From an uncultured Acidobacteriota bacterium (lineage in GTDB: Bacteria > Actinomycetota > Acidimicrobiia > Spongiisociales > ZC4RG35), in contig CAVRWT010000006.1 in NCBI GenBank assembly GCA_963724825.1, forward strand, positions 66,295-130,294: a stretch of 64,000 nucleotides of DNA, in the 5' to 3' direction. The translations under genes and the position numbers were made by a program. Position 1 is the stretch's first letter; the number at the start of each line of letters is the position of its first letter. This document shows, piece after piece, positions 1 through 64,000 of the stretch. The notes under the pieces were generated by a model. It made no database searches and had not been told where the DNA came from. It saw only the letters and a list, made by a program, of their open reading frames with translations.

Positions 1-718
1 TTATGACCTTTCGCTCCGAGATCCCCTTGGAGCGGGCAGTCCGCATGTATTCGGAGTTCTTGACATCGAGCAATGAACTCCTCATGAACCGGCTGTAAAT
101 GGCGATGGTTTGGATGGCGATCACGGTGATCGGGAGGATCATGTGCTTGATCCGAAGCCAGAGGTCGAACTCTGTTTGGCCCGGCGGGTAGACCCCGGCC
201 ACGGGTAAGAAAGGTTTGTCTAGACCAAGCCACTGAGTGAGCAGGATCGCAAAGAACACCTGAAGCAGCACCGCCGTCACGAACGGCGGCATTGAAATCC
301 CGATGAAGGCTACCCCGGTGGCGGTCGTGTCGAACTTTGAGTACTGACGCAAGGCGGAGAGGATGCCGATACCCAACCCAAACGTGATCCCCACCACGAA
401 CGCCGAGAGACCTAACACCAGGCTGCGACCGAGGGCTTGCTTCAAGTCGGGCAGGACCGGGGTGTTTCCCTTGATCGAGTTCCCCCAATTGAGTGTGAAA
501 AAGTTGCCCAGCCAGCGGACGTACTGCTCGGGTGTGGAGCCAACGAGACCATTGGCTTCCTCGTAGGCGTGCACCATCTCAGGGGTGGCTCGGGGGTTGG
601 TGCGGAGAAAGCTCTGCACCGGGTCAGTAGCCGATTTCACTGCCCAAAAAGTGAGAAAGGTCACGATCAAGAGCACCGGGACTGCCCACGCGGTTCTGAC
701 GACTATGAACCTTGTCAT
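1..718 (-). CDS. ABC peptide-type transporter permease (DppB/OppB family), first 239 codons; 3' end lies outside the window
   Basis: My minus-strand translation from ATG 718..716 reads MTRFIVVRTAWAVPVLLIVTFLTFWAVKSATDP...RTARSKGISERKVI. By eye it is about three quarters identical to the permease at 18684-19665. It is missing from the ORF track because there is no stop inside the window. Confidence 0.85.
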   Translation of the reverse strand, partial: MTRFIVVRTAWAVPVLLIVTFLTFWAVKSATDPVQSFLRTNPRATPEMVHAYEEANGLVGSTPEQYVRWLGNFFTLNWGNSIKGNTPVLPDLKQALGRSLVLGLSAFVVGITFGLGIGILSALRQYSKFDTTATGVAFIGISMPPFVTAVLLQVFFAILLTQWLGLDKPFLPVAGVYPPGQTEFDLWLRIKHMILPITVIAIQTIAIYSRFMRSSLLDVKNSEYMRTARSKGISERKVI

Positions 719-838
719 CTCCCCTCGCCTTCGTGTGTAGGTGGTGCCAACAAACTAATCGTTGCTTCCGGGGCGAAGTGCCATGCAGAGGAGCTATTTA
801 CGCCCTTGCAAGCCGGCACGGGTAATTTCGGCCCGGAC

Positions 839-2445
839 ATGGACTCGTCCGCCGTCTCGACCGTCGCTCTCAAGGAACCTCGATCGATCCGGATCGGGGC
901 AAATCACTACCCCGTGGTCCTCCCCAGTCTTGCGGATCCCCGTCTGCACCTGGCGGCGGTGATCATCTCCATCCATGTGCTGGGACAGGTCGCCTTGGGC
1001 TTCAGGGTCTCGGTCCCTCAGATCCTGTCCGCGATCGTCACCTGTTTCGTCATCGAACTGGTTTGGACCTTCAAGCAGAGCGGCAAGCTGGTGTGGCCCG
1101 CGAGTGCCATGCTCACCGGCAGCGGGGTCGCTCTGATCCTTCGGGTCGTGGGCACCGAGCGGGGGGATCATTGGACCTGGTTCGGCTGGTACTACTTCGC
1201 AGCAATTGCCGGGATCTCCCTGCTCACCAAGTATCTCATCAGGTTCCGGGGCTCACACGTCTTCAACCCTTCCAATGTCGGTCTGGTGGCCGCTTTCCTG
1301 GTCTTGGGGAGCACAGTGATCGAACCACTCGACTTCTGGTGGGCGCCACTCGATGCATGGATGGCGGCCGCCTACATCATCATCATCACAGGCGGGCTGC
1401 TGATTACCGCCCGGCTCCACCTCCTGGCGATGGCAGCGACCTTCTGGGCAACCCTCGCTTTGGGTTTGGGGTTGCTTGCCGCCTCGGGACATTGCTTCAG
1501 CGCTTCGTGGTCCCTGCAACCGGTCTGCGGGGCCAACTTCTGGTGGGTGGTTATGGGATCTCCCGAGCTTCTCATCTTCCTCTTCTTCATGATCACCGAC
1601 CCCAAAACGATCCCGGCCCGAGCGACCGGTCGCATCGCCTTCGCCATCGGCCTGGCCGCCGTTTGCACGCTTCTCATGGCCCCTCAGGTCACCGAGTTCG
1701 GGACCAAGGTCGGGCTGCTGGCGGGTCTGGTGGTGATGAGCCCGCTCCGGCTCCTGTTCGACCGGGTGTTCCAGGAGGAGCCGAAGGTCAAGCATTCTCT
1801 TTCTCCGGCGCTCGTGACTCGCCTGACGAGCGTCAATGGAGGTGAAGCCCGGCCCCGGTTGGTGTTCCTGCGCGGCGCCTTCGTCGGTGCAGCCACCATG
1901 GCATTGGCTGTCGGGATCGTCGCCGCCGGGGCGCCGGCCCGTCAGGCGGCGCTTGCCGATGTCACAACCGAGGGGACCGTGTTCGACCCCGAAGTCGACC
2001 CGACGTCGATCCCTGTGGTGACCGAGGACCCGGAGGTCGCCGCATTGAAGACCGATATCACCACTCAGGAGATGGCTGTGGTTCTCGCCGAGAACCTGGC
2101 CATCGAAGGCCAGGCACTCAAGACACGTGACTCGAGCCTCCTTCCGCGCGGGTCGGGGGAGATCGGCTGGTCGGGACTTTGGCCAGGATCAATGACTCGG
2201 TGGCCACCGGAGAGGCAGTTGTCCCCCAATACCGGTTCGAGTCCCTCCATGCGGATGTCGCGAAGACCAAAGGGGGCCAGGGTGCGAGCATCGCATTCGA
2301 GGCCGATGGTGTCGTCGACGAAATCACCTACGACGCATTGGGCGTCGAGCGGGGACGGGTCAGCTCGCCGTTCCGCACCACATTCGTATTGAGCCAGGTC
2401 GCCGGGGACCGCTGGCTCCTACTCGAGGAACTGCCGCCTTCGTGA
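839..2445 (+). CDS. Polytopic membrane protein (NQR2/RnfD-like core, UnbU-like) with a C-terminal soluble domain; frame broken once near 2146-2152
   Basis: From ATG 839 (MDSSAV...), ORF 437-2392 is multi-TM with FNPSN and FFMITDPKT motifs. Its tail degenerates to Arg/Ser-rich sequence, while ORF 2179-2445 in the -1 phase carries a well-formed end (ARINDSVATGEAVVPQYRFESLHADV...). The span is 1607 nt (3n+2). The start codon is uncertain. Confidence 0.55.
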
Positions 2446-3641
2446 TGCGAGAGGAAATGGACACGAATCCGGTAGTCGAAATGATGGGCCGCCGGCTGCG
2501 CCTCGCCCTGATCGGCGGCGGGCCGGGGAGCTTCGTCGGTGCGACGCACCGAACCGCGGCCACCCTCGATGACCGATTCGAATTGGTGGCAGGAGCCATC
2601 GCTTCCGATCCGGCGCGGTCGCGGGCGGCCGGCATTGCGATTGGCCTCGACGCCGACCGCTCGTACGGGGACGGGCTCGAATTGTTGCGGGCCGAGGCGG
2701 CACGCGATGACGGCGCAGACGCGGTTGCGATCATGACTCCTAACGACACCCACCACGTGTTCTCCGCCGCCGCCCTTGATCTCGGGTTCGACGTGATCTG
2801 CGACAAACCGATCACCAACACCCTCGACGATGCGCTCGACCTGGTCTCCAGGGTGCGAGAGACAGGTCTCATCTTCTGCCTCACCCACAATTACACCGGG
2901 TATCCGATGGTCCGTCAGGCGCGAGCCATGGTCGCCGACGGCCAGCTTGGGGAGATTCGGCTGGTGCAGGTGGAGTACGTCCAGGGAGGCAAGGCGGCCG
3001 AGAACGACCCCGATCCCAACGATGGGCTGCCCTGGCGATATGACCCGGTCCGTGGTGGGCCATCGCTGGTGATGGGTGACATCGGAAGCCATGCCCACAA
3101 CCTGGCCCGATTCATCACCGGGATCGAGGTCTCAGAGGTCTCTGCTCAGATCGGGACCATCGTTCCCAATCGCCTCGTCCACGACTACGGAGCCGCGATG
3201 TTGCGCTTCGACAACGGCGCCCGGGGCAGCTTATGGGTGACTCAGGCGGCGGCAGGTGTCGAGAACTGCCTCCGGATTCGGGTCTCGGGGACCAAGGGCA
3301 CTCTCGAGTGGGAGCAGGAGAAGCCCACCGCCCTCGTCTTCAAGCCACTGATCGGGCCTGCCCAGACCAGGACCCCGAATGGGCCGGGCACCCTGCCGCT
3401 CTCGGCGCGGGGCACCAGGATCGTGTCCGGGCACCAGGATGGCTTTCACGAAGCGTTTGCCAACCTCTACACCGACGTGGCCGAGGCGATCGCGGCTAGG
3501 CGAAGCGGGATCAAACCCGATCCGTTGGCTCTCCACTTCCCCAACGAGGTGGATGGGGCGATCGGGATCAAGTTCGTCGACGCCGCCGTCGCCTCCAGCG
3601 CCCACGACGGCGCATGGACCCCTGCCCAGCTCGATCTCTAA
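2445..3641 (+). CDS. Gfo/Idh/MocA family NAD(P)-dependent oxidoreductase
   Basis: ORF 2442-3641 has the Rossmann N-terminus RLRLALIGGGPGSFVG and a typical Gfo/Idh/MocA C-terminal domain. ATG 2445 overlaps the upstream TGA (TGATG). Confidence 0.85.
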   Translation: MREEMDTNPVVEMMGRRLRLALIGGGPGSFVGATHRTAATLDDRFELVAGAIASDPARSRAAGIAIGLDADRSYGDGLELLRAEAARDDGADAVAIMTPNDTHHVFSAAALDLGFDVICDKPITNTLDDALDLVSRVRETGLIFCLTHNYTGYPMVRQARAMVADGQLGEIRLVQVEYVQGGKAAENDPDPNDGLPWRYDPVRGGPSLVMGDIGSHAHNLARFITGIEVSEVSAQIGTIVPNRLVHDYGAAMLRFDNGARGSLWVTQAAAGVENCLRIRVSGTKGTLEWEQEKPTALVFKPLIGPAQTRTPNGPGTLPLSARGTRIVSGHQDGFHEAFANLYTDVAEAIAARRSGIKPDPLALHFPNEVDGAIGIKFVDAAVASSAHDGAWTPAQLDL

Positions 3642-5014
3642 GGGGCGACTGTCATCGCCCGATCCGGGCTGAGCAGGAACGGGGGGAGATAGGCCGGGAT
3701 GTTGGAGAACGGCAACACGTCGGGGTGCAAGTCGATGCCCAGGTTGTTGGCCATGAAATCTCGTCGTGCCCGAGTCCTCGCCCAGGCCTCCGGAAAGCGC
3801 TGGGAGAACGCAGCTCGCATGCTCTCGTCGGCGAGGGCGATGCCATCCTCGATGTTGGTGGTGAAGTAGTCGGTGCCGGTGGCCGGGATGATGTCGACCT
3901 GGAAGGCCATCCCCGACCGCGTTTCGACTTGCGAGCCGGGGCCGATCGGCGAGTTGACCCATTCGTCGAGGTGGATTTGATGACCCGGATTGAGGAAGAT
4001 CCCGAAGAAAGGGTCACCCAGGTGACGGTCGATGATCTCCTGGAACACCCCGCCCTGTTGGCCGATTCGCATCGCCGCATACCACTCGGCCACGGCTTCG
4101 AAATATGGGCCGACGAGTCGGTCGACGTAATCACTGATCTCTTCGGGCAGTTCGCCTGCATCCTCGACGACGAACCCGGCCCGACAGTTCAAGGCTCCCC
4201 ATATCCCGAAGGCGACAGTGAACCGATCTCCCCGCCCGATCGGGCGATCGCCCGGGCTCAGCAAGCCGAGGGACGCTCGTGGCCCAGCGGTGAGCATGAG
4301 GTGACAGGAGAGGGGCATCCCGTTCCACTCGAGAAGCCGGACCGCCTCCTGCTCGGTCATGCCTGGCTCCAAACCGAGCAGCAGGCGTCGCACGCCATTG
4401 GAGGTCTGGCAGGCCGCATATTCGAGGGCGGCAAGCTGCTCGACTTCGTTGATGACCCTCAACCCGTCCCCGGCGCCGATCAGAAGGTCATTGGCATTCT
4501 CCACGGTCCCGGTGGGACCGGTGAGCCGGCGCACGACATCGACGAGGAACGCGGGAACTTCCATCAGCTCGCGGTCGGAGTAGCTCTTCCAGCCAATCAT
4601 TCCCACATGGCTTCCGCGATGGATGCCCTCGTCAGCCAGGATCTCAGGCAACGGCTGTGAGCGGTGCCTGGGCTGGCCGGGGAGGCTGAGATCCTGATAC
4701 AGGTGCCGGCGCATAGTCAGCGGCGCCGCCCCGGCCATGCCGTAGCACTCGTTGCCGACGAGGATCGCCGGGTCGTCCGCTGGCCCCACGATCAAGACTG
4801 CCTCTTCGAAACGGGGGTCGAATCCTGTCAGATAGGAGAGATTGGCGCTGTGCTCGCGGTCGGCGTAGACGATCAAATGGTCATAGCCGCGCTCCAGGGC
4901 CCGTTCCCGGAGACTGGCCAGCCGATCCACATAGATCTGCGAAGGGATCTCGGGCATCGTCTCCGGCATCCCGAAGTCGGGAAGGGCGATCTCGGCGAGA
5001 CGTGCTCCGGTCAT
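3638..5014 (-). CDS. M24 family metallopeptidase-like protein (creatinase/Xaa-Pro aminopeptidase fold)
   Basis: ORF 3638-5083; the likely start is MTGARLAEIALPDFG at 5014, one base after the corrected stop of the upstream gene. It has a creatinase-like N-domain (YDHLIVYADREHSANLSYLTGF) and a pita-bread C-domain (FLNPGHQIHLDEW, FQVDIIP). Confidence 0.7.
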   Translation of the reverse strand: MTGARLAEIALPDFGMPETMPEIPSQIYVDRLASLRERALERGYDHLIVYADREHSANLSYLTGFDPRFEEAVLIVGPADDPAILVGNECYGMAGAAPLTMRRHLYQDLSLPGQPRHRSQPLPEILADEGIHRGSHVGMIGWKSYSDRELMEVPAFLVDVVRRLTGPTGTVENANDLLIGAGDGLRVINEVEQLAALEYAACQTSNGVRRLLLGLEPGMTEQEAVRLLEWNGMPLSCHLMLTAGPRASLGLLSPGDRPIGRGDRFTVAFGIWGALNCRAGFVVEDAGELPEEISDYVDRLVGPYFEAVAEWYAAMRIGQQGGVFQEIIDRHLGDPFFGIFLNPGHQIHLDEWVNSPIGPGSQVETRSGMAFQVDIIPATGTDYFTTNIEDGIALADESMRAAFSQRFPEAWARTRARRDFMANNLGIDLHPDVLPFSNIPAYLPPFLLSPDRAMTVAP

Positions 5015-5015
5015 G

Positions 5016-6714
5016 TCATTCCTGAGGCTGCCAGGGCCGAGCTTCTGAGTCGTCCCGGTCGATAGTGAGGAACTGGTTGGCATCGACGGTCATCCACGGC
5101 CCCTTTTCCCCATCGGGCCATTGAACGCGGATCTCCGCTTCTTGCGCGGCCCCAAGCCCGAAGTGAACCCAACCCAACTGCCCGCCGGCATGCCCACCTC
5201 CGATCGTCAGCTCGCGTTCCGTGGTCTGACTCCCGGCCTTGACCTCGATCCAGGAACCGATGGCGTCGCGATTCGGTCCCGGCTGCGTGAGTATCGAGAG
5301 CTACCCAGTTGCCGAGTGGCGCCGGTCCCCCGGCATCTCCGGATCCGACATTGCGCCAGAGGCTGACGTTCTCTCTTCGGTTCACTTCGACCAAATCGAG
5401 GAGGCCGTCCATGTTGAAATCGGCGAGGGCGGCGCCGCGACCCCGGGCGAAGTTGACGATTCCGGCGTCATCGGCGCCCTCGGTGAACGTCCCGTCAGGG
5501 CCCCCCAGCATCAAGTTGCTCGGGTCATCCGCTGCGAACTCGGCCATCGATTCGACGTTGCCCTTGGTCACCAACAGGTCGATGAAGGTGTCGTTGTTCA
5601 CGTCCTGAAACTCGGCGTGCCAGGCAGTCGACGGCAGAAGTGTGTCGTCGCCGGTGAACGGTCGGTGGGCATTGGCATCACGGTCCAATGCGATGTCTAT
5701 GTAGTTCGGTTGATCGGGACCGTCGGCCAGGGTCTGCAGCTTGTTGTCCCCTTGGCTGGTCAGGAACACCTCGGGGAACCCGTCACCGGTGAGGTCATAG
5801 CTGGCGATCCCCATGCCCCAGATGCTCATCTTCTGCCAGCCGTCTTGTCGGGTATAGGGGCGAGGCGCCTCGCCCGCAGCCACCCGCCACAACTGCTCTT
5901 CGCCGTCGCGGTAGTAGTGGCGGTCATTGGTCATGCGCAGGTCGCGGCGACCGGAGCGGTCCCAGTCACTGAACAAGACGGACAGAGTGCACCATCCCGG
6001 GGAAAGCGTGATCGGCGGTCCATAGATCGAGTCATCGGCCGGCCTCATCATGACGCTGTCCGAGCAGCCCTCGCGGTCCCCGGTCTCGGACAGTTTCACG
6101 TAGTTGCCAAATGCCAGCGTGGGTAGGGACGCCTGCCCTTCCCACTGCGCGCTGAAGGCGGTGGTCCATTCGTCGCCACCGTCGATGGCCCAAGCCTCGT
6201 TTGCTTGTTCGAAGCGGCAGTCACCGAGACCACGGAGCATCACGTTCTCACCGACCCGCAAAACGGCGAGGTCGACGATTCCATCTCCGTCCACGTCGAG
6301 CGGGTAGGCCCCGACCACCGAAGTCAGGTCGGTGGTTGGGGCAGTCACCTGCTCGAACCGAAGCTCACCCGCGGTAGGGCTCTGATTCACGAACAACGAA
6401 GCCGGGTTGTCCCCACCGGCTAAATAGAGGTCGGGCCGCTGGTCCTGGTTGCAGTCGAATACGGCGACCCCGCCCCCGACGAAGAACGCGAACTCCCCGT
6501 CGTACACATGGTTGACACCGGCCGCAGCCGACTGCTCGACGAAGTGCGGTGCGGTCAGGGCATCCGGCGGACCGCTCGCGTCGACGATCACCCGGACCAA
6601 GGCCAGAACCCCAACCACGACCAAGGATCCCGCCACGACGCCAGCCGCCAACCACACGTTTGGGGAGATGCGTCGGCTCGAATCGACCTTGGATCCTGAT
6701 TTCAAGTTCGTCAT
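5016..6714 (-). CDS. Membrane-anchored FG-GAP/VCBS repeat protein with ASPIC/UnbV C-terminal domain (CRTAC1 family); one frameshift near 5292
   Basis: ORF 5011-6714 has an N-terminal TM helix and repeated DxDGDG/FG-GAP-like segments (DVDGDGIVDL, DLTGDGFPEV, DFNMDGLLDL). After GNWVAL the frame becomes nonsense. The +1 frame reads LTQPGPNRDAIGSWIEVKAGSQTTERELTIGGGHAGGQLGWVHFGLG...WQPQE and stops at 5016-5018. Length is 1699 nt (3n+1). Confidence 0.7.
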
Positions 6715-6804
6715 GGATTTGGTGAATTGCGTCGAGCAGGTGTGGCTACAGTACGACGGTCCCGTTCGGGGACATCATCCAGAGGAGGAAGGAAACTAAA
6801 TCTG

Positions 6805-7905
6805 ATGACGAAACGAGTCATTGCGCTGATTGCAGTGCTGATGCTCATTCTCGCCGCCTGTGGCGGCGATGAGGGCACCAGCTCGACGACTGCAGCCGGC
6901 GATGGCACCACGGTGGCTGGCGGCGGCGATTGCACCGTCGGCATGTCGTGGAACAACTACAACGAAGAGAGATGGGCCAAGCATGATGAGCCCGCAATCC
7001 AGGCCGCTCTAGAGGCCGGCGGTTGCGACTACATCTCCGCAGACGCCGGGTCATCCGAGGAGCAGCAGATCACTGACGTGGAGAAGCTGATCTCTGATGG
7101 TGCCGACGTGGTCATCATCCTGGCTCAGAACACGCAAGCGATCCTCCCCGCGGTCGAAGCCGCTACGGCTGAAGGTATCCCCGTGATTGCCTATGACCGT
7201 TTGATCGAGGATGCGAACACCTTCTACGTCAGCTTCGACAACGTCCTCGTGGGCAAGTTGATGGCGGAAGTCATCTACGGCCTGGTGCCGACCGGCAACT
7301 ACATCATCGTCAAGGGCAATGGCTCCGACGCCAACTCTGACTTCCTCCGTGAGGGAATCGAGTCGGTCATTGGTGATGCGGTTGCGGCAGGCGACATCAC
7401 AATCTGCTGTGAGGACTACACCGACAACTGGGATCCCGCCCTCGCGCAGACTGCTGTTGAGCAGTGGCTGACGCAGGAGAACAACGAGGTCGACGCTGTG
7501 GTGTCCGAGAACGACGGAATGGCGACTGGCGCCGCCGCCGCCCTCGCGGCTCAGGGTCTCAGCATCCCGTTGTCAGGTCAGGACGCAGACGTCGCGGCCC
7601 TCAACCGGGTGGCGTTGGGAACGCAGTCGGTGTCGGTGTGGAAGGACGCTCGTGAGCTGGGCAAGGCTGCCGGCACGGCTGCCGTTGCTTTGGCTGCGAA
7701 CCCATCGCTGGCGGATGTCGCAGGCACGGCTGAGTTCGTCTACACGAACAAGACGTCGGGCGTGGAGACCAAGCTGACCAGCGTCCTGCTGACCCCGATC
7801 CCGATCACCCAGGAGAACCTCAACCTGGTTGTCGACGCCAACTGGATCACGGCTGACGAGCTCTGCGCCGGTGTCACCGCCGGAAGCGTGGCTGCCTGTC
7901 CGTGA
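6805..7905 (+). CDS. xylF: D-xylose-type ABC transporter substrate-binding lipoprotein
   Basis: ORF 6727-7905; start at ATG 6805 after a GGAGGAAGG SD. It has a lipobox (LILAACGG). Strong resemblance to XylF blocks (ERW, AYDRLIEDA..FYVSFDN..VG, TGNY, SGQDADVAAL, GTQSVSVWK). Confidence 0.8.
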   Translation: MTKRVIALIAVLMLILAACGGDEGTSSTTAAGDGTTVAGGGDCTVGMSWNNYNEERWAKHDEPAIQAALEAGGCDYISADAGSSEEQQITDVEKLISDGADVVIILAQNTQAILPAVEAATAEGIPVIAYDRLIEDANTFYVSFDNVLVGKLMAEVIYGLVPTGNYIIVKGNGSDANSDFLREGIESVIGDAVAAGDITICCEDYTDNWDPALAQTAVEQWLTQENNEVDAVVSENDGMATGAAAALAAQGLSIPLSGQDADVAALNRVALGTQSVSVWKDARELGKAAGTAAVALAANPSLADVAGTAEFVYTNKTSGVETKLTSVLLTPIPITQENLNLVVDANWITADELCAGVTAGSVAACP

Positions 7906-7936
7906 TATTCGACGACTGAAGCGATATCAATGGTGC

Positions 7937-7968
7937 ATTGCGCCCCCGGATTTCTCCGGGGGCGCAAT
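7937..7968 (+). terminator. Perfect 14-bp GC-rich hairpin between the SBP and permease genes (intercistronic attenuator or mRNA stabiliser)
   Basis: ATTGCGCCCCCGGA-tttc-TCCGGGGGCGCAAT, read directly. It lies between the xylF stop (7905) and the xylH start (7998). Confidence 0.5.
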
Positions 7969-7997
7969 GCGACCGCCTTCTCTAATGTGGTGAACTC

Positions 7998-9320
7998 ATG
8001 AGCGTGGTAGAGGCTGCCCCGTCCCAGCTGGAGACCCTGGAACCAGGTTCACGCAGGTCAGTTGGCTCCTTCCTGCGAGACAACGAGATCGACACCCGCA
8101 TGGTCGGGATGACTCTCATCCTCCTGGTGATCTGGGTCCTCTTTCACATCTTGTCGGGCGGAACCTTCCTCACCCCCCGCAACCTGTGGAACCTCTCGGT
8201 GCAGACTTCTTCGATTGCGATCATGGCCACCGGGATGGTGCTGGTGATCGTCTCCCGCAATATCGACCTCTCGGTGGGCTCGATGGTGGGCGTGGTCGGC
8301 ATGGTGATGGCCATCCTCCAATTCGAGTGGCTACCGCCCGTGTTGGGTCTCGGCAATCAGTGGATCTGGATCATCACACTCGCTGCCGGACTGGCTCTTG
8401 GGGCGCTGATCGGCGCCTTCCAGGGTTCGCTCATCGCCTATCTCGGGGTTCCGTCGTTCATCGTGACCCTGGGTGGATTGCTGGTATGGCGTGGGTTTGC
8501 CTGGCTGACCGCCAGCGGCCGGACTCTCGCCCCCATGGACGCCACTTTCCAACTCCTCGGGGGTGGGTCCCGCGGGTCGCTCGGTGAAACCGGAAGTTGG
8601 ATCGTTGGCGGGGTCGCGTGTATCGGAATCGTCGCCTTTCTCGTCGTGGGACGACGTCGTCGTCGCAAGTTCGGCTTCCACGTCAGGCCGATGTGGTTGG
8701 ATGCCGCTCTCGGTGTGATCGGCTGTGTGGTGGTGCTCGCCGCGGTATGGGTCACCAACAGCTACTACCTGCCCGAGAACCTCGCTCGGGCGGTCGCCGA
8801 GGAAAGGGGCATACCCTGGCCCGAGGGTGGTCTCCAGATCCCGCTCGGCATTCCCTATCCGGTCCTCATCCTCATCGGAGTCACATTGGTCATGAGCTTT
8901 GTCGCCAACCGGCTCCGCTTCGGGCGATACATCTTCTCGATTGGGGGCAATCCCGAGGCCGCGGTCCTGGCTGGAATCAAGACCAAGCGCACCATCGTCA
9001 GAACCTTCATGACCATGGGAATCCTCGTCGGGATCTCAGCCGCGGTCTCAATCGCCCGCCTCAATGCCGCGGTCAGCGGTCTTGGCACCCTGAATGAGCT
9101 CTATGTGATTGCGGCGGCGGTCGTCGGGGGCGCCTCCTTGGCTGGAGGGATCGGCACCATTCCCGGAGCCATCATCGGAGCCCTGGTCATGCAATCGCTC
9201 CAGTCCGGGATGGTGTCTCTCAAGGTCAGCGCTCCCGTGCAGGACGTGGTACTCGGGATCGTTCTCGTGACCGCAGTCGCAATCGACACCACCTTCCGGA
9301 GAAGGGCAGCCCAACGATGA
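7998..9320 (+). CDS. xylH: Xylose-type (CUT2) ABC transporter permease
   Basis: A 440-aa multi-TM ORF with the CUT2 permease signature ([16 protein letters not shown]). It sits directly between xylF and an ABC ATPase. Confidence 0.8.
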
Positions 9321-10111
9321 CAACCCCCTCAGCCCCAAAACCACCACTCGTAGAGATGAGGAACATGAGTGTTTCCTTCGGTGGGGTTCATGCGGTCAAG
9401 GATGTCACCATCACTCTCCGAGAAGGTGAAGTGCTCGGAGTAGTGGGGGGCAACGGAGCCGGCAAGTCGACCCTGATCAAGGTCTTGGCCGGTGCCCAGA
9501 AGGCCGACTCCGGTGAGATCTTCATCGACGGTGAGCCGGTGACCATCCACAGTCCACGCGACGCCAAGAATCTGGGGATCGAGACCATCTATCAGACCCT
9601 GGCCCTGGCCGACAACATCGACGCTCCGGGCAACATGTTCCTCGGCAGGGAGCTGACCACACGTTGGAACACCCTCGACGACTCCTCGATGGAGGCTGCC
9701 ACTCGGGAGATAATGGGGCGCCTCAATCCGAAGTTCCAAAACTTCAAGACGCCGGTTGCCTCACTCTCCGGTGGTCAGCGCCAGTCGGTCGCCATCGCCC
9801 GGGCCGTTCATTTCAACGCCAGGATCTTGATCATGGACGAGCCGACCGCGGCTCTGGGCCCGGCCGAGACCGAGCAGGTGCGAGAGTTGATCCGCCAACT
9901 GCAACGCGAGGGAATCGGGATCATCATGATCAGCCACGACATTCACGACGTGTTCGACCTGTCCGACCGGATCAGCGTCATGCTCCAGGGAAAGCTGGTG
10001 GGGACGGTGAACCGGGGTGAATGCACGATGGACGAGATCCTGGCCATGATCATCATCGGCAAGCTGCCAGACGAGGTCACCACCAAGGAGTTGGAACAAC
10101 TCCACGGTTGA
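9317..10111 (+). CDS. Sugar ABC transporter ATP-binding protein (single NBD)
   Basis: Walker [10 protein letters not shown], signature LSGGQRQ, Walker B ILIMDEPT. There is a 4-nt overlap with the permease gene. Confidence 0.85.
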
Positions 10112-10133
10112 CCGCTGAGAGTTGGAGGTATTC

Positions 10134-10841
10134 GTGAGCATTCTTGAAGGAAGAGTCGCGCTCATCACCGGAGCGAGCAGAGGCATCGGCGCCGCGGTGG
10201 CCCATGGGCTGGTCGCTCAGGGAGCCAGGGTCGCCTTAGCCTCCAGGAGCGGTGACAACCTCGGGATCGAGGACGCGGTTGCCCAGCCATGTGATGTGCG
10301 GGATCCTGCCGCTCTCGATTCCATCGTGGCCGAGACCGTCGACCGCTTTGGACAGCTGGACATCCTGGTCGCCAACGCCGGTGTTGGCGCCTACGGGTCC
10401 TTCCTCGATCTGGACCCCGAACATCTCGAGGAGATGATCGATGTCAATCTCAAGGGGACTCTCTACGCGGTGCGTGCCGCCCTTCCCCACATGTTGAAGA
10501 GCGACGCGGCCGACATCATCACCCTCGCCAGCGAAGCCGGCCGGCGTGGGGTTCCCTACGAGGCGGTGTATTGCGCTTCCAAATTCGGGCAGGTCGGATT
10601 CACCCGAGCCATGGATCACGAGCTGCGCGAAAAGGGTGTGCGTTGCACCAACGTCTGCCCCGGTGGTGTGGCGACCGACTTTGCCATGGGCCGGGGCCGG
10701 ACCCCAGACATGCCCGAACTGGATGGGATGATGACATCAGAAGACGTTGCCGAGATGGTGCTCTTCGTCCTCACCCGCCCCCGCAACCACCGCATCTTGG
10801 AGGTTGCGATGCGCCCGGTGACCGAGACCTCCTGGGGCTGA
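10134..10841 (+). CDS. SDR family oxidoreductase
   Basis: ORF 10122-10841 has TGASRGIG, NAG and YCASK motifs. GTG 10134 sits 5 nt after a GGAGG and is the preferred start. Confidence 0.8.
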   Translation: MSILEGRVALITGASRGIGAAVAHGLVAQGARVALASRSGDNLGIEDAVAQPCDVRDPAALDSIVAETVDRFGQLDILVANAGVGAYGSFLDLDPEHLEEMIDVNLKGTLYAVRAALPHMLKSDAADIITLASEAGRRGVPYEAVYCASKFGQVGFTRAMDHELREKGVRCTNVCPGGVATDFAMGRGRTPDMPELDGMMTSEDVAEMVLFVLTRPRNHRILEVAMRPVTETSWG

Positions 10842-10845
10842 GACC

Positions 10846-12229
10846 TCAGGCCTTCTTGGTCGCCCAGATCCGCTGATTCACCTCGTTCTCGAGCAGCTCC
10901 TGACGCCCTGACCTTGGCTTGGGGTCGATCTCGCCCGAGGCGACCTTGTCCTCGAGCCCCACCAGAGTGACCTCACCGGCGAGAATCGAAGCGCCCACCC
11001 CCTTGGCCCATCCGGCGTAGCGGTCTGCTCGCGGCCCGTCGAGGGTCTTGGTTCTCGATCATGTCGGCGGCGACGAGGAGAGCTCGGGCCAGGGTGTCGA
11101 TTCCGCCGATGTGGCCATGGAAGAGGTCGGTGCGGTCCATGCTCTGACGTCGAAGCTTGGCGTCGAAGTTGAAACCTCCCGTGGTGAAGCCACCGCTCTT
11201 GACGATCTCATAGAGCGCCAAGGAGAGCTCGTCGACCGAGTTGGGGAACTGGTCCGTGTCCCAGCCGTTCTGGTAGTCCCCACGGTTGGCGTCGATGCTG
11301 CCAAAGATCCCGTTGGCGGTTGCGTAGGCCACCTCGTGGTGGAAGCTGTGTCCTGCCAAAGTGGCGTGGTTGGCCTCGATGTTGACCTTGTACTCGCCGT
11401 CGAGCCCGTGGCGGACAAGGAAGCCGTGGACGGTCGCGCAGTCGTAGTCGTACTGGTGCTTGGTCGGCTCCTGGGGCTTGGGCTCGATCAGCAAGGTTCC
11501 CTTGAACCCGATCTGGCGCTTGTGCTCGGCCACCATCTCCAGGAATCGTGCGAACTGGGTCTCCTCACGAGCGAGGTCTGTGTTGAGGAGAGTCTCGTAA
11601 CCCTCCCTTCCGCCCCAGAGGACGTAGTTGGCACCGCCGAGTCGGTGTGTCGCCTCCAGCATCACCTTCACCTGGGCCGCGGCATAGGCGAAGACATCCG
11701 GGTCGGGGTTGGTTGCCGCTCCTGCGGCGTATCGGGGATGGCTGAATAGGTTGGCCGTTCCCCACAGCAGCTTGAGCCCGGTCGCCGACATATGGCCCTC
11801 GATCTGGTCGACAACTGTCTCCAGGTTGGCTCGAGTCTCCTTGAACGAAGACCCCTCGGGGGCAACGTCGCGGTCGTGGAAGCAGAAGTAAGGGACCCCG
11901 AGCTTGGACAGGAATTCGAAGGCGGCCTCGACCTTGTTGTTTGCTGCCGTCATCGGGTCGACGTCCGGGCTGAGCCAGGGCCGATCAAAGGTCCCCATCC
12001 CGAAGACGTCGGATCCGGGCCAATTGAACGAGTGCCAGAGGCAGACGGCGATCCGGAGATGGTCTTCCATCCTCTTTCCGAGGACCAGCCTGTCGGGCTC
12101 GTAGACCTTGAAGGAAAGTGGCTCTTGGGAGTCGAGCCCTCCGAATGGGATCGGTCCGGTCACCTCGGTGAAGAAGTCGTTGCCCACGCCGTGCCTTTCG
12201 AACTGATGGAAGGTGGGCGAGCCTATCAC
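10846..12229 (-). CDS. xylA: Xylose isomerase (class II); one frameshift in the GGG run at 11043-11045
   Basis: ORF 10973-12229 aligns along its length with remembered E. coli XylA ([52 protein letters not shown]). The C-terminus ([12 protein letters not shown]...[22 protein letters not shown]) continues in another frame to the stop at 10846-10848. Length is 1384 nt (3n+1). An alternative start is GTG 12187. Confidence 0.85.
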
Positions 12230-12244
12230 TCAGGGCGTTCGGCC

Positions 12245-12724
12245 TTACCCGATGGGGCGTCGCCTCTTTGAGGTGATTACGCCGGTGTCGAAGCCACCAA
12301 GGTGGAGGCCACCGGCGAACCGTGCATGTTCGATCTTGAGACACCGGTCTTGAACCACTTTCAGACCTGCGTCGACCGCCTTGCGGGCTGCCTCTTCGTG
12401 ACGCAAGCCCAGCTGGAACCAGACGACCTTGGCACCAACCTCGATCGCCTCGTCCACCACTGCGGGTATCTCGGAGTGCTTCCGGAAGACATCGACGATG
12501 TCGGGCGGCTCGGGGAGATCCCGCAAGGACGGGTAGGACTTGAGCCCGAGCACCTCCTCGTACATCGGATTGACGGGATAGGTGACGAAGTCGGTTCGGA
12601 CCAGGTAGCTGGCCACGAAGTTCGAAGAGCGGATGGGATTGGCCGATACCCCGACCAGTGCCACGCTGCGGGCGCCGAGGATGATTCGAAGCCGGTCCCG
12701 TGCCTCTGGGTCGGCCACAGTCAT
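12245..12724 (-). CDS. CoA-binding domain protein
   Basis: The C-terminal 159 aa of ORF 12245-13060, from MTVADPEARDRL, contain ARSVALVGVSANPIRSSNFV and a succinyl-CoA-ligase-like CoA-binding fold. The ATG overlaps the metY stop (ATGA). Confidence 0.7.
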   Translation of the reverse strand: MTVADPEARDRLRIILGARSVALVGVSANPIRSSNFVASYLVRTDFVTYPVNPMYEEVLGLKSYPSLRDLPEPPDIVDVFRKHSEIPAVVDEAIEVGAKVVWFQLGLRHEEAARKAVDAGLKVVQDRCLKIEHARFAGGLHLGGFDTGVITSKRRRPIG

Positions 12725-14025
12725 GAGGACGCCACCAGGGCACGATCGAGGTCCCAGACGATGTCCTCGATGTCCTCGATGCCAACCGAGATCCTGATCA
12801 TGTCGTCCCCAACGCCGGACCGCTCCCGTTCGGCGACGGGCACCTGCTGATGGGTAGTCGAGGCCGGATGGATCACCAGCGTCTTGGCGTCGCCCACGTT
12901 GGCGAGATGCGAGGCCAGCTCCACGGTCTCGATGAAGCGAATCCCTGCCGGCAGGCCGCCCCGGAGCCCGAATGTGAAGACTGCTCCCGGTCCCTTGGGC
13001 AGATATCGCTCGGCAAGTTCCTTCCATGGGTTGTCGTCGAAGATGGGGAAGTTGACCCATGCCACCTCGTCGCGGCCCCGAAGGAACTCGGCGACCGCCT
13101 TGGCGTTTTCGACATGTCTCTGCATGCGAAGCGGAAGGGTCTCCACCCCGAGCAACAGTATGAAGGAGTTGAACGGTGACAAAGAGGCGCCGATGTCACG
13201 GAGGAGCTCGACCCGGGCCCGTGTCAGATAGGCGTACTCACGGAAGTTCTCCCAGAACCGAAGATCGTGATAGGCCGGAGAGGGCTCCACGAGGGTGGGG
13301 AACTTGCCGTTGTCGAAGGGAAAGCGGCCGCTCTCCACGATCACGCCGGCGATCGCCGCCCCATGCCCGCCGAGGAACTTGGTGGCGGAGTGCACAACTA
13401 TGTCTGCGCCGTACTCGATGGGCCGGCAGAGATAGGGAGTGGCAAAGGTGTTGTCCACGACCAGCGGAACGCCGTTTTCGTGGGCAATCCCGGCGATCGT
13501 CTCGATGTCGAGGATGTCGGCGCCAGGATTCCCGACGGTCTCGCCATAGAGCAGCTTCGTCTTGTCGGTGATGGCAGCTCGTACTGCGTCGATGTCGCCG
13601 AAGTCGACGAAGGTCACGTCGACCCCCATTCTCCGGAGGGTCACGTCGAACTGGGTGTAAGTCCCGCCGTATAGAGATCGCGAGGCGACCAACTCGTCTC
13701 CCTGCTGGCAGAGGGCGAGGATCGATATGAGCTGGGCAGCCTGTCCCGAAGCAGTTGCCACCGCTCCCAAGCCGCCCTCGAGCGAGGCCATCCGCTCCTC
13801 GAATGCTGCGGTAGTCGGATTGCCGATTCGGGTGTAGATGTTCCCGTAGTTCTGCAAGGCGAAGAGATCGGCGGCGTGCTGGACGTCGTCGAAGACGAAA
13901 GAAGTAGTCGCGTATATGGGCATGGCCCGGGCTCCGGTCTCGGGATCCGGGCGCTGGCCGGCATGCACGGCCCGAGTGGCGAAACCGAACTCGTGGTCTT
14001 TCATCTGGCCCATGTTGGCATCCAT
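12721..14025 (-). CDS. metY: O-acetylhomoserine/O-acetylserine sulfhydrylase (PLP-dependent)
   Basis: In ORF 12721-14511, the part from MDANMGQMKDHEFGFATRAVHAGQRPDPETGA onward is typical MetY (SATKFLGGHG lysine motif). The start could be 14025, 14013 or 14004. Confidence 0.85.
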   Translation of the reverse strand: MDANMGQMKDHEFGFATRAVHAGQRPDPETGARAMPIYATTSFVFDDVQHAADLFALQNYGNIYTRIGNPTTAAFEERMASLEGGLGAVATASGQAAQLISILALCQQGDELVASRSLYGGTYTQFDVTLRRMGVDVTFVDFGDIDAVRAAITDKTKLLYGETVGNPGADILDIETIAGIAHENGVPLVVDNTFATPYLCRPIEYGADIVVHSATKFLGGHGAAIAGVIVESGRFPFDNGKFPTLVEPSPAYHDLRFWENFREYAYLTRARVELLRDIGASLSPFNSFILLLGVETLPLRMQRHVENAKAVAEFLRGRDEVAWVNFPIFDDNPWKELAERYLPKGPGAVFTFGLRGGLPAGIRFIETVELASHLANVGDAKTLVIHPASTTHQQVPVAERERSGVGDDMIRISVGIEDIEDIVWDLDRALVASS

Positions 14026-14036
14026 CGTCCGCGGGC

Positions 14037-14511
14037 TCAGTCGCCCGATGGGCTGTTGTCGTATTCGTCGACGGTTACCGGCCGCGGCTCCCAGAGCGTC
14101 GCGCCGCCGGTGGTCAGGGAGAGGTGGCTCATCGGCGAGTCCGGGCCGGCCCCGTGCCAATGAAGCTCGCCCGGCTTGGAGTAGATCACATCGCCTGTCG
14201 AGAACTCGACGATGTCGCCCGACTCGGTGCCTCCCCGCCCGTGGCCGGACGATGACATAGAGGACCTGGCCTTCGGGGTGGGAGTGCCAGTGGGTTCTCG
14301 CCCCGGCCTCGAAGGTGACACTGATCGCATTCAGCACCCGGTCGTCACCCTGGGACAACGTCTCCATCCAGGCCTTGCCGGTGAAGTGCTCCTCGGGCTG
14401 AGGGATCGCGTTGCAGGGCCTCGGGCAGTGGTGTGCTCCATGAGGTGAGAGGTTATCCGCGCACGCCGAGCCCCAATTCGTCGACTCTTGGCGACTTCGG
14501 TGGTGACTCAC
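14037..14511 (-). CDS. Cupin domain protein; one frameshift near 14250; start uncertain
   Basis: The N-part (FTGKAWMETL...VTFEAGARTHWHSHPEGQVLYVI) is at the 5' end of ORF 12721-14511. The C-part (SGHGRGGTESGDIVEFSTGDVIYSKPGELHWHGA...) is in ORF 14037-14330. Joined, they form one canonical cupin (HxH...E...H). Length is 475 nt (3n+1). Confidence 0.6.
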
Positions 14512-14570
14512 AGGGAGCCCTCAGGCGCGGGCTGGATGATCGACCTGGCATCTGATTGAAAGGAGTTGAG

Positions 14571-14847
14571 ATGCACACTCGAAGCAAGACAGTCAAGACC
14601 CTCGCCGCCTCGGCGGCCTTGGTCGCCAGCCTCGGTCTCGGGGCGGTGTTGGGGTCACCCGGCGTGGCTCAGGCGCAGGAGGAGACGACCACCACGGTGG
14701 TCGATGACTCCACCAACGCGACCGCCGCCACGACGGATACCACGGTACGACGACAGGGCCACCACCGACGATACGAACGGTTCGGGCCAGGCTGACCACA
14801 ACTGCGACGACGCGGCCGCCGGATCGGGCACCACGGCCACGACCTGA
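14571..14847 (+). CDS. Small secreted Thr/Asp-rich protein of unknown function; possible frameshift near 14744
   Basis: AGGAG at 14561-14565 precedes ATG 14571. There is a signal peptide (MHTRSKTVKTLAASAALVASLGLGAVLGSPGVAQA). As sequenced it ends at 14795 with an Arg-rich tail. The +1 frame keeps the T/D-rich composition and ends at 14847. Confidence 0.35.
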
Positions 14848-14860
14848 CGGATAGCGCACC

Positions 14861-14911
14861 CGTAATTGGGACCTGCAGGGCTCATATCCGAACCTGGAGG
14901 TCCCAATTACG
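14861..14911. terminator. Perfect 14-bp inverted repeat between convergent genes (candidate bidirectional terminator)
   Basis: CGTAATTGGGACCT (14861-14874) pairs with AGGTCCCAATTACG (14898-14911) around a 23-nt loop. The right arm overlaps the stop of the minus-strand gene. Confidence 0.5.
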
Positions 14912-15811
14912 CCCGAGGGGCTCCGGTGGTCCTGGTGCGGACCCGGTACAGCGATGTGGTGGCGGTCATGAAGAGGTCGGTCCCGTCCGGACCGCCAAAG
15001 GCGCAATTGCTGGTCACCTCGGGAATCGGGATCTTCCCGATGCGCCGGCCTTCCGGGGTGAGGACATGGATCCCATCCCCGGCGCTGGTGAACACATGGT
15101 CGGTCCGGTTCACGCGGAACCCGTCGGCAAGCCCGGGAGTGATCTCAGCGAACACCCGGGGATTGCGCAATTGGATGCCGTTCTCGACGTCGAACGCCAT
15201 GATGTGCTTGCTCCCGGCCGGGTCCATGCCCCCGATGGTGTCCGATATATATAGGACAGACTCGTCCACGGAGAACGCCAGCCCATTGGGATGGCCCATG
15301 AGGTCGGTGACGATGGACGTATCACCGGTGGCAGGGTCGAATCGGAACACATAGCAACCGGCCAGTTCGGGGTCTGCGGCATGTCCTTCCTCGTTGTTGA
15401 TGATCCCATAGGGCGGATCGCTGAACCAGATCGTCCCATCGGACTTGACGACCACGTCGTTTGGGGAGTTCAGCCTCGATCCTCGATAGGTGGAAACAAG
15501 AGGCGTGATCGTGCCGTCGTGCTCGACCCGCTCGATGCGTCGATGGCCCTGGGAGCAAACCACCTCTCGCCCTCGAGATCCAGCGTTCTGCCATTGGTGA
15601 ACTCGACATCCGTTCGCTCGACCTCGACGCCGTGGCTCTCGGTCCAGCGCATGACGCGATTTCTCCGAACGTCGCTCCAGACGACCGCCTGGCGGCGAGG
15701 CAACCACGCCGGTCCCTCTGCCCAAACACAGTCACCCCCGAGGCGCTCGACGACCGCGGCAGGATCGATGAGTTTCTCGAACGACCGGTCCTCGATGATT
15801 GGAGTCGACAT
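14907..15811 (-). CDS. SMP-30/gluconolactonase/LRE family protein; one frameshift near 15568
   Basis: The N-part is in ORF 15470-15928, from MSTPIIEDRSFEKLIDP...EGPAW...VVWSD. The C-part is in ORF 14907-15725 (RLNSPNDVVVKSDGTIWFSDPPYG, PNGLAFS, DGFRV). Length is 905 nt (3n+2). Confidence 0.75.
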
Positions 15812-15836
15812 GGTCACTTTATCCTGGCAGGCCCGA

Positions 15837-16664
15837 ATGGATGGATGGCCATTGAAGAAGGTTCGAATCGGAGCCCAATTGCACCCCCAGCAGGGCGCGT
15901 ATGAGGGTCTGCGCTCTGCGGTGACCACAGCCGAGGAGCTCGGGTTCGACCTCGTCTACAACTGGGATCACTTCTTTCCCCTGTACGGAGAGGCTGATGG
16001 GGCCCATTTCGAATGTTGGACAATGCTCGCCGCCTGGGCAGAGCAGACCACTTCGATCGAGATCGGCGCTCTCGTCACTTGCAACTCCTACCGCAACCCG
16101 GACCTCCTCGCCGATATGGCGCGGACCGTCGACCACATCTCCGGAGGGCGCCTGGTCTTTGGGATCGGTGCTGGCTGGTTCCGACGCGACTACTCCGAAT
16201 ATGGCTTCGAGTTCGGCCGGGCGGGTTCCCGGCTTGACGCCCTGGCGGTGGCCCTGCCCCGGATCAAGGCGCGGTGGGCGAAGCTGAATCCGCCGCCGAC
16301 TCGACGGCTCCCGATCCTCATCGGAGGCACCGGTGAGCGTAAGACCCTTCGCATGGTGGCCGAGCACGCCGACGGGTGGCACGCCGGGTTTCCCGAGCAC
16401 CCGTCTGAACTGGAGCCCAAGGTGGCGGCCTTGCTCGCGTGGTGTGATCGGATCGACCGCGATCCCGGCGAGATCGAGTGGGGGATTGGCCTCGAACCCG
16501 AAGACAAGGATCGGGTCCTTGCCGAGGACGCCGAGACCTACCTCGAGATGGGGTTCACCCAATTCACCCTGGGCTACAACGGGCCGCGATGGAGCGTGGA
16601 TGACGGCGTCGATTGGCTGGCGTGGCGGGATGAGAAGAACGGACTGCCAGTCGACATCGATTGA
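15837..16664 (+). CDS. LLM-class (luciferase-like) F420-dependent oxidoreductase
   Basis: The 3' part of ORF 15291-16664, from MDGWPLKKVRIGAQLHPQQ, contains NWDHFFP, LVTCNSYRNP and GIGAGW motifs. An alternative ATG at 15810 would overlap the divergent gene's start. Confidence 0.75.
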   Translation: MDGWPLKKVRIGAQLHPQQGAYEGLRSAVTTAEELGFDLVYNWDHFFPLYGEADGAHFECWTMLAAWAEQTTSIEIGALVTCNSYRNPDLLADMARTVDHISGGRLVFGIGAGWFRRDYSEYGFEFGRAGSRLDALAVALPRIKARWAKLNPPPTRRLPILIGGTGERKTLRMVAEHADGWHAGFPEHPSELEPKVAALLAWCDRIDRDPGEIEWGIGLEPEDKDRVLAEDAETYLEMGFTQFTLGYNGPRWSVDDGVDWLAWRDEKNGLPVDID

Positions 16665-16705
16665 GGCGCGTATAACCGTCATTGAGGCCAGACAAGGTCA
16701 TGAAC

Positions 16706-16718
16706 AGTGTCACTGATA
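16706..16718 (+). promoter_or_regulatory. Candidate operator AGTGTCACTGATA upstream of the peptide ABC operon (shares its core with the sites at 41894, 42897 and 52042)
   Basis: AGTGTCACTGAT is identical to 41899-41910. It is intergenic, 160 nt upstream of ATG 16879. Confidence 0.3.
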
Positions 16719-16878
16719 GTGGTTTCCTGACGTGCCGTACTCGCTCACCTTGGGGTACACTCGAAAGCCTGCGGCGAGTTCCTGGGAAGACCTCAGTGAT
16801 CTGCGCTGCGGTGCGGCCGAACGGTCGCCAGCAAAAGTCGGGCACCGCCCGACTCAGTTGAAAGCAGGAAGGAAATCA

Positions 16879-18606
16879 ATGAAGAGAATGAGCAATCGTC
16901 CGCGATGGCTCCTCCTGTTGTTCGTCTTCGCACTGGTCGTAGCGGCCTGTGCCGGAGACACCGAGAGCACCACGACAACTGCTGCTCCGGCGGAGACAAC
17001 AACGACGGCCGCGCAGGCGACCACCTCTACGGCGGCGGCGCCAACGTCGGCGATGACCATCACCTACGACATCAACCCTGATGCGGTATGGAGCGATGGC
17101 ACACCGATTACGACTGCCGACTTTGCCTGTACGTGGACAGCGACGCTCAACACACCTGGGTCACTTTCGACCGTCGGATACGACCAGATCACTTCGGTCG
17201 CAGCAGGCTCGAGTGACAAGCAGGTAGTGGTCGAGTTCGCGACCGTATACGCCCCCTACAAGAACCTGTTCAACCCGCTGATCCCAGCCCACGTCGTCAC
17301 CGACCCGACATGTATGGACGTGTCCGGTGACTTCTTGGACGGTTACGGGGTGTCGGGGCGCGCATGGCAGATGGAGTCATGGAGCCTGGATCAGGCGATC
17401 TTGACGCCCAACCCGGCCTACTGGGGCGATGACAAGCCAGTCGCAACCCGTCTGGTGCAGGTCCCGAGAACAGAAGATGGCGGCATCGCGGCGCTTGGAG
17501 CCGGTGAAGTCGACTTCATCTTCCCGCAGGCGTTCGCCGGCATCACCGATGCCCTGGCCGCAGACAACATCAAGTTCGTGCCTGGCTATGGCACCAACTA
17601 CGAGGGTCTGTATTTCCAGCAGGGCGAAGTGCGGAATGGTCCGTTTGCCGACGACGACTTCCGGGCAGCGTTCTCGATGTCCATCGACCGTGAGCTGATC
17701 CTGGCCAACATCTACGACCCGATCTTCCCCGGCGCCCCACTGCTTCAGTGTGGTCTCTGGGTGCCGACCGTGGGCCCGTGGTGCCAGAACGACCAGTTCA
17801 CCGACAGCTACGACCCGGAGGGCGCAGCTGCGCTGCTCGAGGGTGCTGGCTGGGTGAAGGACGACAGTGGCATGTGGGCCAAGGACGGCGTCGTTCCCGA
17901 GATCAAGTGGATGATCAACACGCCGAACCCACGTCGTGAGGCCACCCAGGCTCTCATGATCCCCGAGTTGGCTGCTGCGGGTTTCAACGTTGTCGCTGAC
18001 AACGGTGACGCCGCGGCCGTGTTCCAGCAGCGTTTGCCTGCCGGTGACTACGACCTAGGGATGTACATCAACACCGCGTCTCCCGACCCGAGCGTGACGG
18101 GCATCATGTCCTGTGACGCGGTCCCGAGCGAGGAGAATGGAAACCAGGGTCAGAACTCTGTGTTCTGGTGCAATGAGGACGCAAGCGCCATCATGGCCGA
18201 GTCCGACACGACGATCGACGAGACTGCCCGTGCCGACCTGATTCATCAGATCGGTCAGGCCCTCGTGGATGATCACGTGATGTTGCCCCTGTTCCAGTTC
18301 CCGAACGTCGCCGCATGGCGGACCGACCGGCTGGAAGGCGATGCCCCCGGGGCAGATGCCTCCAACTACCGGGCGTACAACAACAGCTCTCAGCTGTGGA
18401 CACCTCTGGCCAGTGACGAGATCATCGTCGGCGCCGAGCAGTGGCCCGAGTGCTTGAACCCGATCACGGAATGCGCCAACTCATCGTGGATGGTCTGGAC
18501 CGCTGCGTTCCCCGTGCTCCCTGGTGTCTATGACACCACAGCTGACGGAGACTTCGTGGTGACCAACCTGATGGCAAGCGATCCCGTCGTGACGGTCAAC
18601 GAGTAA
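16879..18606 (+). CDS. ABC peptide/nickel-type transporter substrate-binding lipoprotein (family 5)
   Basis: ORF 16732-18606; ATG 16879 follows AGGAAGGAAA. It has a lipobox (LVVAACAG) and a Thr/Ala linker. Size and layout fit SBP family 5, directly upstream of dppBCDF-type genes. Confidence 0.85.
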   Translation: MKRMSNRPRWLLLLFVFALVVAACAGDTESTTTTAAPAETTTTAAQATTSTAAAPTSAMTITYDINPDAVWSDGTPITTADFACTWTATLNTPGSLSTVGYDQITSVAAGSSDKQVVVEFATVYAPYKNLFNPLIPAHVVTDPTCMDVSGDFLDGYGVSGRAWQMESWSLDQAILTPNPAYWGDDKPVATRLVQVPRTEDGGIAALGAGEVDFIFPQAFAGITDALAADNIKFVPGYGTNYEGLYFQQGEVRNGPFADDDFRAAFSMSIDRELILANIYDPIFPGAPLLQCGLWVPTVGPWCQNDQFTDSYDPEGAAALLEGAGWVKDDSGMWAKDGVVPEIKWMINTPNPRREATQALMIPELAAAGFNVVADNGDAAAVFQQRLPAGDYDLGMYINTASPDPSVTGIMSCDAVPSEENGNQGQNSVFWCNEDASAIMAESDTTIDETARADLIHQIGQALVDDHVMLPLFQFPNVAAWRTDRLEGDAPGADASNYRAYNNSSQLWTPLASDEIIVGAEQWPECLNPITECANSSWMVWTAAFPVLPGVYDTTADGDFVVTNLMASDPVVTVNE

Positions 18607-18618
18607 CCAACTAGCTTG

Positions 18619-18650
18619 TTTGGGGTGCCCGCTAACGTGGGCACCCCAAA
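18619..18650 (+). terminator. Perfect 12-bp hairpin between the SBP and permease genes
   Basis: TTTGGGGTGCCC-gctaacgt-GGGCACCCCAAA, read directly. Confidence 0.5.
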
Positions 18651-18683
18651 CCCGTAGTCATAACAATCGGAGGGACGAGGAAG

Positions 18684-19665
18684 ATGACAAGGTTCATCGC
18701 CCTTAGGGCCATGTGGGCCATCCCTGTGCTTCTCATCGTCACATTTCTGACGTTCTGGGCGGTCAAATCGGCGACAGATCCGGTCGCCAGCTACACCCGG
18801 ATCAATACTCGAGCCACACCCGAGATGATCGAGGAGTACAAGGTCAAGCACGGCCTCGTCGGCTCCACTCCCGAGCAATACGTCCGCTGGCTCAAGAATT
18901 TCGTCACCTTGGAATGGGGTAACTCGATCAAGGGGAATCGGCCGGTGTGGCCCGACCTCAAGGCGGCCATGGTTAACAGCCTGATCCTCGGCGTGACCGC
19001 AAGCTTCGTCGGGATCACCGTTGGGCTCGGTATCGGCATCTTGTCGGCGCTACGTCAGTATTCGAAGTTCGACACCGCCGCGACCGGCGCCGCCTTCGTC
19101 GGGATTTCGATCCCGCCGTTTGTCTCGGCGGTGCTGCTTCAGGTGTTCTTTGCGATCATGATCACGGAATGGCTCGGTCTCGATAAGCCGTTCTTACCCG
19201 TGGCCGGGGTGTACCCACCCGGCCAGGTCGGCTTCGACCTCGGGCTCACGGATCCAGCACATGATCCTCCCGGTCACGGTCGTCGCCATCCAGATCATCG
19301 CCGTGTACAGCCGGTACATGCGGGCCTCACTGCTCGACGTCAAAGAAGCCGACTACATGCGAACCGCTCGGGCCAAGGGAATCTCCGAGCGCAAAGTGAT
19401 CACTCATCACGCCCTGCGCAATGCCATGATCCCCGTTGTGACGGTGGCCGCCATCGACATCGGGGCGATCATCGGCGGTCTGATCATCACCGAGCGCATC
19501 TTCGAACTTCACGGCACCGGCGACTACCTGCTCACTGCCCTGGGCAATGGAGACTTCCCCCAGATCATGCCTTTGATGTTCATCATCGTGAGCTCGGTGA
19601 TCATCTTCAACTTGATCGCTGATGTTGCCTATGCCTGGCTCGACCCGAGGATCCGCCTTGGTTGA
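18684..19665 (+). CDS. ABC peptide transporter permease (DppB/OppB family); 1-nt insertion at about 19248
   Basis: ORF 18684-19622 is a good permease up to GFDLGL and then nonsense. ORF 19261-19665 supplies the rest (MILPVTVVAIQIIAVYSRYMRASLLDV...AYAWLDPRIRLG). Alignment with the intact paralog at 1-718 points to an extra A in CTCACGG. Confidence 0.85.
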
Positions 19666-20650
19666 CGTCGCTTCCCCGCGGCCCGACACGGTTGTCGTGC
19701 CGGAACTGGACGAGCTCGAAGGCATACCCGTAGTTTCTAAGTCTCCGCGGCAACTGGCTCTGCGCCGCTATCGCCACCATCGGGCGGCGATGCTCTCCAG
19801 TGTCATCTTGCTCATCATCACACTGGCGTGCGTCTTCGCCACCTGGGTCGCTCCGTACGGTGAGAACGAGGCGATCAAGTCCACCGACGGCGGGCTTCGT
19901 AACGAGATTCTGGTCCCACCGAACTCCCAGTTCTGGTTCGGGACCGACTCCATCGGCCGCGACCTGTACTCACGGGTGCTCTACGGAGGGAGAGTCTCGC
20001 TTTTCGTCGGTATCGCCAGCGCCATCTCTGCTGGGATCATCGGCACCGCGGTCGGCTCCTTTGCCGGCTTCCGGGGAGGGAGGATCGACAACGCGTTGAT
20101 GCGATTCACCGACCTCTTCATCGGGCTCCCGTTGTTGGTGATACTGATCATCATGCGGCTGCTGCCCGAGAAACAGCCGTGGGCCGCAACGGTGCTAGGT
20201 GAACCTGGATCGAAACGGTTGATGGTGACCTTGATCACACTTGTGTCTTGGACCGCCACCGCTCGAATTGTCCGTGGCGTCGTGTTGAGCCTGAAGGAGA
20301 AGGAATTCGTGGAAGCCGCGAGGGCGGTGGGCGCCAGTGACCGACGGATCATCACCAAGCACTTGGTTCCCAACACCATCGGCCCCATCGTTGTCTCGAT
20401 GACCTTCATCGTCGCGGGTGCCATCGCCCTCGAATCGACGTTGTCTTTCTTCGGATTCGGATTGGATCCGACCCAGTCTTCGTGGGGAAACCTTCTCGCC
20501 GACGCCGGGACCTCGGTGATCACCGGCAAATGGTGGCTTGTCTTCTTCCCAGCCATGGTGCTGTTGATCACGATCCTCTGCATCAACTTCATGGGTGACG
20601 GGCTCCGTGATGCGCTAGACCCGAAGCAGGAGCAAAGGACCACTGGGTGA
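19658..20650 (+). CDS. ABC peptide transporter permease (DppC/OppC family)
   Basis: ORF 19622-20650 has the EAA-loop region (FVEAARAVGASDRRIITKHLVPN). TTG 19658, overlapping the dppB-like stop, is the preferred start; ATG 19622 is also possible. Confidence 0.8.
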   Translation: MVDVASPRPDTVVVPELDELEGIPVVSKSPRQLALRRYRHHRAAMLSSVILLIITLACVFATWVAPYGENEAIKSTDGGLRNEILVPPNSQFWFGTDSIGRDLYSRVLYGGRVSLFVGIASAISAGIIGTAVGSFAGFRGGRIDNALMRFTDLFIGLPLLVILIIMRLLPEKQPWAATVLGEPGSKRLMVTLITLVSWTATARIVRGVVLSLKEKEFVEAARAVGASDRRIITKHLVPNTIGPIVVSMTFIVAGAIALESTLSFFGFGLDPTQSSWGNLLADAGTSVITGKWWLVFFPAMVLLITILCINFMGDGLRDALDPKQEQRTTG

Positions 20651-21624
20651 CCCAGTCGGTCCTCTCGGTCCGCGACCTATACGTATCATTCCCCACACAA
20701 GAGGGTTTGGTGCAAGCGGTTCGCGGGGTCAGCTTCGACATCGCCGAGCACGAGCTTCTCGGGGTGGTGGGGGAGTCTGGCTCCGGCAAGTCGGTGACCT
20801 TCCTGGCGGTTATGGGACTTCTCCCCAAATCAGCCATCGTCACCGGCTCCATCCAGGTGGCGGGCCAGGAGCTAGTAGGTCGGCCGGCGGACGAGGTTCG
20901 CAAGGTGCGCGGCAAGCAAGTGGCGATGATCTTCCAGGATCCGCTGACGGCCCTCAACCCGGTTCATCGAGTGGGTGCCCAGGTTGTCGAGATGATCCTT
21001 GCCCATCAAGATATCTCAGATGACGAGGCGGATTCCAAGGCGGTGGAGCTCCTAGACCTGGTTGGGATCCCGCAGCCCGATGTGCGAGCGCGGCAGTTCC
21101 CCCACGAGTTCTCCGGAGGGATGCGACAGCGAGCGGTGATCGCGATGGCCATCGCCAACTCGCCGGAGATCTTGATCGCAGACGAGCCGACAACCGCCCT
21201 CGACACGACAGTTCAAGCTCAAATCCTCGATGTAATCCAGAACGTGCAACACGAGTTGGGTGCCGCGGTGGCATTCATCACCCACGACCTGGGCGTGGTC
21301 GCACGTATCGCCGACCGGGTCCAGGTGATGTATGCGGGTCGTGTTACCGAGCGCGGCGAGGCGCACGACATTTTTCTCCGCCCAACCCATCCCTACACCC
21401 GGGGGCTTCTCACCTCTCTGCCGGATGCAAACATCGACCGACTCATTCCCATCCCCGGGGCGCCACCGAACATGATGCGGCCCCCGAGCGGGTGCGCCTT
21501 CCGCATCCGTTGCCCCTATGCCCTGGATGTCTGCGCCGGCGAGATTCCCGACCTCCGGCCCTTCGGGTCGATTGAGACCGCATGTATCAGGGTCGAAGAG
21601 ATTGCCGCGGAGGTGAGTGCTTGA
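20647..21624 (+). CDS. Oligopeptide/dipeptide ABC transporter ATP-binding protein (DppD/OppD type)
   Basis: [28 protein letters not shown], and the C-terminal oligopeptide-ATPase extension with CxFxxRC. Confidence 0.9.
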
Positions 21625-22661
21625 GCGAGCCCCTGCTCGAGGTGACCGATCTCTTCAAGCTCTTCGAGGTCCGACAGAGCGTCGGGACCAAAGTCATCAA
21701 GCAAACGGTCCACGCAGTTTCCGGTGTCTCTTTCAGCCTGCAACCGGGAGAGACCCTCGGGCTGGTAGGTGAATCCGGATCGGGCAAATCGACGGTGGGT
21801 CGATGCATCCTCCGCCTGCTCGAGCCGACCTCCGGGTCGGTTCGGTTTCGCGGCCAGGAGATAACCACCCTCGGTCGTGAAGAGATACGCGAGCTCCGTT
21901 CCGAGATGCAGATCGTCTTCCAGGATCCGTACGCCTCGCTCGACCCCAGGATGACCATCGGCGCCGCAATCGCCGAGCCCTTGGAAGTGCACAAAGTTCC
22001 CGGAGACCATCGGGCGATCGTCGGCGAGCTGCTCGAGTTGGTCGGTTTGTCGCCCGATCACGCTACGAGATTCCCCCACGAGTTCTCTGGTGGTCAAAGG
22101 CAGCGAATCGGGATCGCCAGAGCCCTCAGCCTGCGCCCGTCGTTGCTAATCCTCGACGAGCCGGTGTCGGCTCTCGATGTGTCTATCCAGGCAGGGATCC
22201 TCAACCTCCTCGAGGACCTGCAGAACGAGCTCAGCCTGTCGTACCTCTTCATTGCCCATGACCTTTCGGTGGTGAGGCACATCAGCGATCGAATCGCGGT
22301 GATGTACCTGGGCAAGCTCATGGAGGTTGGCGACCGCAAGGAGGTGTACGACCGCTCGATACATCCCTACACCCAGTCCTTGCTCTCGGCAGTCCCGATC
22401 CCTGATCCCACCATCGAGCGCTCCCGACATCGAATCGTCCTCGCCGGTGATCTGCCGAGCCCGGTCAACCCGCCTTCGGGTTGTGTCTTCCGCACCCGGT
22501 GCCCGATCGCATTCGATCTCTGCGCCGAGGAAGTTCCCGAGTTGCGAGCCCACTCCAAGGAGCATCTCGCCGCCTGCCACGCCCCGCTCCTCCCCGGTCA
22601 GTCCCTGGCCGATGTGGTGGCGTCGCGGACGCCGGTCCCCAGCACTGTCGCCGACGAGTAG
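21621..22661 (+). CDS. Oligopeptide/dipeptide ABC transporter ATP-binding protein (DppF/OppF type)
   Basis: [30 protein letters not shown]-terminal [11 protein letters not shown] 21621 overlaps the upstream TGA (TTGA). Confidence 0.9.
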
Positions 22662-23692
22662 TCAGCGGGCGTAGAACCGGTACTCGGTCGTTTGACGGTA
22701 GGTGCTGCCCGGGTCGAGAAGCACGCTCGGGTACTCAGGATGATGAGGCGAGTCCGGGAAGTGCTGTGCCTCCAGGCAGATTCCGCCCCTCGTCGGGTAG
22801 ACGGACCCTCCCTTTCCAGTGGTGGGAGGCATGTGCCCGGCCGAATAGACCTGCACCGCGGGCTCGGTGGTGTGGAGCTCCATGACCAGCCCGTTGGCCG
22901 GATTTTCCAGAACGGCGGCCCGGCGCAATGTGCCGTCCCACTCCGCGAGCACCAGGTTGTGGTCGAGTCCCTTCGTGGGCCCTTCAGCAAAGAGGGCCGC
23001 TCGAGGACCGACCTCAGCGGGCGACCGAAAGTCGAGTGGTGTCCGGTCAACGGCCTGAAGCGGGCCGAACGGGATGAGCCATTCATCGATGGGCGTGTAG
23101 CGATCGGCAAAGACCGTGAGAAGGTGGTCGTCCACGGTTTGCCCGCTGTCGCTTCCGGCGAGGTTCCAGTACGTGTGGTGGACGAGGTTGACCGGCGTTC
23201 GCCGATCGGTGACGGCCTGAAAGTCGATGCGCAGCCCTCCGTCCTCGGTCAGTGTGTAGGTCACGCCGACTTCGAGGTTTCCCGGGTAGCCCTCCTCGAG
23301 GTCGGGGCTGACCCGGGAGAAGGTGACGGATGCACCCTCGTCGCCTATTTCGCCGGCCTGCCAGAGCACCCGATCGAAGCTGAGCTCAGGTCCTCCGTGC
23401 AGGTGATTGGGCCCGTCGTTCGCCGCGAGGACATGCTCGACACCGTCGAGGGTGAAGCTGGCATGGGCCGTTCGATTGGCCACCCGGCCGACCGTGGCTC
23501 CGAAGTAGAGGTTCTTGTGGTCCTCGTAGTTGGCGATGGTGTCGAAGCCGAGCGCAACGTCCACTGATCCGCCCTTGCCATCGGGGACAAACAGCCTGGT
23601 CAGCCTGGCCCCGTAGATCGTCAGCTCGGCGCGGAGCCCGCTCGGGCCTTTCAGTTGAACCAGTGTGATGGCCCGCTCCTCGCTCAGCTCAT
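22662..23692 (-). CDS. Aldose 1-epimerase (mutarotase); the 5' end has lost register with its ATG (apparent 1-nt deletion right after the start)
   Basis: ORF 22662-23564 is a clear mutarotase (GATVGRVANR, NHLHGG, HTYWNL, ICLEAQHFPDSPHH). The same frame continues upstream as ELSEERAITLVQLKGPSGLRAELTIYGARLTRLFVPDGKGGS with no ATG/GTG/TTG. An ATG at 23692-23690 overlaps the upstream gene's TGA but is out of phase. Length is 1031 nt (3n+2). Confidence 0.7.
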
Positions 23693-25623
23693 GCGTCGAA
23701 GGAGTCGGTCGGACACGAATCCTCGACGCTGATGTCGGACCCGGCCCGCTCGTAGGTGTAGGCGCAATCTGGGGTGCCGATGGTCACGTCGAGAGTGAAG
23801 GTGTCGGCGTCGTAGTCGTAGCTCCCGGTTCCGTTCAGCACCAGCCCTTCGGTGAGGGCACAGTCGGCAAGCTCGAGCCCGTAACCGGCGTCGGTCACGA
23901 GAAACGTCATGCTGCCTCCGAGATTGCACCCGGCCCCGGTGTCTTCGACTTCGTCCCAGTAGTAATACTCGGGCAGGTAGTTGATCTCCCACTCGACCGC
24001 ATCGAACATGGCCTCGGCGTCCTCGAACTCGTCGATCGACGCCGGGATCAGAGGCACGTAGGGGTCAGCGACGACTCCCTCGCAGGTCGAAACCGACGGC
24101 TTGGTCCCGTCGAGGATGAAGGCGGTGGTGTCTTCATCCGGGCAGGGATTGCCGCGACCGAAGATCACATGCGGCCCCCCGCCCTGAGTCAGCAGGAAGC
24201 CATCATCGAGCCGGGTCCACACCGAGACACCGTTCGAGAAGGGCGTCGCCGGGTCAGCGGTCGCCCCGAGCACCATGGTCGGCGTTCCCTCCGCGGTCAG
24301 AGGCTCGGGCCGTTCGACGTCGGTGTTCCGATCCGGCCAGAAGGCGCAGGGCAGGTCGCCATAGAAGATCGAGCCGAGTCGGAGGTTGTCGAAGTCGGCG
24401 CCGGCTTCGAAGAACGAGTCGACGACGTCCTGCGGGCTGTCGCCCGGGAAGTTGTAGTCCTGGCACTCGACGCCGTAGTAGATGGCGTCGGACCAGGAGG
24501 GGTCTTCGATGATGCTCTCATCCACCGGGTCGGTGCCCAGGTTGGGGTAGAGCAGCCGCAGCAAGGGAATCAGGTCTCCCCGACCCGATTGGGCCGCCAG
24601 GGCCCGGTTGAACATCATCCGATCGGACTCGCCATACATCTGGCCGCTGGCCACGACCTCGAGGTCGGCCAGGCCGAACGATCGCTCCACGGTGGTCCCG
24701 TCGGCGATCGGGAAGTCGGCAGTCAGAGGACCTTCGGTGAGAAGGGCCGCCAGGGTGTCGTAGGCGGTGCCGGGATCTTCGACCATGTCGGCGAGACATG
24801 AATCGTCTGCGTTACACGAGTTGAAGGTCGCCTGAAGCGTCTGCCCGAAGGCTGTCGCCTGCTGCCCGTAGAAGTCGAAGCCATCGAGCGTCAGGTCGAC
24901 GGTTCCGTCGAGAAGCAAGCGATCGAGATGGTCGCCGTGGGCAGCAGCGTAGGTCTGAGCCACTTGCGTTCCGTAGCTCTCCCCGTAGAGGACGAACTGC
25001 TCGAAGCCAAAGGTCTGCCTGAACACTTCGATGTCTTCGACCACCTGCGCCGTGCCGAGGAACGGCAACGAATCCGGGTCGCCCATCTCGGTGACACAGG
25101 CTCCCGCGAAGGACTCCGCGGCGTCGGCCATGGACACCTGGCCGGCCTCGGTCGTCGGATCCGCATCAGCCCGATAGAGGTCGAGCGCGGCGGTCGGGCA
25201 GGTCAGCCCGCCTGACATGCCGACTCCCCTTTGATCGAAGAACACGATGTCGAACTGCTCGGGGATCGATGGATCGAGGGCCGAGGTATATGAGTCGGCA
25301 GACATGATGCCTGCGGTCCCCGGGCCTCCGGTCGCGGTCACGAAGGCACCCTTGCTCACCCCGGTGGCCGGCAGGATCGCAAACGTGACGTCGATGGTGC
25401 GGTCTTCGGAGTCGTCGAAGTGATCGAGCGGCATCTCAATGGTCACGCAGGTGAAGTCCGAATCAGGGCAGGACGTGCCGGCGAGGGCTTCGATGACCTC
25501 TGGAGTGCTGGCAGCCAGCGGCTCTTCGACGTCGGATTGGCTGGTGCAGGCGGCAGCGGCGACAAAGAGCAGCACCAGGAAGGATCGCTTCACCGGCGAG
25601 AGGCTAGGCGGACTCGAAGTCAT
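23689..25623 (-). CDS. Secreted alpha/beta-hydrolase lipoprotein (S33 tripeptidyl-aminopeptidase-like)
   Basis: Lipobox LLFVAAAAC, nucleophile elbow LYGESYGT, 644 aa, several Cys pairs. Its ATG overlaps the ferritin stop (ATGA). Confidence 0.7.
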   Translation of the reverse strand: MTSSPPSLSPVKRSFLVLLFVAAAACTSQSDVEEPLAASTPEVIEALAGTSCPDSDFTCVTIEMPLDHFDDSEDRTIDVTFAILPATGVSKGAFVTATGGPGTAGIMSADSYTSALDPSIPEQFDIVFFDQRGVGMSGGLTCPTAALDLYRADADPTTEAGQVSMADAAESFAGACVTEMGDPDSLPFLGTAQVVEDIEVFRQTFGFEQFVLYGESYGTQVAQTYAAAHGDHLDRLLLDGTVDLTLDGFDFYGQQATAFGQTLQATFNSCNADDSCLADMVEDPGTAYDTLAALLTEGPLTADFPIADGTTVERSFGLADLEVVASGQMYGESDRMMFNRALAAQSGRGDLIPLLRLLYPNLGTDPVDESIIEDPSWSDAIYYGVECQDYNFPGDSPQDVVDSFFEAGADFDNLRLGSIFYGDLPCAFWPDRNTDVERPEPLTAEGTPTMVLGATADPATPFSNGVSVWTRLDDGFLLTQGGGPHVIFGRGNPCPDEDTTAFILDGTKPSVSTCEGVVADPYVPLIPASIDEFEDAEAMFDAVEWEINYLPEYYYWDEVEDTGAGCNLGGSMTFLVTDAGYGLELADCALTEGLVLNGTGSYDYDADTFTLDVTIGTPDCAYTYERAGSDISVEDSCPTDSFDA

Positions 25624-26126
25624 GCCTCCGGGTCGCCCCTGCGGGTCCCTAGCTCATGGTCGAGAAGGAAGATCGCGCCTGAGTCCCCACCGGCTAGCCG
25701 TAGGCGATCGAGGATGGTCTGCACCATGGACTCCTCTTCGTTTTGCTCGGCGATGAAGGTCTGCAGGAAGGGAAAGCTGGCCAGATCACCCCGTTCCGAG
25801 GCGAGGCGATACAGCGAGTGGATGGCCTCGGTAACTGCCTGTTCCTGTTCCAGGGCTGCCTCGAAGGCTTGCTCCGGGCCGGCGAAGTCCGATCGCGGCG
25901 CGGGTACTTCGCCGAGGTGCACCGTGTTCCCTCGATCAACGATGAAGTCGAAGAACCGATCGGCATGGGTTCGTTCCTCGCCGGCCTGGGCTCGCATCCA
26001 GCTGCTCATTCCGACCAGATTCCGGTTGGCGAAGTAGGCAGCCATCTGCAGGTAGGCGGTGGCCGAGGTCAGCTCCATCGTGACCTGTCGGTTGAAGGCT
26101 GCTTCCAGATCTTCGGGCATTCGCAT
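25620..26126 (-). CDS. Ferritin (non-haem, bacterial ferritin family)
   Basis: ORF 25620-26171 shows four-helix ferroxidase residues (ELTSATAYLQMAAYF, EERTHADRF, EQEQAVTEAI). The start MRMPEDLE at 26126 has a GAGGAG 6 nt upstream. Confidence 0.8.
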   Translation of the reverse strand: MRMPEDLEAAFNRQVTMELTSATAYLQMAAYFANRNLVGMSSWMRAQAGEERTHADRFFDFIVDRGNTVHLGEVPAPRSDFAGPEQAFEAALEQEQAVTEAIHSLYRLASERGDLASFPFLQTFIAEQNEEESMVQTILDRLRLAGGDSGAIFLLDHELGTRRGDPEA

Positions 26127-26278
26127 AGAGGCTCCTCGGCTAGTTCGGGCCTCCATCGTATAGGTGCCCACGGAGGCCAGGCTCCGGGTGCCCGATCAGC
26201 ATTGGTAGGGCCACACGGCCTCATATTTTCACTCTCTGTTCACTTATCAACTCGTTCGCCGTCCGTTAGACCAGGGGT

Positions 26279-28111
26279 GTGAAGATTCTCCTGGCTGAGG
26301 ACGACCCCGTCGTCGGCGACGCCTTCGAATCGGCCCTGCGAGCCGGGTATCACTCGGTGCACCGGTCAACGGGTGTAGCCGACACCATTGGCCGTCTGGG
26401 GGACGGTGAGATCGAGGTCGTAATCCTCGACGTCCAATTGACGGATGGCACCGCCTGGGACGTCCTTGATCGGATCCCAAGCCCCCACCCTCCATTTCGT
26501 GTTTCGCTGGTGACAGCGGTGGATGTCGCGCCCCCCCAGCGCTGGGCTCATGTGCCTGTGTTTCGGAAGCCGTTGGATCATCAGGGCCTGATGACTGCAG
26601 TGGCCGAAGCCGTGCCCTACGGACGGTCCGACAGCTCTGAGGCCGGGGAGCCCGGGAGGCAGAACCTGATCGAGCGACTGCTCCTGGCTGACGAGCCCCC
26701 TCTAGTGGTCTCAGTCCCGGTGAGCCTGCTCGTGATCGCCCTCGTGACCCTGATATTGACGCCCATCAGGGAGGAGGCCTTCGGGGCGATCAGCGCTGGT
26801 TACTCCGTGGTCGTCCTTCTGATCGCCGCCTATGCAGGAATCGCGGTAGGCCTGGGTGGGGCGGTGATTGCCTTTCTGGCATACAACTTCTTCATGGTTC
26901 CGCCTCTGTACACGTTCGAGATCGCCTCGGCGCCCCTCGTGCTGAATCTGACCGCATTTCTGGTCGCGGCCGCGGTGGGCGCGATCCTCGTCGGAACGGG
27001 CCGAACTCTCTCCCGGAGGCAGACAAGTGACGCAGCCCTCACCCGCCTTCGCCTCCGCCTCCTCTCCCAGACCATCGATGTGTCGTCCGACCAGTTGATC
27101 GGTGTGATCACCCGCGTCATCAGGGAGGCCCTGCCTGACGAAACGTTGCTGGCCCTGGTGGAACCCGCTCAGGAGGCCCCGCCCTGGGTTCCTGCAGACT
27201 CGGCTGACCTGGCCCGCCGCGAGCGGCGGACCGTTGAAACACGATCAGACAACAGGCCGGTGCTGATACTTCCGGTTGACACCGAAGGCCTTCTCCTCGT
27301 GGCCAGCACGCCAGGCAACCGAATGACAGACCAGGATCGGAGAAGCCTGGGATTTGCATCGACTGAGCTCAGCCGGGTGTCCGAGCAGTTGGATCTGTTG
27401 AGGGCGGCGGAGGGGGCGGAGAAGCTCCAGGCCCGCGACGAAGCCAAGAATGCCCTGTTGGCCGCCGTCAGCCACGACCTGCGCACGCCGCTGGCCTCGA
27501 TGAAGGTGGCTGTGACCACTGTGCTGGAGCCGGACCTCAATCTGTCCGACGCCCAAACCCGTCACCTGTTGGAGACGGTCGATGGCGAGGTAGATCGCTT
27601 GGCAGGCATGATCGACCACCTGCTCGACCTGTCTCGACTCGAGAGCGGAGCCTTCCAACTGAGCCACGACCATGTGGACGTGACGCACCTGGTTCGCGAC
27701 GCCGCCGATCGGGTTCAACTCGCATCGGGCCGGCAAATCGAGGTCACCTCGGCTGGCTCGACGGAGGTAATCGGCGATTCGGTTCGATTGCTGGAGGTCG
27801 TCACCAACCTGATCGACAACGCGGCGCGCTATTCGACTCCGGGCACTCCGATCCTCGTCACCATCCGCTCTGAGGAGGGCTCCGTGCTCGTGGCTGTCAG
27901 CGACGACGGCCCCGGGATGACCCGCGAAGAGCAGGACAAGCTCTTCCGACCGTTCACCCGTGGGCCGAGGTCCGGCAGCGGAAGCGGGCTCGGCCTTGCC
28001 ATCACCCGCTCGATCGTCAGCGCTCACGGCGGGAGCATCGAGGTCGTTTCGAGCCCGGGCACCGGGACAACGATGTCAGTGAGCATCCCAAAGCGGGCCC
28101 TCCATGAGTGA
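26279..28111 (+). CDS. Hybrid sensor kinase: N-terminal receiver + KdpD-type membrane domain (DUF4118-like) + HisKA + HATPase_c
   Basis: The REC domain has EDD, ILDVQLTDG, LVTA and FRKP. Four TM helices include AFLAYNFFMVPPLYTF, typical of the KdpD membrane core. H-box AAVSHDLRTPL; N/G boxes NLIDNAARYS, DDGPGM, GSGLGL. No KdpD N-terminal or Usp domain is present. Confidence 0.8.
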   Translation: MKILLAEDDPVVGDAFESALRAGYHSVHRSTGVADTIGRLGDGEIEVVILDVQLTDGTAWDVLDRIPSPHPPFRVSLVTAVDVAPPQRWAHVPVFRKPLDHQGLMTAVAEAVPYGRSDSSEAGEPGRQNLIERLLLADEPPLVVSVPVSLLVIALVTLILTPIREEAFGAISAGYSVVVLLIAAYAGIAVGLGGAVIAFLAYNFFMVPPLYTFEIASAPLVLNLTAFLVAAAVGAILVGTGRTLSRRQTSDAALTRLRLRLLSQTIDVSSDQLIGVITRVIREALPDETLLALVEPAQEAPPWVPADSADLARRERRTVETRSDNRPVLILPVDTEGLLLVASTPGNRMTDQDRRSLGFASTELSRVSEQLDLLRAAEGAEKLQARDEAKNALLAAVSHDLRTPLASMKVAVTTVLEPDLNLSDAQTRHLLETVDGEVDRLAGMIDHLLDLSRLESGAFQLSHDHVDVTHLVRDAADRVQLASGRQIEVTSAGSTEVIGDSVRLLEVVTNLIDNAARYSTPGTPILVTIRSEEGSVLVAVSDDGPGMTREEQDKLFRPFTRGPRSGSGSGLGLAITRSIVSAHGGSIEVVSSPGTGTTMSVSIPKRALHE

Positions 28112-28472
28112 GACGCGGCGGGTACTGGTCGTGGAAGACGACGTTCGTTTCGGCTCGCTGTTGTGCGAGGTCCTGCAGGCCGCCGGTCACACGGCGGAAC
28201 TTGCCCCCACCAGTGCCGCCGCACTCGCGGCCATCGAGGCCAAGGTGCCCGACGTGTTGTGCGTCGACATCGACCTCCCTGATGGAACGGGGTGGGAGCT
28301 CCTCGATGAGCTGGAGCGGCGCGGCATCGAGCCCGACACCGTCGTCGTGACCTCCGCCAGCATCGGGGCATCGAAGACCAGGCACCGCCCGGGCACTTTC
28401 ATCCTCCCCAAGCCTTTCCCCGTCGACTCGTTGTTGCGTCTCGTCAACGGAGACCAACTACCCGAAATCTGA
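28104..28472 (+). CDS. Single-domain (CheY-like) response regulator
   Basis: 122 aa with VVEDD, CVDIDLPDG, VVTSA and LPKPF, and no output domain. Overlaps the kinase gene by 8 nt. Confidence 0.8.
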   Translation: MSETRRVLVVEDDVRFGSLLCEVLQAAGHTAELAPTSAAALAAIEAKVPDVLCVDIDLPDGTGWELLDELERRGIEPDTVVVTSASIGASKTRHRPGTFILPKPFPVDSLLRLVNGDQLPEI

Positions 28473-28496
28473 TCAAGAAAGAGAAAGAAGCAAGAA

Positions 28497-28580
28497 ATGG
28501 ACGACCTGTTGGTAGCACTCGTGTCCCTGGGAAGCGGACTGGTGTTATGGGGCCTTTATGAAGCTTGCCGGAGAGCCTGA
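28497..28580 (+). CDS. 27-aa hydrophobic peptide ORF, translationally coupled to kdpF (function unknown)
   Basis: My translation: MDDLLVALVSLGSGLVLWGLYEACRRA. A purine-rich stretch (AAGAAAGAGAAAGAAG) precedes the ATG. Its TGA overlaps the kdpF ATG (TGATG). Not in the ORF track (too short). Confidence 0.35.
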   Translation: MDDLLVALVSLGSGLVLWGLYEACRRA

Positions 28581-28669
28581 TGAGAACAGGTGAGTGGCTG
28601 CTTCTGGTAGTGAGTCTCTTGACCGCCATCTTCCTGGTGCTCGCGCTTTGGAAGCCGGAGAAGTTCTGA
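28580..28669 (+). CDS. kdpF: K+-transporting ATPase subunit F
   Basis: My translation: MRTGEWLLLVVSLLTAIFLVLALWKPEKF (29 aa, single TM, typical P-E-x-F end). Its TGA overlaps the kdpA ATG (TGATG). Confidence 0.7.
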   Translation: MRTGEWLLLVVSLLTAIFLVLALWKPEKF

Positions 28670-30378
28670 TGGGCACCGGATTGCTGTTGATGCTGATTTA
28701 TCTGGTAGTGGTCACCGCGGTGGCCATCCCCCTCGGCCGCTATCTGGCGGCCGTCTACAACGGGACCAATCGGCGCAGCCAGCGCTGGCTGGGATGGCTT
28801 GAGCGTGGCATCTATCGCCTATTGCGGGTGGACCCCGAGAGCGAGCACACCTGGAAGGCCTATGCCGGTGGGTTGCTTGCTTTCAACGCGGTTGGATTCG
28901 TCGTCCTCTACATACTGTTGCGGGCTCAGGGGTCTCTACCTCTCAACCCCCAGGGTTTGCCCGGGGTTCCCCCGTGGATCGCTTTCAACACTGCTGTCAG
29001 TTTCGTGACCAACACCAACTGGCAGGCCTACGGCGGAGAATCGACCATGTCGTATCTGTCGCAGATGGCGGGACTCAGCGTGCAGAACTTCGTGTCGGCA
29101 GCTGTGGGTATGGCCGCTGCGGCCGCTCTCATCAGAGGGATTGCCCGACGCAGCACCGATCGAATCGGCAACTTCTGGGTCGACCTGGTTCGCTCCAACC
29201 TCTACGTCCTGTTGCCACTGGCGACTGTTATTGCGCTCTTCTTCGTCAGCCAGGGCATGGTCCAGAAGTTCGATCCCTACGTCGAAGCGACGACCGTAGA
29301 GGGTGCCAGTCAGGTGATACCCCTCGGCCCGGCCGCAAGCCAGATCTCGATCAAGGACATCGGCACCAATGGCGGCGGGTTCTTCAACGCCAACTCGGCA
29401 CACCCGTTCGAAAACCCAACTCCGCTGTCCAACGCGGTGATCGTGGTCGCCATGCTCGCCATCTCAGGAGGCTTCGTATTCGCATACGGTCGAATGGTCG
29501 GCCGGCCCAAGGAGGGCTATGCGATCTATGCCGCGATGGCGCTCATCTTCGTCGTTATGACTGTCGGCGCTGTGGTCAATGAAACCGGGAGCGCAGGCGC
29601 AGCCGAAGGCTCCGGTGCCAACGTCGCCGCCTCGATCGATTCCCCGGGCGGGAACATGGAGGGCAAAGAAGTCAGATTTGGCCCGGCGGAGAGCGCGATC
29701 TATGCCTCGGTGACCACCAGCCTCTCCAATGGTTCGGTGAACTCTTCTCACGACTCGTTCACACCGATGGGTGGCGCCGTTCCCATGGTCAACATGATGC
29801 TTGGCGAGGTGGTGTTCGGGGGGGTCGGCGTCGGCCTGAATGGGATGTTGGTCTTCGTCATCCTCACTGTCTTCATAGCTGGTCTCATGGTGGGTCGCAC
29901 CCCGGAGTGGCTGGGCAAGAAGATCGAGGGCGGAGACGTCAAGCTGGCGGTGGTGGCGACCATTGCCCCCCAAATGGCGGTTCTGATCCTGGCCGGCATC
30001 GCCGCCGGCACCTCGATCGGGAGGGCTGGGATCTTCAACCCCGTGCCCCACGGATGGTCGGAAATCCTGTACGGGTACACCTCCGGGGGCAACAACAACG
30101 GTTCTGCCTTCGGTGGCCTTGGATCGGGCCAGACCTTCTACGCGATCACCGTCGGATTGGCGATGATCGTGGGGCGCTTCTTCACGCTGATCCCGGTCCT
30201 CGCCCTGGCCGGGCGCTTGGCCGGGCGCAAGGCCAGTGAGAGCGTCACCGAGGCCACGTTCCGCACCAATGGCCCCCTCTTTGTTGTGCTTCTCCTGGCG
30301 ATCGTCGTGATTGTTGGAGCGCTCACCTTCCTACCCGCTCTTGCGCTCGGTCCGATCGTGGAAGCGCTGAGCATTTGA
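28669..30378 (+). CDS. kdpA: K+-transporting ATPase subunit A
   Basis: ORF 28594-30378 from MGTGLLLMLIYLVV. It contains KdpA selectivity-filter-like segments (NTNWQAYGGE, GTNGGGF, NNGSAFGG). Confidence 0.95.
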   Translation: MGTGLLLMLIYLVVVTAVAIPLGRYLAAVYNGTNRRSQRWLGWLERGIYRLLRVDPESEHTWKAYAGGLLAFNAVGFVVLYILLRAQGSLPLNPQGLPGVPPWIAFNTAVSFVTNTNWQAYGGESTMSYLSQMAGLSVQNFVSAAVGMAAAAALIRGIARRSTDRIGNFWVDLVRSNLYVLLPLATVIALFFVSQGMVQKFDPYVEATTVEGASQVIPLGPAASQISIKDIGTNGGGFFNANSAHPFENPTPLSNAVIVVAMLAISGGFVFAYGRMVGRPKEGYAIYAAMALIFVVMTVGAVVNETGSAGAAEGSGANVAASIDSPGGNMEGKEVRFGPAESAIYASVTTSLSNGSVNSSHDSFTPMGGAVPMVNMMLGEVVFGGVGVGLNGMLVFVILTVFIAGLMVGRTPEWLGKKIEGGDVKLAVVATIAPQMAVLILAGIAAGTSIGRAGIFNPVPHGWSEILYGYTSGGNNNGSAFGGLGSGQTFYAITVGLAMIVGRFFTLIPVLALAGRLAGRKASESVTEATFRTNGPLFVVLLLAIVVIVGALTFLPALALGPIVEALSI

Positions 30379-30414
30379 AGTTCCCTGAATTCGTGAAATC
30401 GGAGTGTGTAAGAC

Positions 30415-32493
30415 ATGAACGGTGAATCCCCCTCGATACCCAAGATCCCTGGTCGGTCCAGACGCGACCTGAGCAACCCCGGTGCGTTCCAAAGGGATTT
30501 GGTTCGCGACGCGGTTGGCGCGTCCTTCGCAAAACTGAACCCGACCACTCTCTACAAGAACCCGGTCATGTTCACGGTGGAGATCGGGGCGGTGATAAGC
30601 AGCATCATGGCCATTGTCCGCGGCACAGATGGAGATCCGGCCACTGGGGTCGGATTCGCGATCTGGATCTCGGCGTGGTTGTGGTTCACGGTGCTATTCG
30701 CCAATTTCGCCGAGGCACTGGCCGAGGCCCGTGGAAAGGCTCAAGCGGAGAGCCTGCGGGCGACCCGGGCATCGACTTCGGCGCGCCGAATCAAGAACGG
30801 CAGCTTCGAAATGGTCGACTCCACTGCCTTGCGGGCCGGCGACCTGGTCCGGGTGGAATCGGGTGAGCTCATTCCCAGCGATGGCGAAGTGGTCGAAGGC
30901 GTCGCCTTTGTCAACGAGGCCGCCATCACCGGAGAGTCGGCTCCCGTGCTCAAGGAGCCGGGCACGGACATCCGCTCGTCAGTGACCGGGGGGACAACAC
31001 TGACCTCGGACTGGCTTGTGATCAAGATCACGGCCAACCCTGGTGAGACCTTCCTCGACCGGATGATCGCGTTGGTCGAAGGCGCCAATCGCCAGAAGAC
31101 ACCAAATGAGATCGCGCTTTCCCTTCTGCTGACGGGTCTGACGCTGGTGTTCCTGGTGGTATGTGTTGCCCTGTTCCCGGTCACAACGTTGGTGACGCCG
31201 GAGAGCCCGGCCGATCCGGTCGTTCTGGTCGCCCTATTCGTGACATTGATCCCGACCACTATCGGTGGCCTGCTGTCTGCCATCGGCATTGCCGGTATGG
31301 ACCGGGTCACCAGATTCAACGTCATGGCGACCTCGGGAAAGGCGGTCGAAGCGGCCGGTGATTGCGACACATTGCTCCTCGACAAGACCGGCACCATCAC
31401 TTTTGGAAACCGGCTCGCCTCTGCCTTCTGGCCTCTGTCAGGAGTGACTGAGCAGGAGCTGGCGCAAGCCGCGGCTCGTACCTCATATGCCGACGAGACC
31501 CCGGAAGGCCGTTCGATTGTCACCCTTGCCCAGGAGAAGGGTGTCTTTGGCGAAGCGGAGCCTGGAGACGAATTCGTCGAATTCTCAGCCGCGACACGCC
31601 TGTCCGGGGTCCGTTATGCGGGTGGCGAGACGTGGAAAGGCGCGGGCACCGCGATTCGCGGCCTGGTTCCGGACGCCCCGCCCGAGTTGGAGGACCTTGC
31701 GGAGCGGGTTGCCGGCCGGGGTGCCACCCCATTGTCGGTCGCTGCCAATGGGAGGGCGCTCGGGGTGATCGAGCTCTCCGACACGGTCAAACCCGGTTTG
31801 TCGGAGCGCTTCAATCTCCTCCGCCGTCTGGGAATCCGGACCGTCATGATCACAGGCGACAACCGGCTCACCGCCTCGGTGATCGCCGAGCAAGCGGGTG
31901 TTGACGACTTTCTGGCCGAGGCAACGCCGGAGGACAAGCTCGATCTGATTCGCAAGGAACAGACCGGGGGACGTTTGGTGGCAATGACCGGTGACGGCAC
32001 AAACGATGCTCCTGCCCTGGCTCAGGCAGATGTGGGCCTCGCCATGAACTCGGGCACGGCGGCCGCCAAGGAGGCGGCCAACATGGTCGATCTCGACTCT
32101 GATCCCACGAAGATCATCGAGGTAGTCCGCATCGGCAAGGAATTGCTGATGACGAGGGGCGCCGTCACCACGTTCTCGATCGCCAATGACGTGGCTAAGT
32201 ACTTCGCCATCATCCCGGCGATGTTCGCTGCAGTCCTGCCTGCTCTCGACTCGCTCAACGTCATGAGGCTGGGAACACCGCAATCCGCGATCGTGTCGGC
32301 GGTGATATTCAACGCATTGATCATCGTGGCGCTGGTGCCGCTGTCCCTGAGGGGGGTGCGAACCAAGGCAAGAGGAGCCAGTTCGATCCTCTATCGCAAC
32401 TTGCTCATCTATGGAGTGGGCGGCCTGATTGTTCCCTTCATCGGGATCAAGGCCATCGACATGGTTCTGAATACGACTGAGTGGTTCTCATGA
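30415..32493 (+). CDS. kdpB: K+-transporting ATPase subunit B (P-type ATPase)
   Basis: [11 protein letters not shown] phosphorylation motif, [22 protein letters not shown] hinge; 692 aa. Confidence 0.95.
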
Positions 32494-33047
32494 AACAAGT
32501 GATACGTGCCTTTGTGGCTCTGATGGTCCTCACCGTCCTGCTCGGGTTCGGCTACCCCCTCCTGGTGACAGGAATCGCTGGAGTGTTCTGGGCCGACGAA
32601 GCCGGCGGCTCTTTGATCGAGCGCGACGGTGCGGTTGTCGGGAGTGAGCTGTTGGCACAGCCCTTCACCAGCGATTCCTACTTTTGGCCGCGACCGTCGG
32701 CCTCCGGGTACAACGCCAATCCGGAGCTCGATCCGAACACTCGCTCGCTCTCATATCCGTCGAATCTGGGGCCGCAGAATCCGGACTTGAAGATGGCGAT
32801 CGTCGACCTGGTCATCGCCTATGGGGACGGAGTCCCGGTTGACCTGGTTACTGGCTCCGGGTCGGCCCTCGATCCCCACATCTCAGTTGCTGCGGCACAA
32901 TGGCAAGCCCACAGGGTCGCTGCGACCCGTGGTCTCGACGAGGCTGAAGTGCTTGCTCTGATCGACCAACATATCGAGTCATGGATCGGGCGCCGTTACG
33001 TGAACGTGCTGATGTTGAATCTCGCTCTGGATCAGACCTCCGGTTGA
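32490..33047 (+). CDS. kdpC: K+-transporting ATPase subunit C
   Basis: MKQVIRAF...GYPLLVTG N-terminal TM helix, and [10 protein letters not shown], typical of KdpC. The ATG overlaps the kdpB TGA (ATGA). Confidence 0.9.
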
Positions 33048-34196
33048 GCGCCGACCTCGAGCGAGATCAGAAGGTGGCGCGGGCTTTGGCCCGTGCCGCG
33101 GGTGACGCGGTCGACGGGCGGGGGTGGCTCACCGTTTATCTCGGCTTTGCTCCGGGGGTGGGCAAGACCTACGCGATGCTCCGAGCGGTCCACGAGCTCA
33201 AGAAGGAAGGCAAAGATGTGGTCGTTGGGTTCGTCGAGACGCACGGTCGGACCGACACTGCGGCCTTGCTCGAGGGTCTCGAGGTCCTGCCGCGAAAGGT
33301 AGTGAATCACCAGGGAGTTCCTGTTGAGGAGCTCGACCTGGAAGCAATCCTCGCCCGCGCTCCAGCGATCTGCGCCATCGACGAGCTGGCCCATACCAAT
33401 GCCCCGGGGAGCCCACGTGAGAAGCGGTATGAGGACGTCAATCTCGTTCTCGACGCGGGCATCGACGTCCTGACAACTCTCAACATCCAGCACCTCGAGA
33501 GCCTCAACGACGTCGTCGAATCCATCGCCGGCGTCAAGGTGAGGGAGCGAATCCCCGACGAGGTGCTCGATGATGCCGACGAGTTCATCCTGGTCGATGT
33601 CTCCGCAGAGGAGCTACGGGATCGGCTCCAACAGGGCAAGGTGTACCCATCGGAGTCGGCAAGGCGGGCCCTCGAGCATTTTTTCCGGCCGGGCAACCTC
33701 AATGCACTTCGTGAGCTCGCGCTGATGCGCACTGCCCGCAACGTCGAGCGAGAGCTCGGTGCATACATGTCGGCGCATGGAATCGAATCGCCCTGGCGAT
33801 CGACGGAACGGATCATGGCCTGTGTCGACGAGACCGAAACCGGGGAGACCGTGGTGCGTCGCGGATTCCGCCTCGCCAATGCATCGCGTGGCGAGTTCTT
33901 CGTGCTCACCGTCGGTCTTGACCGGGTTAGCCCCAGTCAAGTTGGCCCGATCAAGCGGACTCTTGCTATAGCCCGCGACCTGGGAGCGACGGTGGTCACG
34001 CGCGACGGAGGGGGGCGCGAGGTGGCGAGCGAGATCATCGCCGCTGCCCGAGAGCTCGAAGGCCACGCTGGTGATCATGGGCCCATCTCATCGGACTCTC
34101 TGGGAGAAGCTCCGGGGCGGTGACATCATCGACCACGTGGTGTCGGGCCTCCGCGACGTAGATGTGCTTGTCATCGGTCTGGCCGAGATCGAATAG
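33044..34196 (+). CDS. Stand-alone KdpD sensor half (KdpD N-terminal domain + Usp domain, no membrane or kinase part); 1-nt insertion at about 34061
   Basis: LTVYLGFAPGVGKTYAML (Walker-A-like), VVGFVETHGR, IDELAHTN and NIQHLESLND are the hallmark KdpD N-domain blocks, followed by a Usp-like segment. After AARELE the frame fails and the +1 frame gives ATLVIMGPSHRTLWEKLRGGDIIDHVVSGLRDVDVLVIGLAEIE, ending at the stop 34194-34196. TTG 33044 overlaps the kdpC TGA. Confidence 0.8.
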
Positions 34197-34222
34197 CCGA
34201 CTCTTGGCAGAATGGCAGCCTC

Positions 34223-34888
34223 TTGCCGACCATCCTCATCGCCGACGACGATCCCGGGCTGCTCGACACAGTGGCCATGCTGCTCGAGGCTTCTGGCTAC
34301 GAGGTGCACACCGCGGGCTCTGCGACAGAAGCACTCGACGGTTGGCCTCGCGTTCACCCCGACCTGGTGATCGTCGACCTCCATATGCCTGGTGGGGGCA
34401 TGGAGCTGGTGACCGCCATCAGCAGTCACACCTCGACTCCGGTGATCGTCCTCTCGGGCGACGTCGACGAATCGGTGAAGGTGGCCGCTCTCGATGCCGG
34501 AGCCGAGGACTATGTGACCAAGCCGTTCTCGGCAGCTGAGCTGTTGGCACGAGTCAGGGTGGCGTTGCGTCGCACTGAGCCTGGTACCAAAGCGATCACG
34601 GTTGGTGAACTGACCCTGTCAGAGCCGGAGCTGACGGCGTCCGCGGGCAAAGGGTCTGTGAAGCTGACCCCGACCGAATTCGATCTGCTCAGGGCAATGG
34701 CGCTTGCCGACAGTTTTGTGGCGACCAATGACCTGCTCAACCAGGTATGGGGCCCCGCATATCGAACCGAACAAGAGTATGTCCGTGTCTACGTCCGACG
34801 TCTGCGAGGCAAGCTCGATTCGCTCGGCCTCACCAACGCCATCGAGTCACGACCGGGGCTCGGATATCGCCTTGTGGGCAGCGAATAG
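34223..34888 (+). CDS. kdpE: OmpR-family response regulator (KdpE-like)
   Basis: REC domain (ADDD, IVDLHMPGG, VLSG, TKPF) plus a winged-helix output domain (LTPTEFDLLRAM, YVRVYVRRLRGKL, GLGYRL). It is the last gene of the kdp operon. Confidence 0.8.
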   Translation: MPTILIADDDPGLLDTVAMLLEASGYEVHTAGSATEALDGWPRVHPDLVIVDLHMPGGGMELVTAISSHTSTPVIVLSGDVDESVKVAALDAGAEDYVTKPFSAAELLARVRVALRRTEPGTKAITVGELTLSEPELTASAGKGSVKLTPTEFDLLRAMALADSFVATNDLLNQVWGPAYRTEQEYVRVYVRRLRGKLDSLGLTNAIESRPGLGYRLVGSE

Positions 34889-34891
34889 CTG

Positions 34892-37282
34892 TCAGCTATC
34901 AGTCGGACTGCTCTGGTCCGGTGAGGGAGAGGAGGTGGGTTCGGGATCCGACGAGGTCGACTCCACTGCTTCACCTTTCCTGGCGCGGCGCCAGTCGGGG
35001 TCGAGGTGGAACGGGACACTGGTCACCGCGATCCCGACCTCCGCGGCGAGGATGCCCTTGATGGCGAGCCCGGTTTGGTTGTGGAGGATCTGGGTGATTC
35101 GCCCGGGCACCACGAACTCGGGGATGACCGCGCAGATGAGCGTTCCCGGGAGGGCTCTTCGACGCCGCTCACGGAGATAGTTGACGAGTGGGTCGACGAT
35201 TTCCCGAAATGGGCTGGCAACGATCTCGAGGGGGAAGTCATACCCCGACGCCTTCCAGTGATGCTCAACACGCTCTCGTTGTGCGCTGTCGACATCGATG
35301 TGGATGGCGGTCGTCGGAGTTCCGAGACCTTGGGCATAGGTGAGAGCCTCCCGGATCGGTCTCGTCATGTCCGAGATCAGCACTACTTGCTCGACGTGGC
35401 TGATCGACATACGGGGCAGGCGGCTGCGTCGGGATCGCTTGAGCACGTTCAGGTCGGTTACCACCACCTGGGGCTCGAACAGAAGGCGCGCCTTCACGGC
35501 AAGGCTGTGTGGATGAGAGAATGGGCTGAGGATCGAGGACCACGTTCGAAGCTGTTCTCCGAGGACGACGGTGATGGCCGTATCGGGATGGGTGTCTCTT
35601 TCCTGGCGGACACGCTCCACGATCCTGCGTGAGATCGATTCGTGCTCACCTGGAAGGATCTCGAGGGGAAACGTGGGATGCACCCGATCCCAGGTGTAGA
35701 CGAGGTCGTCCGAACCCTGCTCCTCGGCATGAACACAAGTGATCGCCTCGGCGTTGAGGAGGGACACGTATTGGATAGCCCGATCGGTTCGCTCATCCGG
35801 GTGGGCCACCAACACCAGGAATCTCACTGGTCGGGGATGAGCATCGACGCGGATGTGCCTCAGTTGGGCGGCAACTCCGAGGTAGTGGCGGCGGATCGCA
35901 AGCATCAAGGACACCAGCAGCGGGATGAGAATGATCACGATCCAGGCACCGTGGGAGAACTTGACCGTGGCAACCACGATCAGGACCACCCCAGTGGTGA
36001 CCGCCCCGACGCCATTGATGACGACCGACCACCTCCAATTCGGCTCCCTGGTCTTGAGCCAATGCTTGACCATGCCGGTTTGGCTCAGGGTGAACGAAGT
36101 GAACACACCGACCACGTAGAGCTGGATGAGACGGCTCACCTCGGCCTGAAAGATCAGCAACAAGACCGAGGCGACGAATGCGAGGGTGATGACCCCGTTC
36201 GAGAAGACCAGTCGATCGCCTCGGTTCAGGTACTGACGCGGCATCAGCCTCGATCGCGCCAGGATTGCGGAGAGTCTCGGGAAGTCCTGGTAGGCAGTGT
36301 TCGCCGCCAGGATCAAGATGGCGGCGGTGAAGACCTGGAGAAGGTAGAACCCGATTCCGCCCTCGAACGTCGCCCTCCCGATCTGTGAGATGACGGTCCC
36401 GTACTCGTCGATGGTGTCCTCGGAGATGCGAACGTCGAACAACTGCGCAAGGGTCGAGATACCGAGGAACATGGTTATCGAGATCGCTCCCATGATCGCG
36501 AGCGTCCTGGCCGCGTTCTGGGCCTTTGGCGCCTTGAACGCCTGCACCCCATTGGCCACCGCCTCGACTCCGGTCAGCGCAGTCGAACCGGAGGCAAAAG
36601 CCCGGAGTATCAGAAACAGGCTGACGACGCCCAGCTCGGCCTCCAGTTCGATTCCGGACGAAACGGCCGTTGGGCATACGCCATCGAGACATTTGACGAA
36701 TCCCATCACGAGCATGATCGCCACCATCACGATGAACAGATAGGTGGGGGCCGCAAAGATCCGAGATGCCTCCCTGACCCCCCTCAGGTTGGTAACCGTG
36801 AGCAACACCACGAATCCGAGCGACAGCTCAACCCGCCACGAAATGAGACCGGGGGCTGCGGAGGTGATGGCCGCGACTCCTGCCGCCACGGAAACCGAAA
36901 CTGTGAGCACGTAGTCGATGAGGAGTGCCGCCGCGGCAACCGCCCCGGTCCGGATCCCCAGATTCTCACTGGCGACGATGAAGGCTCCTCCACCATCGGG
37001 GTATGCCCTGATCGTCTGTCGGTAGGACACGATGACGATCAGCAACAGCGTGGCAACAGCCAGCGAAACAGGGGTCAGATAGGCATATGCCGCGGTGCCG
37101 GCGAGGGCGAGCACGAGCATTGCCTCCTCGGTGGCATAGGCCACGGAGGACAGCGGGTCGGATGCGAAGACGGGAAGCGCGAACCGCTTGGGTAGGAGTT
37201 GGTGATCCTCCTCACTGGTGGCGAGCGGTCTCCCGAACAGCCTGCGCTTGGTCCAGAAACCGCGGACTGGCCTGGTGCTCAC
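34892..37282 (-). CDS. APC-superfamily permease with a large (~300 aa) C-terminal cytoplasmic domain
   Basis: 796 aa. The N-terminal ~480 aa form a 12-TM APC-like core (FASDPLSSVAYATEE, GGGAFIV). The C-terminal soluble region is of unknown function. Confidence 0.7.
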   Translation of the reverse strand: MSTRPVRGFWTKRRLFGRPLATSEEDHQLLPKRFALPVFASDPLSSVAYATEEAMLVLALAGTAAYAYLTPVSLAVATLLLIVIVSYRQTIRAYPDGGGAFIVASENLGIRTGAVAAAALLIDYVLTVSVSVAAGVAAITSAAPGLISWRVELSLGFVVLLTVTNLRGVREASRIFAAPTYLFIVMVAIMLVMGFVKCLDGVCPTAVSSGIELEAELGVVSLFLILRAFASGSTALTGVEAVANGVQAFKAPKAQNAARTLAIMGAISITMFLGISTLAQLFDVRISEDTIDEYGTVISQIGRATFEGGIGFYLLQVFTAAILILAANTAYQDFPRLSAILARSRLMPRQYLNRGDRLVFSNGVITLAFVASVLLLIFQAEVSRLIQLYVVGVFTSFTLSQTGMVKHWLKTREPNWRWSVVINGVGAVTTGVVLIVVATVKFSHGAWIVIILIPLLVSLMLAIRRHYLGVAAQLRHIRVDAHPRPVRFLVLVAHPDERTDRAIQYVSLLNAEAITCVHAEEQGSDDLVYTWDRVHPTFPLEILPGEHESISRRIVERVRQERDTHPDTAITVVLGEQLRTWSSILSPFSHPHSLAVKARLLFEPQVVVTDLNVLKRSRRSRLPRMSISHVEQVVLISDMTRPIREALTYAQGLGTPTTAIHIDVDSAQRERVEHHWKASGYDFPLEIVASPFREIVDPLVNYLRERRRRALPGTLICAVIPEFVVPGRITQILHNQTGLAIKGILAAEVGIAVTSVPFHLDPDWRRARKGEAVESTSSDPEPTSSPSPDQSSPTDS

Positions 37283-37615
37283 CCGACGCCGCTCACGATC
37301 GACGGATTGAGGTCGGCCCTATGAAGGTCTGTGGCACGACGGGCGGCGGATATCGCGACTTGGGGGTTGTCCTTGAAGCTGATCTCGGGGTTCCTGGTTG
37401 ACTGACCTTGCGAGTCCTACACGATCCGATTTGTCTCCGACAGGTCCGCGACCGGATTCATCGAGTGTTGACAGAGGGATGTCGCAACGCGTCAAATTAT
37501 CAGATGGGAGCGCGCTGGGCACGTCGAGTCGCGTCCGCCGGTTGACTGCCGGTTTCGAGCTGTCGAGAAATCCCGATTTCAGGCCCGCTAGGACCGGCTA
37601 CTCTTTCCCGCCCTC

Positions 37616-38575
37616 ATGACCAACGCCATCCTCGCCGAGGGTCTTCGCAAGGAATATGGAGAGGTCGTCGCGCTCGACGGCCTCGACCTGGCCGTGCCTG
37701 AAGGTTCGGTCATGTGCCTGCTCGGCCCCAACGGCGCCGGCAAGACGACGACCGTTCGCATCCTCACCACGCTCCTCGAGGCCACCAGCGGCAAAGCCAC
37801 AGTGGCAGGGCTCGATGTCCACGCTGACGCCGCCAAGCTCCGCGAGCGGATCGGACTGTCCGGTCAATACGCCGCGGTCGACGAGAACTTCACCGGTTTT
37901 GAGAATCTGGAGATGGTGGGAAGGCTCTATCACCTGGGCCGGGCTCGAAGTCGGGAGCGCGCCCTCGACCTGCTTGACCGTTTCGACCTAGACGAAGCCG
38001 CCGACCGTCAGGCCAAGACCTACTCGGGCGGAATGCGCCGCCGCCTCGACCTGGCCGCGGCGCTGGTGGCCCGTCCCGAGGTGATCTTCCTCGATGAGCC
38101 AACCACTGGCCTCGACCCCCGAAGCCGGCTCAGCCTGTGGGAGGTCATCGAGGAGTTGGTCAAAGAAGGTGCGACTCTTCTCCTGACCACCCACTTCCTG
38201 GACGAGGCCGATCGTCTCGCCGATTCGATCGCAGTGATCGATCACGGGCGGGTGATCGCGTTAGGCACCGCCGAGGAGCTGAAACAGCAAGTAGGCGGGG
38301 AGAGGATCGAGCTCACCGTGAAGAGCGCAGCCGACCTGGAGGCGGCCCGGGAAGTGTTGTCTTCGGTCGGGGTTGGCCAGGTCACGGTCGACGAGGATGC
38401 CCGGGATCTGGCGGTGGCTGTGGGTGTCGGCGGCGACGCGCTGATTGAGACGGTTCGAGGGCTCGACGCCCGGGGGATCAGCCCGCTGGATCTGGCCCTA
38501 CGCCGGCCCACCCTGGATGACGTGTTCCTGACTCTGACGGGTCACATGGCCGAGGAGGAGGTGGTGGACGCGTGA
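37616..38575 (+). CDS. ABC transporter ATP-binding protein (DrrA/daunorubicin-resistance type)
   Basis: GPNGAGKTT, YSGGMRRRLDLA, VIFLDEPTTGLD, and a DrrA-like C-terminal domain. Confidence 0.85.
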   Translation: MTNAILAEGLRKEYGEVVALDGLDLAVPEGSVMCLLGPNGAGKTTTVRILTTLLEATSGKATVAGLDVHADAAKLRERIGLSGQYAAVDENFTGFENLEMVGRLYHLGRARSRERALDLLDRFDLDEAADRQAKTYSGGMRRRLDLAAALVARPEVIFLDEPTTGLDPRSRLSLWEVIEELVKEGATLLLTTHFLDEADRLADSIAVIDHGRVIALGTAEELKQQVGGERIELTVKSAADLEAAREVLSSVGVGQVTVDEDARDLAVAVGVGGDALIETVRGLDARGISPLDLALRRPTLDDVFLTLTGHMAEEEVVDA

Positions 38576-39372
38576 CCGTGATGACTGCCCTGTCCGATGG
38601 CGCGGTGGTTGCCAAGCGCAACCTGCTCAAAATCACCCGGCTCCCTGACCTCTTGGTCTTCTCGACCATCCAGCCGATCATGTTCGTGCTGCTGTTCGCG
38701 TACGTGTTCGGCAGCGCGATCGAGGTGCCAGGCGTCGACTACACCGACTTCCTGATGGCTGGGATCTTCGTCCAAACCGTGGTGTTCGGCGCCACCATCA
38801 CCGGCGCCGGGCTCGCCGACGACATCAAGAAGGGGATCATCGATCGCTTTAGGTCCCTGCCGATGGCCCAATCCGCAGTCCTGATCGGTCGCACCACCAG
38901 TGACCTGCTCAACAATCTCTTGGTGGTCACCATCATGGCCTTGACCGGCTTGCTGGTTGGCTGGAGGACCCACACCCCCTTCTGGGAGGTGGTCGGCGGC
39001 TTTGCCCTGCTCCTGGCGTTTGCCTATGCCATCTCATGGATGATGGCCAGCGTCGGATTGTCGGTGAGCAGTGTCGAGGTGGTCCAGAACGCCTCGTTCA
39101 TAGTGATCTTCCCGCTGACGTTCATCTCCAATGCCTTCGTTCCCATCACCAACTTCCCTCCGGTGCTGAAGGCGTTCGCCGAGTGGAACCCGGTCTCGGC
39201 AGTGACCCAGGCGGTGCGCGAGCTATTCGGCAACGTGAATGCACTAGCTCCGCCGCCCGACGCCTGGCCGTTGCAGAACGCGGTCTTGGCCTCGTCTATC
39301 TGGATCGTGATCTTCTTGGTGGTGTTCGTTCCCTTGGCCGTGTCCCGGTACAAGAAGGCAGCCGCCCGCTGA
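38572..39372 (+). CDS. ABC-2 type transporter permease (DrrB-like)
   Basis: 266 aa with 6 predicted TM helices and ABC-2 family features (IIDRFRSLPM). There is a 4-nt overlap with the ATPase gene. Confidence 0.8.
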   Translation: MTVMTALSDGAVVAKRNLLKITRLPDLLVFSTIQPIMFVLLFAYVFGSAIEVPGVDYTDFLMAGIFVQTVVFGATITGAGLADDIKKGIIDRFRSLPMAQSAVLIGRTTSDLLNNLLVVTIMALTGLLVGWRTHTPFWEVVGGFALLLAFAYAISWMMASVGLSVSSVEVVQNASFIVIFPLTFISNAFVPITNFPPVLKAFAEWNPVSAVTQAVRELFGNVNALAPPPDAWPLQNAVLASSIWIVIFLVVFVPLAVSRYKKAAAR

Positions 39373-39451
39373 CCCGTTCGTAATGCAGGAAGCGTCGCAT
39401 GCGACGTCTGGTGCATTAGGAATCGATCCCTCTGTAATGAATTAAATAGGT

Positions 39452-39480
39452 TTGACTAGTTACACCCTCTCCGGTAATGT
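39452..39480 (+). promoter_or_regulatory. Near-consensus sigma-70/SigA-type promoter (TTGACT - 17 nt - TAATGT)
   Basis: Read directly in the lower-GC intergenic island. It lies about 40 nt upstream of the first small ORF. Confidence 0.4.
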
Positions 39481-39524
39481 AATGCTCGTAAAGAGAGATG
39501 CTCATTACGGAACAGGAGATGGTG

Positions 39525-39692
39525 ATGACTCCCTACGCTGCATATCTGATCTCCCAGGACATCCTGGATCAGCGTCGGCGCGAAGGCGATAGGGCTCGTC
39601 TGGTCAGGCAAGGTGCCCTCAAGCGCAACAAGAAGAACGGCCGCAATCGCGCGTCTTCTCAGGAGGTGACCGATGTTTCTCGCCCACTGTGA
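39525..39692 (+). CDS. Small basic protein (55 aa), unknown function
   Basis: AGGAG lies 6 nt upstream of ATG 39525. Sequence: MTPYAAYLISQDILDQRRREGDRARLVRQGALKRNKKNGRNR... (helical N-terminus, very basic C-terminus). Overlaps the next ORF by 20 nt. Confidence 0.4.
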   Translation: MTPYAAYLISQDILDQRRREGDRARLVRQGALKRNKKNGRNRASSQEVTDVSRPL

Positions 39693-39861
39693 CCATCTCG
39701 ACCGCGAGGTCATCATCTGGACTTCGAGTCTGGACGGCATCGAGAACACTGAGAACGGGATCCTGGTGAGATACCACTGTGCGTGTGGCCGCCCTGCGGA
39801 GATGTTGACCGGAGCGGCTTCGCCGGTCAGGGTTTCGGTCCATGTGGGGGCAGCTGCCTGA
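39673..39861 (+). CDS. Small Cys/His-containing protein (62 aa), unknown function
   Basis: AGGAGG lies 6 nt upstream of ATG 39673. Sequence: MFLAHCDHLDREVIIWTSSLDGIENTENGILVRYHCACGRPAEMLTG..., with a CxH...CxC arrangement suggesting a small zinc-ribbon-like fold. Confidence 0.45.
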   Translation: MFLAHCDHLDREVIIWTSSLDGIENTENGILVRYHCACGRPAEMLTGAASPVRVSVHVGAAA

Positions 39862-39870
39862 GGCTGCCCC
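39847..39870 (+). terminator. 8-bp GC hairpin overlapping the small-ORF stop codon
   Basis: GGGGCAGC-tgcctgag-GCTGCCCC. There is no U-tract, so this is weak. Confidence 0.3.
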
Positions 39871-39928
39871 TGCCCGGGTGCGCCCTGTCACCGGGAATAG
39901 CCCAGCCTTCCCAACCTTTGTAACCGGT

Positions 39929-40447
39929 ATGGCAATCAACCGACTCAACCACGCGGTGCTCTACGTGCGCGACGCCGACCGTTCGGCGAACTTCTACACC
40001 GAGAAGCTCGGCTTTAGGCGGCTGCCGCTCGAGTTTCCCGGAGCGGTCTTCCTTCAGGCCGAGGGCTCGAGCAACGACCACGATCTGGGACTGTTTTCGA
40101 TAGGCGACGGGGCGGCTGCCTCTCCTGCGGGCCGCGGCGCCGTGGGGCTCTATCACCTGGCCTGGGAGGTCGATACTTTGAATGACCTGGCGCGTCTGGC
40201 AAACGTCCTCTCCGAGTCCGGCGCCCTCGTCGGTGCGACTGACCACGGCAGCACCAAGGCCCTGTACGGACGCGATCCCGACGGCATCGAGTTCGAGATC
40301 AGTTGGCTGGTTCCGGCAGATCTCCTCGATGAGGACACCACACCCACCGCCAGACGACTCGACCTCCAGGCGGAGATCGATCGCTACGGGGCAGACACCC
40401 TCGGGGGAGTTGGTGTGAGCCGCCCCCGGATCGCTATCGACTCCTGA
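39929..40447 (+). CDS. VOC family protein (glyoxalase / extradiol dioxygenase / bleomycin-resistance fold)
   Basis: ORF 39842-40447 from MAINRLNHAVLYVRDADRSANFYTEKLGF. Also contains LYHLAWEV and DPDGIEFE. Confidence 0.8.
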   Translation: MAINRLNHAVLYVRDADRSANFYTEKLGFRRLPLEFPGAVFLQAEGSSNDHDLGLFSIGDGAAASPAGRGAVGLYHLAWEVDTLNDLARLANVLSESGALVGATDHGSTKALYGRDPDGIEFEISWLVPADLLDEDTTPTARRLDLQAEIDRYGADTLGGVGVSRPRIAIDS

Positions 40448-40456
40448 GGCAGTGCC

Positions 40457-41083
40457 CTAGGGCGAGATCCTGTGGTCGTTGGTGCGACCGACCACGAACC
40501 AGATCGCATGGACCGGCTCATCACCGATATTGAACAGGCGGTGTGGCTGAGTCGAGTCGAAGCCGATCGAGTCCCCGGGCTCTAGCTCGTAGGTGTCGAA
40601 GCCGAGCTGGATCCCGAGACGGCCGGAGATGATGAAGCCGTATTCCTTGCCGTTGTGCCGCATCAGCGACTCATCCGGAGTGGACGCGCCCCCAACCTCG
40701 TAGACGGCATGGAGAAAGTCGATTCCCTGATCGGTGTCACGACTGAGTTGTTCCCAGCGGACTCCTGAGGCGAGGTCGATGGTCTCGCGATCGTCGGGGT
40801 GGACCAGCGGGCTCGGCCCGCCGTTGGCAACCGCAGCCTTCTTCCCCGGCGCACCGCTTGAAGGCGAGTGATCGGCCCCGCGGAGGAGCTTGTCCAGCGA
40901 GAGATCGAGCTCGGTGACGATGGCGTACAGGGTCCCCACCGAGGGCTTGGAGAGGCCGCTCTCGAGTTGCGAGATGAGGCTGGGCGAGAGTCCGAGGCGT
41001 CGGGCCAGTTCGCGCTGGCTGATTCCAGCCTTGGTCCTCTCGTCCCGGAGTCGATCGCCGATTCCCTCAAGCTCCTCAGTCAA
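40457..41083 (-). CDS. XRE-family HTH transcriptional regulator with a C-terminal cupin sensor domain
   Basis: HTH: ISQRELARRLGLSPSLISQLESG. Cupin: GKEYGFIISGRLGIQLG...YELEPGDSIGFDSTQPHRLFN. Confidence 0.85.
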   Translation of the reverse strand: MTEELEGIGDRLRDERTKAGISQRELARRLGLSPSLISQLESGLSKPSVGTLYAIVTELDLSLDKLLRGADHSPSSGAPGKKAAVANGGPSPLVHPDDRETIDLASGVRWEQLSRDTDQGIDFLHAVYEVGGASTPDESLMRHNGKEYGFIISGRLGIQLGFDTYELEPGDSIGFDSTQPHRLFNIGDEPVHAIWFVVGRTNDHRISP

Positions 41084-41125
41084 TCGGAGACCCTTCCATT
41101 GCGAGCGAGAATAGGCGCCGGTCTC

Positions 41126-41821
41126 CTACATCAGGAGCCAGCCACCGTCCACGTAGAGGTTGACACCATTCACGGATGGGTTCTCGAGAAGGAAAACCGT
41201 GGCATCCACCACGTCCGCCATCGTCACCAGGCGCTTGGTTGGGGTCCGAGCCAGCACCGCGTCCAATGGTTTGTCCTTCCAGTACGGGCTGTCACCGACG
41301 ATTCCAGGGTGCAGCGCATTGAACCGGACAGGAGAGAGCTCGACCGCGAGGGCTCGAATCATGGAGCTGACGCCCCCGTTGACGGTGGTGACGGTGATCG
41401 ATCCGGGGTAAGGGCGATCCTTGGCCCGGCCTCCGAAGAGAACCACCGAGCTCGTCTCGGTGAACCTGGCGAGTAAAGCGTGGATGACCTCGACGTAGCT
41501 CACCAGCTTCATCGTCGTCAGCTGGGTCCCGGCGTCGATGTCGTACTCCTTGGCGAAGTTGTTGTCCCGGGCAATGGCGGCCAGAACAAGACGCGACACA
41601 GAGCCGACCTCGTGCAGGGCGGGTGCGATAGCTGAAGGATCGGTGAGGTCGAATCCGATGCCCGTCACGTCGCCGTCGATAGTGGAGGCGATCTCGACGG
41701 TGCGGTCGGGGTCGCTACCCGTGATCACCACTGGGCTCCCGCCGGCCGCGTAGTGGCGAGCCACCTCCAACCCGAGGCCGCTGGTTCCCCCCACCACAAT
41801 CACGTTGCCGTTTTCCATCAT
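41126..41821 (-). CDS. SDR family oxidoreductase
   Basis: VVGGTSGLGLEVA glycine-rich motif and SDR length (231 aa). It lies upstream of, and on the same strand as, the XRE-cupin regulator. Confidence 0.75.
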   Translation of the reverse strand: MMENGNVIVVGGTSGLGLEVARHYAAGGSPVVITGSDPDRTVEIASTIDGDVTGIGFDLTDPSAIAPALHEVGSVSRLVLAAIARDNNFAKEYDIDAGTQLTTMKLVSYVEVIHALLARFTETSSVVLFGGRAKDRPYPGSITVTTVNGGVSSMIRALAVELSPVRFNALHPGIVGDSPYWKDKPLDAVLARTPTKRLVTMADVVDATVFLLENPSVNGVNLYVDGGWLLM

Positions 41822-41893
41822 CGAGTTCCTGTTTCTCCGGGTCTCCGACGCCGGCTGGCCGGGAGGCGAAGCCTACATCTGTTAGGCAGGGCG

Positions 41894-41911
41894 TGTGTAG
41901 TGTCACTGATC
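41894..41911 (+). promoter_or_regulatory. Conserved 18-nt motif copy 1 (TGTGTAGTGTCACTGATC) in the SDR/bicupin divergent region
   Basis: Contains the 9-bp palindrome AGTGTCACT. Ends 22 nt upstream of ATG 41933. Confidence 0.45.
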
Positions 41912-41932
41912 GGTCGAGTGCTTGGGAGCCAA

Positions 41933-42829
41933 ATGTCGACGCACATCGTCAAGAAAGCCGGAGATCACGACTATCAGGTGCCGGGAGGCTTCGAAGGGCG
42001 AAGTCAGGGCTACTTCGGGGATGCAATCGTCAACGAGCCTGCGGGTGGGGTTCAGATGGGATTCCAGGTGTCGCGGCTCGATCCCGGCGGGCAGGTGGCC
42101 GGCCACCTTCACTCATTCGAGGAGACCCTCTACGTCATCGATGGGATGGTCGTCGTCGACCTTCCCGAAGGGAGTTACGAGCTCGGTCCCGGCGACTACG
42201 GGCTGATCCCGGTGGGTGTTCCGCACTCGCTTCGGAACACCGGTGGGGCTCCTGCGAGTCTGGCGGAGATGAGGGCGCCACTCCCTCGCGAGCGCCACGA
42301 GTTCGACACCTATTTCGTGGAGGCGCCATCGGCAGGAGTGCCGCTTCGCATCGACGTTCGTGACCCGCGAACTCGCAGCTTTGGCCATATCGACGCGGAG
42401 AACATGGATCCCGCAACGCAGACCCAGGACCGCCTTGCCCTGAGTGCGAGCATGCGCACCGCACTCCTCGTCTACAGCGGGATCTCGGTCAAGATGATGA
42501 TCGACTCCGACCTGGGAGCCGATCTGTCGACGATGTTCATGGTCCAGTACGTGCCGGGCGGATTCGCAGGAGCGCATGACCACCCGCTCGAGGAGGCCTA
42601 TCTCATCCTCGAAGGGGAGGTCGAGGCCGGGTTCGACGGGGTCAAGTACCACATGGTGCCCGGTGACGTGGCCTGGGCAGGTGTCGGGTGCGTTCACGAG
42701 TTTCGCAATGTCGGCACCGGCCCGGTGCGGTGGCTCGAGACTCAGGCGCCACAGCCGCCGGCCCGTCATAGCTACCGGTTCCGGAGGGACTGGGCGTACC
42801 TGACTGAGGCGCTGGCCGCCCCGGACTGA
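41933..42829 (+). CDS. Bicupin protein (two cupin barrels), function unknown
   Basis: ORF 41753-42829 from MSTHIVKKAGD. There are two cupin motifs (GHLHSFEETLYVIDG...PVGVPHSLRN and AHDHPLEEAYLILEG...GCVHEFRN). Confidence 0.7.
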   Translation: MSTHIVKKAGDHDYQVPGGFEGRSQGYFGDAIVNEPAGGVQMGFQVSRLDPGGQVAGHLHSFEETLYVIDGMVVVDLPEGSYELGPGDYGLIPVGVPHSLRNTGGAPASLAEMRAPLPRERHEFDTYFVEAPSAGVPLRIDVRDPRTRSFGHIDAENMDPATQTQDRLALSASMRTALLVYSGISVKMMIDSDLGADLSTMFMVQYVPGGFAGAHDHPLEEAYLILEGEVEAGFDGVKYHMVPGDVAWAGVGCVHEFRNVGTGPVRWLETQAPQPPARHSYRFRRDWAYLTEALAAPD

Positions 42830-42896
42830 GATGAGTGCTGGATCAATCCCTGTCGGCTTTACGGACCTGTTTTGTGAGGCTGAACCGAATGCGATT

Positions 42897-42914
42897 TGTG
42901 TAGTGTGACTTATC
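42897..42914 (+). promoter_or_regulatory. Conserved 18-nt motif copy 2 (TGTGTAGTGTGACTTATC) upstream of the amidohydrolase/ABC operon
   Basis: Intergenic; ends 118 nt upstream of TTG 43032. Confidence 0.45.
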
Positions 42915-43031
42915 AGTGAGTGGCCTCAACACCCCACTTTCGGCCGCGGCGTGCATCGGAGAAAGGGCACTTTTGTTGCCTGGCTCACAGCTTGAGGCGG
43001 TGGCGGACCGACACCAGGACGGAGGGAGCTC

Positions 43032-44324
43032 TTGAAAGGGCGGACCCTGCTTCGCGGTGGGTGTGTTCTGACACTGGGTAAGACCAATTACGCCGAGGCC
43101 GATGTCTTGATCGATGGCGAGAAGATCGTCGAGATCGGCCCCGGGCTTCGGGCCCGCGATGCAGAGGTCGTCGATGCGACCGACACGATTGTCATGCCGG
43201 GATTCGTCGACGCTCACCGCCACGTCTCAGAGTCGCTGTTCCGCAATTTCGGCGATTCGTCTTCATCATCGGTCTACGGGCCTCACTATCAGCCGGATGA
43301 CGCATATGCGGCCACTCTGATCGGGTTGCTCGGCGCCATCGACACCGGGATCACGACGGTGGTCGATTGGTTCGGCATTGGTTCCTCCGAAGCGCTGGTT
43401 GACGCCGCGCTTCAAGCACACGCCGACTCGGGGATCCGGTCGGTCTTTGCCTACGCCGGGCAAGGAGCCGACGGATGGCAATCCGATCTCAAGAGCATCA
43501 CTGCGCGGGCCACATCCCACCCACTGCGCGATCTCGCAGCTGGCGCGGGAACGCCGGCGCGTGACTCATTGGACGAAGTGGCGGCCGATTGGTCGGTCGC
43601 AAGGGATCTCGGTCTGAGAATCCACACTCATGTCGGCGTCGACTCCGAGGTCGCGCCGGGATTGGTGCGCCAAATCTCGGATCGAGGCCTACTTGGCGAT
43701 GACGTCAACTTCGTTCAATGCACCTACCTGGACGATGCCGACTTCGATGCGATCGCATCGTCGGGTGTTTCCGTGTCACTGACCCCATCCAGCGCGATGT
43801 CCGGGGGTCAGGCGAGGCCGCCGATGCAGGAAATGATCGATCGTGGCATTCGCCCCGGCCTGGGCGTGGGCTCCGATCAGTTCGCGCCCGGCGACATGTT
43901 CGCCCAGATGCGGACCGTGATCTCGGTGCAGCACGCCACTCTCTTCGACCTGAAGCTCGCGGGCAAGGCAGGAATTCCAACTCTCCTCAACACCCGCGAG
44001 GTGCTTCGGTATGCCACCGTCAACGGTGCCCGGGCGGCCGGCGTCAGCGACCGGGTGGGAACCCTCGTCCCCGGCTCGCAGGCCGACATCATCCTGCTCC
44101 GCACCGATACGCCCAACATCTTCCCGATCAACGATCCGATCGGAGCGGTGGTCTGGGGGATGGACACTTCGAATGTCGATTGGGTCTTCGTCGCCGGTCG
44201 CCCACTCAAGCGCGGCGGTGTCCTCGAGGGCGATCTGGACAGCGCAGCCGAGCTCGCGAGCAAGGCCCAGCATCGAGTCGCTGAGGCAGCCGGGCTCCTC
44301 GTGGGCTCCGGGGAGGTGAAGTGA
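43032..44324 (+). CDS. Metal-dependent amidohydrolase (TrzA/AtzA/cytosine-deaminase-like superfamily)
   Basis: MPGFVDAHRHV (HxH), an internal HTHV motif, and C-terminal GTLVPGSQADIILL. GGAGGGA SD before TTG 43032. Confidence 0.8.
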   Translation: MKGRTLLRGGCVLTLGKTNYAEADVLIDGEKIVEIGPGLRARDAEVVDATDTIVMPGFVDAHRHVSESLFRNFGDSSSSSVYGPHYQPDDAYAATLIGLLGAIDTGITTVVDWFGIGSSEALVDAALQAHADSGIRSVFAYAGQGADGWQSDLKSITARATSHPLRDLAAGAGTPARDSLDEVAADWSVARDLGLRIHTHVGVDSEVAPGLVRQISDRGLLGDDVNFVQCTYLDDADFDAIASSGVSVSLTPSSAMSGGQARPPMQEMIDRGIRPGLGVGSDQFAPGDMFAQMRTVISVQHATLFDLKLAGKAGIPTLLNTREVLRYATVNGARAAGVSDRVGTLVPGSQADIILLRTDTPNIFPINDPIGAVVWGMDTSNVDWVFVAGRPLKRGGVLEGDLDSAAELASKAQHRVAEAAGLLVGSGEVK

Positions 44325-45371
44325 CGACCACGAAGTCACCGTCATCGGCCCTGACCCGCTTCGTCGTGGCCTCCCGGTACATGCCGGTCTACCTCGCCTG
44401 ATCCTGTTGGTGGTTGTGGCCTCGATCGCAGCGCCCGCCACACTGTCCGAGTGCGGGTCTCGAGCGCGATCGCTCCTCTGGGCACTTATCTGGCTATCGC
44501 AGCACTTGGACAGATGCTGGTGATCATGACCGGCGGCATCGATCTGAGCGTCCCGGGAGTCTTCCTACTCGGCGGCCTGATCATGGTGGGAGTCGGTCAA
44601 CAATCCGACGATCAAATCTGGGTTGCGTTGCTCACCGCTGTCGGGGTGGCTGCTGCTATCGGACTGGTGAACGGGCTCCTCATCGGTGGCCTCAAGTTGA
44701 ATCCGCTCATCGTGACTCTGGCAGTCGGCCAAATCGTGGCCGGAGTCGCCAACCGTTACTACAACACCGTTGCCATCCAGAAGCCGGTGCCGGAGGGGCT
44801 CACCGACTGGGCGACGACACCGTTCCTCGGCGTCAGCCGGATCTTCTGGATCGGAGTTGGGCTGACGCTGGTGCTGGTCGTCATCTTCCGATATACGGGG
44901 GTGGGAAGGAGATTCCAGGTGGTAGGGGCCAACCCGGTCGCCTCCACTGTCATTGGGTTGCGAGTCAATCTCAACCAGATCGCCGCATACGTGGTGGCGG
45001 CCATCTTTTACGCGACGGCCGGGATACTGCTTGCGGCGTCCCTTCGATCGCCCGGAATCACGGTTGGTCTTCCCTACCTGCTGGGCCCGATCGCCGCAGT
45101 GGTCATCGGCGGGGCCTCATTGACCGGTGGTCTGGCGAGCCCGGTGTCGACCTGGGCGGCCGCGTTCTTCCTCGCCGGGCTGAACCAGATGATGCGGGTC
45201 ATTGGGTTGCCAACCGCCCTGCAATTCGTGGTCTTCGGCCTGGTCATCATCGGTGGGATGCTGGTGTCCGGTGATCGCATCATCAAGAGCGTCGAAAGGG
45301 TTTTGCGCGACCGGTCGAGACCGGGGAGGCGCAATGAAGGAACTCTCGCCGTCGAAGGCGGCGAGACGTGA
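44321..45371 (+). CDS. CUT2-type (ribose/xylose-like) ABC transporter permease; 5' region crosses three phases (two apparent 1-nt deletions near 44399 and 44450)
   Basis: GTG 44321 overlaps the upstream TGA (GTGA) and gives TTTKSPSSALTRFVVASRYMPVYLA. Phase 1 continues as LILLVVVASIAAPATLSE (TM1). ORF 44451-45371 then gives RVSSAIAPLGTYLAIAALGQMLVIMTGGIDLSVPG... Length is 1051 nt (3n+1). Confidence 0.7.
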
Positions 45372-45435
45372 GAGAAGGAGAAACTGACCGCAACACAAGA
45401 GCGGGACGCAAACAACAGTCAATGGATGGAGGAGG

Positions 45436-46782
45436 ATGATGATGAAACACAGGGTGTTAACCCTGATCGCAGTTCTGGCGGTCGTCATGGTCGCCTGTAC
45501 AGGCGACGTGACCGAGTCGAGCACCACGGCTGCAGCAGAGCCGACGACTACGGCGGCTGCGGAGCCCACCACCACGGTTGGCGGTGAGACTTCGACAACC
45601 GCCGGGGGCGAGGATCCGCTCGCAGCATATGGCGAGACCACAGCGGCCGACCCAGCGCTGGTCGAGAAGGCAATGGGCACGACGGAAGGCGTACCTGACA
45701 TCGTGCTCGCCGCGGTTGCGCGGGCGAATCAGGATCTCGACGACGACACCATTGCCAAGGCCATCGAGTGCTACACGAATGCAGTCGAGTGCGACACCGG
45801 CACCGGCGGTGAAGTGATCATGGGATACGCCGACGGCGGCGGTCTCAACGTCTGGCGTCAGGTGACCCGGATGGAGGCAATCCTCCAGGCCCTCACCTAC
45901 CCCGAGATCGGCACCATCGTCATGCGTGACGCACAGTGGTCGACCGACCCTGCGGTTCCGATCGGTGACATCAACTACATGGTGGAGCGTGGCGTCACGT
46001 TCATCATCGGCTACCCCGACTGGGGCTCCGCCCTCGGCGACGCAATCAAGGCTGCTGAGGCAGCCGGCATCCCGTACATGTCCTACTCGGCAGGCTACGT
46101 CGGCCTTCCCGGGACCGATGGTGCGCTCGCACCCGGTACTGATTATCTGGGAGTTGTCGGTGAGGACCTCTGTGCCCTCGGCGAGAGCTTTGCCACGATC
46201 ATCAACGAAGGGGTGGGCACGGGCATGATCGGCGTGATGGGTGGGACACCGGGCAACGCCCTGTCCCTCGGATGGCAGCAGTGCCATTTCCCGGCATTGG
46301 CCGACACCATCGAGGTCATCGACCCGCCGGCGGATCCGAACTCCACGACCGGAGACACCTACTGGGCCAACGACATCGCCAAGGACCTTGTGGGCGGATG
46401 GCTTTCGACCAATCCGGACCTCGCTGGGTTCAGCTATGAGTACGCCGACGGGCTGTACACCGCACTTCAGGATGTCGAGATCGGCACCATGACGATCGCG
46501 GTTCGGACCGACGAGCAGACCTTGTTCTGCGACTGGGCCGAGCGAAACAACCCGAACTACAACATCTGGTACTCGGCGGGAGGCAACTTCCAGTCGAGGG
46601 TCGCGGTGACCGCTCAGATGATGAATCTGCAGGGTGCGGAGATCCCGGGTGAGATCATCGTTCCCCACGTGATGCGGCAAGTCACGACAGCCGATTGCAA
46701 CCCCGACCGGGTGACCCCGACCGTTTCCGGCACCTCGCTGGTGCCCGATCCGGTCCTCGCCCAGATGTACCCGGCTGGATGA
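45436..46782 (+). CDS. ABC transporter substrate-binding lipoprotein (periplasmic-binding-protein type I), ligand unknown
   Basis: GGAGGAGG SD, lipobox VVMVACTG, a TTAAAEPTT x2 linker, 448 aa. It lies between the permease and ATPase genes of one operon. Confidence 0.75.
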   Translation: MMMKHRVLTLIAVLAVVMVACTGDVTESSTTAAAEPTTTAAAEPTTTVGGETSTTAGGEDPLAAYGETTAADPALVEKAMGTTEGVPDIVLAAVARANQDLDDDTIAKAIECYTNAVECDTGTGGEVIMGYADGGGLNVWRQVTRMEAILQALTYPEIGTIVMRDAQWSTDPAVPIGDINYMVERGVTFIIGYPDWGSALGDAIKAAEAAGIPYMSYSAGYVGLPGTDGALAPGTDYLGVVGEDLCALGESFATIINEGVGTGMIGVMGGTPGNALSLGWQQCHFPALADTIEVIDPPADPNSTTGDTYWANDIAKDLVGGWLSTNPDLAGFSYEYADGLYTALQDVEIGTMTIAVRTDEQTLFCDWAERNNPNYNIWYSAGGNFQSRVAVTAQMMNLQGAEIPGEIIVPHVMRQVTTADCNPDRVTPTVSGTSLVPDPVLAQMYPAG

Positions 46783-48374
46783 GTAACGGCGATCTCGGAG
46801 GAGAGTCGGCGACCGGGACACCGGTCCTCGAGCTCGACGGTGTCTATCGCCAGTTCGGCGCGGTTCGAGCGCTGACAGATGTCAGCTTCGACTGCCGGGC
46901 TGGTGAGGTTCACGCCCTCGTGGGCGAGAACGGCTCGGGCAAGTCGACTCTCCTCGGGATTGCCAGCGGGTTCGTAGAGCCCGATCGGGGATCGGTGCGC
47001 ATCGGGGGAGCCCGATTGCGCACCGATTCTCCGGCTCTCGCCAGAAAGCTCGGCCTGGCGATGGCCTACCAGGACACCTCATCGATCCTGGCCCAGCCGG
47101 TCAAGAACAATCTCTACATGGCAGCGCCCCCTGATGAACGGCCGCCCTACTGGAGACGGAAGAAGTGGGCCCGGCGCCTATTGGGCGAGTTCGACCTCGA
47201 CTTCGAGTTGTTTCCCGACGCGCCCGTTGGATTCCTGACACTCGCCGAGCGTCAGATGTTCGAGGTAGCCAAGGCGCTGGTATCGAATCCCAAGGTGCTG
47301 CTTCTCGACGAGCCGACGACGGCCCTTGGCCCCGATGAAGTCGAGGCTTTGCACCGAACCGTCGCCGCATGCCGGCGGCGTGGCGTGGGCGTTGTCTATG
47401 TGAGTCATCGTCTGCCCGAGATCCTGGAGATCGCGGACCGGATAACCGTGCTTCGTGACGGGAAGACCAGGGGGACGTTCGACGCTCGTTCCACCTCCGA
47501 GCGTGACCTGGTCGAGCTCATTGTGGGACGTCCCTTCGAGGCAGCGTTCCCACCCGCAGCTCCGCTCACCGGCGAGCGACGAGAGGTGCTCGTGGTCGAT
47601 GCTCTGCAAGGCCAGTCGTTTGGCCCGGTCAGCTTCACCCTTGAAAGCGGGGAAATAGTTGGGATCGCAGGGGCGGAAGGCAACGGTCAACCCCAGCTCT
47701 TCGACACTCTTTCCGGGAGAACGCCACCACGCGCCGGCCGGGTCACATGTGACGAGAAGGGCCTCACCCTGATTTCGACACACGAGGCGGTCAATTCCGG
47801 GATCATGTTGCTGCCCGGCGATCGCAAGCAAGAGGCGTTGATGCCGGTCCTCGGCGTGCGCGTCAATTCCACCGTCCAGTCACTCAAGCTCTTCAGCGTT
47901 TTCGGGCTCTTGAAGAGACGTGCCGAACGTGCCGCCGTGAAGGATCTGGTCGCCCGACTCGAGGTTCGCACCCCCTCCTTGGAGCAGCCTGTCGAGTTCC
48001 TCTCCGGTGGCAACCAGCAGAAGGTTTCGGTATCCCGAACATTTCTCAGGGAGCCCGCGGTGATCCTCGCCTATGAGCCGACTCAAGGGGTGGACGTCGG
48101 GTCCCGTTTCGACATCTACAAGGCACTACGGGCCCGGACCGATGCCGGGGCCGCATTGTTGGTCAAGTCGAGCGACCCGATCGAGCTCTCGGGCCTCTGC
48201 GATCGAGTCTTGGTGATGTCACGGGGAACGATCATCGAAGAGATCCCGGGCGACGAGCTCGACGAGTTGCGCATCGTGGAGGCCATCGTCCGCGGGCCGG
48301 GGCTGTCCCGTGCCGGACGCTCGCCATTCGGTGTCGCCATGCCGAAGGCTCCGTCCAAGGAGGTCGTTTCATGA
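46779..48374 (+). CDS. Sugar-type ABC transporter ATP-binding protein with two NBDs (RbsA/XylG-like)
   Basis: ORF 46695-48374 from MSNGDLGG (ATGA overlap with the SBP stop). Contains GENGSGKST, LLLDEPTTALG, a second LSGGNQQK, and AYEPTQGVD. Confidence 0.9.
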   Translation: MSNGDLGGESATGTPVLELDGVYRQFGAVRALTDVSFDCRAGEVHALVGENGSGKSTLLGIASGFVEPDRGSVRIGGARLRTDSPALARKLGLAMAYQDTSSILAQPVKNNLYMAAPPDERPPYWRRKKWARRLLGEFDLDFELFPDAPVGFLTLAERQMFEVAKALVSNPKVLLLDEPTTALGPDEVEALHRTVAACRRRGVGVVYVSHRLPEILEIADRITVLRDGKTRGTFDARSTSERDLVELIVGRPFEAAFPPAAPLTGERREVLVVDALQGQSFGPVSFTLESGEIVGIAGAEGNGQPQLFDTLSGRTPPRAGRVTCDEKGLTLISTHEAVNSGIMLLPGDRKQEALMPVLGVRVNSTVQSLKLFSVFGLLKRRAERAAVKDLVARLEVRTPSLEQPVEFLSGGNQQKVSVSRTFLREPAVILAYEPTQGVDVGSRFDIYKALRARTDAGAALLVKSSDPIELSGLCDRVLVMSRGTIIEEIPGDELDELRIVEAIVRGPGLSRAGRSPFGVAMPKAPSKEVVS

Positions 48375-48404
48375 CGAACTACATCGACTCGTGCGCGACA
48401 GGAG

Positions 48405-50825
48405 GTGCGCAAGGTCCTGCGCAACGCCCGCGACAAGAACAAATGGCGGAAGGTCGTCAAGGTTCGCCTCTGGATGCCGGTCGCCCTCCAGATCCTCCTC
48501 ATCATCGGTGTTGTTTGGTACACCAACTCCCGCTTCCCCGGGTTCGTCAACACCTCGAACATCGCCAACATCCTTCTCCTGGCAGTGCCCCTGGCGATCG
48601 TCGTCATCGGGCAGACCCACGCACTTCTCGTCGGATACCTCGATCTCTCGGTGGGTGCGATGATCAGCCTCGGGGTGGTCATCGCTTCCTTCTGGATCCC
48701 TGCCGGTGCGACGACCAGCCAGATGCTGACCGGGGTGGCGACGATCTTCGCCTGCGGCCTGGCGCTGGGTCTGGTCAACGCCGGCCTGGTTCGAGGCGTG
48801 AAGATTCCGTCGATCATCGCCACGCTGGCGACTCTCAGCATTCTCGACGGGATCTCACTGACGCTTCGAGCCACGCCCGGAGGCACCATCGATCCGGCAT
48901 TCACCTCGTTGCTGCGAGGCGGTGTCGGACCGGTGCCGCTCTCTTTCATCCTGGTGGTGGTGGGAGCCGGCATTCTCGACCTCTGGCTTCACTCCAGCGG
49001 GTCCGGGCTTCAGGTGCGCTCGGTTGGATTCGACGAGAGGTCGGCGAGGCGATCCGGAGTCCGGACCACCTGGGTGAGGGTCCGCGCCCTGGTCCTCTCC
49101 GCATCGTTTGCTGCGCTGGCGTCGTTCTTCGTGATGACACGCTCCGGGGTGGGCAATGCGCAGATCGGAACGAGTTATGCCCTGAACAGCATCACGGCAG
49201 CGGTGCTGGGTGGCGCCGCCCTCTCCGGGGGGAGGGCAACCTTCACCGGAGGCGTGGTCGCTTCGGTCCTGCTCGCCGTGATCATCACCGTGCTCCCCTT
49301 CCTCGGCCTCGGCCCGGAATACGGGTTGATGATCATCGGAGTCCTGGTCCTGATCGGGATCATCCTCTTCCAGGTTGGGGACATCAAGGAGCTGGTGAAG
49401 CGGAACTACCGTCGGGCCCGACGAATAGTCGTCGGAACCCGTCCCCCGGCTGCTGCCGAGCTTCCCGTCCTCTATCCCGTCGGAACCGACTTCAAAGTGA
49501 TGCCAGTCGGTCGCAAGCTCATCACGGGCGGGATCGTTCTCAGCCTCGACTCGAGCGTTGGGGATTTCAACAACGCGGACATCCTCATCGATGGGGACAA
49601 GATCCTCGCGGTGGGGCCCAATCTCCAAAACGGGGAGGCCGAGCACATCGACGCCACCGGGATGATCGTCATGCCCGGGTTCGTCGACTCCCACCGGCAC
49701 ACCTGGGAAGGCATCCTTCGCAACATCGGCACCGACGTTCCTCTCGAGGGGCGGACCAGCTACATCTCATTCGTCCTCCACAAGCTGGCTCCGGCGTTCC
49801 GACCCGAGGATGTCTATGCGGGGAACCTCGTTTCGACGCTGGGAGCCATCGACGCCGGGGTGACCACCCTTCTCGACTGGTCTCACATACAGGCCTCGCC
49901 CGCCCACACGGACGCCGCGGTGAAGGCGTTGGGGGATTCCGGGATGCGAGCCGTCTTCGCCTACGGGTTCCCATGGTGGGGCAAGTGGGAAGAGCGCCAA
50001 CCGAGTTGGTTCGTGCGGACTGCCACCGAGCATTTCTCTTCGAACAGTCAGCTCCTCAGTCTGGCCCTCGCCGCCCCCGGCCCGGAGTTCGTCGACTTCG
50101 AGGTGGCCCGTGACCACTGGAAGCTGGCTCGTGAGACCGGGGCGAGGATCACGGCCCATGTCGGGGTCGGCACCTACGGCCAGGACGCCAAGGTCCAGGA
50201 GATGGGGGAGGCAGGGCTGCTCGGTCCTGACACCACCTACATCCACTGCACGACTCTCAACGACACCGAGATCCAAATGATCGTTGATACCGGCGGCACG
50301 GTGTCGCTGGCGTCACCGGTCGAGATGATGATGGGCCACGGGATGCCGCCCATCCAGAAGTTCCTTGACCGTGGGTTGAGTCCCAGTCTGAGCATCGACG
50401 TCGAGACCAACGTCCCTGCGGACATGTTCAACCAAATGCGCTCCGTTGTCGCGTTACAACGAGCGCTCGTCAACGGGACCGACAAGTCTCAGATCTCGAT
50501 GCGCGAGGTCCTCGGGTGGGCCACGATCGAGGGCGCAAAGGCCAATGGCCTCGACTCGAAGGTCGGAACCCTCACCCCGGGCAAGCAAGCCGACGTCATC
50601 ATGCTCCGCACCAACCGGGTGAATGTGACCCCGCTCAACGACCCGGCGACCGCAGTGGTTGCGGGTATGGACACCTCGAATGTGGACACGGTCTTGATCG
50701 CAGGGCGGGTCATGAAGCAGAAGGGCAAATTGCTCCACGTTGACTGGCCGGCGGTTCGTCGGATGGTCGGCGAGTCTCGGGACTACGTGGTCGAGAAGTC
50801 GGGTTTCAAACTCCCCAAGATTTGA
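48405..50825 (+). CDS. One uninterrupted 806-aa ORF: CUT2 ABC permease (about aa 1-345) fused in frame to a second amidohydrolase (from MPVGRK at 49500). It may be two genes merged by an indel
   Basis: Permease part: VVIGQTHALLVGYLDLSVGA and 8-10 TM helices, ending KELVKRNYRRARR. Amidohydrolase part: MPGFVDSHRHT, AHVGVG, GTLTPGKQADVIML, a paralog of 43032-44324. The permease 5' end may really start at ATG 48371 (ATGA overlap with the ATPase stop), which needs one more phase change. Confidence 0.6.
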   Translation: MRKVLRNARDKNKWRKVVKVRLWMPVALQILLIIGVVWYTNSRFPGFVNTSNIANILLLAVPLAIVVIGQTHALLVGYLDLSVGAMISLGVVIASFWIPAGATTSQMLTGVATIFACGLALGLVNAGLVRGVKIPSIIATLATLSILDGISLTLRATPGGTIDPAFTSLLRGGVGPVPLSFILVVVGAGILDLWLHSSGSGLQVRSVGFDERSARRSGVRTTWVRVRALVLSASFAALASFFVMTRSGVGNAQIGTSYALNSITAAVLGGAALSGGRATFTGGVVASVLLAVIITVLPFLGLGPEYGLMIIGVLVLIGIILFQVGDIKELVKRNYRRARRIVVGTRPPAAAELPVLYPVGTDFKVMPVGRKLITGGIVLSLDSSVGDFNNADILIDGDKILAVGPNLQNGEAEHIDATGMIVMPGFVDSHRHTWEGILRNIGTDVPLEGRTSYISFVLHKLAPAFRPEDVYAGNLVSTLGAIDAGVTTLLDWSHIQASPAHTDAAVKALGDSGMRAVFAYGFPWWGKWEERQPSWFVRTATEHFSSNSQLLSLALAAPGPEFVDFEVARDHWKLARETGARITAHVGVGTYGQDAKVQEMGEAGLLGPDTTYIHCTTLNDTEIQMIVDTGGTVSLASPVEMMMGHGMPPIQKFLDRGLSPSLSIDVETNVPADMFNQMRSVVALQRALVNGTDKSQISMREVLGWATIEGAKANGLDSKVGTLTPGKQADVIMLRTNRVNVTPLNDPATAVVAGMDTSNVDTVLIAGRVMKQKGKLLHVDWPAVRRMVGESRDYVVEKSGFKLPKI

Positions 50826-50827
50826 AG

Positions 50828-52048
50828 ATGCATGACGTCTGCATCGTCGGAGCCGGGTTGGTGGGGATGAGCGTTGGCCGGGCCGTCCTCGACCAGTATC
50901 CAGGTTCCTCCGTCGTGGTTCTGGATAAGGAGGCCGGGGTGGCCGCCCATCAGAGCAGCCACAACAGCGGCGTTGCCCATTCCGGTCTCTACTACCGCCC
51001 CGGATCCCTCAAGGCACGGCTTTGTGTGGAAGGGCGCGCCGAGCTGGAGCGACTCTGTGACTCAGCCTCCATCCCGTTCCGTCGGCTGGGGAAGTTGGTG
51101 ATCGCCACCGAGCCGGCCGAGCTCGGAGCCCTCGATGAGCTGGAGCGCCGGGGAACAGCCAACGGGTTGACCGGGATGCGTCGGCTGGACCTTGCAGGCA
51201 TTCGTGAGATCGAGCCGGCGGCGACCGGGCTCCAGGGGCTACACGTGCCCGAAGCCGGTGTCGTGGACTTTCCTGGAGTGGCGGACCACCTTGCTGCCGA
51301 ACTGCAACGGAACGGCGCCGAGGTGCGTACCGGCCATGCCGTGACCGCAATCGACCACATAGCCGATGGGGCCCGGATCATGGCCGGTGACCAGGAAATC
51401 CGAGCCCGGATCATGGTCAATTGCGCCGGGCTCCACTCCGACCGGGTTGCCGCTCTGGCAGGTGTGAAGAGCGATATCCGGATCGTCCCCTTCCGGGGCG
51501 AGTACTACACCCTCGATCCGGAGGTCTCCCATCTGGTCAGGGGGCTCGTCTATCCGGTGCCGGACCCACGGTTCCCATTCCTCGGAGTGCACTTCACCCG
51601 CCGGGTGGACGATTCGGTGGAGGTGGGGCCTAACGCGGTGCTCGCCTTGGGCCGGGAGCAGTATCGGGGCTCTCCAGTCGACTGGGGTGACGTCAAGGAT
51701 GTCGCGACCCTTGGAGGGTTCTGGCGATTGGCCGCCAAGCATTGGCTGACCGGCGGAGCCGAAGTTCTCAGATCGAAATCGAGGTCCCTCTATGCCCGCT
51801 CCGCCCAGCGACTGATCCCCGCCCTCAGAAGTGAGCACCTTCGTCATGGAGGCGCCGGTGTGCGGGCCCAGGCGCTGGGTCGTGATGGCCGATTGATCGA
51901 CGACTTCGTCATCGAAGAGGTCGGGGCGACGTTGCACGTCCTCAATGCTCCATCGCCGGGGGCCACGGCGAGCCTCGCGATCGGAGCCCATATTGCAGGC
52001 CTGCTCAGGCCCCAGTTGGCCGGGTTGACCGGTGGAAGGGGTGTGTAG
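50828..52048 (+). CDS. lhgO: L-2-hydroxyglutarate oxidase/dehydrogenase (FAD-dependent)
   Basis: Aligns by eye along its whole length with remembered E. coli LhgO: VGAGLVGMS, HQSSHNSGVAHSGLYY, PFRGEYY, YPVPDPRFPFLGVHFT, GVRAQAL, NAPSPGATASL. Confidence 0.85.
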   Translation: MHDVCIVGAGLVGMSVGRAVLDQYPGSSVVVLDKEAGVAAHQSSHNSGVAHSGLYYRPGSLKARLCVEGRAELERLCDSASIPFRRLGKLVIATEPAELGALDELERRGTANGLTGMRRLDLAGIREIEPAATGLQGLHVPEAGVVDFPGVADHLAAELQRNGAEVRTGHAVTAIDHIADGARIMAGDQEIRARIMVNCAGLHSDRVAALAGVKSDIRIVPFRGEYYTLDPEVSHLVRGLVYPVPDPRFPFLGVHFTRRVDDSVEVGPNAVLALGREQYRGSPVDWGDVKDVATLGGFWRLAAKHWLTGGAEVLRSKSRSLYARSAQRLIPALRSEHLRHGGAGVRAQALGRDGRLIDDFVIEEVGATLHVLNAPSPGATASLAIGAHIAGLLRPQLAGLTGGRGV

Positions 52049-52059
52049 TGTGACTGTTC
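52042..52059 (+). promoter_or_regulatory. Conserved 18-nt motif copy 3 (TGTGTAGTGTGACTGTTC) upstream of the M24/E1 operon
   Basis: Overlaps the lhgO stop codon. Ends 77 nt upstream of ATG 52136. It is followed by GTGAC-n9-GTCAC. Confidence 0.45.
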
Positions 52060-52135
52060 ACTGGTCACCCAGCCTGCCGAGGGTCGCGGTTCGAAAACGT
52101 GATGAAGAACTGACAGGAAAGAGGAGGAGAGAGCC

Positions 52136-53389
52136 ATGACCGACTTTCCGGTAGCCACCACCCCGGCCCCTGGGGTCATGGGGGTGGATTGGGAGGATCG
52201 CGTCGATTTTCCGCGACTGCGCGCCTATCGCCTCGAGCGGGTACGGCAGCAACTGGAGGCCAATGGCCTGGGCGCGGTGCTCCTCTTCGAGACCTCCAAC
52301 ATTCGCTACGCCACCGCCACCCAGATCGGCTACTGGGCTTTCAACAAGGGTGAGCGCTTTGCACTGATCACGAGGAAGGGCCGTCCCCGAATCTGGGACT
52401 TCGGCTCGGCAGCCAAGGCGCATCGTCGGCAACTGCCCGAGATGTATGACCTGGAGAACTCGATCGGTGGGAATACCGGCCTCCAAGGCGCCATCGGTCC
52501 CAGCTCGGGGCTCCACACCCGTGCCGCTGCCGAGATCGCGGCGGTGCTTCGTGACGAAGGGCTTATCGACGATCTCCTGGGAGTCGACATGGCGGAGACC
52601 GCGGTATTCCTTGCCCTGCAGAAGGAAGGCCTCCAGGTCACCGATGGCCAGCAGGCGATGATGCTCGCCCGTGAGATCAAGAGCTCGGACGAGATCGTCC
52701 TCCTCTCCCAGGCCAGCGCGATGGTGGACGGCGTCTATCACGAGATCTATGAGACTTTGAAGCCCGGGATCCGGGAATCCGACATCGTGGCTTTGGCCCA
52801 CGGGCGCCTGTTCGAGATGGGCTCCGAGTTCGTCGAGGCCATCAATTCGATCGCCGGGGAGAGGTGCAGCCCGCACCCGCATGTCTTCAGCGACCGGATG
52901 ATCCGGCCCGGCGACCAGGCTTACTTCGACATCATCCACGCCTACAACGGCTACCGGACCTGTTACTACCGGACCTTCGTCGTGGGGCGGGCGACCACCG
53001 CACAGCGCGACGCCTTCAAGCAGTCGCGGGAGTGGATGGACGCCGCAATCGAATTGGTTCGACCAGGCAACACCACCGACATGATCGCCAAGGTGTGGCC
53101 AAGGGCCGAGGACTTCGGCTTCGTGGATGAGATGGACGCCTTCGGCCTCCAATTCGGCCACGGCGTCGGGGTCGGCCTGCACGAGCGGCCGATCATCAGC
53201 AGGCTCAACTCACTCGACGACCCGATCGAGATCAAGGAGGGCATGTACTTCGCCCTCGAGACTTACGCACCGGCCACGGACGGGCGATCGGCAGCCAGGA
53301 TCGAAGAGATGATGGTGGTCACCGCCGACGGGCCACAGATCACCACGCTCTTCCCCTGCGAGGAGTTGATGGTGGCGAATGAGTACTGA
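52136..53389 (+). CDS. M24 family metalloenzyme (creatinase / DddP-like subfamily), substrate unknown
   Basis: AGAGGAGGAG SD; 417 aa. N-domain LLFETSNIRYATATQIGYW...WDFGSAAKAH, and a pita-bread domain (HGVGVGLHERP, FALETY). The subfamily assignment rests on memory only. Confidence 0.7.
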   Translation: MTDFPVATTPAPGVMGVDWEDRVDFPRLRAYRLERVRQQLEANGLGAVLLFETSNIRYATATQIGYWAFNKGERFALITRKGRPRIWDFGSAAKAHRRQLPEMYDLENSIGGNTGLQGAIGPSSGLHTRAAAEIAAVLRDEGLIDDLLGVDMAETAVFLALQKEGLQVTDGQQAMMLAREIKSSDEIVLLSQASAMVDGVYHEIYETLKPGIRESDIVALAHGRLFEMGSEFVEAINSIAGERCSPHPHVFSDRMIRPGDQAYFDIIHAYNGYRTCYYRTFVVGRATTAQRDAFKQSREWMDAAIELVRPGNTTDMIAKVWPRAEDFGFVDEMDAFGLQFGHGVGVGLHERPIISRLNSLDDPIEIKEGMYFALETYAPATDGRSAARIEEMMVVTADGPQITTLFPCEELMVANEY

Positions 53390-54449
53390 GGTCGACGCCG
53401 GGCTCTACGACTACGCCCAGCGCCCACCCCGGCTCCCGAAGGCGACCAAGCCGGAGAACGACCGTCTCGAAATCGACCTCGAAACCCGCATCGAGATGTT
53501 CGAGATGCAACAGGTGCTCCGACAGTTCGAGGATCGGGTCTACGACCTCTTCATGCAGAATCTGGTCAAGGGGACGAGCCACCTTTCGTTGGGTATGGAG
53601 GCCATCGCCACCGGCGTGGCCAAGGCGATGCGCCCCGACGACTACACCTTCGCCACCTATCGGGGCCATGCCCATACCGTCGCCAGGGGGGCTCCCCTCG
53701 GACCGGTGCTGGCGGAGCTCCTGGGGAGGGACACCGGCATCCTCGGGGGTAAGGGCGGCTCGATGCACCTCACCTCCGTCGAGCACGGGATGATGGGCAG
53801 CTACGCCATCATCGGCGCCCATCTCTGCGTCGCCAACGGCGCAGCCTGGTCGGCGCAACTACGGGGAACCGATCAGGTGGCTGTGGCCTTTTTCGGCGAC
53901 GGCACCACCAACATCGGAGCCTTCCACGAGGCCCTCAACCTGGCGTCGATTTGGCACCTCCCCGTGGTCTTCGTCTGTGAGAACAACCTGTACATGGAGT
54001 ACACGCCGATCGACTTGGTGACCGCGGCTTCGAATCCCGCCGCCGGTCGGGCGCCCGCCTACGACCTCGAGCAGATCGTGATCGACGGCAACGACGCCGA
54101 TGAGGTGTATGTGACCGCGAGATTGGCCATCGAGAAGGCCCGACGGGGCGAAGGGCCTTCTCTGATCGAGGCAGTCACTTACCGGCACGGCGGCCACAGT
54201 CGGGCCGACCCCGGCAAGTATCGCCCCGCCCAGGAGGTCGAGGCCTGGATGGCGCACGACCCGCTGCCGACCTATCACCAGCGCCTCCTGCGCCTCGGGG
54301 TCAACGAATCCAGGCTTTCCGACATCGTCCATCAGGTCACCGATCGCGTCGAGGAAGCCACAGCCTTTGCCAAGGCCGGGGAACGCCCGGGAGAACAAGT
54401 GCTGATGACCGACGTCTGGGCCGATGGGGGGTCGTCTTGGCGGAACTGA
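53379..54449 (+). CDS. Thiamine-diphosphate-dependent 2-oxoacid dehydrogenase E1 component, alpha subunit
   Basis: YRGHAH, GGKGGSMH, the GDGTTNIGAFHEALNLA TPP-binding motif, and VCENNLY. Confidence 0.85.
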   Translation: MSTEVDAGLYDYAQRPPRLPKATKPENDRLEIDLETRIEMFEMQQVLRQFEDRVYDLFMQNLVKGTSHLSLGMEAIATGVAKAMRPDDYTFATYRGHAHTVARGAPLGPVLAELLGRDTGILGGKGGSMHLTSVEHGMMGSYAIIGAHLCVANGAAWSAQLRGTDQVAVAFFGDGTTNIGAFHEALNLASIWHLPVVFVCENNLYMEYTPIDLVTAASNPAAGRAPAYDLEQIVIDGNDADEVYVTARLAIEKARRGEGPSLIEAVTYRHGGHSRADPGKYRPAQEVEAWMAHDPLPTYHQRLLRLGVNESRLSDIVHQVTDRVEEATAFAKAGERPGEQVLMTDVWADGGSSWRN

Positions 54450-55411
54450 GCTACCGCGAGGCCGTCGCCCGGGGAATCGCCCAGGAGATGCGGCGCGATC
54501 CGACGCTGGTCATGCTCGGCGAGGACATTGCCGGCGCCGGGGGGGTTTTCAAGACGACAGTCGGCCTGCTCGAGGAATTCGGCCCGACCCGGATCCGCGA
54601 CACCCCGATCTCCGAGCAGGCGATCCTGGGGGCGGCGATGGGGGCGGCGATGACCGGGGTGCCGGTGATCGCCGAGATCATGTTCTCCGACTTCCTGGCG
54701 GTGTGCTTCGACATGGTCGCCAATGAGATGGCGAAGACGAGGTACATGACCGGCGGGCAGTTCACGGTCCCGGTGGTGATTCGCACCGCCAACGGGGGCG
54801 GAGTGCGGTTCGGCGCCCAGCACAGCCAGAGCGTCGAGAACTGGTGCATGATGATCCCCGGGCTCAAGGTGGTGGCGCCGTCGACCCCTGAGGACGTCGT
54901 CGGCCTGATGGCGGCGGCGGTTCGCGATCCCGACCCCGTCGTCTTCTTCGAGCACAAGTCGCTGATGGCAACCAAGTCAGAGGTTCCAGACACCGAGATC
55001 GTCGGAACACTCGGTGAGGCCCGGGTGGTTCGCGCCGGCAGCGACTGCACGATTGCGGCCCTGGCCTTCATGGTGCCTCGGGCCCTGGAGGCGGCCGAGC
55101 GTCTCGCCGCCGAGGGGGTCTCGGCCGAGGTGATCGACCTTCGGAGCCTGGTCCCGCTCGACACCAAGGCGATCCTGAGCTCGGTGGCGAAGACGGGCTG
55201 GCTGTTCACCGTCGAGGAGAATCCGCGGTTGTGTGGTTGGGGGGCCGAAGTGGCGTCGATCGTCGCCGAGGAGGCTTTCTGGGATCTGGATGGCCCGGTG
55301 ATTCGGATCACCACCCCCCACATTCCCCTTCCCGCAGCTGAGAATCTCGAGGATCTAGCGATCCCGTCGGTGGACCGGATCTACGAGACGATCAGGAAGT
55401 CACTCGGCTGA
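54437..55411 (+). CDS. 2-oxoacid dehydrogenase E1 component, beta subunit
   Basis: YREAVARGIAQEM, GEDIAGAGGVFKTT, RDTPISEQ, FFEHK. The TTG start overlaps the alpha gene by 13 nt. Confidence 0.9.
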   Translation: MAELSYREAVARGIAQEMRRDPTLVMLGEDIAGAGGVFKTTVGLLEEFGPTRIRDTPISEQAILGAAMGAAMTGVPVIAEIMFSDFLAVCFDMVANEMAKTRYMTGGQFTVPVVIRTANGGGVRFGAQHSQSVENWCMMIPGLKVVAPSTPEDVVGLMAAAVRDPDPVVFFEHKSLMATKSEVPDTEIVGTLGEARVVRAGSDCTIAALAFMVPRALEAAERLAAEGVSAEVIDLRSLVPLDTKAILSSVAKTGWLFTVEENPRLCGWGAEVASIVAEEAFWDLDGPVIRITTPHIPLPAAENLEDLAIPSVDRIYETIRKSLG

Positions 55412-55415
55412 GTGC

Positions 55416-55839
55416 TCAACGCACCAGCAGTAAGTCACAGGTGCCGCTGTGGACCACGTCCTGGGCAGTGGAGCCGAGGATGAGCTTCTTGACCCATCCC
55501 AGGCCGCGGGTGCCGACTACCAGGAGTTCGGCTTCGATCTCGGCGCAGTAGTCGACCAGTGCCCTGCCGGGCGAGCCCTCGCGGTCGACACGCACTACCT
55601 CCAAGCCGGCGTCCTCCAGGAGTGGTTGCGCTGACTCCCAAGCGACGGCCCGCTGCTCGCTGGCCATGTCACGGGTGTCGACTGTCACGTCGTCGGGAAA
55701 ATGGAGCAGGGCAGGGCTCAGGTCGGTCGCGTGGAGGATGTGCAGATCTGCGCCATGCAGCCGCGCCTCGTCGATGGCCTTGGCGAGAGCCGCGGAGGCT
55801 CGGATCAGAGCCGTCTATTCCGACCACGACATGTCCCAC
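55416..55839 (-). CDS. Universal stress protein (UspA family); 1-nt insertion near 55798
   Basis: The N-part GHVVVGIDGSDPS is in ORF 55669-55929. The C-part (AALAKAIDEARLHGADLHILHA...LLVVGTRGLGWVKKLILGSTAQDVVHSGTCDLLLVR) continues through ORF 55416-55688. Length is 424 nt (3n+1). Confidence 0.75.
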
Positions 55840-55915
55840 AAGCCAAGTTTGGCATAGGTGCCGTTGATGTCGTGCCCGTCCTATGTGCCATAGTCCAGAG
55901 CCGTCGAATTCGGAG

Positions 55916-56945
55916 ATGAAGGTGCACACCGCGGATGAATCTCGATACCAACAGATGACCTACGCCCGCAGCGGGCGCAGTGGGCTCGACCTGCCCCGGA
56001 TCTCACTCGGGCTGTGGCACAACTTCGGCGGGGATTCGATCTCCGACGATGCCCGCGAGATGCTGCTCCAGGCATTCGACCACGGCATCACCCATTTCGA
56101 TCTCGCCAACAACTACGGGCCACCGGCCGGGTCCGCCGAGGCCAACTTCGGGACGGTCATGGCCACCGACCTGGCGCCCTATCGGGACGAGCTGGTCATC
56201 TCCACCAAGGCCGGCTACTGGATGTGGGATGGCCCCTACGGGGAGTGGGGGTCGCGGAAGTATCTGACCGCCAGCCTCGATCAGAGCCTGCGGCGGATGG
56301 GCCTCGACTACGTCGACATCTTCTACTCGCACCGCTTCGACCCCTCGACACCTCTCGAAGAGACTCTGGGTGCCCTGGATCAGCGCGGTTCGAGCCGGGA
56401 AGGCGCTCTACGCCGGGATCTCCTCCTACAGCCCGGCCAAGACCCGGGAAGCAGCGGCGATCCTCCGTGACCTGGGCACCCCGTGCCTCATCCATCAGCC
56501 TTCGTACTCGATGTTCAACCGGTGGATCGAGGACGGTCTTCTCGATGTCCTGGGTGAGGAAGGAATCGGTTGCATCGTCTTCTCGCCGCTGGCGCAAGGC
56601 TTGCTCAGCGACAAGTACCTCAACGGGGTGCCGGAGAACTCGCGAGTGATGACCGGGGATTCCTTTGATCAGCGGATGCTCAGCGAGGACAACCTGGCCC
56701 GGGTTCGCGGCCTCCACGAGATTGCCCGGGATCGGGGCCAAACCCTGGCTCAGATGGCCATTGCCTGGGTGCTTCGGGATCCGCGGGTCACTTCGGCCCT
56801 GGTTGGGGCCAGGAACTGGACGCAGATCGAGGACCTGCTCGGTGCACTCGACAACCTGGGCTTCACCGACCAGGAGTTGTCTGAGATCGATCGCTACGCG
56901 GTCGACGGCAGTCTCAACCTCTGGGCCGCCTCCAGCGAGAGCTGA
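55916..56945 (+). CDS. Aldo/keto reductase (YghZ / L-glyceraldehyde-3-phosphate reductase-like); 1-nt insertion at about 56384
   Basis: ORF 55883-56470 from MKVHTADESRYQQMTYARSGRSGLDLPRISLGLWHNFG, plus ORF 56370-56945 (AVRAGKALYAGISSYSP...IHQPSYSMFNRW...LNLWAASSES). Joined, they align end to end with remembered E. coli YghZ. Confidence 0.85.
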
Positions 56946-56947
56946 CG

Positions 56948-58716
56948 CTAACGCGAGAGCTTGAAGGCCAGATCCCGGTGAAAGTCGGGTAGGGCCACCA
57001 CGCACGGGGTATCGAACGGGCACTCGACAGTGAACGGCTCCAGCCATTCCCCGGCCCAGGTGTCGTACGGGGTGACGGTCCAGGTCCCTCCTGCCAGGCT
57101 GTCGATGGTCGCGACCACCCCGGAGCGCACCGTGTCGTCGGCCCGGATCTCGTCCATCGACGCCCCCTCGAGGGCAAAGTCCTGGACCCAGAACAGACCG
57201 CCGGCCTCACCGGCGACGCCCCAGCCCCGGACCTCGGGATCGCTAGTCGATACGAGCAGAGCGTCAGGGTCGTAGGTGACCAGTGGCACCTCCTCGACGA
57301 AGGTGGCGAACCGAGCCATGTCTTCCTGCATCGACTGGTCGAACTCGCCGTAGCCGTGGCCGTCGTTCCATTCGGCCGGCGTCATCGCCGCTCCCGCAGC
57401 CAGCGCCGCCCAGTTGGCGTTGTGCATCATCTCCGGATAGGTCTGCTGGCCCCGGTCGCCATACTCACCGATCCAGTTCGGCTTCTCCTCCCGATCCCAC
57501 ATCAGCGTTGTCCAGTCCGCGACCAGATCAGCGGCCCGGATCGGATCGCCCTCGAATTCGTAGAGGTGCATCTGGGGCATGTCCATCACCGCATGGCCTT
57601 CGGGCCAATCGACCGACCCCGACATGGTCGCCGTGGTCGGGTGTCGATACGGGTCGTGGTCCTGGAAGTAGGCGTTGAGACGCTCGTGCCAGGGATTGGT
57701 CTGCTCGTAGGCCTCGGTGCCGTTGATCTCGGTGATGGTTTGCCACATCGCAATGGCGGGGGAGTGCGCCCAGCGGGCGATGGTGTAGCGGTAGTAGTTC
57801 TCCTGCCAGGCGAGCGACTCTGGATCCGTGAAGAAGCCATCGATGTCGGTCAGATGGTTGAACCCGTTTTGCTCCCAGCGCGAATCGCCCCAGGGGTGGT
57901 TGTCGGTGCGCAGGTATTGGTGGGTCCAAATCGTGAAGGAGAGGGTTGCTCCGGCCGCCTCCGTCTCGGCGAGGATGTAGTCGATGACCCCGGCCTGAGC
58001 CGAGGAATAGTCGTCGTAGGCCTCGGCGGTGATGTTGTTGTTCCAGGTCGGCCACCACATCACGAAGTTCTCCCCGAAGTCCTTCATCTGGTTGAGAAGG
58101 CGGAAGCCTTGACCCGAGGGGTCGGGCCCGCCAAAGGCCATCCCCAGGTCGGCATGACCCCGCCCGTACCACGGGGTGCCGTCGCTCCAGGCGAGGTATC
58201 GGGGGCTGTAGGTGGGGTCAACCGTTTCTCCGATCTGAAGCCATCCGTGACGATCGGACTCGGTCACCTTGAAGGTCCCCGGTGCCAGGCTCACTCTGTC
58301 CGCTCTGGTCGGTCACGGTGACCGTGTAGGCCCAGTCGCCCACCTCGGAGGGTGTGAACCGGATTCGCCACGCCCCTTCCCCATCCCAGAACCCGGGGAC
58401 AGCGAACTCGGAACCGTCGGGAGCGACAAAGACCGCATCGAGCGCGACCTCTCGTTGGTCGTAGGGGTTTTCGTACTCGGGCCGAGAGGTCGATGGTGGC
58501 CTCCAACATCTCGTAGTTGCCCAGGCTCTTCGCGGAGAGGGTGACCCCGTCGATCGAGGGCAACTCGACGTTCGGGATGGAGGTCGATGCAACCGGGGTG
58601 GTGACCGTTGACCCGGAGCTTGCGCCGTCCGTGCAGCCAGAGGTCAGGAGCAGGGTTGCGACGACGGCGATCGGCCAGAGATGCACATGACCCCGGTTGT
58701 GGTTCTCGGTCAGCAA
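56948..58716 (-). CDS. Secreted lipoprotein: DUF5060-like Ig domain + glycoside-hydrolase-like (beta/alpha)8 domain; two 1-nt insertions (C/G runs at 58277-58280 and 58479-58481)
   Basis: Three consecutive ORF pieces: 58291-58716 (lipobox LLLTSGC...EATIDLSA), 58218-58592 (EYENPYDQREVALDAVFVAPDGSEFAVPGFWDG...TVTDQSGQSE) and 56948-58294 (catalytic-domain-like, WQTITEINGTE). Length is 1769 nt (3n+2). Confidence 0.6.
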
Positions 58717-58769
58717 AGCCGGCGGATCGTAGGAGGGCCAGGGGTGAGGTGTATAGGGTCGATCCGATC

Positions 58770-59282
58770 ATGGGAGCGACCGATCACATCGTCATGGTCG
58801 GCGCCATGGGGGCAGGCAAGACCACCGTTGGCAGGGGTATCGCCGAGCGTCTGGGACTGAGGTATGTCGATTCCGACGACCAGATCCAGTCTCTCACCGG
58901 CCGTAAAGGTGCGCAGATTGCAGAGGAGGACGGGGTGGAAGCTTTGCACGAACTGGAGCTGGCGGTTTTCTGGGATGCAATGAATTCAGACGAGCCCTCG
59001 GTCATCTCCGCCGCCGCCAGTGTCATCGAAAACGAAGAAGCTCGCGACGCGATTCGAGAAAGCGACTGTGTCTGGGTCGATGCCCCCGAGGATGCGCTCC
59101 GTCTTCGACGATCGACTTCCACCCATCGCCGGGAGGTCAGCGACGAGGAAGTGAAGCGCCTGACGGCAAGAGCCCCTTTGTTCGCCGGTTGCGCCGCCGT
59201 GAGAATCGACACCGACGCAGTGAATGAGCATGATGCCGTCTCCATCGCCATCGAGGCGATCACCGGAGGGGAAGAGGGATGA
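58770..59282 (+). CDS. P-loop kinase of the shikimate kinase (AroK) / gluconate kinase family
   Basis: ORF 58608-59282 from MGATDHIVMVGAMGAGKTTVGRGIAERLGLRYVDSDDQI, which is close to the AroK N-terminal pattern. 170 aa. Confidence 0.6.
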   Translation: MGATDHIVMVGAMGAGKTTVGRGIAERLGLRYVDSDDQIQSLTGRKGAQIAEEDGVEALHELELAVFWDAMNSDEPSVISAAASVIENEEARDAIRESDCVWVDAPEDALRLRRSTSTHRREVSDEEVKRLTARAPLFAGCAAVRIDTDAVNEHDAVSIAIEAITGGEEG

Positions 59283-60650
59283 CGACAGAACCCGGCTCCG
59301 AGCCGTTCCTGCTTGGGGTCAACTACTGGCCGCGGCGCAAAGCGATGTACTGGTGGGGTGACTTCGACGCCGCCGAGGTGCGAGACGAGTTCGAAGTCAT
59401 CGCCTCAGTGGGGATGAATGTGGTTCGCCTGTTCTTGCTTTGGGATGACTGGCAGCCGGAGCCCGACATGGTCTCGAGCGAGCGGCTCGAGGACTTCGGG
59501 ACGGTGTGTGACATCGCCGCCGCCAACGGTCTCGGGCTCGATGTCACCTTCTTCACCGGTCACATGAGCGGGCCCAATTGGTCTCCCCGATGGCTGCTCG
59601 ACCCCGGCGCGACTGCCCATCCATCGCCCTACGTTCGCCAGGTGGTGAGCGGGGGACGGGTAGTCGACAGCGCCTATCGGAACATGTTCCACGATCCGGT
59701 CGCTCTCGATGCCGAGCGCCTCCTGCTGACGACAGTGGTGGAGGCCTACCGGGAGCACGACGGAATATGGATGTGGAACCTCGGCAACGAGCCCGACCTC
59801 TTTGCGCACCCCAACAGCGCCGCCGAAGGCCGGGCCTGGGTCCGAGAGATGACGGCCCTCATTCACGATCTCGACCCGGATCATCCAGGTGACCACCGGC
59901 TTGCACGCCGCCAACCTGTTCGTCGACAACGGCCTACGCGTCGACCAGGTCTTCGCCGAGAGCGACGTTGCGGTCATGCATGGCTATCCGATGTATGTCG
60001 ACTGGGCTCGTGACCCCTTGGACCCCGACTTCGTGCCCTACCTCTGCGCGCTGGTGACGGCACTCAGCGGACTGCCCTGTCTCGCCGAGGAATGGGGCGG
60101 GTGCACCTCTCCTGACACCGAGGATTCGGTGGTCTGGGAATGGACCGCCTATGGGTCGCCCCGCACCCAGTTCATGGCGGGGGAGGAGGCCTTCGCCGAC
60201 TACGTGGGCGAGGTTCTGCCCCGGCTGGTCGACGTCGGGTCGACCGGTGCCTTCCTCTGGTGCTTCGCCGACTACTCGGAGGAGTTGTGGGACCGGCCGC
60301 CTTGCGATCCGGGTGGAGCCAAGCATGAGCGGCACTTCGGCCTGGTTCGCCCTGACGGGAGCCTCAAGCCACACGCCGAGGTGATCCGGCGCTTTGCCGA
60401 CTCCCGGCCCACCGTGCAAGAAGCCGCGAGAACCGTCACCCTCGATATCACTCCCGACGAGTACTACGCCGATCCCTGGGGTCACGCCCAGCGTCTCGTA
60501 CGAGTCGTACCTCCAGATCGGGTCGACCATCTAGCCACCATTCCGGCCGACCGGCGTCTGTTCGCCCGAGGTGCGTTGAGTTCGGTCGATCGGGCCGTTT
60601 GGACGTCGCTCGAGGTAACGGAAGGGCGAAGTCGGCCGGCATCGTTCTGA
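59279..60650 (+). CDS. Glycoside hydrolase family 5-like (cellulase-superfamily) protein; 1-nt insertion near 59886; the 3' end may also be frameshifted
   Basis: ORF 59279-60013 (GVNYWP, GMNVVRLF, WNLGNEPD with the catalytic NEP) plus ORF 59889-60650 (VTTGLHAAN...LAEEWGG nucleophile region). The ATG overlaps the kinase TGA (ATGA). An alternative end ...RLYESYLQIGSTI stops at 60532-60534. Confidence 0.6.
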
Positions 60651-60661
60651 GAGCGCTTTCC
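60648..60661. promoter_or_regulatory. LacI-type operator half-degenerate copy (TGAGAGCGCTTTCC)
   Basis: Matches the perfect palindrome at 60734-60747 at 12 of 14 positions. Confidence 0.4.
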
Positions 60662-60703
60662 ATCATCCGCTCGTAACATTTCCGCAATTCCCCCGCGTTT
60701 TGG

Positions 60704-60733
60704 TTGACACGGCGAGGAAATTGTTTGTATGTT
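60704..60733 (+). promoter_or_regulatory. Candidate promoter of the lacI-family gene (TTGACA - 18 nt - TATGTT)
   Basis: Read directly. The -10 element ends 1 nt before the palindromic operator. Confidence 0.45.
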
Positions 60734-60747
60734 TGAGAGCGCTCTCA
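60734..60747. promoter_or_regulatory. Perfect 14-bp LacI-family operator palindrome TGAGAGCGCTCTCA
   Basis: It is self-complementary and fits the LacI/CcpA-type pattern TGnnAnCGnTnnCA. It lies between the putative -10 element and the SD (AGGAGGAG) of the LacI gene. Confidence 0.6.
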
Positions 60748-60764
60748 GAGGAGGAGCCCTCGGC

Positions 60765-61772
60765 ATGGCACGGACGCTTGATGACTTGGCCGAACTCAGC
60801 GGAGTTTCTCGTGCCACCGTCTCCCGGGTCATCAACGGTGGTTCGGTATCGCCCGAGACGCGACAGAAGGTCCTCGATGTCCTCGAGACCACCAGCTACC
60901 GGCCGAACCTCGCTGCGCGCAACCTCGCCAGCGGCAAGTCCGGCGTCGTCGGCGTCGTGATGCATGTCGCCGCACAGCTGACCTTTTCGGACAACTACTT
61001 CGCCGGCCTGCTGACGGGCATCTGCGACTCGCTGACCGAGTCGGCGGCGGGAATGATGCTCTGGCTTGGCAATCGGACCAAGGAAGAGACTCTCGACCAG
61101 ATCCTGTCCATGGGGATGCTCGACGGGATCATTGTCACCGCCGACACCATCGATGACCCCTTGGTCGACGGCCTACGCAGCTCAGGCGTGCCCAGCGTCC
61201 TCATCGGCCACCGACGCGCCGACAACGATGCCAGCTACATCGACATCGACAACGAAGCGGCCGCCGAGGCCATCGCCGACCACTTGATCGGGCTGGGACG
61301 GAAACGAATCGCCCATATCACCGGCCGCCGTGACAGTGTCTCCAGTCGGGATCGCAAGACCGGCTATCGGCGAGCGCTCCGTCGGGCCAATCTCCCCACC
61401 GAAGGCCTGATCATCGAGGGCGACTACACCGCCGAAGGTGGTTACAAGGCGGCCACCAAGCTGATCGAGGCCAAGGTCGATGCCATTTTCTGCGCCAGTG
61501 ACAACACGGCGGTTGGGGCGCTCGATGCGATTCGAAACGCCGGTTTGAGAGTCCCCGACGACATCGCACTCGCCGGGTTCGACGACCTTGCGTTCGCCAG
61601 CGAGCTCTCCCCGCCACTCACGACGATGCGCCAGGACATCCAGGGGATAGGCCAGGAGGCTGCTCGCAACCTCCTGACCCTCCTGGACCGCCCCGAGGGC
61701 GGGCCACGGCGAGTACTTCTTCCAACCGAGTTGGTGATAAGGCAATCAACGGTTGGAGGTCTATCGGGATAG
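60765..61772 (+). CDS. LacI family transcriptional regulator
   Basis: ORF 60729-61772 from MARTLDDLAELSGVSRATVSRVINGG (HTH), followed by a periplasmic-binding-protein-like sugar-binding domain. Confidence 0.9.
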   Translation: MARTLDDLAELSGVSRATVSRVINGGSVSPETRQKVLDVLETTSYRPNLAARNLASGKSGVVGVVMHVAAQLTFSDNYFAGLLTGICDSLTESAAGMMLWLGNRTKEETLDQILSMGMLDGIIVTADTIDDPLVDGLRSSGVPSVLIGHRRADNDASYIDIDNEAAAEAIADHLIGLGRKRIAHITGRRDSVSSRDRKTGYRRALRRANLPTEGLIIEGDYTAEGGYKAATKLIEAKVDAIFCASDNTAVGALDAIRNAGLRVPDDIALAGFDDLAFASELSPPLTTMRQDIQGIGQEAARNLLTLLDRPEGGPRRVLLPTELVIRQSTVGGLSG

Positions 61773-61869
61773 CCCGAAGTGACACGGTCGCGCCCGTCCC
61801 CGGAGTGCGGCCGCATCGATCGTATCGATCGGTGACATGTCCGGGGGCGAAGGAGGAGAACGGAAAGAG

Positions 61870-63331
61870 ATGAAGCAAGCAAAGAGTATCGCCCTCGTGG
61901 TGGTCCTCCTCTTGATCCTCGCCGCTTGTGGAGAGAGCAGTGGTGGCTCCACCACGACGGCGGCGGCTGGAGAAGGTTCCACGACGACGGCAGCTGCGAC
62001 GGACACAACCGCAGCGCCGGCAGGCGAGCCCGTCACGATCCGATGGTTCATCGGGTTGGGCACCGGTGCCAACCCCGAGCAGAAGGAAGCTCAGGAGGCA
62101 GCAGTCGCCGATTTCAACGCCTCGCACCCCAACATCGTGTTGGAGATCGAGATCGTGGATCACGACGCCGCCCCGGCGGCTCTGGCCACCGAGATCTCGT
62201 CAGGCAACGCCCCCGACATCATCGGCCCTGTGGGTCGTGAAGGTGCCAACGGCTTTGCCGGTCAATATCTCGACCTGGAGCCCTTGGTGGAGTCCAGCGG
62301 GTTCGACATGTCGATCTGGCCAGAGGCCACCGTCGAGAACATGCGCGACCAGGATGGGACCCTTGCCGGGCTTCCGTTCGCCTCGTACCCGTCGGAGATG
62401 TACTTCAGCAAGGCACTGTTCGACGAGGCCGGCCTGCCCTATCCGCCCCAGGAATATGGCGCCGACGGCACCGCCGTCTACGGCCCTGGAACGGAGTGGG
62501 AAGGGACCTGGGACTTCGACAAGGTCGCTGAGATCGCCAAGATCCTGACCGTCGACGAGAACGGCAACGATGCCACCAGCCCCGACTTCGACATCAGCAA
62601 GCGGACCCAGTACGGATTCGTCTGGCAGTGGACCGACCGTCTCTTCCAGCAGGGATCCTTCTGGGGAGCCGGCTACCCGGTGGCCGATGACGGCACTGCA
62701 GCCATTCCGCAGGAGTGGTTGGATGAGTGGCACTGGTACTACGACGCCGTCTGGACGTCAGGGTTCGCGCCAGCTCAGGCAGACATCGATGCTATGGCCG
62801 GCAACGCATTCCAGTCTGGAAAGACTGCAATGGGTATCAGCCATCTCTGGTTCACCTGCTGCATCCGCAACGATGACACCGGCATCGCCGGCGACTTCTA
62901 CGATCTCGCCGTGCTGCCGTCGCACAACGGCAAGGTGACAGCGAATATGCACGCTGACACTTTCCGGGTTCTGTCGTCGACGGAGCATCCTGAGGAGGCC
63001 TTCGAGGTCATCGCCTACCTGGTCACCGACGGGGCCCTCCCGTTGTTGACCACCTACGGTGCGGCACCTGCCGACCCGGCAAAGGTGGACGACTTCCTGG
63101 CGACCCTCGATGAGAGGTACCCACAGGGTGTGAACTGGCAGGTGGCACTGGACGGTGCCAACTACGCCGACACGCCGCCACACGAGAGCTATCGTTCCCG
63201 GATGGCAGCAGTACGTCGACCGGATGGGTGTCACTCTGACCGCCATCTTGAGTGACCCGGCGCTCGATTTGGACGCCGAGATCGCCACGTTGGAGTCAGA
63301 TCTGACGACTATCTTCCAGACAAACCAATAG
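61870..63331 (+). CDS. Carbohydrate (CUT1-type) ABC transporter substrate-binding lipoprotein; 1-nt insertion at about 63193
   Basis: ORF 61837-63255 from MKQAKSIALVVVLLLILAACGE. After PHESY the frame fails, and the +1 frame gives VPGWQQYVDRMGVTLTAILSDPALDLDAEIATLESDLTTIFQTNQ, with the stop at 63329-63331. Length is 1462 nt (3n+1). Confidence 0.8.
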
Positions 63332-63346
63332 TCAGTTGTTGGTGAT

Positions 63347-64000
63347 TTGACAACGATCAGCGATGGGGCGGCCGGTCTTCCGGCCGCCCCATCAACACCC
63401 CCCAAGGCCAAGAAATCGGTTTCCCTCGCCAAACGGCGAGGTCGTGTCGGACTTTGGTTCGTCATGCCATGGATCGTGGGGTTCTTTCTCTGGTACGCGG
63501 TACCAATCGTCACCTCCCTCTGGTTCTCGTTCACCGACTTCCAGCTGGTCACCAATGAGCCGACCCAGTTCGTGGGGTTCGACAACTGGGTGCGGATGTT
63601 CAACGACCCTGAGGTGCGCCAGTCGGTGCTGGTGACCCTCAAGTTCGGCCTCATTGCCCTTCCCCTCGCCATCCTCTTCCCGGTGACCCTCGCCTATCTC
63701 CTGGTCACCAGGAGCCTGCGGGGCCGGGAAGGCTTCCGGGCCCTCTTCTTCCTGCCGTCGATCATCCCGTTCGTGGCGGCGGTTCTCATCTTTGGCGGGA
63801 TGTTCAATCCCAAGACCGGATGGGTGAATCGCATACTTGCCGTCTTCGGGATCACCGGCCCCGACTGGTTCTACGACACGACGTGGGTCTACCCATCACT
63901 GGCCTTCATCGGCCTGTGGGGCGTCGGCAATGCGATGCTCCTATTCATCGCCTCGATGAACTCCGTTTCGGCGTCGCTGTACGACGCGGCCCGGATCGAC
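63347..64000 (+). CDS. Carbohydrate ABC transporter permease (MalF/UgpA-like), 5' part; runs off the window end; start uncertain
   Basis: My phase-2 translation: ...KKSVSLAKRRGRVGLWFVMPWIVGFFLWYAVPIVTSLWFSFTDFQLV...FFLPSIIPFVAAVLIFGGMF...LYDAARID. The only in-phase start is TTG 63347. ATG 63363 would need one extra C in the C6 run at 63398-63403. Confidence 0.7.
   Translation, partial: MTTISDGAAGLPAAPSTPPKAKKSVSLAKRRGRVGLWFVMPWIVGFFLWYAVPIVTSLWFSFTDFQLVTNEPTQFVGFDNWVRMFNDPEVRQSVLVTLKFGLIALPLAILFPVTLAYLLVTRSLRGREGFRALFFLPSIIPFVAAVLIFGGMFNPKTGWVNRILAVFGITGPDWFYDTTWVYPSLAFIGLWGVGNAMLLFIASMNSVSASLYDAARID
63365..63390 (+). terminator. Perfect 11-bp GC hairpin just after the SBP gene
   Basis: GGGGCGGCCGG-tctt-CCGGCCGCCCC, read directly. 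Confidence 0.45.

Follow-up and report, generated by a model that had tools for sequence, protein, structure and literature searches.

Three near-identical repeats in a 64,000-nt stretch of DNA from an uncultured lineage of the Acidimicrobiia (the window) are, to judge from the sequence, most likely binding sites of one XRE-cupin regulator, each overlapping a promoter, and a single protein would thus switch three operons of what is most likely an uncharacterized nutrient-degradation gene cluster. The reading that explains the whole best is that each copy represents a combined promoter and operator that is repressed by the regulator, and we assign it a probability of roughly 70%. As a gene switch, the system is solid but ordinary, and its mechanism would not surprise specialists in XRE-cupin regulators.

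A search with the pattern TGTGTAGTGTSACTKWTC yielded exactly three matches in the window, all of them on the plus strand and without any addition when up to two mismatches were allowed; dinucleotide shuffles gave an expectation of 0.01 matches, and none of 100 shuffles contained three copies. The first-pass annotation had described the repeats as 18-mers at 41894-41911 (TGTGTAGTGTCACTGATC), 42897-42914 (TGTGTAGTGTGACTTATC), and 52042-52059 (TGTGTAGTGTGACTGTTC) that share 15 of 18 positions and are located between genes or across a stop codon; these points were borne out by the pattern search, the three copies themselves, and the gene coordinates, respectively. The length required correction, since the conserved element comprises 19 nt with the consensus TGTG[T/C]AGTG[T/A][C/G]ACTnAnCA, and conservation extends beyond the search pattern (A16, 79%; C18, 95%; A19, 77%) and does so in all gene contexts. 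Its symmetry had been recognized in part: the 9-bp core AGTGTCACT is indeed a 4+1+4 palindrome, to which copy 1 conforms fully and copies 2 and 3 with a single mismatch each, but the true symmetry is a wider, imperfect dyad about position 10, TGnnnAGTGnCACTnnnCA, in which positions 1-19, 2-18, and 6-9 with 11-14 are complementary (six to seven of nine pairs overall). The left arm of the dyad is better conserved than the right arm, and more symmetric versions are found in distant orthologous loci, e.g., TGTCCAGTGTCACTGTTCA. A palindromic 19-bp dyad would fit the binding of a dimer, as expected for a site of the XRE-cupin family. A 16-bp palindrome, GTCACTGA|TCAGTGAC, was considered first as the true operator and was rejected, because the conservation of positions 20-24 largely reflects the start and first codons of a gene discussed below (gene X) and because the corresponding arm is missing at sites 1 and 3 of the window.

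The scanned assembly (2.55 Mb in 23 contigs, 89% complete) contained no further copy at up to three mismatches. A genome-wide weight-matrix scan, which had been proposed as a check, was carried out with a 24-nt matrix built from other genomes only; it returned 31.1, 38.6, and 34.6 bits for sites 1, 2, and 3, respectively, and 11.1 bits for the next best hit, so that the three sites stand out and nothing dispersed is seen. The pairwise identity of the cores amounts to 16 to 17 of 19 positions, compared with only 22 to 43% in the flanking 45 to 60 nt, and this contrast between decayed flanks and retained cores indicates that the three copies are not parts of a longer repeat. A weak fourth hit (11 bits), situated between genes upstream of an SBP_bac_5 gene at 16701-16724, was treated as a chance match, because it has persisted in the closest relative alone (91% identical DNA) and is already missing from the next one (79%). 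A literature search with the motif string retrieved only unrelated primers.

Site 1 (41894..41912, plus strand; TGTGTAGTGTCACTGATCG) is a putative 19-nt operator flanked by the divergent SDR and bicupin genes, which start at 41821 (minus strand) and 41933 (ATG), respectively, with the candidate -10 hexamer TAGTGT at 41898-41903 on the plus strand. Transcription is predicted to start near 41910, which would leave a 23-nt leader with GGGAG before the ATG of the target unit, the bicupin gene (41933..42829, plus strand), for whose protein no exact match was found in public assemblies. Site 2 (42897..42915, plus strand; TGTGTAGTGTGACTTATCA), also a putative operator, follows the bicupin stop codon (42829) and precedes the amidohydrolase gene (start at 43032), with a candidate -10 hexamer at 42901-42906 (plus strand) and a TTG start codon at 43032 that follows GGAGGGAG, and the predicted leader has about 119 nt. 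Its target unit (43032..52048, plus strand) encodes a TRZ/ATZ-type amidohydrolase, a CUT2-type ABC importer (permease, binding protein, double ATPase, permease), a second amidohydrolase, and an FAD oxidoreductase that resembles L-2-hydroxyglutarate oxidase (LhgO model, 505.9 bits versus a cutoff of 299). Site 3 (52042..52060, plus strand; TGTGTAGTGTGACTGTTCA), the third putative operator, overlaps the TAG stop codon of the FAD oxidoreductase gene (52046-52048) 77 nt before the M24 ATG at 52136, which is preceded by GGAGGAG; the candidate -10 hexamer is at 52046-52051 (plus strand), and the target unit (52136..55411, plus strand) comprises a creatinase/DddP/ectoine-hydrolase-like M24 enzyme and the alpha and beta subunits of a thiamine-dependent E1 component. 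A search of the literature on this gene cluster retrieved nothing relevant.

The regulator gene (40457..41083, minus strand) encodes 208 aa with an HTH_3 domain (residues 12-66, E = 2e-15) and a Cupin_2 domain (residues 127-196, E = 4e-15) and is present in a single copy in the genome. It is probably cotranscribed with the SDR oxidoreductase gene (41126..41821, minus strand), the first gene of the divergent SDR/XRE-cupin unit and a conserved neighbor of the regulator in those related loci that possess an SDR gene. A candidate -10 hexamer of the divergent promoter (TAGGCT, 41870..41875, minus strand) lies 18 nt from site 1. All three genomic sites are found within 11 kb of the regulator gene and upstream of cluster operons, and the same applies to the related loci. 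The N terminus of the protein is PuuR-like at 57.8 bits, i.e., below the family cutoff of 211; its HTH domain has changed little across 93 orthologues, and the solved chains nearest to this domain by sequence include the 434 and P22 c2 repressors.

A survey of Acidimicrobiia MAGs yielded 124 nonredundant motif copies, and the next downstream gene is a cluster gene for 119 of them (gene X, 44; LhgO-like, 28; M24, 24; amidohydrolase, 16; bicupin, 7); one of the others precedes the regulator gene, and four are without an identified downstream gene. Wherever identified, the downstream genes are all encoded on the strand of the motif, a constant orientation that could partly reflect common descent. 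The bicupin start follows the motif at 39 to 43 nt in seven nonredundant loci, the orthologues of site 2 precede the first amidohydrolase gene in 16 loci, and those of site 3 precede either the M24 gene (24 loci) or gene X (44 loci). Of the 61 relatives, 21 carry the exact 14-mer, among them members of other genera and of another family, and the association with the cluster persists where the gene order differs or where the cluster is divided between two contigs (G020). The number of copies equals that of the forward transcription units, i.e., one in G019, two in G025, G031, and G021, and three in the genus under study. The proposal of a common regulator is supported by these data, as the motif occurs in the genome at three promoter regions only and is kept at the same cluster across genera.

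The connection with the XRE-cupin protein is based on co-occurrence. All 24 relatives with the M24-E1 core and an XRE-cupin orthologue carry the motif or a variant of it, whereas it is absent from all 13 relatives that have the core (77 to 88% identity) without the orthologue; the latter contain neither an exact 14-mer nor a dyad site in the sequence covered around the core, which extended up to 9 kb on either side. Among the 61 relatives, 19 have both the orthologue and the exact motif, 7 the orthologue only, 2 the motif only, and 33 neither of them (Fisher p = 3e-8). The exceptions are attributable to contig ends (G009, G011, and G029) or variant sites (G023, G042, G053, G054, and G059), and G044 possesses an orthologue of the regulator and has neither the cluster nor the site. 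Across these 61 relatives, including the 13 core-only genomes, motif and regulator appear to have been gained and lost together, and at the level of genome comparison the presence of the motif follows that of the regulator gene rather than that of the enzyme genes. The XRE-cupin gene is also the sole transcription factor gene seen adjoining motif-bearing clusters among the neighboring genes looked at, and no replacement factor was found among the few genes scanned beside the M24-E1 core of three regulator-less clusters. The nomination of the XRE-cupin protein in the first-pass annotation is thereby strengthened, because the presence of the motif follows the orthologue even among genomes that keep the enzymes. 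Its remark on a TnGTnnnACn shape, which is that of GntR-type operators, carries no weight; a GntR domain is absent from the cluster genes scanned with Pfam, and the resemblance is therefore incidental.

A second constraint on the element probably comes from promoter function. The TAGTGT at motif positions 5-10 conforms to TANNNT, the -10 pattern of actinobacteria, and this hexamer occupies the same positions in every class A copy (n = 90), whereas class B (CAGTGA, n = 32) differs from it at two positions, which are precisely both T's of TANNNT. A separate TANNNT at motif positions 36-37, i.e., 31 to 32 nt further downstream, is present in 25 of the 32 class B copies versus 1 of the 90 class A copies; most class B copies stem from one clade, so that the compensatory -10 pattern amounts to few independent events. 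On the minus strand, a TANNNT at -24/-23 was found in 29 of 29 class B sites with a divergent SDR gene, the same offset as that of the hexamer at 41870..41875. TANNNT hexamers and leaderless transcripts have been described for Mycobacterium, and weak -35 elements are usual in the Actinomycetota, where a -35 hexamer is not obligatory. No convincing conserved -35 hexamer was present 16 to 19 nt upstream across the copies; site 3 has a TTGACC, yet at a spacing of 15 nt. A scan for E. coli-type promoters and terminators detected nothing at the three sites, as it demands at least four of six matches to TATAAT and TAGTGT falls short of this. The TGTG prefix was also considered as an extended -10 (TGn), but its TG does not stand in register with the hexamer, and this reading was dismissed. 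The suggestion that TAGTGT is a -10 element is hence supported by the class A/B pattern, but not as the alternative to an operator that it was meant to be; it is rather a second role of the same site.

In most of its 44 loci, gene X, which the window does not contain, has its start codon at the very edge of the motif (positions 20-22 or 23-25) and lacks a Shine-Dalgarno sequence; its transcript must therefore begin inside the motif. A tentative scenario, to which we give slightly less than even odds, is that of a portable promoter-operator cassette: the junction consisting of the LhgO-like 3' end, the cassette, and the gene X 5' end would have been copied before new units after the breakup of an ancestral single operon in this genus, and the coding stubs would have decayed while the cassette stayed intact. 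In the related genomes, the transcript would be leaderless or nearly so, with the start codon at the operator edge, and a single bound dimer could mask this codon as well as the -10 hexamer and the transcription start.

The proposed mechanism combines both constraints. A dimer of the XRE-cupin protein would recognize the 19-bp imperfect dyad, whose TAGTGT (positions 5-10) in the window copies may double as the -10 hexamer of a TANNNT promoter read by the housekeeping sigma factor, with a predicted transcription start at about motif position 17. Once bound, the regulator would cover this start together with the -10 hexamer and keep RNA polymerase off the bicupin gene, the amidohydrolase/ABC importer/LhgO-like operon, and the M24-E1alpha-E1beta operon. 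At site 1, it would in addition sit on the -35 position of the divergent SDR/XRE-cupin promoter, which falls on the left arm of the operator and makes autoregulation plausible. Binding of a substrate or intermediate of the pathway, presumably the ligand of the cupin domain, would release the protein and turn on the whole catabolic cluster. That the protein binds the motif is suggested by co-occurrence and dyad form, and repression rather than activation by the position of the sites and by analogy with characterized relatives.

Two rival readings accept the operator and differ in the protein or in the sign of its action. The site may be bound by another transcription factor encoded elsewhere and the XRE-cupin protein may do something else, a reading that draws on the sequence-based nature of the proposed binding and on G044, with its orthologue but neither cluster nor motif. 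We consider it unlikely, because the XRE-cupin gene is the only regulator gene seen beside motif-bearing clusters, the 13 core-keeping relatives without it all lack the motif, the dyad form fits an HTH dimer, and the family is known for local regulation (PMC7901475). Equally unlikely is that the XRE-cupin protein binds the site and activates transcription, or activates and represses depending on its ligand. The sign of regulation is not readable from sequence, and poor -35 elements are common at activator-dependent promoters; such elements are, however, usual in the Actinomycetota anyway, the class A site covers the -10 hexamer and the predicted start, where bound proteins normally block the polymerase, and every characterized XRE-cupin factor in one survey is an inhibitor (PMC7901475).

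The remaining readings dispense with a repressor. A special promoter element alone, e.g., for a dedicated alternative sigma factor, would account for the constant orientation toward downstream genes, the fixed position before start codons, and the strongly conserved left arm. It is very improbable in view of the dyad symmetry, which is even more pronounced in distant lineages, the behavior of class B, which keeps the dyad positions while it loses the T's of TANNNT and gains a separate -10 hexamer, the co-occurrence of the motif with the XRE-cupin gene, and the lack of a sigma factor gene among the cluster genes scanned. An action as RNA, i.e., as a leader hairpin or riboswitch-like 5' UTR element, could be suspected from copies that read GTCACTGATCAGTGAC, a potential hairpin, and from the leaders of 78 to 119 nt at sites 2 and 3. 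This reading has very little credibility, because the AGTG-T-CACT core cannot fold with a loop of 1 nt, the alternative stem is not kept (position 11 is either C or G, yet its partner 22 is G throughout, without compensation), its 3' arm is missing at window sites 1 and 3, and the gene X start codon at positions 20-22 would place most of the motif upstream of the transcript; no Rfam match was found in the window. Chance similarity or a dispersed or mobile repeat (REP/MITE-like) without regulatory role has nothing but the small copy number in its favor and is effectively refuted by the shuffles, the restriction to three genomic copies at one cluster, the preserved cores within decayed flanks, and the 124 nonredundant copies tied to one gene cluster. 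The combined promoter and operator repressed by the XRE-cupin protein is thus the reading that we retain.

The proposed switch would provide a concrete regulon (one regulator, one 19-bp site, three operons) for soil Acidimicrobiia, a class without genetics and with almost no known regulatory sites. It marks the membership of an uncharacterized, widely conserved catabolic cluster, which is thereby delimited to the bicupin, two TRZ/ATZ amidohydrolases, the CUT2 importer, the LhgO-like oxidase, the M24 hydrolase, and E1 alpha/beta. It also opens a route to the substrate, as the cupin domain should bind the substrate or an intermediate, and the purified protein together with the 19-mer could be turned into a ligand screen or biosensor. 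The comparison of classes A and B offers a clean natural separation of transcription factor constraints from promoter constraints within one site.

XRE-cupin factors of Pseudomonas (ErfA, PsdR, PauR, PA0535, and others) are local repressors of neighboring metabolic genes that bind palindromes as dimers, probably occlude promoters, and in some cases autoregulate (Trouillon et al. 2021, PMC7901475). The present regulator shares with them and with E. coli PuuR the N-terminal HTH_3 and C-terminal Cupin_2 domains, and with the Pseudomonas repressors the location beside the proposed target enzymes and transporters, a small local regulon, palindromic, dimer-fitting sites that overlap promoters, and likely autoregulation. 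It differs from the latter in its lineage (uncultured Acidimicrobiia), operator sequence, and target pathway, and its binding and repression are predicted ones; with PuuR, it shares sequence similarity in the HTH domain only. In contrast to both systems, the putative -10 hexamer forms part of the operator itself, and one and the same cassette is found at one to three transcription units. The HTH domain belongs to the same fold class as those of phage Cro/cI proteins (lambda cI, P22 c2, and 434), whose operators (17 bp for lambda cI, 18 bp for P22 c2, and 14 bp for 434) are comparable to the present odd-length dyad in size, central base pair, and overlap with the -10 hexamer. Phage context is missing here, a predicted ligand-sensing cupin replaces the cI-type C-terminal domain, and one site per promoter takes the place of tandem cooperative arrays. 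With actinobacterial housekeeping promoters, the element shares a hexamer that fits TANNNT and a weak or absent -35 element. As in leaderless actinobacterial promoters, gene X of the related genomes follows the hexamer at 10 to 13 nt without a Shine-Dalgarno sequence, but unlike strictly leaderless starts, this spacing gives a predicted leader of 2 to 6 nt.

Judging from comparative sequence analysis, the three motif copies at 41894, 42897 and 52042 (sites 1, 2 and 3) are probably 19-bp dyad operators that include a -10 hexamer and serve as binding sites of the neighbouring XRE-cupin repressor (40457-41083, minus strand), and a probable regulon of three operons, with autoregulation in addition, is defined by them. 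The first-pass annotation, which had noted a repeated motif at three promoter regions and proposed a common regulator, was confirmed in its observation and supported in its interpretation, which is sharpened here to a 19-bp dyad with a built-in -10 hexamer.

Pattern search with TGTGTAGTGTSACTKWTC recovered exactly these three matches in the window, all on the plus strand and without additional ones at up to two mismatches; the chance expectation from dinucleotide-preserving shuffles is 0.01, and 0 of 100 shuffles had three matches. Across the whole assembly (2.55 Mb, 64% G+C, 23 contigs; the window is C6:66295-130294), no fourth copy was detected at up to three mismatches. With a 24-nt weight matrix trained on motif copies from other genomes only, the sites reached 38.6, 34.6 and 31.1 bits, compared to 11.1 bits for the runner-up position of the genome. 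A dispersed repeat without promoter association, named beforehand as a potential refutation, was not borne out, because only these three sites score high genome-wide. The intergenic sequence TGAACAGTGTCACTGATAGTGGTT (16701-16724), located past a luciferase-like monooxygenase gene and 8 nt upstream of a 624-aa SBP_bac_5 binding-protein gene, has a 13-nt core in common with site 1; as a further site it was rejected as probably due to chance, since it scores 11 bits and is retained in the closest relative only.

According to Pfam and NCBIfam, the cluster comprises genes for a glyoxalase-fold protein (39842-40447, plus strand), the regulator, an SDR oxidoreductase (41126-41821, minus strand) and, all on the plus strand, a bicupin (41933-42829; ATG preceded by GGGAG), a first TRZ/ATZ-type amidohydrolase (43032-44324), a CUT2-type ABC importer (44451 to ~49500), a second TRZ/ATZ amidohydrolase (ending at 50825), an L-2-hydroxyglutarate-oxidase-like FAD enzyme (50822-52048; 505.9 bits versus a cut-off of 299), an M24 creatinase/DddP/ectoine-hydrolase-like enzyme (52136-53389) and E1 alpha plus E1 beta (53379-55411). 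The divergent SDR and bicupin genes flank site 1, site 2 is between the bicupin and first amidohydrolase genes, and site 3, 77 nt upstream of the M24 gene, includes the TAG stop codon of the FAD-enzyme gene. A single 806-aa open frame at 48405-50825, a putative fusion or indel artefact, carries an ABC permease domain (residues 52-317) together with an amidohydrolase domain (residues 421-769), which give two separate tblastn matches in relatives. The M24 gene and the E1 alpha/beta pair always occur together (52136-55411; related loci L132-L144), and the M24 identity of 77-98% across several families of the order is unusually high; the three genes appear to form an ancient pathway core.

Conservation extends beyond the search pattern to A16 (79%), C18 (95%) and A19 (77%) in each gene context, except for G19 in the copies preceding bicupin genes, and the element is therefore 19 nt long: T1 G2 T3 G4 [T/C]5 A6 G7 T8 G9 [T/A]10 [C/G]11 A12 C13 T14 n15 A16 n17 C18 A19. 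Its symmetry is that of an imperfect dyad centred on position 10, with complementary pairs 1-19, 2-18, 6-14, 7-13, 8-12 and usually 9-11, the form expected of the target of a dimeric HTH protein. Operators of lambda cI and P22 c2 are of comparable size, and the solved chains nearest to the regulator by sequence include the 434 repressor, the P22 repressor and the HTH_3-family regulator 1Y9Q. More symmetric variants, TGTCCAGTGTCACTGTTCA and TGTCCAGTGACACTAATCA among them, adjoin the regulator gene in distant orthologous loci (regulator 54-68% identical).

The exact 14-mer TGTGTAGTGTSACT is present in 21 of 61 related genomes, a set that includes eight or more additional genera of the family plus a second family, and a reversed-pattern control was near zero. 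At all inspected loci the motif precedes cluster genes and shares their strand, with an adjoining XRE-cupin orthologue, and this arrangement persists despite gene-order differences among genera: one copy precedes a single long operon in G019, two copies each are found in G025, G031 and G021, the genus of the window has three copies for three forward units, and in G020, whose cluster is divided between two contigs, each part has its own copy. Addition of 80 loci by regulator protein search, from uncultured Acidimicrobiia MAGs partly deposited under other phylum labels, resulted in 124 non-redundant copies, whose downstream genes are X (44), LhgO-like (28), M24 (24), amidohydrolase-1 (16), bicupin (7) and the regulator (1), with none identified for four copies. 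Gene X, absent from the window, encodes a 297-aa NAD-dependent beta-hydroxyacid dehydrogenase.

The proposal that the adjacent XRE-cupin protein is the common regulator gained support from the co-occurrence of motif and orthologue in the 61 relatives: both are present in 19 genomes, the regulator without the exact motif in seven, the motif without the regulator in two and neither in 33 (Fisher p = 3e-8). In G009 and G011, which have the motif, the contig stops at the expected regulator position; the regulator of G029 is located at a contig start, and G023, G042, G053, G054 and G059 have variant sites. G044 is the only relative with the regulator but without cluster or site; its 67%-identical orthologue (L115, G044:C1:96922-97500), near which cluster genes and motif are both absent, may have a different target in that genome. 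The strongest test comes from the M24-E1 core, which has a wider distribution than the regulator (39 of 61 genomes); 13 of these 39 relatives lack regulator and motif, often together with the rest of the island. All 24 genomes with core and regulator have the motif or a variant, whereas the exact 14-mer is absent genome-wide from all 13 with the core but no regulator orthologue, and no relaxed dyad was found in the core-flanking sequence retrieved for them (at most 9 kb per side, four contigs being only ~3 kb long). The motif therefore tracks the regulator rather than the enzymes. The 93 regulator orthologues share a strongly conserved HTH domain, in which the segment SPSLISQLESG is likely the recognition helix.

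Positions 5-10 of the motif, TAGTGT, conform to TANNNT, the -10 pattern of actinobacteria. Wherever a downstream gene was identified, the motif has the same orientation relative to that gene; this argues for a functional -10, because an operator that is purely symmetric has no need of a fixed orientation. Ninety copies carry TAGTGT (class A) and 32 carry CAGTGA (class B, TGTGCAGTGAGACTGAGCA); the latter lie between the SDR and LhgO-like genes in a single large clade plus a few others and retain the dyad positions, with exactly both T's of TANNNT altered. A TANNNT at motif positions 36-37 is found in 25 of the 32 class-B copies versus one of the 90 class-A copies, and each of the 29 class-B copies that face a divergent SDR gene has a TANNNT on the minus strand at offset -24/-23, a candidate SDR promoter. 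The extrapolated first codon of gene X (GTG or TTG) is at motif position 20 in ~30 of 44 loci, or an ATG is located at 23-25, and no Shine-Dalgarno sequence precedes it; strong ones precede other cluster genes. With a start at the motif edge and no Shine-Dalgarno sequence, the transcript should therefore begin inside the motif, and by this reasoning it must start ~7 nt past T10, leaderless or nearly so. Orientation, the class-B replacement hexamer and the gene X starts together argue that TAGTGT functions as a -10, an option that the annotation had already raised, and transcription in the window is predicted to start near 41910, 42913 and 52058. At site 1, a candidate -10 of the divergent SDR / XRE-cupin promoter, TAGGCT (41870-41875, minus strand), would place the -35 position on the left operator arm (TACACA, minus strand); because of this coincidence, one bound dimer could shut both this and the bicupin promoter.

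A promoter for a dedicated sigma factor would leave the dyad, class B and the regulator link unexplained and is very improbable. An RNA-level element is unlikely as well, since the window has no Rfam match, the central palindrome is unable to fold, and an alternative stem is uncompensated, position 11 being C or G while position 22 is always G. Binding of the motif by another transcription factor has little probability; the XRE-cupin gene is the sole regulator gene seen beside motif-bearing clusters among the part of the neighbouring genes that was screened. Activation instead of repression is less likely: published members of the XRE-cupin family repress metabolic genes in their own neighbourhood, bind palindromic sites as dimers and probably occlude the promoters, with autoregulation in some cases (PMC7901475).

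Beside the operators proposed here, remnants of other genes hint at the history of the copies. The genome has no gene X orthologue, only paralogues with 41% and 31% identity. The site 2 flanks (42860-42960) are similar to a junction seen in other genomes, "LhgO-like 3' end - motif - X 5' end", with TTTTGTGAGGCTGAACC upstream, tatcaGTGAGTG past the motif and ggccgcgg downstream; these flanks look like decayed versions of an LhgO-like 3' end (TTTTGTGAGGCTGAACC, in which the stop-codon region is recognisable) and of an X 5' end. Site 3 is followed by the X 5' end remnant ggtcgcggttc, which corresponds to the codons for V-A-V-L-G in the intact X genes of G009 and G003, and then by the M24 leader (52060-52135). 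Between the sites, identity is 16-17/19 in the core versus 22-43% in the flanks. These similarities suggest that site 2 arose via duplication of an LhgO-like/X junction, and that the cassette may have been copied with gene stubs during cluster rearrangement, selection keeping the cassette only. Directly past site 2, a short inverted repeat AGTGG-N10-CCACT (42919-42938), with arms that do not vary among several congeneric genomes, may represent a weak hairpin in the leader or an additional half-site.
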